DNA from: Macrostomum lignano | Lineage: Eukaryota | Direction: 5' to 3' | DNA: 64,000 nt | Assembly: GCA_002269645.1 (NCBI GenBank) | Contig: NIVC01000926.1 | Span: forward strand, 124,001-188,000 | Shown: positions 1 through 64,000 of the stretch, piece after piece | How positions within the stretch are numbered: the stretch's first letter is position 1 | How the letters are laid out: every line of letters starts with the position of its first letter | Notes under the pieces: model-generated | Told to the model about the DNA's origin: nothing | What the model saw: the letters and a program-made list of their open reading frames with translations, nothing else | Database searches by the model: none | Position numbers and translations under genes: made by a program

Positions 1-248
1 ACGAGCCCAGTGAATTCTCGAACAGTGCATCACCAGCCAATCCGTGCCACCCGCCGTCTTCGAGCTGCCAGTCCAGTTATCACGGCTAAATAAACTGCGC
101 TATATGAGTCGGTTCGACCCCGCCCGGTGAGCTAAAATTACGTTTTTCGGGTTGCGTTCGCGTTTTTTGGGGACTCTCTGCACGTGACTCCCCTCCATCC
201 TCGCCGCCTCATCGCTTCACTTACTCACCTTGCTCACCTGCACTCTTC

Positions 249-389
249 GATTGGCTCGGAGTGTCTGTACGCCCCAGCTAATCCATCACCTCGTATCTCT
301 TGATTGGTCCGGAGTGTCTGTACGCTCCGACAAATCCCTCGTCTCGCATCCCTTGATTGGTCCGGAGTGTCTGTACGCCCCGGCCAATC
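249..389. repeat. Three 35-nt hairpin units spaced 53 bp apart
   Basis: GATTGG(C/T)(T/C)CGGAGTGTCTGTACGC..C..(C/A/T)AATC at 249-283, 302-336 and 355-389; each copy is self-complementary around an invariant GTGTCTGTACGC core. Confidence 0.85.
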
Positions 390-819
390 CTTCACATTCA
401 CCTCGCTTTCTCATTCACCTCGGTGACTCCCGGGCCGGCTCTGAGTGGCTATCCGCTCCGCTGACCGCGGCAGTACCCCGAGCCTTCCGTGACCGAGGAG
501 TGCCTGTGCGCCCCGAGTCGCATCTCTCCCTCTTTCCCTCGGAGTGGCCATCCGCCTCGAGGAGCGCCGGTCGTTCGCCTTCTGTCCATCCCTCCGCCGC
601 GCACCCGGGGGCAGTCCCGCACCGAACCCGCTACCCGGGGAAAACAAACGACCGGGCTAGACGAGATCGCAGCCCGCGAGTACAACAACTGTAGCATGCG
701 CAGGCAGGCAGTTCGGGCACTCAGTTTGCACTCCGTGACCCCCACCCAGCCTATCCACTTCCCCCTGCTCGAGCACATCCCAACGCGCACTCAATTAACC
801 GGAAATCTGAGTTTCGCCA

Positions 820-3800
820 GTCAATAAATATGCAGACACAGCCACCTTTTATTTATCCAACTTTTTAAGTGGCTAACTAACACTCGCAATAACCAGCTAG
901 AGTTGCCCGCTACAGTAACCTTTAAACCATACATTTGTAACTTGCTAGCAAATTTGACCAAAAATACGCTCAAAGGGTGTCCACAGTGGCTATCATGGTG
1001 TCCAGCTTTCACATATTCCATATTCGTGTGTATCGTTTCATAAGGAAAGCGTACGTAAGAAAACTATATACACGCAGAGGATCAACGGATAAATTATTCC
1101 GTAAATCCCCCTAAATAAGGCGTGAAATAAAATTATTACCTTCCACCCGAGAGTTCTCGTCAGCAAATTTTGGCTCTCGCTAGTCAGTTCTCCATCATGT
1201 TGGTCAAGGATACTGCGAAAATCTCCCTCGCTCATCACTACCTGTGTTGCATTGGTTGACGTTAAAGCGGTGCAGTAGGCCAGCAGAATCTAAGATGGAT
1301 GGACAGCGCATCACATTATTGTACATTGGACAGTAGACACTGTTAGGGCGTGCCAGGAAGCATGGATAACTCAACTTACCGAATACTCGAGCAAGTTGTT
1401 TTTTTTTCGATACTTTGGCGATGCAACTGTGTTACAGGTATATCACTTCCTGAACCAGGGAGTATAAAAATTAGATCACTGTAGTCTCCATGAGCTTGGC
1501 CACCACGTTGACGTCCTGAGCGGCGAGCGACCCCCGATTGAAATTCTGTTTGGCATCGATTTGAACCTTTATTTTTTCTAGGTGTACATCTGAATTTGGG
1601 ACGGTCGTTTTGTTTTAATATGTTATTTCGTCTGCAACGCGAACCTTTTGTGTTCATTGGGCAGCAGTCGGGTTCATCCGGGTCGACGAAAAGTGAGTGC
1701 ATGCTTCCAGGGTCCTCCGGGTCGATGAAAGGTGAGTGCATGCTGCCAGGGTCCTCCGGGTTGACGAAAGGTGAGTGGCATTCAGGTTCTTCCGGTGTGG
1801 GTGAATGGGCGTAATCAGATTCGTCCATGACTAGCCCTTCCAACGTACAAAGAACGACGTCCTTGCCTTTTCTTTCTGTCCCATCCTTCTGTTGCCACAT
1901 CCTCAGTTATCTCAGATTTCCTTTTTCTCCTGAAGCATGCCGCATGTGTTCGCTGCAAAATGCGACACTCCGATACTCGTCGAAGAACAAGTGGGACATA
2001 GTGCTCAATAAACTTCGTTAACGAGGTTTTAACCGAAAACTTTTTTTTTACCATTGCGAACCAGCTTTCTACATGTGCGTTTGAATAAAACGATTTTGTA
2101 TATTTTTCTATTAAATGACTCCACGAAAACATGGCCCAAAAGGATAATATTGCCAGGTATCGAAGTAGAAAAAAGTCTATCCGCTGGGGACAGTAAAACT
2201 CATTTTGTTTCAGTTGTTGATGTGCTGATATGGTCGCCGTTGGGTCTATATTTTGATCGAGAATCCGCTTAAAGTAAATGTAATGCGGGGAGTTCTTTAG
2301 GATTGCTTCGCCGTCTGATTCTATCGTGGTATCTGTGTCGTGAGTCAGCAATTTAAATTCGGCGAGGTCACTATACCCGTTACCATGTTGCAGAAAGCTC
2401 GCCACTCTCTTTCGGGCAGCCACTGTATGTTCTACATAACGAGACCCAAAAATAGTAAGTGTGTCTTTAATGATCCCGACGCAAGTATCCTGATTGTTGG
2501 AATACTGGATTAAGGAAAAAACTTTAGAAACAATGTCCGGCATCGTGGAGTGATGGATAGTTTCTTGCAATAGTCCGACACGGATTTAATAACGTGGTTA
2601 CTACACAGGAAGACTCCATAACTTATCTCACTTGGAACTTGTTGCATGAAAAAGTGGTAGTGCATGTTAAGGTATGTAGCCACATCAGTATGGTGGAAGT
2701 CGAGACAAGCGTGGATCTGTGCCCAAGAAAAATCTGTGACGAAAAGTATGCTTACATCAGTTGAGCAGGGCGTGCTCATAAATTGCACAATTTTATGTCG
2801 TAAAACCTTCAAGAAGTGAGAAATCGATGCAACGTTGTGCGAGTCGGATATTGAATTGGCGACAGAAGCAGATGGTACAGAATTCGTTGCCGATGTGACG
2901 ATAGAATACAGCAGTATGGAGCCAGGTGAAGTACTTTTCTCAATCAGGGATCCCGTGGCGTCTATATGCAATACCGTAAGGTGCAGCGTTGCGCAGCATT
3001 GACGAAGCAGTGTTATCTCATTTTGGGAAAACATTACTACGCGGAGTGGGTCTAAACAACGTTCAAGTATCATTCCGGGTAGCAATGGATGAGTAAATTT
3101 CTCTTCATATACCAATTTCAGCTTCCCTAAGGCAACGAAAAGCAGAGGGTGTAGCTGCTCCTCTTTTTCCATTTGACTTTTAATATTGTGCATGACAGTT
3201 TTTGTTTCGCATGCATCCCAGTTACAAGACAATATAAAAGGCAAATTATCTAGCGACAAAAAACGCCTTCTAAACGCCTCCGTAGGTCCTAACTCTCGAA
3301 TATCCGAACAAAATTCAGCTCTCTCTCTCCTTGTTGTTCGTCTGAAATAGCCGACCGTCGCCGCTGTGATTTAATTCTCCCGAGACGCCTACATCCCATT
3401 GCCATCTCTGCTGTGAGTGTGGAGGCCGTCGCATCACTAGTCTATACTTTCGAGCACAACCTTCAATTTTACATAAAACTTTGATGGTCCAAAAATTCTG
3501 CTTTGATTTCCTTGAATTGTAGCTTCTAACATAGTTGTAACCAGTCATTTTTAGGCAACATGTAGTGACAGATTTCATTGCACGGCAAATAGCTTCATTA
3601 GTGTTCGGCAGTGAGTATCTATAGCGACGCCCCCAATTGGGTCTCCTCCAATCGTAAATTGATTAGACGGATATCTTCCTCACCTATCTCTATACTTAGT
3701 CGCTCAGACGCTTCACAAAACTGAATCTCTTCTTCAAACGATAGATTAGTAGAGGAGCTAGCACCAAACGAAGTACTAAGCCTGCAGGATTCATTTAACT

Positions 3801-4158
3801 CAGCGGCTTCAACCCCTTCCTGGACGGAGGGTTCATCGCTTTCATCGTCAGTGTCCAGGTTTTCAACGAAATTGCAGTCAGGTTTATGTGTCTCCGAACT
3901 GGTGTTACTACTTTCGTTCACAGACTGTACACTATCGTTTCTTTTGCTTTCATCCCTCCGTCGATCTTCAGCGGACGCTCGGACAGGAGACGCGAGCACG
4001 TTATTTTTTTCACATCTTCCCTTTACAGCCTTTTTTCTCGAACGGAATCCCGTGCCATCCGCTTCTCTATAACCATTCGATCTGCGAATGGAATTCCACA
4101 ATATGACTCGATTACGTAACCGATTTCTAATTTTCAGAACCTTACACAGGTAGGTGTA
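820..4158 (-). pseudogene. NOF/Foldback-like MULE (Mutator) DDE transposase, frameshifted; upstream part displaced to beyond 33391 by the Maverick insertion
   Basis: ORFs 3315-3578 (CKIEGC...ELNH zinc-domain-like), 2510-3259 (LHIDATGS = D1, TDFSWA = D2, FLCSNH = CxxH) and 1815-2570 (NAHVESWF = E) are colinear and broken by frameshifts. The small ORFs at 821-1238 may be a C-terminal domain. Confidence 0.7.
1670..1808. repeat. 39-bp coding minisatellite, about 3.5 copies
   Basis: Repeated GGGTCCTCCGGGTCGATGAAAGGTGAGTGCATGCT; translates as F(V/I)(N/D)PEDPGSMHSP in ORF 1376-1900. Confidence 0.85.
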
Positions 4159-4499
4159 AGTAGTATGTAAAAAGACGAGCACAGACCCAGAACCCCCTTT
4201 TTAAAATATGCGTTTTTAAGGTCTAGAGGGGGGACACGGGGGGAAATTTAAAGAACACATCTAAACACCCTCCAGCACCCTCCAACACATAAAAACACAC
4301 CTAACACATAAAAACACATCTAACACTATTAACACTTCGAATCAAGTCCCCCGTGTCCCCCCTCTAGACCTTAAAAACGCATATTTAAATAAGGTCTGAT
4401 CTGTGCTCGTCTTTCCACACACTACTACACACACAAACTCTCTAGAACCCGTCGCACGCGCCGCAGGCGCGAAGGGTCTTTTTCTGTTACTAAAAATGA
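4159..4499 (+). repeat. Left TIR (341 bp) containing a 268-nt palindrome
   Basis: Reverse complement of 33045-33385 with scattered substitutions; arms 4159-4243 and 4348-4426 pair around an A/C-rich loop. Confidence 0.93.
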
Positions 4500-4781
4500 G
4501 CCGAGTTTACATGAATTTCACATGATACATGCTAACGAATATAAAAATTCATGTGCTGTTTTACACACAATGCACCGAGGACAGAGAATAAAAGCGTCTA
4601 TTGTGCTACAGCGGGGCAGGCCATTTTTGGATAGAGAATCTTTTGTGTTTGCGCCATCTATATTTTCTATACAAAAAAAGAGTAAAAAAGAGCTATAAAA
4701 TAAAACCGCTCGAGATGCTTGTACACTACCCTTTCTTTAGTGTCTGCAACTTAATTTTTCTGTTACTAAAAATAGACAAAA

Positions 4782-5177
4782 ATGACACACGTTACACATA
4801 TGCAAAATATGAATGAATTGCAGGTAGGAGACCCAGTTGAATACCGAGGTGAGGGTCTTTTTGATGTGGTTGGAACAGCAGCAAACTTCGTTAAAGATAA
4901 TATGGGTCTTATAGGCCAAGCAGGCTCTGCAGCAGGTTCTATAACAAACGCTGTAAAGGGTGGAATTGAAGCAGCGAGGGCAGTAGAAGAACTAAAGAAA
5001 TTGAGAGAATTTAACGACACCCTCTCACAAATAAAAGCAATAAAAGATTTGAAACTAGCGCAGGAAGCAACTCAAGCCGCACAACCAACAGAAACCCCCA
5101 CGAAAACCACACCAATAAGCAATAAAGATATTCAGGATTTTAATAAAATGTTAACCACAATTAAAGGTGGAAAATGA
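4782..5177 (+). CDS. Maverick 131-aa Gly/Ala-rich protein of unknown function (possible virion protein)
   Basis: Intact ORF, first gene after the left TIR, ends in IKGGK. Confidence 0.65.
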   Translation: MTHVTHMQNMNELQVGDPVEYRGEGLFDVVGTAANFVKDNMGLIGQAGSAAGSITNAVKGGIEAARAVEELKKLREFNDTLSQIKAIKDLKLAQEATQAAQPTETPTKTTPISNKDIQDFNKMLTTIKGGK

Positions 5178-5202
5178 TTAAAAAAATTTTAACAATATAA
5201 AA

Positions 5203-6177
5203 ATGGACACGGATAACGACCGTTTATATTTTATAGGAGAAATTGTAGATACTTTAAATCTAGATGATAATAAACATAGCCACACAATGTTAAAAAGATT
5301 GGATCGTTTAGGTAAAAAACTTGACTACGATATCGATACATTTAAACTTGCTGCAAAATATGCACAAGAAGGAAGGCCAATATCCTTTAAGAATCGCGGT
5401 AGAAATTATAGGCTGACAGACTCCGATGTAAAATTTTTATTGGAGACTCACACTAAAAAAGACGGCGGATTGTTACCTATTTTACCAATTCTTTTAGGCC
5501 TCGGAGCAGCCGGAGCAGCCGGTTTAGCAGGCAAAAGAATTCATGATAACCGAAAACAGTTAGCAGAATTAAAAGCAAAACAGGGGGGTATACTTCCACT
5601 TGCAACTTTGTTACCAATAATTTTTGCAGGAATAGGAGCAGCTGGAGGAGTTGCTGGTGGAGCAGCTGGAATTGCAAAAGCAGTAAATGACAAAAAAGCT
5701 GCGGATGAAAAAGCCAAAAGAGAGGCCGAATTTCAAAGACAGCAAATAACGCAGGATGCTCAATTCAAACAGAAACTCATTGACACTATTAATTGTAGTT
5801 CAGCAACAGCAGAGCAAAAAAGAAATGCAGAAGCTAGGTTAGCAGCCGGAAAAGGTTTACTGTTAAATGGCAGCGGTTTGGTACTAAAAGGAACAACCCA
5901 AGGAAGTGGAGTTGTAGCAGATAAACTACAGGAATTTGGTCAAACTTTAGAAAAAACGGGTGAGAAAGCTAAAGGATTTTTTGACAATATTGGAGCTAAT
6001 TTTAGGCCAGCAGTTCAGAAGATTTTTAATAAGTTAGGAAAAGATTTTAACATAATTGAAAAACACGATGGAAGCGGATTATATCTCGAAATGAGACCAA
6101 AAGCAGGTTCAGGAATTTTCTTAAATTCAAATGTTATGGGCAACGGACTACTGTTACCAAAAGCAGATCTCGAATAA
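5203..6177 (+). CDS. Adenovirus pX-like core/membrane-active precursor protein
   Basis: Two GG(L/I)LP-hydrophobic-GAAG segments (KDGGLLPILPILLGLGAAG; KQGGILPLATLLPIIFAGIGAAGGVAGGAAGIAKAVN) resembling adenovirus pX GGILPLLIP; repeated G(K/S/N)G(L/I)(L/Y/F/V)L motifs. Confidence 0.7.
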   Translation: MDTDNDRLYFIGEIVDTLNLDDNKHSHTMLKRLDRLGKKLDYDIDTFKLAAKYAQEGRPISFKNRGRNYRLTDSDVKFLLETHTKKDGGLLPILPILLGLGAAGAAGLAGKRIHDNRKQLAELKAKQGGILPLATLLPIIFAGIGAAGGVAGGAAGIAKAVNDKKAADEKAKREAEFQRQQITQDAQFKQKLIDTINCSSATAEQKRNAEARLAAGKGLLLNGSGLVLKGTTQGSGVVADKLQEFGQTLEKTGEKAKGFFDNIGANFRPAVQKIFNKLGKDFNIIEKHDGSGLYLEMRPKAGSGIFLNSNVMGNGLLLPKADLE

Positions 6178-6203
6178 AGACTATATAAATTTTATTCTAT
6201 AAA

Positions 6204-9200
6204 ATGGAAGCTATTTTAGCCAAAATCGATAATCCTGAAATTAGAGCACAATTAATAGCTCAATTGGAATTAGAAAGAGCTAATATAGAAGCAGAAATTA
6301 GAGCAAAATATGAAAAACGTTTAGAAAGACAATTAAATGATATTGACAACCCCCAACCACAAAGACAAAATGGAGCTGAAGTAATAGATATAGATATAGA
6401 TATAAATACAAATTATAAAGAATATTTTAAACAAATGAAAGATAAATTAAAGACCATATTAAACAATTATACTATAAGGCCAAATAACAAACGACAGCCA
6501 ATTAAGTATAAAATAGAAGTTGAAACAGAATTTAAAAAACCAAATATACTTAATGCAAATTCAGAAATTGAAGTAATAAATAACTTTTCACAAGAATCAT
6601 ATAAAACATTACTATCAATGAGAAATTACGACAATCAATTTAATCAAATAGAAGCTGAGTTTGATGAATGGATAGATAAGATGACAGAAAACGGATCTGG
6701 GTTTATATTTGTATCTTTTAATTCAGCAACAGTAAAGATTGTTCCTATTGAAATTCTTAAAGGGCGATCACATATGAATCCAGGATTTAAATCACACATG
6801 ATCATAAATCCAGACAATAGTGATAATAAATGTTTATTATGGTGTTTATTAATTCATAAATATCACAATCAAGTAGAATCACACACTAATAGAATATATA
6901 ATTATAGACAATATGAGAATGAAATAATAATGGAAAACATATCATACCCAGTAGCCATAGATGATATATATAAGATTGAAAAAATGAATGGGTTAAATAT
7001 TAATGTGTTTACAATTGAACAGCCAGAAGAAGAAAATCCAACCGATAAAGATTGGTATAAGAAAAACTGTTATTTAGTAAAGCCAGCAACTGATATAACA
7101 GCACCCAATCAAATCGACCTTTTGTACATACAGAATGAAAATGAAACACATTATATCTACATAAAGGACATTAGTTCATTTTTAGAAGTAAATAAAAATA
7201 GAATGCTATTATGTAGAAACTGTTTCACATTTAAAAAGAATGAAACAGCTCTTAAAAATCATCAACGATTTTGCTTAGATCATAAATTTACTAATGTTGT
7301 AATGCCAGATTATGAAGATGCAACCCTAAAGTTCCAACAACATTATATGGCAATTAAAAAACCAATAGTAATATATGCTGATTTTGAAGCAACAAATGTT
7401 CCCTTAAAAGAATCACAGACAGTATCTGATGGCGAATGCACAAAAAAATTAGCACAACAGTTTCCTAATAGTTATTGTATATATGTACACTCAGTAGCCA
7501 ATCATATATTTAAATCAAGGCTGATTACTTACCACGGCAAGGACGCAGCAAAACACATGGCAGAATCATTAGTAAATGCATTTGAAGTTATACAAAATCA
7601 ATATGATAAATTATCAAAAAATATTATTATGACAGATAAGGATAGAGACAATTATAAAAATGCAACAAATTGTTTTATGTGCAAAAGGTATTTAAGTAAG
7701 AATAATAAAATACGAGAACATTGTCATCTAACGGGAAAATATCGTGGGGCAGCATGTAGATCATGTAACGCAAAAGAAGGAAAAGGCTGTAAGGAAATAC
7801 CAGTATTTTTTCATAATGGTTCCGGATATGATTTTCATTTCTTAGTTCGAGAATTGCTACATTTAGGAAAGGATGAATATGAAGTAAATATATTACCTAA
7901 AACATCAGAAAATTACATATCAATAACATATGGTAAGAAATACTCCCATCTAGTTTTTCTAGACTCCTTGAGATTCTTATCAACCTCCCTAGCGAATGTT
8001 GTTTCATCATTAGTTCCAAAACCATGGGATTTAGAAATAGTAAAGAAAAACTTTCCAATACTATTGAATCGTTTCAAAAAAGAAAAACTATCCGAGGAAG
8101 AACTAATGCTATTAACTCGTAAGGGCATCTATCCATATGAATATGTAACATCTGAAAACGTATTTAGTGATACTCAACTACCCCCAATTGATAAGTTTTA
8201 TTCAACATTATCACAATCAAATATAAGTGAATCGGATTATGAACACGCTCAAAAAGTATGGAAATACTTTAATTGTAAAACATTTAAAGATTATCATAAT
8301 CTATATCTTAAAGCAGATATTCTCCTATTAGCTGATGCATTTGAAAACTTTAGGAATCATACATATGAGAACTTCAAAATTGATCCCGCATATTGTTTTA
8401 GTGCACCAGGTGATTGAGAAAGGAATTCGCGGCGGATTCTCGGGGGTACTAGGAGATAGATATACTAAAGTAAATAATAAATATCTACCAAATTATAATA
8501 AAAAAGAAAAATCATCATATGTATTATATCTAGATGCAAACAATTTATACGGTGGTTGTATGAAACAAAAATTACCAATAGCTGATTTCCAATGGGAAGA
8601 CGATCCCGATTATTACAAAAACATTCCCGAAGGAAGGGGTTGTATTGTAGAAGTGGATTTGCTATATACTCGGGAAGCAAAAGCAAAAACATATAAATAT
8701 CCTTTAGCTCCAGAGCATTGTTCAGTTAATGAAGATGATTTATCACAAACACAAAAAGATTATCTTAAAGCTGATAATACAAAACATCTAGCAACAAAAA
8801 AGTTAATACTAAATTTACATGATAAGAAAAACTATGTAGTGCATTATAAGCTTCTACAATTTTATGAAAAACAGGGATTAAAAGTGTCTAAAGTACATCG
8901 AACAATATCGTTTATTGAGGAAGATTGGTTAGCTAAATATATTGACTTTAATTCAAATCAGAGACAGATGTCAAAATCAAATTTTGAGAAAGATTATTGG
9001 AAATTAATGAATAATGCTTTTTATGGAAAAACGGTTGAAAATATTAGAGATAGAACCCAATTCCATTTAGAAAAGGATATTGATAAAGCAAAGAAATATT
9101 TCTCAAAACCTAACTTTAAAGACTTTATAAAATTTTGATGAGGACGCACTTTTTCCCAAATCCCGCGCTAGCACATGGGCTCTAAACTTACTTGCCTACT

Positions 9201-12039
9201 AACAGTGGGCAGTGGGCATTTTTATCCTTTTTCTGCGAATTTTCATAGAATCTATACTAGATATAATGTCTGGCCATACTAGTAGTCATAATAACATAGG
9301 CGCAGCTTTTTGGGTCGTAAATCATCGCTTTCGAAGCTGATCTGACAGCCACCTGCGCCTCACTCAGTGTTGAAGCGGGCGCCAGATGGTCTGAGAGGAT
9401 GCGGGCGGTAGCTTTTTTTTCTCATCATTTTGACAGGCCATCAAGATTTATGAGGTCAGAGCCTATTGTTCGGATTCACTCAAGCGTGTGACAGCTTTGA
9501 CAGCTATGCGTTGTACCCCTAAAAGTACCTTGGGATCAGCGATTAGCGATTTCTCTTCATTATCTTCACTTTCTATTTAATAAGAGCTTTCTAATGTATA
9601 TTTTTTCATTAATTTCTGTCAATCCTACGCGAAAAGTCATAAATCATTTTGTTGCGATTTTGAGTGATTTATGGCCGCACCTGTCATCTTTTTACGACCC
9701 TGTGGGAACTGATAGGATCTCTCGGTCACGTGATTCTGGGTAGCAACGAGCTTAGCCAATCAGAAAATTCGGCGCTCATTTTAACAAAACGGCTCAGCCA
9801 ATCAGAATCGACGTGTTCCGTTATAACAAACTGCGGTCCAGTTGGCGGCTATTTAAACCGGAGTTTTTGGCCCGCTCGGACGCAACTTCTTCTTACTTTG
9901 GCTCGGGCCCAGCGCGCAGCTTCTGGTTCCCGGAGCACGACCGTCGTTTCTTGATCCCCGGATTGCAACTTCCCCCATCATCATCAAGGACGAGTCCCCC
10001 GGTCGACAGCAGCGAACATCCAGTTAAGAGCATCACCTGCTAGCTAACAGCGAAGATTGTGACAGCATCATCCCGAGTCTACAGCTGCAGAGCATCGAGC
10101 CGATTCGGTCACTGTGGAATACCTGGTCTCCGGCTGTTGAGTTTCTGATTGGTTGGGTGAGAGGCTACCTAGACTTGCTTGATTGGGTGATCCCTTTTCT
10201 GTCCCCTGTTGCAGTAGCTGAATTAGGCGCACAATTTTGCTCATTTTGTTCAGTAGTGCTGTTGCTGAGGCAGGAATCATTCAATAATACTGCCAGTAGT
10301 CTAAGACTCCAATTCAATCTAAAGTGTGAAGTGAATTAAGGAGAAGATTAAATCTAACAGTTATCTTTGTCGGCTTTATTTCTTTGTTCGCCGATGGCTC
10401 AGATGAGTAGCTAAGCTAGTAGGCGCCGGTCACAGTGGACCAATGGCAAGGCAGTTCTCAGTCGACCAATCTAACAAATCAGTGAGCAAAACTGCCAAAA
10501 GTGCAGAATCGGCGCCAGAGATGTACTTTGTGCACTCTAGGGTAGCCAAGCGGCTCGGGTAAATGAATCATGCGGTCTCTGAAGTTCGAGTTAGCCTATC
10601 ATCAGCGCTATGAGAGGCTAGTTGGCGCGTTGAAGGCTAGAAGTACATATCTTCGTATTTAGCAATGTAATAGTACATGTAGCTACCCATAGACTCGCCA
10701 CCGCAAGAATCCCCTGCACAAGTCCCCTCTGTACCTGCATGGCCAACGCGATCTAGTCCCAGCAGTGTCCCTTATCATCGGCTATGACTTCGAGATTGAC
10801 AGCAAAAAGACACTAGTTGGCAGGTAAGTGCAAAGCCCCTTCTAGTCGGAAGCCCGATTTCGAGAGTCCCGGTGTGGTGAGCCAGGGCGCACGGGCTGGT
10901 GGCAGCAAGTTAGTTGATCTGCGGATTAGCTAATTTCTACTTTCAAAATTCTCCCTGCTCGTCTCTCGCTGTCCCTCTCTTAGCTATAGGACCTAGACTG
11001 CTCGCCACACGATCAAGCTACCATGGGGCTGACCATCTGACAGGAGTGGGGGGCCAGGTCTCTAATTGATTTATTTCTGAGCCTGAGGCCCGAAGGCTTC
11101 CCTAACAAGGAGCCCGAAGGTCGAATCCCATCAATTTGATGATAACTTTATGGGTATTCATATGAGAAATAAAACAACAAAATTTCTTAAACCAATATTT
11201 ATTGGAATGGTTGTTTTAGATTTTGCAAAGTTAGTAATGTATGAATACTATTATGATGTTATAAATAAAACGTGGCCAGATAACTATCCAATATATGCAG
11301 ATACTGACAGTTTGGTATTTAAGGTTGAAACACCAGATGTTTATAAAGATATGGAAAAAATTAAGGATACATTGGATACATCCGACTATCCGGATAACCA
11401 TCCCTTAAAATCAGATCAAAATAAAAAAGTTGTACTTAAAATGAAAGATGAATTAAATAGCAAAATCATAACTGAGTTTATAGCAATAAGATCAAAATGC
11501 TATGCATTTAAAGTTTTAGGACAGGAGGGAGAGGTAAAAAAATAAAAGGGGTATCGAGGGCAGCAGTTAAAAAGATAACATTTGATGATTATAAAAACGT
11601 ACTTTTAGATTATCTTAATACAATTGAAAATTATCATGCTCCACAATATCGATTAAATTCAGATAAGCATCAGATGTTTGTCATTGAGACAGATAAAAAA
11701 ACATTAAGTCCATTTGATGATAAAAGATATTTAGATGATAAAATTAAAACATTTCCATTTGGTTTAAAAGAAGAGATAAAAAATATGATAAAAGATAAAA
11801 AACAAAAAGAAGATATAATAAGCAAATATAGAGAATACAAAGAGGCAATAAATAATTATTATTACGATTGTGATTGCGAATCCGAATGTGAATGTGAATA
11901 TAATAAATATCTAGAATATGAAAAAGATATAGATAATTATTATGCAACATTTCCAAAAGAACTTAAAAAATTAAACAAGGAAAAAGTCTTGGATAACTGG
12001 AAGAGATTAACAGAAAAATTAATACCGGCAAAAAACTAA
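6204..12039 (+). pseudogene. polB: Protein-primed family B DNA polymerase with an embedded EndoVII-like zinc domain; disrupted
   Basis: YADFE, FHNGSGYDFH, KADILLLAD (exonuclease I-III); CFMC...EHCHLTGKYRGAACRSCN; YLDANNLYG, KLMNNAFYGK, YADTDS. Lesions: deletion with frameshift at about 8410 (SAPG joined to IEKGIRGG), solo LTR at 9136-11133, frameshift in an A-run at about 11543. Confidence 0.97.
9136..11133. mobile_element. Solo LTR (1998 bp), probably Ty3/Gypsy-type
   Basis: Termini TGATG...CATCA; 4-bp TSD ATTT at 9132-9135 and 11134-11137; removal restores polB ...DFIKFDDNFMGIHMR...; no coding capacity; CCAAT and TATA-like motifs near 9755-9860. Confidence 0.85.
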
Positions 12040-12294
12040 AGCATGTAATTGTTTAAGCATAATGTCCATTTCAATTTCGTATTTTATAGAACACCAATTG
12101 TCCTCACAATCAGCAGGATAACTTAAACATTCCTTTATTTTTTTCCTAAGTACTTTTATTTTTCTAACAAGACGATCAATTTCAATTTCAATTACTGTTT
12201 CAGCATAAGCAATTGCTTTTTGTATAAAACGTTTTCTTTTATCCAAGTAGTATCGAATAGGAAACACGTCGTCCCCGTAATCACTATAAAACAT
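12019..12294 (-). CDS. Maverick small hypothetical protein
   Basis: 91-aa ORF overlapping the polB end; no recognised motif. Confidence 0.4.
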   Translation of the reverse strand: MFYSDYGDDVFPIRYYLDKRKRFIQKAIAYAETVIEIEIDRLVRKIKVLRKKIKECLSYPADCEDNWCSIKYEIEMDIMLKQLHALVFCRY

Positions 12295-12383
12295 ATTATT
12301 TATTTTTTATTAATATCATTAAGTTCACGCTCTTTAGTGATAAGGATCATTTGTATCTCCATTTTCTTATAAAAAATTTAAAC

Positions 12384-21322: not shown

Positions 21323-23655
21323 GCCCCTGGCATTAGTTAGTCAAGTGGTCTAGTGGGGGCTGGCCGCCCCCACGCCCCTGGCATTAGTTAGTCTAGTGGT
21401 ATAGTGGGGGCTGGCCGCCCCCACGCCCCTGGCATTAGTTAGTCTAGTGGTATAGTGGGGGGCTCGCCGCCCCCCACGCCCCTGGCATTAGTTAGTCTAG
21501 TGGTATAGTGGGGGCTGGCCGCCCCCCACGCCCCTGGCATTAGTTAGTCTAGTGGTATAGTGGGGGGCTGGCCGCCCCCCACGCCCCTGGCATTTGTTAG
21601 TCTAGTGGTATAGTGGGGGGCTCGCCGCCCCCACGCCCCTGGCATTAGTTAGTCTAGTGGTATAGTGGGGGCTGGCCGCCCCCCACGCCCCTGGCATTAG
21701 TTAGTCTAGTGGTATAGTGGGGGCTGGCCGCCCCCACGCTCCTGGCATTAGTTAGTCTAGTGGTATAGTGGGGGGCTGGCCGCCCCCCACGCCCCTGGCA
21801 TTAGTTAGTCTAGTGGTATAGTGGGGGCTGGCCGCCCCCCACGCCCCTGGCATTAGTTAGTCTAGTGGTATAGTGGGGGGCTGGCCGCCCCCCACGCCCC
21901 TGGCATTAGTTAGTCTAGTGGTATAGTGGGGGCTAGCCGCCCCCCACGCCCCTGGCATTAGTTCTTCTAGTGGTACGCTCGTATAGTGGGGGGGGGCTTG
22001 CCGCCCCCCACGCCCCTGGCATTAGTTAGTCTAGTGGTATAGTGGGGGGCTGGCCGCCCCCCACGCCCCTGGCATTAGTTAGTCTAGTGGTGTAGTGGGG
22101 GGCTGGCCGCCCCCCACGCCCCTGGCATTAGTTAGTCTAGTGGTATAGTGGGGGGCTGGCCGCCCCCCACGCCCCTGGCATTAGTTAGTCTAGTGGTATA
22201 GTGGGGGCTGGCCGCCCCCACGCCCCTGGCATTAGTTAGTCTAGTGGTATAGTGGGGGGCTGGCCGCCCCCACGCCCCTGGCATTAGTTAGTCTAGTGGT
22301 ATAGTGGGGGCTGGCCGCCCCCCACGCCCCTGGCATTAGTTAGTCTAGTGGTATAGTGGGGGCTGGCCGCCCCCACGCCCCTGGCATTAGTTAGTCTAGT
22401 GGTATAGTGGGGGGCTGGCCGCCCCCACGCTCCTGGCATTAGTTAGTCTAGTGGTATAGTGGGGGCTGGCCGCCCCCACGCCCCTGGCATTAGTTAGTCT
22501 AGTGGTATAGTGGGGGCTGGCCGCCCCCACGCCCCTGGCATTAGTTAGTCTAGTGGTATAGTGGGGGCTGGCCGCCCCCACGCCCCTGGCATTAGTTAGT
22601 CTAGTGGTATAGTGGGGGCTAGCCGCCCCCCACGCCCCTGGCATTAGTTCTTCTAGTGGTACGCTCGTATAGTGGGGGGGGCTTGCCGCCCCCCGCCCCT
22701 GGCATTAGTTAGTCTAGTGGTATAGTGGGGGCTGGCCGCCCCCACGCCCCTGGCATTAGTTAGTCTAGTGGTGTAGTGGGGGCTGGCCGCCCCCCACGCC
22801 CCTGGCATTAGTTAGTCTAGTGGTATAGTGGGGGCTGGCCGCCCCCACGCCCCTGGCATTAGTTAGTCTAGTGGTATAGTGGGGGCTGGCCGCCCCCACG
22901 CCCCTGGCATTAGTTAGTCTAGTGGTACGCTCGTATAGTGGGGGGCTTGCCGCCCCCCACGCCCCTGGCATTAGTTAGTCTAGTGGTATAGTGGGGGGCT
23001 GGCCGCCCCCACGCCCCTGGCATTAGTTAGTCTAGTGGTATAGTGGGGGCTGGCCGCCCCCCACCCCTGGCATTAGTTAGTCTAGTGGTATAGTGGGGGC
23101 TAGCCGCCCCCCACGCCCTGGCATTAGTTCTTCTAGTGGTACGCTCGTATAGTGGGGGGGGGCTTGCCGCCCCCCACGCCCCTGGCATTAGTTAGTCTAG
23201 TGGTATAGTGGGGGCTGGCCGCCCCCACGCCCCTGGCATTAGTTAGTCTAGTGGTATAGTGGGGGGCTGGCCGCCCCCACGCCCCTGGCATTAGTTAGTC
23301 TAGTGGTATAGTGGGGGCTGGCCGCCCCCACGCCCCTGGCATTAGTTAGTCTAGTGGTATAGTGGGGGGCTGGCCGCCCCCCACGCCCCTGGCATTAGTT
23401 AGTCTTGTGGTATAGTAGGGGGCTAGCCGCCCCCCACGCCCCTGGCATTAGTTTTTCTAGTGGTATAGTGGGGGGCTGGCCGCCCCCCACGCCCCTGGCA
23501 TTAGTTAGTCTAGTGGTATAGTGGTATAGTGGGGGGCTAGCCGCCCCCCACGCCCCTGGCATTAGTTAGTCTAGTGGTATAGTGGGGGGCTGGCCGCCCC
23601 CACGCCCCTGGCATTAGTTTTTCTAGTGGTATAGTGGGGGCTGGCCGCCCCCACA
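21323..23655. repeat. 51-bp minisatellite array, about 45 units
   Basis: Unit GCCCCTGGCATTAGTTAGTCTAGTGGTATAGTGGGGGCTGGCCGCCCCCAC; no unique spacers. Confidence 0.97.
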
Positions 23656-24052
23656 CCCCGCTCCCCCACCCCTCCCGCGCGTTGTTGTTGGGGAGGGTGG
23701 TTGTTGTTGTGGGGTTTGCGTAACGTGGGGGCTGCCGCCCCACACCCCCGCTCCCGCACCCCACCCCTCCGCAACTCTTCTCACCTCTAACACATCTTTT
23801 TAGCATGCTAAAACTGCTTGTAAGCCTTTGGCGACCGCGCAACACATGATACTTGCCGATATGTATCGTAATATTTTTTCTGCACTAACAAATCATCTGT
23901 GCCGCACTTTCAGCTTCACTCTTACTCTTTAATAAGGTATAGAAGGAAATGAAAATTAAACAATCAATATTAAATTATATTCAAGTGAAAGAGAATTGAA
24001 AATACTAATAAATCCGTTCCTGCTAAAAAAATTAAATTTAAAAAAAAAACTT

Positions 24053-24125
24053 TGCCCACTTGGGATTCGAACCCGTGTTTAGGCCATTTACAAAGCAACT
24101 GCCTTCGGCCCCGATCCATCTCTTG
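24053..24125 (-). pseudogene. tRNA-derived (Pol III promoter-like) sequence
   Basis: Minus strand has B-box GGTTCGAATCC followed by a T-run; no clean cloverleaf. Confidence 0.55.
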
Positions 24126-25980
24126 CTTAAGCGAAGCTCTACAGTGCACGCCCTTTATATCGAATATTCCCTATGGTAGCCACTTTTACGATTTTTGCTG
24201 CTTTTTCATACATTTCTGCTCGCTGCATCGCAGCGCCTTCATCTAAAAATGCGAGTTGCATGTCGTTACAGAGATAACATCAAGGCGCATTCATCTAATG
24301 CATTTTTAAAGTATGTCAACAAATTTTACGCCTCCTAGGCGCCAAATTGTGCATTTTCACCTGTTCTGACAGGTATTCAAACAGGTATTAAGACCTATTA
24401 ACTTAAGAATCAGTTTTCAAAACTAATTTAGTTGCACAGTGCATCCATAGTGCTGTTTTTAGACACCAAAATTGAGTCTCTAGGCCTTGCCAATGCAGAG
24501 TTATTAGCAAAAGTATGCTCAAAATTTGCCCAAAAATAGCCTTCTAAAAATTCGGAGCCAATTTTCTCAAAAATACGAATTTTCCAGCCATATTGGCGTA
24601 TGACCGGTGTAACTTTAGCTATTCGACTAAACAATATTGAAAATGCAGAAAAATCGGTGCGCAAAAATTCTTATTTTTCGACTTCAAAGTTTGTACCCCC
24701 GAATGGGCCGTTTTTCACTTAACAGGTAAAAAGTACCTGTTAACAGAGGTTTTTTCAGGAGTGTTTTATGTCATTCAAAAGGGCATCCGATAGGCTACAA
24801 TTTGACGCCATACTCGAAAAACTTTGCCCCATTTTAAAAAAATTTCCTTAACAACGTCTGATTTTCTGCAGTGCCCCCGGCCTCTTTTTTCCCTGGTTTC
24901 CGGGTCACTGCTCAGCACAGGTAGGTCCAAATGCTTAGAAAATTTAGGAAAACAAATTTCCATATGTTTGACACGTCGTGTTAAAGTCTCAACACTGTAG
25001 CATAAAACACTTTTTCAAGTTTGAGGACTACTTTTTTAAAACGTGACCCAATTTTTCGAAAATGTCGTTTTTAGGCACTCTTTGGCACCTGGGCAGGTTA
25101 TTGATGGCCCAATCGGCCAAATCTCGATGTTTCCGATTAAAAGACATCCATTTGAGTTATTTGGTATACAAAACAGCAAAAATAAAGTTTTCCATCTCGA
25201 CGCCATAGGCCTCACAAAAGTGCACTAAAAATTTGTACTTTTAAACAGCAGATAGGCAACCATGTGAAAAGTACATTTTAGCCCTAAAAACTATAGCGCA
25301 TCAAACAGCCCCAGGTGTTATTGACGCTATGAGGCAGCTCAAAGGCCGCGCTATCGCGCGTCCTTTTCGCTGCGGTGAGGCAAAGTTGAAAAAAATGCCG
25401 ATTTTTCGACCTCAGAAAACACGTTTTTTGCACTTTTACCCTAAAAGTTAAAGTACAATCAAAAAATCCATTTCTGATCATTGTAGCGTTTGAATGCCCG
25501 CGTTTACTGAGCCCACTCGCTAAGCGCTGCCATATTCTCAATCCTTATTTTTTGAGATCAAAGTTTTTGACAAAGTCGAAAAAACGCAGTTTTTGGTTGC
25601 CATGGCAACCAAAACGCGTTGCCATAGCAACCAACTATTGTGCATCCGATAGCGCTAGGTCTTTGACACATTTTGGCAAAAACTGTTTGTAAATCGGTTG
25701 TACCGTTTTTTATTGGCAGCGTTTAAAAGTTGAAAAACGTCATTTTTAGTGTGTGCAACCACGTTACATCTTATCAGGGACGATTTCGCAAAAGTAAGCA
25801 GCATAGAAAAAAATTCTCGCTTCGCTCGCCTTTTTTTCTATACTACTTACTGGCTCATCGTCCCACAACTAGTGAATGAAGACGCTGTCGTCTTCAAAGG
25901 TGGGACGATGGTTTATATTGTGTCCATTATTGTTTATGGCTATGACATCTATTTATTTAACCTAAATTGAGATCTAAAAA

Positions 25981-27570
25981 GCCCCCCACGCCCCTGGCAT
26001 TAGTTAGTCTAGTGGTATAGTGGGGACTGGCCGCCCTGGCATTAGTTAGTCTAAGTGGTATAGTGGGGGGCTGGCCGCCCCCACGCCCCTGGCATTAGTT
26101 AGTCTAGTGGTATAGTGGTATAGTGGGGGCTGGCCGCCCCCACGCCCCTGGCATTAGTTAGTCTAGTGGTATAGTAGGGGGCTGGCCGCCCCCCACGCCC
26201 CTGGCATTTATTAGTCTAGTGGTATAGTGGGGGCTGGCCGCCCCCCACGCCCCTGGCATTTATTAGTCTAGTGGTATAGTGGGGGCTGGCCGCCCCCACG
26301 CCCCTGGCATTAGTTAGTCTAGTGGTATAGTGGAGGGCTGGCCGCCCCCACGCCCCTGGCATTAGTTAGTCTAGTGGTATAGTGGGAGGCTGGCCGCCCC
26401 CACGCCCCTGGCATTAGTTAGTCTTGTGGTATAGTGGGGGCTGGCCGCCCCCCACGCCCCTGGCATTAGTTAGTCTAGTGGTATAGTGGGGGCTGGCCGC
26501 CCCCACGCCCCTGGCATTAGTTAGTCTAAGTGGTATAGTGGGGGCTGGCCGCCCCCACGCCCCTGGCATTAGTTAGTCTAGTGGTATAGTGGTATAGTGG
26601 GGGCTGGCCGCCCCCACGCCCCTGGCATTAGTTAGTCTAGTGGTATAGTAGGGGGCTGGCCGCCCCCCACGCCCCTGGCATTAGTTAGTCTAGTGGTATA
26701 GTGGGGGCTGGCCGCCCCCACGCCCCTGGCATTTATTAGTCTAGTGGTATAGTGGGGGCTGGCCGCCCCCACGCCCCTGGCATTAGTTAGTCTAGTGGTA
26801 TAGTGGGGGCTGGCCGCCCCCCACGCCCCTGGCATTAGTTAGTCTAGTGGTATAGTGGGGGCTGGCCGCCCCCACGCCCCTGGCATTAGTTAGTCTAAGT
26901 GGTATAGTGGGGGCTGGCCGCCCCCCACGCCCCTGGCATTAGTTAGTCTAGTAGTATAGTGGGGGGCTGGCCACCCCCCACGCCCCTGGCATTAGTTAGT
27001 CTAGTGGTATAGTGGGGGCTGGCCGCCCCCACGCCCCTGGCATTTATTAGTCTAGTGGTATAGTAGGGGCTGGCCGCCCCCACGCCCCTGGCATTTATTA
27101 GTCTAGTGGTATAGTGGGGGCTAGCCGCCCCCCACGCCCCTGGCATTAGTTAGTCTAGTGGTATAGTGGGGGCTCGCCGCCCCCCACGCCCCTGGCATTA
27201 GTTAGTCTAGTGGTATAGTGGGGGCTGGCCGCCCCCCACGCCCCTGGCATTAGTTAGTCTAGTGGTATAGTGGTATAGTGGGGGGCTAGCCGCCCCCCAC
27301 GCCCCTGGCATTAGTTAGTCTAGTGGTATAGTAGGGGGCTGGCCGCCCCCCACGCCCCTGGCATTAGTTAGTCTAGTGGTATAGTGGGGGGCTGGCCGCC
27401 CCCCACGCCCCTGGCATTAGTTAGTCTAGTGGTATAGTGGGGGGCTGGCCGCCCCCCACGCCCCTGGCATTAGTTAGTCTAGTGGTATAGTGGTATAGTG
27501 GGGGCTAGCCGCCCCCCACGCCCCTGGCATTAGTTAGTCTAGTGGTAAAGGGGGGCTGGCTCCCCCACCG
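25981..27570. repeat. 51-bp minisatellite array, about 31 units
   Basis: Same unit as 21323-23655. Confidence 0.97.
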
Positions 27571-27875
27571 CTCCACCACCCCTCGAGAACTTTTCCCACA
27601 TCTAAACACGTCTTTGTAATATGTTACAACTATATTCTAGCCTTCAAACGACCAGACATCAAATACTTGCTTGCCGACATGTATCGTAATATACTTTTTG
27701 CACTAACAATCATACGTGCCGCACTAAAAGATTCACTGTTACTCTTTAAATACGTATAAAAAGAAAAATAAATTTAAATAAATGTAATTTAATTGTATAA
27801 AAAACATAATAGTTAGAGAAATAAAAATACTAAAAAACTGTTTGCTCTAAAAGAACTTTAAACTAAAAATTTTTC

Positions 27876-27942
27876 GGATCTCTTGGGAATCGAACCCTGC
27901 AGCACTCAATTATATGGAAACTAACTCTGCCACTGAGCCACA
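27876..27942 (-). pseudogene. tRNA-derived (Pol III promoter-like) sequence
   Basis: Minus strand has A-box TGGCTCAGTGG and B-box GGTTCGATTCC, followed by TTTTT. Confidence 0.6.
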
Positions 27943-30670
27943 AATTGCTTACTAAGTTGGCCTATTGTACACGTATTTTATATCGAATATCGCTAATAGC
28001 AGCCATTTCTACCATTTTTTCTGCTTTTTCATACATTTCTGCTCGTTGCATCGCAACGCTTCTACCTAAAAATACGAGTCGCATGTCGTTACAGAGATAA
28101 CATCAAGGCGCATTCATCCAATGCATTTTCAAACTATGTCAACAAATTTTTCGGCTGCTAGGCGCCAAAATATTAATTTTCACCTGTTCTGGCAGGTAAT
28201 CAAACAGGTATTAAGACCTGTTAACCTAAGAATCAGTTTTCAAAACTGATTAAGCTGCATAATGCATCCATAGTGCTGTTTTTAGACACCAAACTTGAGT
28301 CTCTAGGTCTCGCCAATGCAGAGTTATTAGCAAAAGTATGCTCAAAATTTGCCCAAAAATGGCCTACTCAAAATTCGGAGCCAATTTTCTCAAAAATACG
28401 AATTTTCCAGCCATATTGGCGTATGACCGGTGTAACTTCAGCTATTCGACTAAACAATATTGAAAATGCAGAAAAATCGGTGCGCAAAATTTCTTATTTT
28501 TCGACTTCAAAGTTTGTACCCCAAAAGGGCCGTTTTTCAATTAACAGGTAAAAAGTACCTGTTAACAGGGGTTTTTTCAGGAGTGTCTTATGTCATTCAA
28601 AAGGGCATCCGATGGGCTACAATTTGACACCACATTCGAAAAAATTCGCCCAGTAATAAAAATTTTTCTTTAACAACATATGGTTTTTTGGTCGAGTCCC
28701 CCGGCCTCTTTTTTCCCCGGTTTCCGGGTCACTGCTCCGCACAGGTAGGTTCAAATGCTTAGAAAATTTAGGAAAACAAATTTCCATATGTTTGACACGT
28801 TTTGTTAAAATTTCAACACCGTAGCTTAAAACACTTTCTTATTTTTGGAGACTACTTTTTGAAAACGTGACCCAAATTTTCAAAAACACTCTTTTTGACC
28901 CTTGTAGCCATATAGAGCAGCAATGAATGGCCCAATCAAGCAGATCTCAGCATTTCCGAATAAAAGACATCCATTTGAGTGATTTGGGTTGAAAAATTGA
29001 AAAAATCAAGATTTGCATCTGTATAGGATAAGCCTCTTTAAAGTGCACAAACGGTTTGTACTTTTAAAGTGCAGATAGGCAGCCATGTCAAAAGTACATT
29101 TTAGCCCAAAAAATTATAGCGCATCTAAAAGCCCCAGGTGTTGTTTACATTATGCAGCAGCTCAAAAGCCGCGCTATTGCGCGTCCTTTTCGCTGCAGTA
29201 CGGGCAAGGTTGAAAAACATGTACAAAAAATTGGCCGAAAAATTGCATTTTTAAAAATCAGATGCAGTTTGCTCAAAAATACGAATTTTCCAGCCATATT
29301 GGCGTATGACCGGTGAAACTTTAGCTATTCGACTAAACAATATTGAAAATGCAGAAAAATCGGTGCGCAAAATTTCTTATTTTTCGACTTCAAAGTTTGT
29401 ACCCCCAAATGGGCCGTTTTTCACTTAACAGGTAAAAAGTACCTGTTAACAGGGTTTTTTTCAGGAGTGTCTTATGTCATTCAAAAGGGCATCCGATGGG
29501 CTACAATTTGACACTACACTCGAAAAAATTCGCCTCATTTTAAAAAAATTTCCTTAACAACGTTTGATTTTCTGCAGAGCCCCCGGCCTCTTTTTTCCCT
29601 GGTTTCCGGGTCACTGCTCAGCACAGGTAGGTCCCAATGCTTAGAAAATTCAGGAAAACAAATTTCCAAATGTTTGACACGTCGTGTTAAAGTCTCAACA
29701 CCGTAGCATAAAACGCTTCCTTATTTTTGGGGACTACTTTTTGAAAACGTGACCCAATTTTTCGAAAATGTCGTTTTTAGGCACTCTTTAGCACCTAGGC
29801 AGGTTATTGATGGCCCAATCGGCCAAATCTCAATGTTTCCGAATAGAAGACATCCATTTGAGTAATTTGGTGTAGAAATATTAAAAAATAAAGTTTTCCA
29901 TCTCGACGCCATAGGCCTCACAAAAGTGCACTAAAATTTGTACTTTTAAACAGCAGATAGGCAGCCATGTGAAAAGTACATTTTAGCCCTAAAAACTATA
30001 GCGCATCAAACAGCCCCAGGTGTTATTGACGCTATGAGGCAGCTCAAAGGCCGTGCTATCGCGCGTCCTTTTCGCTGCGGTGAGGCAAAGTTGAAAAAAA
30101 TGCCGATTTTTCGACCTCAAAAAACACGTTTTTTGCACTTTTACCCTAAAAGTTAAAGTACAATCAAAAAATCCATTTCTGATCATTGTAGCGTTTGAAT
30201 GCCCGCGTTTACTGAGCCCACTCGCTAAGCGCTGCCATATTCTCAATCCTTATTTTTTGAGATCAAAGTTTTTGACAAAGTCGAAAAAACGCAGTTTTTG
30301 GTTGCCATGGCAACCAAAACGCGTTGCCATAGCAACCAACTATTGTGCATCCGATAGCGCTAGGTCTTTGACACATTTTGGCAAAAACTGTTTGTAAATC
30401 GGTTGTACCGTTTTTTATTGGCAGCGTTTAAAAGTTGAAAAACGTCATTTTTAGTGTGTCACATCTGTTGCACATCTTATCAGGGACGATTTCGCAAAAG
30501 TAAGCAGTATAGAAAAAAATTCTCGCTTCGCTCGCATTTTTTTCTATACTACTTACTGGCTCATCGTCCCACAACTAGCGTAGATAATCGCTATAAAAAA
30601 GTTAAGCAACCAACTATCGAAGAATTTGCAAAACAATTAGTGTTAACTTGTATTTTTAAGGCTATTAAAA

Positions 30671-32276
30671 ATGAGCAATCAATTAGTGTTTGAAGGAGGA
30701 TTATTAGATGTTCAAAAAGGATTAACAAGCTTACCACCAATCTTTACTACTGGAAGGTATACAGGTGAGTTACACATCCCAGGGTATTCGTACGCAGGTT
30801 AACCCGCGGCCTAAGTGGTAGAAGCAAAGCTACTGCTAGTCACTATTTGTGGCGACATCTTCAAATTGCGTGAAACCCGTCATACAGCTTCAAGTACCAC
30901 TTCAATTGAGAAATCTTTTGAAGGAACAGAGGTAACTCCTCTTCCCAATCGGACTTCGTCCGCGAACCTATGGTTCGAAGGTAACAAGCTTGAAGACACG
31001 GTGGCAATGCGCAGCCAAGCTCCTAAGTCGGCAGATATGGAGAAGGTTCAGAGAGCAGACGGAGGTGGGCGGTAATTTATCCGCTTAAGGTGTGCTCCAG
31101 CCTATTTCGAAAGATTTAGGGTAAACTACCGGGCACTCGGCTGGATTTGAGATTAAATCCTGACAATACTCCAAAAGCCGATTCAATTCCCATTAACGGT
31201 ATTGATTGGTTAGCATATTATCATGACTTAGCATACAGAGATGCTGATAAGAACTCACCCGAGGAAGCATTAAGATTAAAACATGAAGCCGATAGAAAAA
31301 TGATTCAAGGATTGGATAATTTGCAGGGGCTGTCAGTAAGCCAAAGATTAACTAGGTGGATGGTTAAAAAAATCTTGCAATCTAAAGTTAAATTTGGTTT
31401 GGGAATTAATTACAATCAACATGGAAATAATTGTGTTGAGTGTTTGCTATTAAGTGGTGGTGGGTTAAGTTCTGATGAGGCAAAGATTCTTCATAAAGAA
31501 TATCGAAAACCTAAATTTTATAGAAAAATCATGAACTTCAAAAAGAATGAAATTTGGTATGCTGATTTAATGTTAATGCCAATCGATAAAGGATATAAAT
31601 ATATCTTAACCATATTAGATGGTTTTACTCGATATGCGTGGGCTGTTCCTTTAAAATCCAAAAAGGAGAGGAGGTTGCTGGTGCTTTTAGAAGTCTTGGA
31701 GAAAAAAGTGAAAGGTTGTGTGTTGATGAAGGAAAAGAATTTTACAATCCTCATATGTATAAATTATATCATTTTGAAAAAGGACAAGAAAGGATAAAAG
31801 ACGCGAATGGGGAGTATATTAATAAAATTTATTCTATTTATGGAGAAAGTAAAAACGCATTAATAGAAAAATTTAATCGAACTTTAGGTAAGAAATTGTG
31901 GTTTCAGTTTAGTCTTAATGGAAATCAAAAGTGGGTAAAAATATTACCAGACGTCGTGAAAGATTATAATAGTTCATATCATTCGGCTATAAAGATGACT
32001 CCTCAACAAGCTTATAACAGTCCTGAAAAAGTTAAAGTTACTTTTGGAGAATTTGAAAAAAAGAAAACTAAAGGTTTTAAGGTTGGTGATTCTGTTTATA
32101 TCTATAAATGGAAAGATAAGTTTGAAAAGGGAAGAAAAGGATATTGGAAAATAAGTGAGAAATTTACTATCAGTAAAGTTTTAAATACAAATCCTACAAC
32201 CTATATAATTGCTGATAAGGATGGTGAAGAAATATTGGGTTCGTTTTATGAGAACCAGATAATATCTGCGAACTAA
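30671..32276 (+). pseudogene. Parvovirus-like phospholipase A2 (PLA2X) fused to a retroviral-type integrase; contains a group I intron and a frameshift at about 31660
   Basis: Exon 1 (30671-30799, 43 codons) ends GYSYAG. Exon 2 (from 31129) starts PGTRL...INGIDWLAYYHDLAY...HEAD and reads through into the integrase: WYAD, ILDGFTRYAWAVPL, VDEGKEF, IEKFNRTL, YNSSYHSAIKMTP. Confidence 0.9.
30800..31128 (+). ncRNA. Group I self-splicing intron, IC1-like (329 nt, no internal ORF)
   Basis: P AAATTGCGTG, Q AATGCGCAGC, R GTTCAGAGAGCA, S AAGGTGTGCTCC. Helices: P3 CATCTTC/GGAGGTG; P4 TGCGTG/TGCGCA; P6 GCC/GGT; P6a CTCC/GGAG; P7 G-(A)-GAGCA/TGCTCC; P8 GGCGG/CCGCT; P9 with a GAAA loop. The 5' exon ends in U, and removal restores YAG-PGT in frame. 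Confidence 0.92.
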
Positions 32277-32286
32277 ATTCGAACAG

Positions 32287-32496
32287 TTACTTAAGACAAC
32301 AGGGTAGTAAATTTTTTATAACAAACAAAAACAATATTATTACTATTATTGTTACTAATATAATTATTGACATTTGTTCAACAGTGATTAGACTTAAATT
32401 TTCATTAAGTTCATTAACCGGGACGTAATTTACCTTCATTTTTTTATATATATTTTTAATAATAAATGTCGTTTCTGTTATAGAATAATAGTTCAT
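32287..32496 (-). CDS. Small single-pass membrane protein
   Basis: 69 aa, hydrophobic stretch IIILVTIIVIILFLFVI, TAAAAAATG start. Confidence 0.6.
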   Translation of the reverse strand: MNYYSITETTFIIKNIYKKMKVNYVPVNELNENLSLITVEQMSIIILVTIIVIILFLFVIKNLLPCCLK

Positions 32497-32499
32497 TTT

Positions 32500-32730
32500 T
32501 TAAATATTTTTTTCACAATTTAAACATTGTGCTAAAAGAAGAATTTGCTCCCCCTTATCCCAAATATAATCTAATTCATCAATTTCAAGCGGATATATCT
32601 TTATATCTGGAAATATATATACTTCATCTAGTATTTCATCCTTTATTAATTTTTTTATTGAATCAAGTGCATTAAATATTGTTTGAGTTGATTCAACTAT
32701 TGAAAATTGGGGTCTGTTAAATAATTCCAT
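32500..32730 (-). CDS. Small acidic protein, paralog of 32734-33048
   Basis: Shares DEVY...YPLE(I/L)DE....GE.I..L with its neighbour. Confidence 0.65.
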   Translation of the reverse strand: MELFNRPQFSIVESTQTIFNALDSIKKLIKDEILDEVYIFPDIKIYPLEIDELDYIWDKGEQILLLAQCLNCEKNI

Positions 32731-32733
32731 TTT

Positions 32734-33048
32734 TTACATAAAAATTTCAATTTCATTCTCAGAATCACTAGTTTCATATGAGCTATTTGTTGATTCGGAA
32801 TCGTCTGAATGAACCTCCCAATCATCTGAATTTAAATAATCTCCAAGTTGAAATATTAACTCGCCCTCTTGTTCTAAATCATACATCTCATCCAACTCTA
32901 ATGGATAAAGTTTTAGGTCATACTTGTCGTCATATTTTAAATAAACTTCATCAATTATTCCGTTCAAAATATGCTGTTTTATTATCTCTGCATTTTTAGC
33001 AACAGTCTCAAAAGTATCACTAACAGAAAAGGTGTAAACTCTGTTCAT
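32734..33048 (-). CDS. Small acidic protein whose start codon lies inside the right TIR
   Basis: 104 aa; the ATG at 33046-33048 is the innermost part of the TIR. Confidence 0.65.
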   Translation of the reverse strand: MNRVYTFSVSDTFETVAKNAEIIKQHILNGIIDEVYLKYDDKYDLKLYPLELDEMYDLEQEGELIFQLGDYLNSDDWEVHSDDSESTNSSYETSDSENEIEIFM

Positions 33049-33385
33049 TTTTAGTAACAGAAAAAGACCCTTTGCGCCTGCGGCGCGGCCTGGGGTTATA
33101 GAGTGTTTGTGTATGTAGTAGTATGTAAAAAGACGAGTACAGATCAGCCCTTTTTTAAAAAGACCGTTTTAAGGTTCTAGAGGGGGGACACGAGGGGGAT
33201 AATTCGAAGTGTTGGGGGTGGTTTTTATTGATTTTTGGTATTAGGGGGTGTTGTAGGGTGTTTTTGTGTTGGAGGGTGTTTAGATGTGTTTTTTTATTTC
33301 CCCCTCGTGTCCCCCCTCTAGACCCTTAAAACGGTCTTTTTAAAAAGGGGCTTCTGGGTTTGTACTCGTCTTTTTACATACTACT
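33045..33385 (-). repeat. Right TIR (341 bp) containing a palindrome
   Basis: Arms 33117-33198 and 33300-33385 pair around a G/T-rich loop. Confidence 0.93.
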
Positions 33386-34821
33386 GGTGTAGATAGGAAT
33401 TGATGTACGGAAACTGGATGGTCGTTCGTAAGTATCTGGAGTATTGAGTATTCTTCAGGGCAGTCCGAACCTAAAAAGTTCGTTTTGAAAGGGGGGGGGG
33501 TCTAAATAATTATGACACCACCTCGTGCTGTCTACTATCTACCTATGTACCTGTTTGCTCCACTTTGTGTATTACTAAAAAATTAACCGTTCCAAACTGT
33601 GGCGGATCTAGAATTTCATTCTGGGGGGCGGTCCAAGTTCCAACGTTAAACATGCTAACGCAAAATGAACACAACCAACGAATTTACATTAAAATTAGAA
33701 CAGCAGGCGTTAAGTCTACAAAAACTCTTAACAATTTCGTAAATTAACGTTTAACGCTCATACACGGATTAACCACTTGAGTTATTTAAACAGAAACTGT
33801 CATTGCCCACCTCGTTATTTGATGGAAATCCATCGCAAGTGGTTACTACCAGAGTAAACGCCACAAAAGCAGCAACCACGACGGTTACTTTCCGCATTGC
33901 TCGAAGGTCTACAATACATTTTCCGAGGACATACACTGAATATTACGCAAGTAGCTAGTACAAATAGTTCCACTCAATATTTTCCAGATAACTCTGGACG
34001 CTGAATAGCAGTTGGAAGTCGAGCAATAAATCAAGGAAAGATAAATAATCTCGTTTTTAATTCTAAGCATCGTGTACTTGTTTTTCCTACCTGAATTGAC
34101 GGTTGTGACTCGATGATTGTCGCTCCAACCAAGTAGTGACGTTGCTATAGAAAAAAGTTAATTCTACCAGATTTTTTTTCCTTTAGCTAGTAATGCTGAT
34201 TAATAGAAATTTGGCTGTCGATGCTTGAAGACGAAAAAACAATAGCGAAGGAACACACTGGAGTGGGTACTATGCTTATATAAGTTATCAAAGAAGCCCA
34301 AAAACTTCTCGGACATGTGACTGTACATTAGGCCAAAACCCCCACTACTTCGAAAAATCGATTAATGGGGGTACAGTCTGACCAGAAGTGGGGTCGGTAT
34401 GCAGGGGCGGCGTGGCGTTGCAATGCTATTTGACAGAAAAGACGGATATTTTCTCATTTAGGTTGTACAGTAAGAGAAGTGATTACCATAGACTATCTTG
34501 AATTTTTTACTGTACAAGATGTAACTCGTGAGCTAAAAATGCGAAACGTAGATATCGGCGAAAATAAAACACTAGCAAGAGTCTATTTAAGCCCTGGATG
34601 TATTTTCTGGAACTCTAACAACATACTGGCGAAGCCAGCTTAACGTGTTTGCCTCCTTCATCCACACATGTTAGCAAACGTATATTTACTTGTTTTCATT
34701 AGTTTCCGGCCCGAACTTAGTTAAACAATATATATGTAGATAGGGCCTAAACAATGTTTTGCCTTCCTGCGTAAAATTTATGAGCAAGATAAATAATGTT
34801 TAATGGTGTATATAATAATGG

Positions 34822-35340
34822 TGTAAAATTTCATGTTAAATAGTCAAGCCAGAGTGAGCGAACTCGAATATCGATCTGCCTTATAAAATCACATGTATTT
34901 TAAATAGCAGCACATCGAAAAATCGGTGCCATTTCGAGCCAGAGTGACAGATCGAGCTGAAACTGTACATTTATCGGTTTCTGGTTTGCACTTTTTAGTG
35001 TGTAAAATTTCATGTTGAATGGTCAAGCCAAATTGGGCGAACTCGAATATCGATCTGCCTCACATGTATTTTAAATAGCAGCACATCGAAAATCGGTGCC
35101 ATTTCGAGCCAGAGTGACGGATCGAGCTGAAACTGCATATTTATCGGTTTCTTAGTTGCACTTTTTAATGTGTAAAATTTCATGTTGAATGGTCAAGCCA
35201 AGGTGAGCGAACTCGAATATCGATCTCTCTATAAAATCGCATGTATTTTTAATGGGAGCACATCGAAAATCGGTGCCATTTCGAGTCAGAGGGACGGATC
35301 GAGCTGAAACTTTATTTTTGCAATGTTCTAACTTGCACTT
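34822..35340. repeat. Tandem repeat of about 175 bp, 3 copies
   Basis: TGTAAAATTTCATGTT(A/G)AAT(A/G)GTCAAGCC...GAACTCGAATATCGATC...GATCGAGCTGAAACT recurs at about 34822, 35001 and 35171. Confidence 0.9.
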
Positions 35341-35589
35341 TTTTTCCTGTCAAACGGCGTTCTAAAATATTTTTGCAGAGCAGAGATTTTGTTAATTTTC
35401 GAATATCAATCTGAATATCGATCGGGGGCCTTTTCATATTGCTTGCTCCGGTTCCAAAACCAGAACCAATTTGTGAAGTATAACTTTTTGTCTCCATAAC
35501 TAGAGGGAGATACGTGCTATAAAGTTTTTATTATTGAATGAGAATCGCCAAGAAGAAAGTGAAAAATTGTGCTAAGTTAGGTTGTTAAG

Positions 35590-36090
35590 GCAGTCAAATA
35601 TTAACAGAGTTTAATAGTTATACTGCTGTTTTTCTTGGAATTCCGAACCGATTCTGGTTCTGGAATTGGTAATATTGAGGTGGGGGTGGAGAAAAAAAAA
35701 TAGAATTGAGGTGGTTCGGGTTTTCTTCGAAACCGGTTATTAGCGTTGCGTTCGCACGAATCAAGCCAGAAATCGCACAGACGAATCACAACGAAATTCT
35801 TCTCCTGTTTTGCTCCGACAGCCGGGGTCCTCAAGTTCCGGGGGGAGGGTAGTCGTAATTGTAGCGGAGCGGTCGTGTAGCGGCGAGGTCGTTCAAATCG
35901 ATGAAACACCGTAGTCGGAGATTCCTGACTCCGTAAAGTAATGCGTCGAATAGCTGAGTTTGTTACTTTCAGTAGGGTAGTTGCTGCCACCACCGTAATT
36001 TACGTATTACGGAACGGATAAGTCTCCGTTAAGAACGGATAATTTACTGTTAATCGGGTAAACTAATCCGTTCCCGCTTGTATTAGTTAT
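35590..36090 (-). repeat. Fragment of an LTR-retrotransposon-related repeat (PBS-like site plus leader)
   Basis: Near-identical to 42260-42455 and similar to 58565-58925; the minus strand has TGGTGGCAGC after a CCGTAA/TTACGG hairpin. Confidence 0.6.
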
Positions 36091-38413
36091 GCAAAGCTTT
36101 TTGTACATGTAGCTCGAAGATAAGATGAAAAAATAAATTCGCTGGACGACGATACGGAAGCTGAAACTGTTTTTCTGCTACATGTACGAGCGTACAGGCA
36201 GCTATAGCTGAGCTGATGGCAATTACAATGAATCAGATATTTCTGTTATAAGTTACATTACACGTACTATTAATTATGAGCTTAGTTTCCAGTTTGCTGA
36301 AGGCGCCGAATAACTTTATATTTTGATTTTGATTTTGATGGTCGGGTGAAAAACGTCTTCATACATGTATAATATGGTTGCCCGTTATAGTTAGCTACTA
36401 CTGACAGTAAGGTCCTAAAGAGTATTCGTTTGAAAGCATCAATATAACCCACTGGAAAATCACACCCGATTACTCAATTAGTTGTAGAATACAGTTGGGT
36501 TCACGGAAAGACACGATTTTTCCATGGAATCGTTCTGGAATTCTATAGAATTCTATAGAATATTTGTTCCTATTGGTTGAAGCGCGGCCAATTGAGAGAA
36601 CACTGACAGCCTCCCCCACCAAACCGCAACAGAGAAAGAATGACACGGTGGGGTGACAGTTGACAGTCAAAAGGTGTGTGTATACTGTAAACTCCATGCA
36701 CTAATATTTTTCCTATATTTCCTATCCTTCTAACCAATTACAGCATTAAGTCTGTCTTTCAAAGCAATATAAACCACTTCCTTTATATTTGTAAGGGTGC
36801 TTTCGTGATCTTCTAAGTGCAGTAGAGCATCCATTCGTTCATTTCTATAAAATAGAATTTCTCATTCTCAATTAAAAATGAGTACTGGTACTGGTCCTCG
36901 TCGTTCGTCACGTCATCCCGAAACGCTGCCTTCGAATATCTGGAAAGCGGATTAATCTAGAGACACGATTCTTTCTGCGGGTGATACCGACTGGCACACT
37001 CTAATGATGTGTAGAATCCCAAAGCTGAGGCTACTGATACAGCTTGGCAATTCCTGATTGATTTTCCCGGATTTGCCCATTTGCCCGGAATTCCTGCTAC
37101 TTGCATGTGCGACGCTTCTGCTCATCTGAGCCTCTTTATAACACCCCAGTGAACTCTTTCCAAACCAACATGATTTCTGTTGTGAGCAGCCTGTCAGATA
37201 CCCGTTGCATACTAGGCATTGATGAACTTCACTGCAAAGCGCTTGTTTTCGCTCTAAATGGCAAGTTGGTTGCCTTTCCACTGTTGCACACTATAGGATG
37301 CGAATAATTATTTACGGCGCCTCAATTTATTCCCCGCTTTTGTAATTTACCGTGTAGCTCGCTGTTCTTCGAATTCATTAGTTTTTTTTCTGTTTTTTGT
37401 ATTCAATAGAAAAAAAACAATAATTTTGTGCAGCTGGTTTTTTTCATATTCATGAAATGAATGAATTTATTTGTACCATGTTACCTCCTAGTTTATAGAA
37501 GCAAAGCAATGCCAAAGCGCATATTGTTTTACCAAAAGCAAGTTCATTGATCGACGAGAATATTTCCTGGTCAGAAGGTTGATAAAAGATAGTAAGATCT
37601 GTTCTTATCAAGAAGCTATATTGAAGCATCGTGGGAATTGCAGCCAAGCATATGCTATAGCATTATTCTATACTAGCTCTGTACAACATATATAGCGTAT
37701 GCTTGCTTTCGGGTTAACTGAGAATGAATTTAGTCCCCCACCCCCAACTTAGGGACATTTTAAAGCAAAACACAAAGAACAAAGAAGCACGGAACAAAGA
37801 ATTCTTGAGCCAACTTCAATGAATGATATTCTTACAAGGTGCATTTTAGGTGCAAATAAAGTGACACTATATGGAATCGGTGAGAGAAAAACAGCCTGCC
37901 TGAACCGGCTGAACGTGAACTTTTCCAAAAATAAAAGACCCCCCATAATCCAGTAAACAGACGCTCTGATACGAGCGTACGCGTTGATTGCTGTAGAATT
38001 TTTTGATCCTGATATTTTAAATCATCTTGTAGTAAGTAAAATTGGCATATACGGGCGTATTAACACATTTATTTTTTATCTGTCTATTCTGTTATTCTGC
38101 TGTGCCACTGCTCAAAAGTGTGCAATATCCAGTGGCTAACACGCGAGAAGTTGAAATCCTCTTCCCAATCAATCCATTAGTTTCATATTTTCTCCTGCGC
38201 TTCTTGTCAGTTTCTCCACTTAGCTTTTTAGTTTGTATTTATTTGCTTTATAAATTTTAATTAACCTAAGGTAGCATAAATTTCTACATTGAAATAAAAT
38301 TTCGAATCGTGCATTTTAAATCTGCAACAGACAGGCACGAATCTTTTCTTGCCCAACTGGATTTCACGAGTTGTTTGTTGTTGGACACATTATGAAATCA
38401 AATATAATCATAA

Positions 38414-38629
38414 CAGTGGTGGGTCTAGGGTCTAGAATTTCATTTAAGGGGGCGGTCCAAGTTTGGGGCGCCAACATAAATATCAGGGGCGCCAATTTTT
38501 AAGCTAGGGGGCGCAGAAATCAAGTTAAAGGGCTCCCCCAAAAAACTTAGGTCTTGGGGGAAGCAATATTTTTTATCAAGCTGTTTTTGGGGGGGGGGGG
38601 GCGGCCGCCCTTGAATAGATCCGCCCCTG
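38414..38629. mobile_element. hAT-type MITE (216 bp)
   Basis: Imperfect TIRs CAGTGGTGGGTCT / AGATCCGCCCCTG; 8-bp TSD AATCATAA/AATCATAG; a related end fragment lies near 33595-33640. Confidence 0.75.
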
Positions 38630-39086
38630 AATCATAGTTATATTTGTAAAATGCTGCAGTTTATAAATAGCTCATAAGGGTCTAAAATGAAAAAGCTGCA
38701 ATTAAAAAAAATAATTTTGTTAAGTGTAAAAACTTAAAGTATGGAACTGGGAATTTTGGATTGGTAAAGCTGGAAGCGTGGGCCGCATGAACACTATTGC
38801 GCCTCCCGTGAGTTCAGATGTTGGCGCGTCCAATGCCGTGCGACTTCACAGTCTACTAAATTTTAAAGTAACATTCAGCTCAGCTGCTTCTCATTGGGTC
38901 GTGCGGGGAAATTTTTTAAACCTCCTTCCTGTATGCAAAAATTTCAAACCAATCGGAAGATCTGAACCATGAAACCTATTCTAACATTTGTTTTTTATTT
39001 CCGTTTCATTCCCTATCGCAAAGATTTGCATGTATCACGACTGATTATATGCTTTAAGATCGTATTTAGCACAACTTTGAGACAGC

Positions 39087-40862
39087 ATGTCATCGGACAA
39101 CAGGTTTGTCTTGGTTCTTTTTGAAGACGATAGTGTAGAAATCGTCCTAAAAGAATGGTTTGAAAGCGGAACTTCTGTGCACTGGCCCCCTGCAGCAGAG
39201 TACAATCAAGCCATCAAAGGCCACAGGACACCGAATGAGAACTGGGCTGTGGAAACCGTTGAAGTTGTCGGATCTCGAGGTAAGACAAGGGTCCATTCCA
39301 TTTAATTACTCAACAATTCTTTCTTGGGCAATCGCATCTCACACCAGGGAAAATGCCTTTTAATTTTAAACTTCAGCCACTCTCCCAGAGGCCGTTAAAC
39401 TACGACGGCGCTTTCTGAGCAAAGGGACAGTGGAAACAAGCGACTCTGATGCTCCTCGTCTTCGAAAGACAGTCAGTCGCTTCATCAATGAAGCTGTGGA
39501 AGCTGGGAGCTCGCGTGTTGGCAGACAAAGTCGACGAGTGGCCCGACCTCTAGATTCACCCCCACCAACGCTTCATGCCCTTGCGTCTCCACCTCCGCCG
39601 CTCGAAACGTTTCGGCAAGCTGCACAGCAGGATAATTCTGCTGGGACAGCCCCGATGCTGAGCACCCCGACTATTGCATCAACACCAGCCGTCCAGTCCA
39701 AGTCTCAAGCTTGCCAAAGGAAGGGCTTGCAGGCATCAACCTAAGTATCACCAACTTGAGTTCACAAGTCGAGAAGCTCACTGCAGCCGTTGAGCGACTG
39801 GAGAGTGAGTCTGCATAATTTTCAAACTCGAAACGCTTAAATTTCTGAGGACAGTTGTGACAGACAATTGAATGAGATAATCCATTGAGATAGAGTAGTC
39901 TAGCAGTGTAAATTTAAATTTAAATGTAGTATAAACGAACGTAATATATAGCTTTGAAAAACCCAAAATGGCAAAGGCTTAATTTTTAACAGAGAGATGT
40001 GACTAAAATACTTATTGACAGGTGTGATTCGCGCACAGCATACTTCAGTGAAAAGTTCTTTGGTTGACCTTCAGAACAAGTTGGTGGCTCGCACATCTGG
40101 TGGACCTTCAGAAGATGACGGTGACTTACACAGTCTGTTCGATGGACTGCCATATACAGAGTTCGTTGCCTTACAAAACTGGGTGGCGGCTCTTCAGTCT
40201 GATCGAAAGGCTGCCAAACACGCTGTAAGCTGCCAATGTTGCTATCATTTGAATGCATAGTATATCAGGCGAAAAAATCACAGAGGTACGCTCGTAATTA
40301 ATTTAACTACTTTTTCTCGTCCATTCAAGGTGTCGCACTTTCGCTCACTTGGAGGGAGACGACTCAATCATCTAGTCTTTAATATACTGCGGCTTCTGAT
40401 GACCGATGAACTGGCGGCTCAGATGAGCCTTCGTGGAGCAACCCGCCAAGGCAAATCAAAAAAGAGTTTTTCGAGTCTCGGACTGCTGCCGATCATTGCT
40501 AGTAAGTACATGAGTAGTGCATATAATATCTAAACCACTAAGTAGGCAGTAAAATCGAAGATTGCAACAGTTAATGAAACGGTTTTTAATAAGGTTATGG
40601 ACATGGAAAAATACAAATTATCAATTTATACTTTTTTGCTTCAGATGCAGCAGGAGGCATTTTCAAGGACGCAACTGCAGTTTCGGTGGGCCTAGCCGTG
40701 GCCGAACATTTGAGGCACGCCGGCACTCGAGTGAAGAAGCAGAGCCAGGCTTCACAGCAGCTCGCGATGGCAGCTGGAGCTGTCGCATCTTCTTCAGAAG
40801 AGTCGATGGAGGCTGATGATGAAGACGACTTTGACTTATTGGATCAAATTTACTCAAACTAA
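39087..40862 (+). pseudogene. Spliced DUF4806 (BEN-like) gene of the kind carried by DNA transposons; probable frameshift near 39720
   Basis: Exon 1 FVLVLFEDDSVEIVLKEWF...WPP...P.ENW; in-phase GT-AG intron 39280-39376; later exons SLGGRRLNHLVFNILRLLMTDELAAQMSLRG...KKSFSSL and EHLRHAGTR...YSN*. Confidence 0.7.
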
Positions 40863-42249
40863 AGCTGTGCACTATGTATGTTTCCTCTCCTCATATGTTA
40901 GCTATTCAATCTTGGTATTTAATCCAGGGTGATATAATTTTTAGGACCAGCACTAGTAAAATCGATTGAATAAGAAAAGCAAAAATGAAAGTTTGCATAT
41001 AGGGGCCATGAACTGTGTCGCTTTAATATTAAAGTCTAGATTTAAAAATCGTTGATATGAAAGTGTATACCAAACAGGTAAAAAGCAACCTTGGTTCAAT
41101 TGTTATCACAAAGTGAAAAAATAAGTAATTTTAACTATCTAATTGCTAAGGGTTTCTTAGAAATCGTAGAAAGCCGAAAGGGTAAACCTTCGGTGCAGGA
41201 GCTTGGGACTTTGTAGACAGGATTAATCTTATTTTTATAAAAGGGGGCCTGACTGATCTTAAAAATCATTTTATGTTTAGTTTTAGTAAAATATTATCTT
41301 ATTCTGTCCTTATATATCAGATTAAAAAACTTTTTATGTCTGGTTGTGCATAATATTTCATAATTTAACTGTTTCGGTCGCTTAAGGTTTACTGTTTGTG
41401 CAGTATTAGCTACTAACAGTAGTGAGCTAAATTTTCGAAAAGTGCGTTTGCCAAATTATATTAAAAGTGAATGTATTAATGTAATTAATGTATTTTTTAA
41501 GCTTAGTGAAGCAGATAAAACCTTTTGCTTTGTTTTTCGCGTCTGTTAGTCTGCTGCATTTTTTTTGTAGTTTAAACTTTTTGACAATTTTACTAAGTGT
41601 TTTACTTGAATGTGTAAAATGTATGTGTGAAATTAATCGGGTCGGATTACCACTGAAGACTAAAGGTTACATAAATGATAGCCCATGTATCCCAAGTATG
41701 TAACCCCAAGCTTAATGTTGTACTTACTCTTGTGTCTTCTTACATTGCAGTACTACATGTAAAAATGTTTCTTTAACAGTACTACATTGCAATACTACAG
41801 TATTGCAGTACGCTCGTACTACATGTAAAAACCTTCTTTACTTTCTTAACTCTATGCTAATATTTATGAACATCGCCAATATATCGTAAAAAGCTATATG
41901 TGAACTTTTTTGTTAATAAAAAATAAAATAAATATACTCGCTTTCATAAACTAGCTCTGATACCGAGTGAGTTTCTTTTGTTGATATTACAGAAAAATGA
42001 GGCAAATCCTGCGTTGCAAACTATAGGCTTCAATATATAAAAACAAGATTGAGTGCCTTTACTGTGCTCACTACTGCTAGTAGTATGTACGAGCTCTCAC
42101 AGAAAGGTTGTTAGAAGGTTGTTTAATGGTGGGTTACCAACGTTGGCCTACAACGTTGAAAAAACCGTACAAAGCGGGTCAAAATTAATGTAATTTAAAT
42201 GTTAAAGAAACACCTAATTTCAATGATTGGAAAAACGTTGCACCAACAT

Positions 42250-43160
42250 AAGTGGCAGTCCGGGTTCCGGGGGGAGGGTAGTCGTAATTGTAGCGGAGCG
42301 GTCGTGTAGCGGCGAGGTCGTTCAAATCGATGAAACACCGTAGTCAGAGATTCCTGACTCCGTAAAGTAATGCGTCGAATAGCTGAGTTTGTTACTTTCA
42401 GTAGGGTAGTTGCTGCCACCACCGTAATTTACGTATTACGGAACGGATAAGTCTCAGAGCTATCTTTTGAGATGAGAACTTGGTTATTTTTACGCCCCAC
42501 GGGCAAATGACTCAAGAAATACTATGGCTGAACATTAACGAATGAAATTAATGGCTAATTTAATAATGACGGTTATTACTGAGCTTGGTTTAAGATAAAC
42601 AGCAGCTGCGAGCACGGGATAAAAGTTAATATTATTATTAAAACACGAGAGATGGATTCGCTTGCTGCGGCGCCGGTGCGCTAGGTCAAACTTAATAAAC
42701 GGAACGGTTTATTAATGAAAACAACTACTAAATTGAAGGAGGCGGGGAAACAACAAAATAATATGAAGAAGAAGAAGCAAAGACGAGGACGACGAACGAA
42801 CGAACGGGTCGGACGAAAAAATTGCCCATGCCACAAACGGCGACAAAAGGGAAGAAGAAGAAGAAGAAGACGAAAAAATAAAAGGGAGGGGAGGTCGTGG
42901 AGGTGGTAGAGGAAAACAGGGCACAAAAAGCGGCATAAATAATCAAAAGGGGACGCTGACAAACACTGGAAACAACGTTGGGCAACAAAATTCACGGGAT
43001 GGAATAGGCTCAAATACGTTGGGACACCGCGCGGATAAACAAAATTCAATAAAGGGAACGACGAAAAACAGTGAAAGGACGCGACCAGGCCACGGAAGGG
43101 AAGGAGAGCTGGGCAAACGATGGACAAAAATTGGGGTGAAAAGACAGCGGATGGGATGGT
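42250..43160 (-). repeat. Second fragment of the same LTR-related repeat family
   Basis: Shares GTCTCAGAGC and ACGCCCCACGGGCAAATGACTCA with 58930-58995, and the PBS-like leader with 35830-36030. Confidence 0.65.
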
Positions 43161-45019
43161 AAATTATAGTTTTGATTGCGCTTTAAATTATTAAAAATTA
43201 GGTTTCAATCAATTTTGTGGCATCCCGCCTGCCACAATATGAAAAGGCCCCGGGAAACAAATTCGTCTTTCTCTGCCTCACCTCATTTACAACGTAATTT
43301 ATCTGAAATCTTGGCACTTCTGTCTGCCCTGGCCATAGGCCTGTCACCCAGGGCCTACTAAAGTAAGTTTAAACTACCAGCTTCATATAATACAAGTTAT
43401 TGAATATTGTTGTGTCTGTATCTATTATTTACTAAAAATTGGGCCTATCTCGAATAAGCCTGACAATATATTAATGCAATAATGACTAATTAATAATAGC
43501 TGTAGGGACTCTGAGTTTTTTAAAAGTTTATAAATTATTGTTTTTAGTTCAGTAATAAAAATTTTAAGTGTTAACCAAAAAATTTAGACTAGGGCCTATA
43601 GATGAAATAGGAAAAATGCAATTTACAGTACAGATTAAGCCTTAGTGCCATTTGAAATTAAAGTGTAGACCTAGGCCCTAGCCTAAGCCCTATATATAAA
43701 ATTTTACTTTCTTTGTTTGGCCTAGGCCTAGGAACTTCAGTGAGTTTTTGAAAATTTTGAATTTATTTTTTTTAGAACCAGAATACTAGATAGGCTATTG
43801 TTGTAGTGCCAATTTCTTTGTCTATTTAAATCTCACTGATGTCCCATATTGCAGAAGGTTTTCTGTGTATGCCAGACACATTTTTATTGAATTTTCAATT
43901 GTACACCAACAGATTTTAAATGTATGCCGACTTAAAAATGGTAAAAAAAATAAATATTTAAATTTAAATTTAAAGTAGGGACTTTAGTGAGGGTTGCGCG
44001 AATGTCACAAGACGTAAAAAATGCTAAAAAGTGCCTAACTTTGCAGCCACAAAAGTAATAGAAAATGAAATAGTTGGAAAAAAACTTAATATACCCTAGA
44101 AAGATAAACATCACAGCTTCAAAATGAAACCACTCGTTCACAGATACATAGCTTACAAGCCAAGTTGTGGACGGTTGAATAATGACTATATTTTGCACTT
44201 TTAGGAAAAGTGAAGCCGTTTCTAAAAAATACGGGTGTCAAGTAAAATTCAAATTTCTACGAAATGGGTCGTAATACTAACGACTTTAATACAAAATGAG
44301 AATGATGGAAGACTAAATTGTGGCTTTTTCGAAATATTTCGCATGTTTGCTTTTCGTGGCAATTGCACGAGGGTAAGAAAATGTTTGGATCTACTCTCTA
44401 AGCCTAATTTCAGAGTGCCACGTACTGCCAGGGGCTAGAAAGACGCAGAATTTCATAAGGAAGACAATGGAAAAGTTTAACAACATTTCACTTTGGCGCA
44501 AGAGCGCGCCGCACATTTAAAGTAACCCCCCCTTGAAATTTCAGCCACTTCAGTGACGCCAAATGTGCCTTCGTACGACATCACCTTTTGAGTCCTTACA
44601 ATTGTGGCCTTTGTAAAACATCATTTTAGAGCTATTCAGTGCTCTACCACTGGAACTGTTACATATCTATTCTAAAGTCCTATCCATGACTTGCCTGGCA
44701 ATTGGTGTACAACTGACGGAATGTAAATGTTCAAATATACTCATGCATCAATCTATTTTAAGCAGTGACTTCTGCACTGATTGCGCAAAATTATTTTTTT
44801 TCAGTGGCAGGACTCACTGGACCGGGCAAAATAGATCTGTTATTGCTTTTTTTACTGAATTGCGATTGTAAATAACTCAATATATATTGCATATGAAATA
44901 AAAATGAAACGGTTTTACGTCGTGATCTTCCTTTGAAGGACTTGGAGAGTGCCCAGCATATTGCCCAGGGTCGCATATATATATGCATATTAGCATATAC
45001 CGTCAGGCAGAGAAACTAT

Positions 45020-45460
45020 AAATTCATCAAATGCACAACAGTGAGCTGCAGAAATGTCCTACAGACTACAGAGAGTAAAATTAGCAATGTATCAACCAGC
45101 CATTTCAACACTCGCAATAGAAAAAATGTTTGCAGAATTAGGTAGTGTGTATGCACGGGTATGCATTGTGTGTATGCATTCATAATACAGCTACAAGCTA
45201 CTGGAGTATACTGTATGTATACATGCCATTGCAGTGTCTAGAAATTCATCAAATGCACAACAGTGAGCTGCAGACATGTCCTACAGACTACAGAGAGTAA
45301 AATTAGCAAAGTATCAGCCAGCCATATCAACATTCGCAATAGAAAAAATGTTTGCAGAATTAGGTAGTGTGTATGCAGGGTATGCATTGTGTGTATGCAT
45401 TCATAATACTACAGCTACAAGCTACTGGAGTATACTGCATGTATACATGTCATTGCAGTG
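45020..45460. repeat. Tandem duplication of about 220 bp
   Basis: AAATTCATCAAATGCACAACAGTGAGCTGCAG...CATTGCAGTGT occurs twice. Confidence 0.9.
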
Positions 45461-45690
45461 TTGGGCACTAACTAGTTACATAGTAACGAAGTTACCAACT
45501 TTTGAGTAATTTTTAACGGAATTAAATTTTACAGTTACTTTTTTCGAAAAATCAAAGTTACTTGAAAAGCTTTCCGTTACCATCGTAAAGTCAAAAAAGT
45601 TACTTTGTTTTTTTTTGCTGGCATGCTTTTTGACCACTTGCGAAGGGTGCAACTGCCAGCAACAGCAATACTGTTCTAATCGCCCTTTTT

Positions 45691-45726
<36 letters not shown>

Positions 45727-46041
45727 AAATATAAACAACACGAAATGACACATGCATGACCACGATTAACCACATAATTACGCAGCAACATGCAAAACCG
45801 AATACCAAGGGAATCCCCACTCTCACTCTCTCAGCCACAATTTCCGATGTAATCCAGTTGCACAATTTGGCACACATAGAGGTGTTTGAGTCAAGGATGG
45901 GTACCAGGGTACAACCTGATAGTTTTACTTTTTTCCTAAAATAACTTCATTTAATCTCTAAAAGTTGCTTTTTTCCCGAGGTAACGGCAACTTTTATACA
46001 TCTCAGAAAGTTACATTTTCCAGTAACTTTGCCCAACACTG
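45456..46041. mobile_element. Non-autonomous hAT-like element (586 bp) with an internal (CT)n microsatellite
   Basis: 12-bp TIRs CAGTGTTGGGCA / TGCCCAACACTG; many sub-terminal GTTAC/GTAAC motifs; no TSD visible. Confidence 0.7.
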
Positions 46042-46207
46042 CATTTATAGAGTTGCATCCCTTTATTGCCTTTTATGTTTGCCTAGAAATTTAGTATATA
46101 AGCGTGGCGCATACCCCATTTACATACATTCATACAAACACTTAGAGTTTTAGTATATAAAAGATAGCCATGCTTCAATCCAATCCAGCACAGCAACCAA
46201 AACTTCC

Positions 46208-49200
46208 TTAATACTCTGAGAGTACATTCAATGTTGACCCAAGGTAGTCCTTGTACAAGTCGACGGCATGGAGTTCCCCTGGGTAGTTATCAAATGCCAC
46301 CTCGAATTTGCGATCGAGGATGTCCTGGCGGCGTGTGCTGGATGGGAGCTCCCGTTGCACCACGCCCTCCTCCCACTGCTCGCCATCGGTGTACTCATAA
46401 AGTAGCTCGATGCGTTTGCCAACGATATCCGGCAGATTTGCCAGACTCCGGGGTGCAGGGTTGTTTGATGGGCCAGCTGCCTCCTGGTCCTGGCTTCCGG
46501 CTTCCCGGCGCTGTGGCCCCCGCTTACGTCGCAACACGGATACAGGGCCTGAGGCAGGAGCAGCCGGTTGCAACTTCTTGGCGATGAGCTTCTCCACAGC
46601 AGCACTACACTCTGCAGCTGGACGGACATGGCATCCCATTGCAGCTGGCATGGGCAGCATACCAGCCGCTTCCTCGTCAGCTTTGGCCACGATGTCAATG
46701 ACCTCCAGAAGCTGTTCTTGAAGCTGGGCCACTTTCCGCTTCACACCCTGCACGGAAAACTGCAGCAGCACAGCCTTTCCGGCGGGTAAGGTGGTCTCTG
46801 TGGATTGTTTGTACAAAACGGAAATGTGAGTAGAAGTTAAATAAGTCATAACGTACAGAAAATCGACTACAAGTGAGCGTCTATCATTTAGGTCATGTTG
46901 CATTTTTATAATGTGGGTCCCTCTCTGAATGACAATTAAAGTTAAGTAGGCCAAAATATTAAGCAACTGAAACTAACTCTAACTGATGGTAGATGACAGT
47001 GGCCTAAAAAGTGGCCTAAAGAAACTTGAAACTCAGTAAAAAACAAAGTGCAAAAAATACTTTACTCATAGCTTTGTGGAGTCGCATCTGGGCCTTTAAG
47101 GCTGATTCCAACTGGCTAGTGGGCAGGTTGGCCACTGCTCGCTCCATGTCCGCCCGGCTCATCCAAAGGCCGCCGTAGTCACCTGCCTCGTGGACACGCA
47201 GACGCAGGTTTCGGGACCGGGCCTCCTCTTTCCGCCTCGTGTTGTCCAGCCGTTGCTGGAGAAGCTGCTGTTGCTGCTGCTTAACCATAGCGGCGTGATC
47301 TGCTGCCCGCCTCTCGACCGCCGGCGCAATGGCACGGGCCCTGGCAAAAAGAGCATCCCGCTCCTGCATCGACTTCTCCTTCAGCCAGCTCGCCGTCAAG
47401 TTCTGGCCGAAGAGAATCAGTGACTCCCTCGCCAGCGGCCGCATGTTCGGCTTGTCCCGGATTCCGTGGTCCAGGATACTGAAGTTACGCTCACCGGACA
47501 CATTGTCCTTCGGTGCTGCAGCCGCCAGCTGGACATCCTGGGCTGACAGATCTCGGAGAAGGCCCCCAGGCAGATGGTCGCGCACCTCCCGCTCAACCAG
47601 CGGAGCCATGAAGGCGCACATGCTCTGGACAAATGACATGGAATGACAAGTATGTGTAGATGTAGTGTAAAAGGGATAGCAAGCATTTTACCATTGTTCG
47701 CAGGTGTTCAATACTGATACAATGACAAGGTTATGGTGTAAAATACATTTTTACACAAAATATGCCAATTGGCACCCACCTTCACTGCCTGAGATGCCAA
47801 GCTGTTGTCCAATTCCGAGTAGTCATCTGACGTCATGCATTGCCAGACCGCCCGCGCTGTGCCATCCACCTGAAGCACGTGCTCTGTAAGGTCCGTAAAC
47901 GGGCCGGTGGTCGACTCCCCAACGTCAAATGTAGGAGCCGTTGCAACAGAGCGGAGCCACTGGCAGACAACCTCGTAGTGGGCGTTCATGTCCAGAATGT
48001 GGACGTCGCTGCGACGAAGCAGCTGCCATAGTGGTCTCACCAGAAGGAGATCCACCAAGCCCAGCGCGCGGCAGCCAGCGAGAAGAATGTGCGAGCCAAC
48101 ATCCGCCTGCACGGCAAGCAGCAGACGGTTGCTAGGCTGCATCTGCATCAAGAAGGAGGAGATGACCTCGCTCTGCCAGAGTAGAAGGCCTCCATTGGGG
48201 AAGACCACATAGGCCCTGTGCACAGTGTAAATGGAGGGGGTTACTGTAGACTTACCGATGCCTAGGCTATAGCAAGTCCAAGGGGTCGAGGATTCTGAAG
48301 GATAAGCACAGCCTAAAAATGAGAACACTTTGCATTTTAATCTACTGAACTCTTCATTTGGTGATGTCAAGCAACTGCCAACCCTCACCTTAAATTTCTT
48401 TTATTCATGCATGATGTCTCAGTCTTTTACCTCCATTTGCTCCTGGCACCCACCTATAAAATATAAAAATAAAACAATCACCTGTTCCCACGGAACTCCT
48501 CCATGTTGAACTTGGCATGATCTTGACTCCGCAGGTATGCAGCAAAGGGGCCAGCAAGGCCGCACTGCTCATCACCATTGGGATGAAGTGCCTTGCACGT
48601 TGTCCGAATGAGTCGCTGCGTGCCGGACTCCGCCTTGGATGGATGGAAGCCAGGAAGAGCAGCGGCGCCAATCGGTACAGCAGCAACACACGCCTCCCAC
48701 TCAAGGAGAGCGGCTTCAGAGGCGGCAGCCATATTGACTATGAGATGCATCCCACAGAAAAGTGGAATCATGGGCTGCGGCACTGGCTCCTCAACCTCGC
48801 TCGCTAGGGCAGCACGCATCTCGTCCAAAAGCAGCCGGAGGCTGCGGTTCACAATGTGCCTGTCGGACATGATGAACCGCAGGCGCAGGAGGAGGCTTGC
48901 CTTCAGCTGGCGGCGGTCCTCGTCACTGGACAGTGGCAGTGTCAGCGCGGCGAACATGTCGATGACGGAGTCGACTGTAGAATCTAGCTCGCGCGCGTAG
49001 ATGGCTGCCGTGCCGCCCTCCACCTCGGGGACACCGAGCGAGTAAGCTCGCCCATGACCAGTGTCAACCTGCCGATGAGGGAAAAGAAGTGGAATAACTG
49101 CAAATTACAATGCCAAAGGTAGTCACCCACTATTCTGTTGTAGACTTCTGTATTCTGTAGATGATTCCAAATGTCAATGAGGCTAATACTTTTAGTAATG

Positions 49201-50873
49201 GCAATGCTTACTAAATGACAATTATTAAATGGAAAATTCAGGTCTCAACGATTGTGCGTCTCACAACCCCAAATATGTAGATCACATATTTCCATAATAA
49301 GCTCATGAAACCTTGGCTGCCTGACAGCTGATTTGCAATAGACTCTGTCTCACCTGGTACTCTGCAAAGTGCAGGCCTTTCTTGGATGTCCCATCCGTCA
49401 TCAGTGTCAGTGGGCGATCTGCCTGCGCAGCAGCCAGGATGCCTTCCATAGCAGCTGTCTTGGCAAGGCAGTTGCCAAGGCCATAGCTGAGGACGCCTTC
49501 AAGCGATGGTGACGGAAGGCGGAGGTTGTCGACTTGAAATCCTGCGAGTGTGCCTAGCACAGTGCGTATGGCGCGGGACACATGCGCCACAGGCACGTGG
49601 CTCTCCAGTACAAGGTGCATGCAGGTGTCGACAACAGGCCGCGTGTACTGCACGCCACCGGTGGTCCTGTTCTCAACGACCGTCACAACAGACGGCCCAC
49701 GATGCAAGGCAGCTGTAGCAACGGCCAGCTGGTTGTGTGAAAAGCGCACTTCCTGCTTCAGTGAGGCAATGTTCAACTTTGCTGCTGCCAGGCGTCTCCG
49801 GCAGATCACTAGCTGGCTTCTCTCCTCGCGGAGGAAGTCAATTTGTGCCTGCTGCATGCGGATACGGCGACGCAGTTGACGGATGGCAACTGCACCGACA
49901 GTGACATCAGCATATTCGCGGTTGGCCACCTGTGTAGCTACAGCAGAGGCACGAGCATGAGCACGTGCTTGCTGCAGCCGATGCGTGCAACGCCGCAGGC
50001 GCTGCGTCCAAACCCGAAGAGGTGGCCGGCGGGAGAGCTGTTGCTTCAGGCGCACGATCTCGTTGTCCTTCCGCACCCCCGCCAGCTCCAGCTCAGCAAT
50101 CCGGGTGGCGAGGTCAGCGGCGGCAGCCTGTGATGGTGGTTGAAGCCAAGTACAGATGGAAAGGGGATGCAAGGACTGAGTCACTTCTACTAAGCTGTGA
50201 TGTTATGCAGTTGCTTTGGTGACTTACATGCTGCCTTCAGTATGGAAAACTGTCCTATTTCATATAATATAGATCTCATTCTAGCTAGGACTAGGCTAGA
50301 CTGTCATTGTGAATATGACTGTGAGCATAGACTTTTTAATATGTAATGAATGCAGAGTAGCTAGTCTTTGCCTTTGGGCACTACCCCTATAAAATACAGT
50401 ACATTCACAAATCTTACCTTGGCACCCTGCAGCTCCTCGTATGAGGTCTCCTGCACACGACGACGCTTCTGCCTAGGTGTCTCTGGCCAGTCACCAGCAC
50501 CACCAGGATTAGGTGTGGCAGCAGCAGCAGCAGATCCACCAGCTGGTGTGCTGCTAGGAGGAACCACCGACTCTTTATCCCCTGGGTCTGGGCCAGGCAA
50601 CAAAAAGGCGCTTGCAAGCAGCTCCTCTAACTGTTGTTGGACTGCGCCACTCCGCATTGCACTTTTCCGCAGACCATGAACTCTTGTCACCAGTTTCTGC
50701 AGGATCCTGCCTAGCTTACGTCGGCAGAAGCTGTCTGGACAATGGTTGGAGCCCATGGCAGAGCGAACTGCCAGCTGGCCTGCATTTACTGTGCTAGCAG
50801 CAGTAAACAAGCGCACTGCCTCACATACAGTCAGCAGGTGGCCAGTGGCAGTGCCAGCAGATGCTGTTGACAT
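46208..50873 (-). CDS. Multi-exon DDE transposase (CxxH class) with an N-terminal coiled coil and a C-terminal Spin/Ssty-Tudor-like domain
   Basis: GC-rich exons and AT-rich introns; LMTDGTS (D1), FIMSDRH (D2), FCGMH (CxxH), FRGNR, KDNVSGERNFSILD (E); C-terminus IVGKRIELLY...WEEGVV...FEVAFD...DLYKDYLGSTL. Confidence 0.7.
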
Positions 50874-52589
50874 GATGCCTAAATGATGCCTGAAGATGAA
50901 CTCAACTTCCTGGCATAAGCACTAGCTAGGCTTAAACTTTAAAGGCTGAAAATGTGCATGTAGCAGAGCAGAGGCAGATATTACAAACTTGTAATAACAG
51001 TACTAGTATCATACTAGACACTAGTCCATTTGATTTTTACTTAGTGCCATGCACGACATGCAGTAGAGAACACTTTTTGGAAAGTACTCAGTAGACCCTC
51101 AGTAGACTCCGTAGACCCTCAGTAGACCTAGGCCAAAATTATAATAAAATGTCAGAAGTTTTTACTCACCATAATTATACTGCTTATATTGCTTACTGCT
51201 TATATAGGACATTACTGTACCTATCTATGCCTATACTGCTTATATAGGACATTACTGTACCTATCTATGCCTATGCCAACCAGGCTATGGCTATGAAGGA
51301 AGTAGTATAGTACACTGCCAATATTCAATAATTTGCAGTGTCACAAAACAAGTGTCACTGTCAGTAGTCAAACTGTATCTAATCTAAATTCTATTTAATT
51401 CTAATCGAGTTCTACCTCTATAATCTAGTCTTAACTTTTAGTATTTTACTCTTTTACTTTTTTTAGTTGACAAAAAGTTAAAACAGTAAGTAAAAAAACA
51501 GTAACTAGTGTTTTTCTTGACCCCCTAATCCTTATCCATTGAATAATAATACTATGTTATCATACCATCTAATAAATAGAAAAAAATGCAAAAAAATGAC
51601 ATATCATTCACCTATTTTGGACAAGTTAGAGAAATTTGACATAGCCTTAAATAGTCATATATTGCACGTACATCTAAAAAAATGCAGGAAAAACCTAACT
51701 CACTAGTAAATTTTATTTTTTTCACTATGCATACAGTAATGTCACTATTCTTTTCAAACAATAGACAAAAAATGACATATCATGCATTAAATTTGAACCA
51801 TTAAGAGAAAAGTAACAAAACTTTTTATTAAAAAAACCTGCTTTTTCGGGCAAAAATGATCACAGAGCCTTATGGGAGAAATACATTACGCACACTTGAA
51901 AAAAATTGGTGACAAAAATTGTCATAACTTTTTTATTATTGGACCGATTTTCAAAACTAAGGTGTCAAAATGCTCATACACCCAAGATCTATCAGATAGG
52001 ACAAGAAAAATATCAAATTTCCAAACTTTCAAAATCTCACTGGAGTCCCTATTTAAAGTAAAAAAATTGATAATGACATGACAATTGTCGTATCAATTCC
52101 AGTAATTAAAATGATTGGTAAATAAAAAAATAGTAGCAGAAAAAGTGGTTTTTGAAATAACAACATAAAAAAGCACAAAAAATTCTTTATATTAATTTCT
52201 ACGCCAATCGCCATATACCACACTGTATGCCACACTGTACAATCAAGAAATGTACGCTGGTGTACTAGTGTTCCGCCGCCGCGAGTTTTGACCTCCGTAA
52301 CCGTAACCGTAGCCGTAAGAAAGAAGCAACTTCTGTAGCCGAATTTTGCTGTCATTACGGGCTAAAAAAGTCCATAACCGTAATTTGCTGTTATATACAT
52401 GCGCAACTGCTGGCTGAGCTGGCCGATCTGGCCACTGTAAATCGTGGCTGACCAGGGGTAAGTTGCAAAATTGAGTCGACCAAAAACAGAAAAACACAAG
52501 AACCAAGAAAGAAAGGCAACAGGAAAGCGAAAAAAGAGTGGTTCAAGGAAAAATGGTGAAGCAAAAGAAAAACAAGTTGCATAAGAAGC

Positions 52590-53020
52590 AAACTAAGTCG
52601 CAAAAAGGATCAGGTAAGTCGCAACAGAAGCAACAAAGTCGCAAAAAGGATCAGGTAAGTCGCAAAAGGAGCAACTAAGTCGCAAAAAGGATTAGGTAAG
52701 TCGCATAAGAAGCAAACTAAGTTGCAAAAAGGATCAGGTAAGTCGCAATAGGAGCAACTAAGTTGCAAAAAAGATCAGGTAAGTCGCATAAGAAGCAAAC
52801 TAAGTCGCAAAAAGGATCAGGTAAGTCGCAATAGGAGCAACTAAGTCGCAAAAAGGATCAGGTAAGTCGCAACAGGAGCAACTAAGTTGCAAAAAGGACC
52901 AGGTAAGTCGCAAAAGGAGCAAACTAAGTTGCAAAAAGGATCAGGTAAGTCGCAAAAAGGATCAGGTAAGTCGCAACAGGAGCAACTAGGTTGTAAAAAG
53001 GATCAGGTAAGTTGCAATAA
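52590..53020. repeat. Tandem repeat of about 37-38 bp (two alternating subunits)
   Basis: AAGTCGCAAAAAGGATCAGGT / AAGTCGCAA..GGAGCAACT repeated about 11 times. Confidence 0.9.
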
Positions 53021-53164
53021 GAGCAGCTATATTTAGAATTCAGTTATGTTGCAGATTTATAAGTTTTTAACTAAGCAAAGCAAGCCAATAACAAGATAGC
53101 GATTTAGCAAAATATTAAGTATATTGTGATAATGTAATGTATCTTATCAGACGTCAATGTCAAA

Positions 53165-55470
53165 CTAAAAGAGTCCACTCTGTAAGATATTTTTTTCTGC
53201 TTCGTTGTCATTTGTAACTCGTTCCTGTTGGCCTCCAGGAGCATCAGATCGCCAGTGGCTTTTGAGCCAATCATTTACATATGCATCAGGCTTGAAATTA
53301 GCCAACGGAGGTCCATTTATACGAATCCGCAGCAAATGCTCCAAAGTTTTAGGCGTGAGGCGTGACCTTCTATCATAGGCTATGTGCTTATAGATTGAAA
53401 ACCCCCATTCAGCCTCTGCAGATAATATAGGCAGTGTTGGGACAACCAGGATCAGTTTTTTTATTTTAGGCAGCCATTCAACTGTCCTTTTTTCCATAAA
53501 GTGACTCCAAAATTTTACGGGGCCTCTACTGCAGTAGGCACAAAAGTCAAACTTGTGTGAAGTAACCAGGCTGTTTATTAAAATAGAAAACTGCCCAGAT
53601 ATTGTCTTGATGTTGTCTCTAGAATCTGATTCTGAATCTGAATCAGAGTCTCCTGAGACAGGGCTCTCGTCTTGCATACCAAAGCGTCTAGCCAACGGAA
53701 TTATTCTTGAGCTATAAGTGAAAACTGTATGTAATGTCTCAGCCATAGGCAATGATTCCGGATTGAGTACATCAAATATTGAATAATCATCCTCAGGAAA
53801 ATATTTACGCAGTTGACTGACAATGCTATCAATAATGACAAGCTGGATTTCGCTCAGTGCTGGATACGGTCCTACATCAGTAGCATCAGTACTGCATCCC
53901 CGGCGTCTTAGTCTACTACATGGCTGTTTCAACTCAAACCTTTGTGTTGAATCGTCAGTACCAGCAGGGCACACAAAGTCCGAATGAGATAGGTCATTTG
54001 TATGACAACGTACACGGTATTCTATATCTGCAGTAGGTCCCACAACTCTGCGGCATCTGCATGAATTTAAGAAATCCATAACTCGAAGACCATTGTTTGT
54101 CTTTACATTTCTAAGGAATGGATCAAGTCATTGTGGCGTTTTTGTAATCCTATAAATGTACCTCTAACACTTTGAAACTGCAAAGATTCAAATTCCAAAA
54201 GCTTTAGAATGTCAGTGAGAAATAGGTGCAAGGAATAATATCGTACATTTTTCAATGTCTTCAGCAATTCGGAGGCAGTAGCTTTACTTTCATCATCAAA
54301 ATCTGATGAAGTTGAAATGATATTTTCTAGATTTGTGAGAAGAAGGTAGTATGACTTCCTAATTACATCCAGGGCGGACACTTCTGATGCAACCCATCTT
54401 ATGCGATAGATTCTTTTAAGTTTGTAAAAAACTTTGTCCAATACTTCTGAAGTTTCAAGTAAAGCTTTGCACTTTATAGCATGTCGCATGTAAAATTTGT
54501 ATAGAGAATTTATGGTTGTATCAAGGTGCTGCATATATGGGAAGTTTTCAAAACCATGATAAATTGGAAGTTCCAACTTATGGGCTGCACAGTGATGCTG
54601 GAAGAAATTGTTCTTAGCCCAAGGCCTGAGTCTGCTCACCAATCCTGCTCGATTTCCTGTCATGACTGCTGCACCATCAGTTGTCACGCCCCATAGTCTT
54701 TCTTTGATACCTTCCAGAATATTGTCTTCAGTGAACATACCAATAAGCATTTCATAAATTCTTTGTCCTGTTTTACTTGAGCAAGGCGTTTGAACCGATA
54801 GAAAAACATCAGAGGGTTGCTGTTTTCAAGAATTCTGAAGTAGATCATCAAATAACTGTTAGAATGGATGTCAGATGTTGTGTCTAATACAATTGAAATT
54901 GGAAGATCTTTAGAATTTTTTATATACTTCAGTAGTGTTTTATGCATGGTCATACTGATTGATTCAGCCATTGCAGTAGCACTTTTACGATGCCTGTGAT
55001 GACTGCCCATATCCAAGCCATTCTTTATTTGTAAATCAACCATCAGATTATGTGCACTAAATGGAACATTGGCTTTTACTTCAGCATATACAGTCGTTAA
55101 AACCCTGGCAGTTATTTCCTCTCTTTTGGTTTGTGCTAGTTTAGCCACCCTATTCATCTCATTAATTTGCCTTGCAAGTATGGAGTGGTGTTTCTCTTTC
55201 ATCCAATTAATGGCTTCAGAGTGAAATAAACTTGATGAATGTCTTTGTAGTTTTCTTCGTACACTATCTTTTGCATGTCCATTTGGAACATAACCTGATT
55301 CGGTCACAAATGTCATGCCACGTTTACTTGCTTCATTTGCTGCTGAGGGAAGTGCATTGGCATACTGTTGACAGATTCGGCACTGTATTCCAGATCGCGA
55401 TAGATCATCGGTATTTTGAGCGTATTGAAACCATGTCTTCATTTCATCGGTTACAAATTTCCTCGAAAAG
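53165..55470 (-). pseudogene. hAT transposase (ZNF862/KIAA1586-like), frameshifted
   Basis: ISIVLDTTSD (D1), TTDGAAVMTG (D2), HCAAHKLEL (CxxH), RIRWVAS, and dimerisation region LPILSAEAEWGFS...RRSRL across three overlapping ORFs. Confidence 0.9.
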
Positions 55471-55875
55471 TACCTAAAATAAATTATTTAGATTAGAGGC
55501 AGGCAGTAGATTTAGTAGTAATAGACTAAAAAGGCATTTAATTAAGAGAAAAATAAATGCATATAATTTTTCTTACGCTGACTGATGTGTTTCCAAGGAA
55601 TCCAGCCACTGCTCTTGAAAACTAGATGTATCTTCCCAATCCTTTCTTAGGACTTGTTCGGTTCTTGCTTCTCCTGTTCCTGATGGTCCTGATCCTAATG
55701 CTGATGTTGCTAAACATGCATCTGCAATTGTACTTATGCATGGCCTTTTTCTTTCGGAAGGTCTTGCAATTACAGAGTCACTAATTTGAATATCAACGTC
55801 TGGATCACACGAATTGGACGCATCAGCATCTATATCAACAGCTGAAGGCGAAGGCCTACGTCCATGACAACAAGA

Positions 55876-57200
55876 TCACTTTAAGGATTGCCTTTGAACA
55901 TTTATTTGCCTAACAATTTCTACTTCTAGATCAATTGTTTGCTGGTCACTTTCCAGCACCTTATCCATTTCCTGCTCCTGTAGACTTCCAGCTAAGCAAA
56001 AGGCACTTTGTTCCGCATGCCCTGTTGTTCGCGCAGTTTGAACAGCTTGATCTCGATTGGCTGCTATTTCCTGTGAATATTCTATAGCCTTTGCCAGTTC
56101 GTTACGATGTGAGCTTGCTGAGCATGCAGATGAGGGTGGCCTTTCACTTCGTGATGGTGAGCTAGGAGAACTTGTTGGTGAATTAACGATAGTTCCAATA
56201 TTCTCCTCCAAAATCCAATTTGCGCCTGAGCAGTCATTTTCTTTACCTGGAGTCAATTTGCCAAGTTTCCACCTTGTAAAAGCAAAGGCTTTTGTACTTC
56301 TCTGTTGGTGTAGGACACCGGTTTATGGAATAGTCTTCATGGCCAACTTCATCCCATTCTTTTGCTGGATTTAGGATGTAGTTAGGCTTATCTCTTAAGG
56401 TTGAGTAAATTGATTCAAAAAATGTGCACCTGTTATTGTGTGTACTTCGAGCATATATTATCATGTCATGTACATTACGCCTTCTTATTTCAGCCAAGGA
56501 ATCGTCAATTGCAAGCTTGTCTAAAAAAATAGGCCTTCTTTGGGTTAATGCATCTTAGCTAGCCGCAGTTTTCCAATGCTACCTCTTGAACTAGCATCAT
56601 CAGTTCTAGAATAGTCTCTTTGATGCAAGAGGATGACGGCCATTGCACTTTTACCATTTCCATTTTTTAATGCATTTGGATCAGTTGGCAGTGTCCTACT
56701 AGCAGACTTGAAGAAACTAGCAATAGACAACTGTGATGATCCTGCAGAGGCAGGAGCTGTTCTTGGTAGCCCATGTCCAGCTTTTCCTTGGTATCCAATA
56801 GAGGAGTCAGTGAAAAACATATCTGCTGTTCCCAGTTTTTCCTTTGATGCTATTACAAACAAACTATTTCTCTCTTTGAAGCTAGTTCGATAGAAGTTAG
56901 CAGAAAATGTTATCACTGGCTTTCTAACATCACCACTATATTCTTGGACACCAATCAAAAGAAAATCACGCAGTCGTACAGATTCTAAAGTTGAGGCAGT
57001 AGCACTAGTTGGACAAACTTTTTTAACTCTATGAACTCTGCATATTCCTGCGATCCAATATTTGGTTCATCTGTATTAAGCTCATTAATGACTATGGAGC
57101 ACTCTTGAGCTAGGCAGTTATTAAAAAGTAATATGAGCATCATACTATGCAGAACACTCAAACAATGAGTGCAAGGCATGATCCTTTCTTTGTCTTTCAT
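55876..57200 (-). pseudogene. Lamin-tail-domain (LTD)-like region upstream of the hAT transposase, frameshifted
   Basis: Signal-like LILLFNNCLAQ, then IVINELNTDEP...AEFIELK; later VHDMIIY, EWDEV...SINRCP and TPGKEN, which match the start and end motifs of LTD folds. Confidence 0.55.
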
Positions 57201-58439
57201 TCAAAGACGAAATTTCTGGCTACAATGTTAAGGAATTTTTTTTGTTAGGGATAGCTGTGATCAAATAGTAATGATACAACTGGTATAAAATGAAAATAAA
57301 CTCAATAACATATTTTTTGGTAACTTACCTTTGACTTGTAATTACTAACTGAATATAATAGTAACACCAAGGATTCCACAAAGGCTACTGGATTGAAGTT
57401 AAGTTTAAAGGGCTAAAAGTCGAAGGTTAAATAAAATGAGATATACCTGTAAAGCAAGAGAGAGATCTTCTTTTTATGGGCAAAGCAAAGTCAGCGCGGC
57501 AAAGGTAGCATGGGCAAAGGTAGAGTGAAGTAAAAGAAAATGCCAAAGAGCAAAATATGTACAAGAAAAGGTCAACCAACTGTGCTAGTTGGATTTTTAT
57601 ATGATAAGATTAAGAACAAAAAGAGCCTTGGAAATGGTAAGGACAGCGGCTGCACATGTATGCTAATGGTAGCCGGTGCTTGGTAGCACAAGGAGTATGT
57701 TGACGTTTGGAAATTTAGCACATGGGAATGAAATATTCAACACTAGCACTATTGTACTTAGGATGGCTATGTTCAAGTTTAGTATATTTGGACTATACAT
57801 TTTAGGATTTTATTTTTTCCAAAAGGGTAAGTTTGACAAGTGTACTGTTTGTATGTACTTTTATAAGTATATATTTCTTTCTCGTTGTCCTTTCAATAAG
57901 AGCCTATAGCTACTAAGCTACATGTATTACCACATTCATTTTCACTCATTTCTATAGCAAACTATTCACGCATACAAAAACTATGTATATGTAGATTGTA
58001 GACATTGTTTGTTTATGGCCCATGCATCAATGCTGTGAAGCAATATAGCATTGTCGCACCGAAAAAAAGTTATATACTATTACTCTGAAATAATCTCTAA
58101 AATGATGTTAAATGTCCAGTTTCCTAAAAAATAGCAATAGAGGCCTGCATGAATGCACAGCAAGCTCGCCGGTGAGTAAAAACCTCCGTAACTCTGTTGG
58201 CCTTCTTTAAGTCCCATAAAAAGGCGTAGCGCAAAGGGTAGTCGGGTGAAAATGAATTTAATGAAACAATATGAAACTTTAGTTCATAACTTCATACCAT
58301 AGACATAAGTATATATATAATTATAGACACTCATATTATTAGCATTGCTATACTCCCAGCCATGCTTGAGTGCCTCATTAATGCATAGTTTAGCAGTACT
58401 CGTTATAATAGATGTATAAAAACAAACAAGTAAATTTTA

Positions 58440-59600
58440 GAAATTCAGTTTTTCAACATTCGTAATTCGTAATATCTTGTTTTGCAAAATGTTTTGTAAT
58501 GTTTTATAATGTCTTGTTTTGTAATATTTCGTGAAAACATTGAAACTTAACTTGAAGACAAGTGAGGTGGGGGTGGAGAAGAACTTTCTTAGAACGGTTG
58601 TTTTTGAATTTGCTGACACCAGTGAGGTGGGGCGGATTCCTCGTTTGAATTGCCGCCGGCGTTGAGTTCGCACGAATAAAACCGGAAAAACGCGCAGACG
58701 AATCACAACGAAATTTCTTCTCCTGTTTTACTCCGACAGCCGGGTTCTCAAGTCCGGGGGGAGGGTAGTTGTAATCGTAGCGGAGCGGTCGTATAGCGGC
58801 CCGGTCGTTCAGATCCGTAGACTCAATTGGTCTTGACACCGTAAATCTGCTTTTGAATTGTCGTACTGATTACTGTCAGTAGAGTAGCGCTGCCACCACC
58901 GTAATTTGATCCGTATTACGGAACGTTGGGATCTCAGAGCTCGCTTAGAGTTGAGATCGATTCGGTTGTTTAACGCCCCACGGGCAAATGACTCACGATA
59001 ACTATTATGGGCTTCGTCAACGAGATAGACTTAATTATTAGTTAATTATTATTATTTATTGATGTTGTACTAGCAGGCGTAAATTGGCAAAATAAAGTTA
59101 AATTCAGACGATTGATCCTCGGCCGGTGCCGGGTGGGACGACTAACTGAACAAACTAGTAGATCGAGACTAAATAAGTACTAATTTAACTTCGTGCACAA
59201 CAGGAAATTAAACACTAAACAGACGAGTACACGAGGGTTCACGAAGCGGAATGGAACAGAAAACGAACAAGTAGGAGGCAAGGGAAAGGAAAGAGGGGAG
59301 GAGGGAGGAATGAAAACTTGCGGCCCGAAATGGCCTTAATAAATAATGGGGCGATGTCATCCGGACGGGGATAGAGCAGCAGATGGGGCAGGAAGGCGAA
59401 GGATGGGGCAGGAGATGGGGCGAAGGATGGGGCAACGGACGACAACAAAGCCGGGAATGAGAATAACAAAAAATTACGCGCGACGGCAAAAGATGGGGCG
59501 AGGGATGGGACATGGGACGGCGCAACGGGTGACACAGAACGCGAGAGTCATTGCGGTGAGGTCACCTGTTCCAAACGTGGTAGTGCGCCCTACCACAGGC
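58440..59600 (-). repeat. LTR-like region plus PBS-like site and leader, downstream of the Gypsy pol
   Basis: Homologous to 35590-36090 and 42250-43160; minus strand TGGTGGCAGCG at about 58888-58898; exact LTR ends not resolved. Confidence 0.55.
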
Positions 59601-59645
59601 GCCGGGGCGCCGTGCGCTAAAAGAAAACTAGCAGTCTCCCGGCTG

Positions 59646-60250
59646 CTACTGTTGACGTCCTCTGCCGGAGCCGCGGCCTCGACGAGTGGGTGGCGGTCGG
59701 GCAGTCGCAGCGTCGGTCTGGGCGGCGGCGGCGTCGGCCTGGGCAGCGGCGGCAGCTTCTCGTACGGCGGCGCGAGGGGCTTCCAGGAGGCAGACTTGGC
59801 CGTCCACGAGATCCAGCCTCTCCGGGCGCTTGCTGACGACCAAATCGCGGAACAGGCGGAGTCGTGGCGGCCAGCCGTGCTGCAGGTGGCCCGCCTCCCA
59901 GAAAGCCATAGTCACCAGGATCGCCAGCGCAGGTCGAGGCTGGTAGCCGGCCTGACGATAGGCCTCCTCTGCGGCTTGGAGCGTATCTTCCAAAATGTCC
60001 CGGGTGGTCTCGGGGGGCATCCAGCCGCAGAGTGTGCGCCACTCGCCGTCCACGCGAATTCGGCCTCGACGGGCTGCATAACCGAGTGCCCCGCGTAGAG
60101 CATCGCGCAGCCGGGCTCGCGCCACCTCGGTTCCTGTAGCGGTTGCCGCATAGGCCCTTAGTGCCTCGGCCTCGCCCGGGCGCAGGCCAGCTCCTGGAGT
60201 TGACGGGGCGGACGCCTGGGGTGCGGGTTCTCCCATGTTGCCGTTCTGCA
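59646..60250 (-). CDS. Extra GC-rich ORF (about 200 aa) downstream of Gypsy pol, function unknown
   Basis: Open frame from MQNGNMGEPAP to RGRQQ*, same strand as gag-pol, with a folded-looking central region. Confidence 0.5.
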
Positions 60251-60727
60251 TAATTCCGTAGCCGGAGTTGTCGATAGACTTACTTAAAATTGCTGACAAA
60301 GGCGCAGAGTCGCAAAACCAAAATTGGAAAAAAACAGAGCAGGAGAGTTGGGGCTTCAGATATATATTGCTAACCACGCATCCGATGGACAGGGTTTGTC
60401 CTTCCGATGGTGGGGGTCCGTCACCCCCATGCACTCTAACGAGGCACACAACGGAGGTGAGGTGGGTGAGTGAAAAGAGAGCAATAAAATTTGGCCGCGA
60501 GGAGGGGTCCAAAACCTCCTACCTTAACTGAAGGCGGCAGTGCCTTATTGATTAAAAAGGGGCGCCTTAAACGGCTTACATTGGAAAGGGGTAAGCGTTT
60601 GAAAAAAGGGAAGCCTCGCAAACATTAGTTAAAATGATAAAAATGATAAAATAGTGAGAGGCTAGCCAGCTCCTTCTGACTAAAATTATAACAGTAATTA
60701 TAACCGTAATGAATAGCGTAGTGACCA

Positions 60728-63303
60728 CTAACAGGTTATCGTACGGGGATTCCGGCGGGTCGATGGCTTCTTGCTCGGTGGAGGGCTAGGGTGGCTGCTG
60801 TCAAAGACCTTCGGCGCCGCTGCGCCAGTTAACGCGGCTGGCTGCTTACTTTGGTCCTCGTCTGCTGCCTCTCGCTGAGCCTCCTCCATGCATTCAGCGT
60901 CGTCCTCTGGCCGTCTCGATAGGCCGTCGGCATTCTGGTGCTGACTCGATTTGCGATGCTGGATCTCGAACTCGAATTCGCTTAGGCGCTGTAGCCATCG
61001 TCCAAAGATGCCTACTTGTTGAGTTCGCCGGAGAATCCAGGTCAACGCTGCGTGATCAGTTCGACAAATAAACTTCTTGGCCAGCAGGTAGAATCGGAAA
61101 TGTCGCATGCCGTCTACAACTGCCAAGAGTTCCTGCTTTGTTATCGGATATCGCGCTTCAGCTGGTTTGAGTCGCCGGGAGAAATAGCCAATTGGTCGTT
61201 CGATTCCATTAGCTTGGCGCTGGCTCAGGCATGCTCCGATTCTGGTCGCAGAAGCATCCGTGTCCAGGACAAACATGACGTTGGGGTCTTCGCTGAACTG
61301 CGGATACGCGAGCACTGAGGTCGAAGTCGTGGCCGCTTTAAGCTGGTCGAACGCGTCTTGTTGGGCTTTCCCCCATAGACAATTAAAGTTGCGAATTTTC
61401 TCTTTAATTACATCGTGGAGTGGAGCTGCCAACTCTGCGTAGCCAGGTACAAATTTTGCATAGTAAGCACACGTGCAGACGAAACTTTTCAGTTGCCGGG
61501 CAGTTCTTGGTCTCGGCCAGGTTTGGATTGCTTCGATTTTCGCCGGATCTGTCTTGATGCCGTCTTTCGTAACTAGATGTCCCAAATAATTGAGGCTTTC
61601 CCGAAATAAATGACACTTCTTGCCTTTGAACTTTAAGTTAGCGTCTTGGACTCGTTTGAAGACTTCCTCCATATGTCGAAGATGGTCGTCGAATTTCTTG
61701 GAATACACGATGACGTCATCCAAATAGGCTATGGCACTTTTGTAGGCTATCCCTTGAAGTACAGCGTTCATGAGGCGCATGAAGCTGGCTGGTGCTGAAC
61801 TTAATCCCATCGGCATAACATTGTAGGCAAATTGCCCTCTGTGCAGCGTAGCAAAGGCTGTCAGATCTTGGTCTTCTGGACGCAGAGGTATCTGATAATA
61901 ACCGCTATTCAAGTCGAAGGTGCTAAATAGTTGACTTCCTTCGAGACTGGCGAATGCTTCTTGGATATTCGGTATCGGGTACGGAAAGTACTCACACTTC
62001 TGGTTCAGACTCCGGAAATCTTGTACAATTCTCAGGCTTCCGTCCTTCTTTGGGATGATCACGAGCGGGGTGTTGTAATTCGAGAAGCTTGGTCGGATCA
62101 CGCCTTTGGCAAGCAGATCATCTAGTAGCTGGTCCACTTTGGGCAACAGGTGCGGCGGAATCCGTCGGGTCGGCAGGTGTACTGTACAGGATCCTTATCC
62201 TTCAGTACGATGTTGTGGGTGACCAGGTGAGTTCGACCTAGATCGTGCGGTCCTTGAGAGAAGATGTTCTTGTACTTCTTCAGCAGCTTGATGACTTGAG
62301 CGCGCTGGTCACTGGACAAGTCCTCGCCGATATCGATCTCTTTAATCCAAGCATCCGGATCTTCGTCCTGAATCTGCTTGACAGAGACTTCTGGCCGTGG
62401 AAGCGGGTAGAATTGCAGTTCTGGCAGTCTAAGTGGTCTCGCAATCCCGATAAGTGCATTCGCTCGCACTTTAATAGATGTTGTACCGCGATTAATCATT
62501 TCGATTGCACCTTCACCATTGGCCATAGATATTAGCGCAGGCGCAGCGTCCAGGTGCTGCACCTCGTCTTCGCGTCTGGCTGGTTTCAGCGGCTCGATAA
62601 CTGCCGGTGTTCCTTGATTGTCTTCACGCCCTTTAGCTAGCTTAATTCTAATTCGGGCCGATGATAATGGTGGCACTGTGGTGCTTTCGGCCGTGTAGAT
62701 TCTGCACGTAGTAGCTTCGGCTCGTGTGTAGCGAAGTGGGGCGGCTGTGCCGTTATTGAAAAATAGCATCCCGGCTGCGAGGTCGAGGGAGTTGCTGTGC
62801 TTCTCCAGGAACTCGAAACCCAGGATGTTATCATGAGATCCTTGTGCTAGCAGAAAATTGACTGTCGACTCGAAGTTGCCGATCTTCATCTGGATTGCAA
62901 GCTGTCTTGCCATCTTGATTGGTTCGCCATTGTAGGTCACGATTCGCTCTAAACAGGGCTTGATTTGTCCACGCAGAGAGGGGTCGTCGATGCAGAGTCG
63001 GTGCCAAGTGCTGAATCCGAGGACCTCGCACTTAGAGCCAGTATCAAGCAAGAAAGCAAAATAACGCCCATTAATCTCACCAGTTATAAACGGGTCTCTC
63101 CGAGGGCGCTTGGGTGCAGAGTTCTGTACAGGTGCGGAGGCGGTCTCAGCAGTAGCCTGCTGAGCGACTAAAGTCCGCGACGGGGACTTTAGTGCTGGCT
63201 CGGCCGCTGGATTGCGCTGCCCCCGATGGCGCGTCCAGCCGTCGCGTTTCCCGAGCTGCTGCTGCGCTGGGGCGCGTTGCTGGCCGACCGTCGATGCGGG
63301 CAC
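60728..63303 (-). pseudogene. pol: Ty3/Gypsy pol: aspartic protease, RT, RNase H; integrase absent; frameshift at about 62180
   Basis: FLLDTGS; DLNSGYYQI, VMPMGLSSAPASF, AYLDDVIVYS; LDTDAS, KQELLAV, RTDH, NADGLSR; then a low-complexity tail and stop. Confidence 0.95.
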
Positions 63304-64000
63304 TCCTCAGCGCGATGCTCCCGGTTGCACCTGTAGCACATTGCACTCTGGCGTCTTAGCTGATAAGGCGGCGGTCTCGAACTCGGCTGCGGCGGCTGTT
63401 GCGGCTGCGGCCGCTGCTGCTGCTGCTGTCGCCGTCCTCCTGCCGGTGGCGTCCTTGGGGGCGGAATGCTGCCGTCACGCGGTTGCTGAAGCTGATGGAA
63501 CTGTTGATGCTGCACATTGCGTGTGCCGTTTGTCGCAAATTGAGCGCTTCCTTCAGCGCTGCGGCGAGGAGTCATGGGTACCAGACATCGGTTGCGCTGG
63601 CCCCAGGAGTCCCGCGGCTGGTGGCGAGCAGGTTCATATGGCTCCGGGGTGTCGTTATCTCGCGATCCCCGTGAGTAGAACTTTCGCATCTCATTGCCCA
63701 GGGCTTCTAGTAGACGTCGCTGCTCCTGCAGTGTCTCTGACTGTTGCTCCATCACTTCTCGCAACCAATTTTCCTCGGGCCGAGGTGACTTGTCGTGTTG
63801 CACTCCAGTTGGTGGCTGACAGTCGTCATCCTCGAGAACCCGTACATGTCTCGCGGCCGGCGGCGGTGCTACTCGCTGAGCCAGGCTCGCTGCTGTCTCT
63901 ATGCGTAGCACTGCCCTTCTCGCTGCGGTTAGATTCTGCGGCCGTACCAGGATTAGCTGCTCTCTGGCTGACTGGGCGATTCGCACTCCGACCGTGAACT
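63189..64000 (-). CDS. gag: Ty3/Gypsy gag, C-terminal part (continues beyond the window)
   Basis: Zinc knuckle CYRCNREHRAEEC, Q/P/R-rich, overlaps the start of pol. Confidence 0.8.
   Translation of the reverse strand, partial: FTVGVRIAQSAREQLILVRPQNLTAARRAVLRIETAASLAQRVAPPPAARHVRVLEDDDCQPPTGVQHDKSPRPEENWLREVMEQQSETLQEQRRLLEALGNEMRKFYSRGSRDNDTPEPYEPARHQPRDSWGQRNRCLVPMTPRRSAEGSAQFATNGTRNVQHQQFHQLQQPRDGSIPPPRTPPAGGRRQQQQQRPQPQQPPQPSSRPPPYQLRRQSAMCYRCNREHRAEECPHRRSASNAPQRSSSSGNATAGRAIGGSAIQRPSQH

Follow-up and report, generated by a model that had tools for sequence, protein, structure and literature searches.

The outer 268/269 nucleotides of each terminal inverted repeat (TIR) of an integrated Polinton/Maverick were found to fold into a stem of ~84 base pairs closed by a G-poor, unpaired loop of 101–105 nt, a shape that resembles a racket. 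The differences among the four stem arms form a mosaic: the loop-proximal stem groups the arms by the end of the element on which they lie, and the middle of the stem groups them by outer or inner position. Templated copying of one arm from the other is the likeliest cause of the coupling between arms. We assign a probability of about one-half to a mechanism in which the arms are homogenized by template switching during protein-primed replication and in which the local fold, used as an origin, lets the two ends diverge. The terminal structure is real and unusual; the Polinton is otherwise ordinary and decayed.

Terminal Repeats and Hairpin Structure

The element occupies positions 4159–33385 (29,227 bp) of the window, by which we mean the whole 64-kb stretch of DNA that was analyzed, and the left hairpin lies at its left end. 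Its terminal features are listed below.

4153–4158: left target site duplication (TSD), GGTGTA, identical to 33386–33391
4159–4511, plus strand: left TIR, 353 nt, 81.5% identical to the right TIR
4159–4242, plus strand: left outer arm, beginning at the true terminus AGTAGT
4185–4203, plus strand: left outer mid-stem block (CCCAGAA), one side of an asymmetric internal loop; groups by position
4204–4243, plus strand: left outer loop-proximal stem; groups by end
4243–4347, plus strand: left unpaired loop, 105 nt (A49 C32 G5 T19)
4348–4426, minus strand: left inner arm, ending in the internal ACTACT, with the inner-type block GATCAG at ~4387–4400
4427–4511, plus strand: non-hairpin inner part of the TIR, in which the motif TTTTTCTGTTACTAAAAAT extends into an ATG at 4496; 75/85 identical to the right end
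33033–33385, minus strand: right TIR, 353 nt
33117–33199, plus strand: right inner arm, starting with the internal AGTAGT
33200–33298, minus strand: right loop, ~100 nt (A50 C35 G3 T13 over 33201–33301, read inward)
33299–33385, minus strand: right outer arm, carrying the true terminus
33386–33391: right TSD, GGTGTA, matching the left TSD

A preliminary description of this DNA had regarded each TIR as a hairpin of roughly 270 nt. Folding substantiated the hairpin, which makes up the outer three quarters of a longer TIR and is a racket rather than a tight hairpin. The fold energies were −72.9 kcal/mol (z = −18.4) for 4159–4426 and −83.9 kcal/mol (z = −18.0) for 33117–33385, and none of 200 shuffled sequences was as stable as the natural hairpin at either end. 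Each end has a second, internal terminus, as had been described (ACTACT at 4421–4426 and AGTAGT at 33117–33122), and in silico the 3′ ACTACT pairs with the internal AGTAGT down to the last base. A free 268-bp mini-element, which had also been envisaged, was absent from the 64-kb window, and no TSD surrounds either hairpin. An Rfam scan of 3900–4800 gave no match at E up to 1.

The flanks of the loop are common to both ends, and the middle of the loop has been turned over with its length and A/C composition kept; over the middle 52 nt the likeness between the ends was no better than that of shuffled sequences (P = 0.74). Both loops lie in the same sense with respect to the TIR, with a score of 46 versus −185 for the flipped orientation, a comparison of two ends only. 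A G-quadruplex role for the loop was rejected, as tracts of three or more G number four on the right and two on the left and are not conserved. By eye, transition mismatches yield G–T wobbles on the 3′-end strand, which would suggest a strand preference; this reading was dropped because the fold energies of the two strands are equal (−72.8/−73.8 and −83.9/−83.2 kcal/mol) and the A/C bias of the strands points to an identical polarity.

The motif TTTTTCTGTTACTAAAAAT was found in three exact copies (4479–4497, 4755–4773, and 33047–33065), each at or just 5′ of an ATG. These copies are possibly the promoter of the element, and a promoter role for the region 4427–4511 may be proposed. The TIR extends five codons into a terminal open reading frame (ORF), which reads MSRVY on the left and MNRVY on the right; the left frame closes after nine codons.

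Mosaic Pattern of the Arm Differences

All of the motifs quoted in the preliminary description were recovered: GAGCAC, AAATATGCGTTTTT, and CACGGGGG in the left arms, GAGTAC, AAAAGACCGTTTT, and CACGAGGGG in the right arms, CCCAGAA in both outer arms, and GATCAG in both inner arms. Its broader statement, that the arms co-vary within an end, holds for the loop-proximal stem only. There, the arms of the same end differ at 1/40 (at the loop-side edge) and 1/42 positions, versus 8 differences in 42–43 positions in all four comparisons between ends. The middle block groups by position: the outer arms differ from one another at 1/19 and the inner arms at 3/15 positions, versus 8/19 and 6/19 within ends, and at each end of the element the block makes up an internal loop that is asymmetric. 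The left-end hairpin of MVM has a mismatch "bubble". The distal 26 nt are mixed, with one end-specific site and four unshared changes, and within the first 12 nt of the left inner arm there are three changes that are unshared. A C/T site at position 22 co-varies although it lies beyond the bulge. No column groups the left outer arm with the right inner arm. Taken over the whole arm, the identities overlap (87% and 90% within ends, 88% between the outer arms).

The duplexes formed by the two arms of one end have energies of −78.9 and −85.1 kcal/mol, versus −66.7 and −54.2 kcal/mol for swapped arms, and are thus better by 12–31 kcal/mol. The chance of coincidence was calculated from a by-eye count of left-versus-right events, 7 of them outer and 10 inner, with 5 shared. 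For 5 shared events over 80 positions, P was 2e-4 for position alone and 7e-6 if the change itself had to agree as well; under the least favorable of the settings tried, with 30 mutable positions and 4 shared events, the corresponding values were 0.14 and 0.012. Only 3/66 pairs were scored as changed on both sides by RNAalifold, a low count that arises because its alignment slips out of register in the indel-rich block.

The simple panhandle between the ends does not predict this arm pattern, as had been correctly stated, and it is still the more stable fold (−283/−286 kcal/mol for the end-to-end panhandle versus −181/−180 kcal/mol for the two local folds). Adenovirus ITRs that are unlike each other are converted through a panhandle. 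The fold-back copying that had been offered as the homogenizing process fits the data. A four-nucleotide block change and three one-nucleotide indels are mirrored in both arms, and the coupling is strongest beside the loop and breaks at the bulge, a pattern recognized as the mark of intramolecular template switching (PMC8604942). The bulge nevertheless persists, and wholesale fold-back copying would erase it unless it were selected, which counts against the mechanism.

Compensatory selection for base pairing alone could couple the arms without templated copying. It would account for the survival of the bulge and for the co-variation of position 22 beyond it, and single mismatches are tolerated in both stems. 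Under this explanation, however, four adjacent pairs and three indels must each have been fixed twice, and the proximal stems hold one intermediate mismatch. We consider compensatory selection by itself to be an unlikely cause of the pattern and templated copying to be the better one.

Age and Left–Right Divergence

The two TIRs differ at 18.5% of their positions, and this difference is alike in the outer arm (10/84) and in the non-hairpin inner TIR (10/85). One premature stop was found in 1612 codons that were checked against intact homologues, which corresponds to ~0.4% of sites substituted after the element had inserted (2–3% at the upper 95% bound); 17–25 stops are expected if decay of 9% per copy had made the TIR difference. 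Decay after insertion was rejected on these grounds as the source of the left–right differences. Because there is little decay and a large TIR difference, the ends were already unlike at integration, unless one end was later converted. The left–right divergence predates insertion, and the copy, although dead, is not old. The identity of the TIRs can therefore overstate the age of an insertion.

Assembly and polishing readily introduce errors at inverted repeats, and an artifact of this kind, or decay after insertion, could in principle have produced the pattern. The 6-bp TSD is perfect, however, the arms are only 87–90% alike and show one and the same asymmetry at the two ends, and the non-palindromic TIR diverges as much as the arms do in an element with decay of ~0.4% per site. 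We judge an artifact or decay to be extremely improbable. The intact TSD also argues against a chimera or a join of two loci.

The element may also have arisen by recombination between two sister lineages, in each of which the left and right TIRs were identical, such that the coupling of the arms arose between the lineages. The difference between the ends is similar in the outer arm and in the inner TIR and predates insertion, and sister Polintons at 79–94% identity coexist in rearranged form among the related loci described below (L016/L017 and L009/L024). A mechanism that couples the arms is still required, however, and with the TSD intact the cross must have occurred before integration, or a conversion tract must reach to within 22 nt of the terminus. 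Evidence for a breakpoint needs a second copy, and there is one copy here. We entertain the recombinant as a possible, tentative account of the left–right difference. It is compatible with templated arm copying and alters only the source of that difference. The preliminary description had set fold-back copying against a sister-lineage recombinant, which is a false choice: the recombinant explains why left differs from right and not why the arms match within an end.

Survey of Related Loci

A scan of genome contigs for related polymerases yielded 27 loci (L001–L027), which are distant pPolB2 relatives. The racket was searched for by self-BLAST and by folding of 90 of the 91 AGTAGT/ACTACT sites, with one site dropped (<200 nt). 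No comparable terminal stem was found at the 90 sites in the 27 loci; the best has 27 terminal pairs, versus 49 and 53 at the two ends of this element. Five putative termini were recognized by position (L001:5510, L003:4522, L005:90, L007:523, and L009:1088), and the L005 end has an N gap; among the ends of the 27 relatives, none was confirmed by a TIR pair plus a TSD. The TIR of the window gave no significant nucleotide match to the 27 loci (best E of 0.075). A link between the HNH nuclease and hairpin ends was considered and was not supported, as the motif is present in 15/27 loci and in 4/5 of those with putative hairpin-free ends. The racket is lineage-restricted and is not tied to the nuclease. 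Because relatives lack the racket, it is not needed by this class of polymerase.

The racket could be without function: an inverted duplication may have occurred once at the terminus and have been maintained since by its own quasi-palindrome correction. The relatives without a racket agree with this explanation, homogenization of arms needs no selection (PMC8604942), and a preprint on a halophilic protist also offers accidental annealing for terminal palindromes (10.64898/2026.07.28.741278). Across 18.5% divergence, however, the length of the loop (105 and 101 nt), its near-zero G content, its flanks, and the bulge are kept at both ends. We regard a lack of function as somewhat doubtful.

Three further observations were made on these loci. 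L016 differs from its sister Polintons L017/L018 (79–91% identity) by internal inversions, which point to modular recombination among these Polintons. The polymerase genes of L001–L027 sit in records labeled as bacterial or archaeal bins, many beside eukaryote-like repeats, and are likely eukaryotic host contamination of the bins. At L005:90–700, the putative terminus is followed by GC-rich direct repeats and not by an inverted repeat.

Gene Content and the Polymerase

The element is a single decayed, integrated Polinton/Maverick. Its 353-nt TIRs and 6-bp TSD, GGTGTA, fall within the Polinton ranges given in the available portions of 10.1101/2023.08.22.554363 (TIRs of 100–1500 bp and a TSD of 5–8 bp), and it encodes a protein-primed family B polymerase (pPolB) with a terminal-protein (TP)-like plus vOTU N-terminus, an rve integrase, and a double jelly-roll (DJR) capsid protein. 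It contains three later inserts and four frameshifts (two in the polymerase and one each in the ATPase and the integrase), and its length is ~17.6 kb after subtraction of the inserts. The genes are as follows.

5203–6177, plus strand: core-protein-like ORF, with a weak Adeno_PX match (E = 5e-4, below the curated cut-off)
6204–11763, plus strand: broken pPolB gene, with TP-like, vOTU, exonuclease (carrying an EndoVII/HNH insert), and polymerase regions
14282–16327, minus strand: putative fibre/receptor-binding-like ORF that includes an F5/8 type C domain as well as a 57-bp repeat
16337–16774, minus strand: candidate adenain-like protease, assigned indirectly through an L010 ORF (E = 1e-6) whose own match to Peptidase_C5 is sub-threshold
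16931–17716, minus strand: probable minor capsid protein, judged from its position; homologous to an L007 ORF (E = 8e-23)
17971–18486, minus strand: putative A32-type packaging ATPase (E = 0.001, sub-threshold); the frame ends early and continues in another frame
18586–20055, minus strand: DJR major capsid gene, with one premature stop near 18985
30668–31440, plus strand: phospholipase-A2-like ORF (PF08398, E = 0.0028, sub-threshold), split by a ~330-bp insert
31300–32276, plus strand: rve integrase, split over two frames, which leaves its match to PF00665 (E = 1.7e-6) below the curated cut-off
32734–33048, minus strand: 104-aa terminal ORF, with its start inside the right TIR

The DJR assignment was made through homologues. 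P0001 (48% identity) has a TM of 0.77 to a DJR cluster, and 3/3 of the next full-length capsid homologues scanned match PF21738, which P0001 itself does not. The capsid lineage is sparse: a profile search returned 13 of 1.84 billion representatives at E up to 1e-30, and the only two that score >800 bits are both profile inputs. Both halves of the integrase match the intact integrase of L007. Matches for the packaging ATPase and the adenain-like protease are sub-threshold or indirect only; the protease ORF had no PDB sequence match and the minor capsid candidate had no Pfam match. No Rep/HUH family member was found among the 21 element ORFs scanned, several of which had no match of any kind, and the phage collection gave no match to P0005. 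The ORF at 14282–16327 encodes 681 aa with about eight 19-aa repeats and is a candidate receptor-binding fibre. A 154-aa ORF at 20785–21249, with Cys pairs and an HIDH motif, looks by eye like a free-standing HNH nuclease; it has no meaningful Pfam match, and its end is cut by the nested insert.

Homologues of the pPolB were found at E down to 7e-84, and P0008 matches PF03175 at E = 2e-24. The polymerase appears to be pPolB2-like, a label given by resemblance (an HNH insert, with no direct PF03175 match) and not from a tree. The TP-like region comprises residues ~57–185, the vOTU residues are C210 and H316, the EndoVII/HNH insert lies at 485–536 and retains its Cys/His/Asn motif, and frameshifts occur near 8411 and 11540. 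A 737-residue model of the N-terminal polymerase was built with 12 sequences (mean pLDDT of 72.8). The top fold match of the model is the exonuclease of phi29 polymerase (Z of 14.6, rmsd of 3.0, 174 aligned). Residues 57–185 of the model match the Y-family little-finger/PAD fold with middling Z values of 8.3 for pol eta (rmsd of 3.0, 107 aligned) and 7.5 for PolIV 4IR1 (rmsd of 3.1, 99 aligned); the Foldseek match of this region has an E of 0.01, with none at E up to 0.001. The little-finger/PAD fold has been reported for the TP domains of Polintons (10.1101/2024.03.18.585575, in the portions available). G164-S165, C210, and H316 are invariant in 12/12 rows of the alignment, and the Gly-Ser lies between the second helix and the last strand. 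OTU and EndoVII chains were absent among the fold matches listed in two fold searches with the 737-residue model; the vOTU is predicted from its Cys/His motif and not from a fold match. The N-terminus of the polymerase is TP-like plus vOTU.

Given the TP-like fold with its invariant Gly-Ser and the vOTU Cys/His pair, protein priming is the default for this element. The preliminary description had likened the ends to those of parvoviruses and bidnaviruses, an analogy that finds no support: in the available text of PMC4061559, bidnavirus ITRs form no hairpins, and here the TP-like domain and the vOTU Cys/His are kept and the loops are unflipped. In a parvovirus-like rolling-hairpin scheme, the folded 3′ end would prime its own extension and the EndoVII/HNH domain of the pPolB would nick to resolve the product. 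The 3′ ACTACT does pair to its last base with the internal AGTAGT, the HNH insert does retain its motif, and hairpin priming has been proposed for the terminal palindromes of virophages and of Polinton-like viruses (PLVs) (10.64898/2026.07.28.741278). That same source, in its available parts, places the reported palindromes mostly in elements without pPolB. Moreover, the TP-like and vOTU domains are retained, the HNH motif is also found with putative hairpin-free ends, and no Rep/HUH match was obtained among the 21 ORFs scanned. The unflipped state of 2/2 ends is a weak argument, as free flipping gives one chance in two. With the TP-like domain kept, the loops unflipped, and bidnavirus ITRs non-hairpin, rolling-hairpin priming is disfavored, and we consider it very unlikely.

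Proposed Mechanism

Each TIR opens with ~84 terminal nt that recur in inverted orientation on the far side of a G-poor spacer of ~100 nt. The preferred reading is templated arm copying during protein-primed replication. During protein-primed strand displacement, each end, once single-stranded, would fold on itself, and the nascent strand would sometimes switch to the other arm of the same end and copy changes from the loop outward. The switch would usually return at the 4–5-nt bulge, leaving the proximal stem end-specific and the bulge position-specific. Template switching in quasi-palindromes is reported to homogenize arms and to make multinucleotide changes (PMC8604942). The local fold could form once 268 nt have been displaced and would thereby compete kinetically with the panhandle. 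With less support, the fold on the displaced strand may turn the 3′ terminus into a double-stranded copy of the origin at which the terminal protein could prime, and a role of the fold as a local origin is plausible. A loose precedent is found in Streptomyces telomeres, where protein priming takes place on a 3′ end capable of folding back (PMC4513846). A local origin would relax the need for left and right to be equal, and the ends could then diverge, or a recombinant with unlike ends could replicate and integrate. Protein priming would leave the hairpin uninverted, with the outer arm remaining outermost. The evidence comes from one element and two ends, which stands against the mechanism.

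We have also considered that the racket is a release signal. In this reading, which is most improbable in our estimation, the racket would fold while still integrated, either by cruciform extrusion or on single strands exposed by unwinding, and would thereby put a DNA junction exactly at the host–element boundary; the EndoVII-like domain of the pPolB would cut this junction, and the asymmetric bulge would set the cut such that a complete, non-inverted terminus is regenerated. If true, a release signal would explain how a Polinton exits without pairing of its ends, and solo hairpins are expected at empty donor sites. Release of an integrated Polinton and re-initiation on the displaced strand are still a model, based on TIR-to-TIR annealing, in the available portions of 10.64898/2026.07.28.741278. 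The clean integration of an element with ends that are 18.5% unlike, each with a co-varying stem and both sharing one asymmetry, provides a direct test of the annealing model with a defined substrate.

Comparison with Known Systems

With the pPolB2 Polintons/Mavericks, the element shares the TIR, the 6-bp TSD, the TP-vOTU-Exo pPolB with an HNH-type insert, the rve integrase, a putative ATPase, and the DJR capsid (10.1101/2023.08.22.554363 and 10.1101/2024.03.18.585575, in part). It differs from them in the 268-nt racket in its TIRs and in a TIR identity of 81.5% despite slight decay. In the portions available, neither of these two papers mentions a hairpin, and the first does not mention a palindrome. 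Long-loop terminal stems and arm covariation were likewise absent from the available portions of PMC11296320, 10.64898/2026.10.13.758929, 10.1101/2023.08.22.554363, PMC12220804, PMC8502044, 10.1101/2024.03.18.585575, and 10.1101/2022.07.28.501842. No long-loop terminal stem was thus met in the Polinton literature searched; the founding Polinton/Maverick papers, Repbase, and supplements could describe such ends.

The closest likeness is to the TIRs of Halocafeteria virophages and PLVs (10.64898/2026.07.28.741278, in part), in which short terminal palindromes have already been reported and hairpin priming proposed. There, too, a palindrome lies in the TIR beside the TSD of an rve-integrated Polinton-like element. 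Those palindromes are exemplified by one of 52 nt, were screened with gaps of ≤10 nt, and occur mostly without pPolB, whereas the element described here has an 84-bp stem, a 100-nt loop, and a pPolB with a TP-like domain. No left–right or arm covariation was found in the available parts of that preprint. Ends with loops as long as these would escape palindrome screens whose gap limits are short. Some casposon TIRs also contain palindromes (PMC4046053).

Quasi-palindrome template switching (PMC8604942, in part) shares with our case the homogenization of arms and the multinucleotide changes, but the cases described there are short chromosomal repeats with spacers of ≤70 nt, and the arms described here terminate an element that replicates itself and have an asymmetry that is conserved. 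The TP-capped telomeres of Streptomyces (PMC4513846, in part) share a terminal segment complementary to an internal one and protein priming at a foldable 3′ end; they differ in having short palindromes I–IV, end patching after internal initiation, and unrelated proteins, and the likeness is an analogy only. The telomeres of parvoviruses and poxviruses (PMC8956199, in part) are terminal hairpins with conserved mismatches, which in vaccinia play a part in the maturation of virions. Such telomeres either prime themselves or are closed covalently, and they occur as flip and flop, whereas in the present element no flip was seen, the scanned ORFs gave no match to Rep, and the polymerase has a TP-like domain. 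Bidnaviruses (PMC4061559, in part) share the Polinton-derived pPolB and TIRs, but ITRs without parvovirus-type hairpins set no precedent for ends that fold.

Later Inserts and Flanking Sequence

Tandem units at 21243–30572 are nested in the Polinton, which we take to be Helentron/HINE-like. Their subterminal inverted repeats are 11 bp long (21270/25856 and 25900/30562), one small hairpin lies at 21248 and another at 25878, and their central parts hold 52-bp arrays (21323–23659 and 26034–27568). A 59-nt hairpin is present near the ends of these units, at 25793–25851 and 30499–30557. Its minus-strand arm has AGTAAGTAGTATAGAAAAAA, which is 70% like the Polinton terminus over 37 nt, a likeness that is probably due to chance. 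The polymerase gene holds a 2-kb unclassified insert at 9134–11142 (~9142–11134 in the gene) that is GC-richer, is flanked by the 8-bp duplication TTTGATGA, and is present in a single copy within the window. The ~330-bp insert at 30799–31125, presumably piggyBac-like, splits the phospholipase-like ORF and is bounded by TTAA-CCC...GGG-TAAA. The host is a repeat-rich eukaryote and probably an animal; the ORFs scanned included no recognizable host gene. Further runs of unassigned ORFs lie at 1376–3370 and 46208–50921, and the right flank contains a broken hAT transposase and LTR-retrotransposon pol sequences (protease, RT, and RNase H) at 53165–55442 and 60728–63998.

Follow-up and report, generated by a model that had tools for sequence, protein, structure and literature searches.

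Group I introns at the one GGNCC site kept by flatworm Mavericks point to a ribozyme-and-nuclease parasite in an animal nucleus

In its available text, a 2013 review confines nuclear group I introns to the rRNA genes of microorganisms (PMC3679873), and our search of the openly available literature found no animal nuclear group I intron, the animal reports being mitochondrial only. In the stretch of Macrostomum lignano DNA analyzed here (contig NIVC01000926.1, positions 124,001 to 188,000; 64,000 nucleotides, hereafter the window), an initial annotation had placed a 329-nt IC1 intron inside the PLA2 gene of a Maverick, and had proposed that the virus acquired this ribozyme horizontally and brought it into a nuclear genome, in a protein gene. 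The locus raises the questions of whether the insert is a ribozyme, and of what maintains it at this site.

The insert was found at 30800..31128 on the forward strand, with coordinates, length and core as initially described. Upstream of it, exon 1 (30671..30799) provides 43 codons, the last of them for the first Gly of the YxGPG loop (YAG, whose GGT ends at 30799); downstream, exon 2 (31129..32276) begins with the CCG of PGT and encodes the remaining parvovirus-type PLA2 domain and an rve integrase, both exons being on the forward strand. The host gene is split at GGT|CCN (Gly-Pro), and, in the frame of exon 1, the intron opens with a stop codon. Two natural intron-less alleles, L038 (YNFAG-PGT) and L047 (YSYAG-PGT), are open across the site, so that both splice sites are known to a single base. 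The G-P-G-T motif was invariant in 7/7 aligned homologues, and exon 2 of the window copy is frameshifted at about 31660-31700. The PLA2 domain (PF08398, 33.4 bits against a cut-off of 23.9) is fused to the integrase. The initial assignment to a PLA2 gene of a Maverick holds, but the PLA2X identity was rejected: adintovirus PLA2X joins a PLA2 domain to a C-terminal pX-like domain (PMC8502044), whereas here the PLA2 domain is joined to an integrase, and a weak pX match sits in a separate ORF.

We then analyzed whether the insert has the structure of a group I ribozyme. The Rfam model RF00028, the check that had been proposed, matched 30786-31119 with 53.6 bits (gathering 50; E 1.2e-12 for 901 nt searched), and this was the only region with a gathering-level match in the 64-kb window. 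P1, P2, P2.1, P3, P4, P5, P5a/b/c, P6, P6a, P7, P8, P9.0 and P9 could be drawn in the window copy, all on the forward strand. P1 (30796..30812) pairs exon AGGU with GCCU and places the wobble U30799.G30809 at the 5′ splice site, as annotated, and this U.G was kept in 31/31 distinct copies. A guide sequence at 30803-30806 is a candidate for pairing with exon 2 (P10, predicted at -6.8 kcal/mol). Further along are P2 and P2.1 (30814..30853; P2 shows four adjacent compensatory changes among copies), P3 (30856-30862 with 31061-31067), P4 (30867-30872 with 31008-31013), the P5abc domain with its GAAA loop and A-rich bulge (30888..30995) and P6-P6a (31014-31047). The latter carries CCUAAG...UAUGG, which we take to be the tetraloop-receptor motif. 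P7 (31051..31098, G.A-bulge.GAGCA/UGCUCC) has the GAGCA/UGCUC pairing initially read, three of its pairs being compensatorily swapped relative to GACUU/AAGUC in intron type B, and the guanosine-binding pair G31053:C31097 was intact in 31/31 distinct copies. P8 occupies 31068-31085, and P9.0 (AG/CU), P9 with a GAAA loop and a terminal A occupy 31099..31128. Two other choices of splice site were rejected: the 3′ end of the Rfam match, G31119, falls within P9 and gives three extra loop residues, and shifting both sites by one base loses both the U.G and P9.0.

Among the 31 distinct type A copies (L036 and L041, whose 5′ end could not be parsed, were left out of the alignment), pairing was found in 97.7% of cells and 11/100 pairs were changed on both sides, against 40-48% and 0-1 double-sided changes when the structure was slid. 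Between types A and B, 10/60 pairs covaried, three of them in P7, and P3, P4 and P7 were all among the covarying helices. The free folding of the intron was only modestly better than that of shuffled sequences (z -2.1; 2/100 shuffles equally good). The alleles, the Rfam match, the pairings and the covariation confirmed 30800-31128 as a real, ORF-less group I ribozyme with an IC1-like core. IC1 introns combine a P5abc with an A-rich bulge, a P2.1, a P6a/b receptor, a P9.1/P9.2 extension and a P13. The first three were present, in agreement with the initial class assignment, but P9.1/P9.2 is missing from this intron, in which just 8 nt separate P9 from the splice site, and we therefore call it IC1-like, its membership in IC1 being partial. 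From these features we infer self-splicing by the two-step guanosine pathway, which would restore the PLA2 and integrase frame.

This intron is one of a family. At least 131 related junctions were found in the genome, with 22 alleles that lack the intron and 23 junctions that belong to a third type, and over 150 junctions were tallied, copy counts that probably include haplotype duplicates; one chance match was removed from each of the two counts (intron-less junctions and intron types), and 10 duplicate loci were removed before loci were counted. The three types (A, B and C) share a single insertion site. Type B introns, which hold a nuclease ORF within the P2.1 loop, scored 72-91 bits against RF00028 in 28/28 sister copies scored, out of 29,353 genome candidates, and type C gave 43 bits, under the cut-off but with an E of 2e-9. 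Both the intron-plus and the intron-minus alleles that the initial annotation suggested surveying were thus recovered. The intron-less ones comprise 3 in family A and 19 in family B, on 20 contigs, and in L038, L047 and L072 they are exact, the gene being whole without the intron. The transposon-type TIRs and target-site duplication named there as a refuting sign were absent from the insertion. The presence of the intron is scattered over the exon-2 tree (12 changes, the minimum being 3), although the bootstrap of this tree had not converged and ordinary recombination could also produce the scatter. Outside this genome, a metagenome relative with 44% identity, L107, has a related intron at the identical site, and 10/17 nuclease homologues in other public data run on into the same intron core. 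The proposed location of a viral ribozyme in a nuclear protein gene, here that of an animal, stands, but not as a one-off acquisition: it is a three-type, nuclease-tied family at one site.

Possible donors of the intron are rDNA, a giant virus or another Polinton-like virus. All 13 scored genome copies of the SSU rRNA gene were uninterrupted, and a search of IMG/VR with the PLA2 protein and alignment gave no relatives. A 17-base intron motif hit 17 stretches in IMG/VR, of which 0 were introns by Rfam or the intron profile, and a two-part motif hit 0 viral and 0 metagenome contigs. Phages gave no match, and ten giant-virus loci with Eco47II-like genes showed no group I intron. Among the listed sequencing runs that contain the sequence, none is marked as RNA, although 14 of them may be. 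In contigs from 4 sequencing runs that cover a type A copy, no exon-exon joint was seen and the intron was covered like the exons, as may be expected of runs that may be DNA and of contigs, which drop rare forms.

Group I introns end near-universally in G (omega G). The final base of this one is A (31128), which the earlier reading overlooked; the 3′ splice site at this position was set by P9.0 and by the intron-less alleles. Among the listed type A copies 60/81 end in A and 21/81 in G, and G is the last base of L107 and of 18/18 listed type B introns. A terminal A should weaken the second step of splicing. It is possible, though doubtful, that the terminal-A introns, that of the window included, splice badly or never and are co-conversion passengers, their carriers borrowing the PLA2-integrase of terminal-G or intron-less copies. 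Such helper copies exist, the available text of PMC6545197 describes terminal G as near-universal, and the P7 swap also occurs together with terminal G (9/31 distinct copies and L107), so that it does not compensate for the A. The terminal A, however, is the majority state and is dispersed on the tree (at least 5 changes are forced by well-supported branches), and the terminal-A copies keep P7, an intact P9.0 (22/22) and open exon frames, the exon-1 frames being in register in 31/34 copies. In addition, a natural terminal-A intron, the hexacoral ND5-717, yields exact ligated exons in vivo, with over 70% unspliced (PMC6545197, available text). After omission of sequences whose frame is broken (3 of exon 1, 16 of exon 2), the dN/dS of the terminal-A copies was 0.14 for codons -37 to -13 of exon 1, 0.05 for the PLA2 part of exon 2 and 0.10 for the integrase, and the pairwise divergence of the intron core was 0.03 against 0.17-0.34 at synonymous sites. 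By these sequence measures their exons are under purifying selection, although dN/dS reflects the history of the lineage and recombination and is not attributable to the terminal-A state. We favor splicing of these introns as well, so that in most type A copies the second step would take place with a terminal A.

The gene of a nuclease lies inside the type B introns; many elements of family A also have one, directly upstream of the PLA2-integrase gene. A nuclease gene lies immediately upstream in 49/50 loci, Eco47II-like in 18/50 and HNH-type in 31/50, and in some copies the Eco47II-like gene occupies the slot of the HNH gene of the window. The intron-coded ORF scored above the PF09553 (Eco47II) cut-off of 25.9 in 2/2 intact copies tested (26.9 and 29.7), and a free-standing copy scored below it (20.7). 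The predicted structure was closest to EcoO109I (Z 9.5, rmsd 3.6, 158 aligned; next Z 6.1). DdmD, the first row of Foldseek by E-value (TMq 0.40), was passed over for EcoO109I (TMq 0.66-0.71), and the nuclease profile found nothing significant among PDB sequences. Judged from profile and model, the nuclease is an Eco47II-family enzyme with a PD-(D/E)xK fold. Its cut site is most likely GGNCC, the site assigned to Eco47II homologues (PMC10305163, available text). No methylase family was matched among the element ORFs scanned, and PF00145 gave 12 matches in the genome with 0 on the contig of the window. In distant giant-virus relatives, a C5-methylase-like ORF adjoined the Eco47II-like gene in 9/10 loci by a crude motif test. 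Many copies of the element have no nuclease or a broken one. The 110 Eco47II matches included none of the 20 contigs that carry an intron-less junction (compared by eye), an exclusion that is statistically weak, since only 3 intron-less copies belong to family A and in family B it is automatic, the gene being inside the intron.

The site GGNCC was predicted from the nuclease family before any words were counted. The element contains 0 GGNCC over 17.9 kb against 10.2 expected, two secondary insertions being excluded (all 8 sites of a first count were inside the 2-kb one). This was the lowest ratio of the 256 XXNXX words, and no other word was at zero. The absence was also unusual against synonymous shuffles (4.9 expected; 5/1000) and codon-order shuffles (15.8 expected; 0/1000), and it extends to the proteins: Gly-Pro occurs 0 times in 4,956 aa against 9.0 expected (1/1000), with 7 Pro-Gly. 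GGNCC was absent from 45/50 loci, and the avoidance covers the whole element in both families. DNA without the nuclease was flat, with 73 sites against 76.6 expected in the host flanks and 58 against 51.4 in 34 AT-rich metagenome relatives. The intron-less L038, L047 and L182 each have a single GGNCC in the element, located at the insertion site. The Gly-Pro of the conserved PLA2 G-P-G loop keeps a GGN-CCN at this one spot. A second word, CANTG, shows an unexplained depletion in family A as well (28 against 56.5).

We consider it likely that the ribozyme and the restriction-like nuclease are homing among Mavericks, the intron hiding a GGNCC that cannot be avoided. A methylase-less Eco47II-family nuclease that cuts GGNCC would account for the persistence of the intron: the elements would purge this word everywhere, Gly-Pro in their proteins included, save in the PLA2 G-P-G loop, and the intron, placed in the middle of the remaining site, would make intron-bearing genomes immune, while intron-less genomes would receive a single cut where the intron inserts, and its repair would use an intron-bearing copy as template. 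ORF-less introns such as that of the window would spread by 'collaborative' homing. The placement of the nuclease and the scatter of the intron fit a homing endonuclease. A five-base cutter would also strike the DNA of the host, which does not avoid GGNCC, so that either its expression would have to be confined to a lytic phase or some other limited period, or the true site is longer. Several observations run against homing: family B retains 19 intron-less alleles whose site is intact, the last base is A in 60/81 of the type A introns listed, the upstream gene is HNH-type and not Eco47II at 31/50 loci, and the CANTG depletion and the closeness of the PF09553 scores to the cut-off are further points.

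A rather unlikely alternative, compatible with most of the homing explanation but different in what is selected, is that the nuclease is mainly a weapon against host chromatin or competitors in a lytic phase, with the intron as a self-protection that replaces the methylase and homing as a side effect. Avoidance over whole elements of both families is what self-protection predicts, the nuclease is free-standing at 18/50 loci, a methylase-like ORF accompanies its distant relatives in giant viruses (9/10) but no methylase was matched among the element ORFs scanned, and chlorovirus restriction enzymes degrade host DNA (PMC7019647, available text). The type B gene, however, is placed in an intron loop like a homing gene, 10/17 homologues elsewhere are intron-borne as well, the missing or broken nuclease of many copies fits a homing cycle, and three intron types compete for one site. 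We judge it improbable that homing is of the ordinary kind, with a long target, and that the loss of GGNCC and Gly-Pro is due to an old restriction system or to an enzyme of the host or a helper virus, the match being coincidental. Introns generally favor conserved motifs, CANTG is depleted as well and the upstream gene is HNH-type in most family-A loci, but the missing word is the site assigned to the nuclease family, named in advance, is the only word at zero, is split by the insertion, and is not avoided in the nuclease-free controls.

Several known systems offer partial parallels. The initial annotation knew of no group I intron described in Polintons, but RF00028 introns are in print for Rhodomonas lacustris, Desmodesmus armatus and Paulinella micropora, where they occur in endogenous Polinton-like viruses (PMC12220804). 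Those introns are likewise about 310-380 nt and lie in integrated small dsDNA viruses with many nuclear copies, but the hosts are protists and the available text of that paper gives an Rfam scan, with no analysis of splice sites, host-gene function, nuclease or intron-less alleles; the present introns occupy a PLA2-integrase gene in a bilaterian, and the link between nuclease and target is visible. Nuclear IC1/IE rDNA introns (Tetrahymena, myxomycetes, fungi) share the P1-P9 core, P2.1, P5abc, an optional homing gene in a peripheral loop and ORF-less derivatives, and IC1-like types stand beside IE-like types there as in the Mavericks (PMC3679873, available text); the Maverick introns differ in residing in an mRNA gene of an animal, in having no P9.1/P9.2, in ending mostly in A in type A, and in carrying a PD-(D/E)xK nuclease in P2.1. 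The introns of chloroviruses (PMC7019647) and Bodo saltans virus (PMC5871332) also occupy viral protein genes, with nuclease-bearing 'parent' and ORF-less 'offspring' forms and a proposed part in virus competition, but the hosts are protists and algae, the viruses are non-integrated, the nucleases are HNH and GIY-YIG, and the available texts describe no genome-wide avoidance. Collaborative homing of ORF-less introns by free-standing nucleases is known from phages (Zeng, Bonocora and Shub 2009, as cited in the available text of PMC11296320) and has the same layout of an ORF-less intron adjoining a nuclease gene (49/50 loci here), whereas in this animal-hosted case there are two alternative cassettes, one of them of short-site restriction type. 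As here, I-Ssp6803I and I-Bth0305I place a restriction fold in a group I intron; I-Ssp6803I, however, has a long 17-bp site, while here uniqueness would seem to come from purging the genome of a 5-bp site, and Eco47II itself is listed among bacterial type II enzymes and has a companion methylase, while no methylase was found in the element for its Pfam relative (PMC3424549, PMC10305163, available texts). If true, a restriction enzyme would have become a homing nuclease by genome-wide purging of its site, a new route to homing. Homing and avoidance can operate only where the genomes of different elements come together as naked DNA during replication, which suggests, indirectly, that Mavericks in animals replicate side by side and are in virus-like competition. 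Since this flatworm can be worked with in the laboratory, a multi-copy family under selection in one of its mRNA genes would also let ribozyme function in an animal nucleus be tested. ND5-717 likewise interrupts a protein gene of an animal, ends in A and yields ligated exons, but it is mitochondrial, obligatory and vertical, whereas the present introns are nuclear-viral, optional and A/G polymorphic, which makes a direct comparison possible (PMC6545197, available text); copies that differ in the last base, their cores being otherwise identical, offer a natural test of the terminal-G rule.

The host Maverick spans 4159..33385, as defined by TIRs (4159-4511 and 33033-33385, beginning AGTAGT, 81.5% over 357 nt), an exact 6-bp target-site duplication (GGTGTA) amid host repeats, and its gene set. 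Double-jelly-roll capsid, A32 ATPase, pX-like and integrase genes were present, together with genes presumed to be pPolB-like and protease-like from motifs in the translations, and several are broken in the window copy. A Pfam scan of the element ORFs gave matches under the curated cut-offs to PF00665 (rve integrase, E 1e-6), PF21738 (capsid, E 1e-4) and PF04665 (ATPase, E 1e-3), and none to protein-primed PolB or cysteine protease domains. Upstream of the PLA2 gene, a 9.3-kb insertion separates the free-standing HNH/endonuclease VII-like gene (20785..21242, forward strand) from its own 3′ end, located at about 30574-30690, and this copy is probably a decayed, inactive relic. Integration of the intron-bearing Maverick in the nuclear genome of the flatworm was confirmed. 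A contaminating protist virus or a misassembly is very improbable: the introns of Polinton-like viruses described in PMC12220804 (available text) all come from protists and the element is AT-richer than its flanks, but it has the exact duplication and TIRs in host repeats, host-type insertions inside it, copies on contigs with Wnt genes (one 23 kb off, on C952), over 150 junctions, and a single organism code throughout the listed sequencing runs that contain the sequence. A MITE or other transposon with a chance likeness to a ribozyme, to which an Rfam score only 3.6 bits over the cut-off and the modest folding z might point, is refuted by the sister scores, the exact in-frame intron-less alleles and the covariation of P3, P4 and P7, the insert having neither TIR nor target-site duplication. 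Within the P5abc domain, an optional 30-nt double hairpin (about 30948-30977) was present in 13/31 distinct copies.

The initial annotation had read the insertion in the PLA2 gene of a Maverick as a group I intron, and this reading was borne out. The 329 nt at 30800-31128 split ...YAG from PGT... as described, and they gave the sole RF00028 match in the window to exceed the Rfam cut-off (53.6 bits; cut-off 50). The ordered helices P1 through P9 could all be drawn, together with P2.1, P5abc and P9.0, and P7 was indeed GAGCA/UGCUC with its G:C pair intact; the final intron base, an A, had been overlooked. Among 31 distinct copies of type A (the type without an ORF, to which the window copy belongs), 97.7% of the cells were paired and both sides had changed at 11 of 100 pairs, versus 40-48% and 0-1 double-sided changes in slid-structure controls, although these changes are not independent events because the copies are related. 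Small hairpins are gained and lost as optional modules within P5, P5c and P6b (30948-30977 in the window; L054, L061, L064, L065 and L067), and a few copies (L031, L052, L074 and L078) have similar hairpins inserted in frame close to where exon 1 begins.

The host Maverick (4159-33385) has TIRs, and its target-site duplication, GGTGTA, is exact. Its integrase, capsid and ATPase matches all fell below the Pfam cut-offs, and its polymerase and protease genes are presumed from their motifs. The window copy is decayed, with frameshifts and two secondary insertions, one of 2 kb in the polymerase gene and one of 9.3 kb that interrupts the nuclease gene preceding PLA2. The former (9142-11142) is GC-richer, has an 8-bp direct repeat and accounts for all 8 GGNCC that lie between the TIRs when the 9.3-kb insertion is left aside. 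The latter (21243-30573) has TG...CA termini and a duplication of 5 bp (ACTAG), and is built from a pair of related 4.7-kb units containing tandem arrays of 52-53 nt; these units look like LTRs from a non-coding retroelement. In the intron-less allele L047 the interrupted gene is a single 423-codon PLA2-integrase frame, and both this fusion and the G-P-G-T motif are common to relatives from other data. Unspliced type A RNA in the window has a stop at the first intron codon, and the intron starts with TAA (22 copies) or its TAC/TAT variants in 25 of the 31 distinct copies; hence, neither domain would be made without splicing, except if the integrase uses a start of its own. Between the two domains lies an LSGGG stretch (~31441-31465; LSGSG in many copies, absent from distant relatives) that we take to resemble an adenovirus-protease cleavage site. 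A fibre-like ORF (14282-16327) combines 19-residue repeats with an F5/8 type C domain, and within a polymerase-like ORF (6204-8417) the endonuclease VII family PF02945 scored higher than its cut-off, a feature shared with the HNH-bearing pPolB2 (PMC10748475).

The survey of other Maverick copies that had been suggested found both intron-plus and intron-minus alleles. A DNA search gave 185 candidates, and 40/40 of those scored were full-length; by junction pattern there were 131 type A or B 3′ ends (0 in the control), 23 type C junctions and 23 intron-less matches (3 in family A, that of the window, 19 in the second Maverick family, B, and 1 by chance), counts that probably include haplotype duplicates. 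A hand count of the 100 junction matches listed gave 81 type A, 18 type B and 1 chance match, and among these type A ended 60 times in A and 21 times in G, and type B always in G (18/18). Some intron copies share contigs with Wnt genes, which are many in this 764 Mb genome. A Wnt exon matched a Macrostomum lignano protein at 100% identity, versus 40% for the next best match, which makes the host a free-living flatworm. Type B introns occupy the same GGT|CCN site in family B (protein ~62% identical), have a canonical P7 and scored 72-91 bits with Rfam (28 matches, 10 of these retrieved); relative to type A, both sides had changed in 10 of 60 pairs, three of them within P7. Types A and C are 83% identical over the 135 nt that comprise P2, P2.1 and P5abc (window 30814-30948). 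The core of type C is a different one, presumably IE-like by its motifs, which suggests that IC1-like and IE-like ribozymes have exchanged modules at a single site. The type C introns of L048, L052 and L073-L078 all end ...AAAGG CCGGGT TG|ACT. Splicing after TG would keep the frame and lose Pro-Gly, after AAAG it would yield Gly-Ala-Gly-Leu, and after AAAGG a stop; the guide-exon pairing energies (-10.8, -9.8 and -7.2) do not separate these options. Since the guide of the released ribozyme fits both GGU sites, a second round that cuts out the 2-nt UG is conceivable, if speculative.

The P2.1 loop of type B holds a 159-codon ORF, and the two intact copies that were tested both scored above the Eco47II cut-off of Pfam; a free-standing gene 63% identical to this ORF lies directly upstream of PLA2 in 18 of 50 family A loci; in 31 of the 50 an HNH/endonuclease VII-like gene fills that slot instead. 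Genome-wide there were 110 Eco47II-type matches, many broken. The best structural match of the predicted nuclease (pLDDT 93) was EcoO109I (Z 9.5, rmsd 3.6, 158 aligned), and AvaII was also among the matches; both enzymes cut sites with a GGNCC core. For Eco47II homologues the site is given, with stated uncertainty, as GGNCC (PMC10305163).

The insertion point divides exactly this word, which Gly-Pro codons always spell, and its avoidance was predicted ahead of counting. In the element minus its two secondary insertions (17.9 kb) GGNCC occurred 0 times versus 10.2 expected, the lowest ratio among 256 such words, and Gly-Pro 0 times in 4,956 residues versus 9.0 expected (Pro-Gly, 7); zero GGNCC was reached by 5/1000 synonymous and 0/1000 codon-order shuffles. 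GGNCC with non-RY flanks was also avoided, which favors the five-base word over RGGNCCY. Counts were flat in the host flanks (73 vs 76.6 expected) and in AT-rich metagenome relatives (58 vs 51.4), and low in giant-virus loci with distant Eco47II genes (16 vs 47.4). GGNCC was absent from 45 of the 50 loci, the other five being two intron-less alleles, each with one GGNCC at the insertion point, L001, which includes an insertion, L007 and L046. In a pair of family B copies, the intron-less one likewise has a single GGNCC in 6 kb, at the junction, and the intron-bearing one none in 6 kb, where only ~3 are expected. CANTG occurs at half its expected frequency in family A (28 vs 56.5 in 4159-33385; CATTG/CAATG 24, CACTG/CAGTG 4), a depletion seen neither in family B nor in host DNA, and one that a further nuclease may have left behind.

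The intron family is real, is under selection and belongs to a mobile system, with ribozyme anatomy, exact site, alleles, nuclease family and site avoidance established here. Two-step splicing is very likely for terminal-G copies and somewhat favored for terminal-A copies; the nuclease likely cleaves GGNCC, and the intron would home between elements. The main difficulty is that host DNA keeps its GGNCC sites, so that the enzyme would have to act in a lytic or shielded phase, in which it would resemble the chlorovirus restriction enzymes that break down host chromatin (PMC7019647).

In terminal-A copies dN/dS was 0.14 at exon 1 codons -37 to -13, 0.35 at the last 12 exon 1 codons, 0.05 in PLA2 exon 2 and 0.10 in the integrase, with similar values in terminal-G copies. 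The intron core diverged by 0.03 per site versus 0.17-0.34 at synonymous sites, a difference that recent homing would also produce, and intron state required 12 changes versus a minimum of 3 on the exon-2 tree, the bootstrap of which had not settled. The last 12 exon 1 codons (~30765-30799) are far more variable than the remaining gene (pS 0.49, pN 0.23), as expected beside a nuclease target or conversion tract, and could be the target of the HNH gene.

A 2013 review describes nuclear group I introns as confined to rRNA genes of microorganisms (PMC3679873), and such introns are known in chloroviruses (PMC7019647) and Bodo saltans virus (PMC5871332). None in Polintons had been known to the initial annotation, a novelty that must be given up for Polinton-like viruses, since a 2025 Rfam scan of 8,300 such genomes reports 51, among the matches listed all from three protists (PMC12220804). 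A full-text literature search, with most subscription journals outside its coverage, found neither group I introns in animal Mavericks nor Eco47II-type intron nucleases; an intron ending in A is already known from hexacoral mitochondria (PMC6545197). Three features would be unexpected to specialists and are directly testable: the animal host, the polymorphism of the terminal A and the link between nuclease and site.

Among 80 metagenome loci with PLA2-integrase relatives, from a search that favors intact genes, 67 were intron-less at the site and 12 lacked coverage of it. The remaining locus, L107 (44% identical), has the 3′ half of a related intron, which abuts the Pro codon, ends in G and has GAGUA/UACUC as its P7; GGNCC does not occur in 1.7 kb of this locus. 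In other public data, 10 of 17 homologues of the nuclease run on, at their end, into the same intron core. Some contigs, at L009:1676, depart after P2 into sequence that resembles none of types A-C, a hint that additional intron types or P2.1 inserts exist in other samples.
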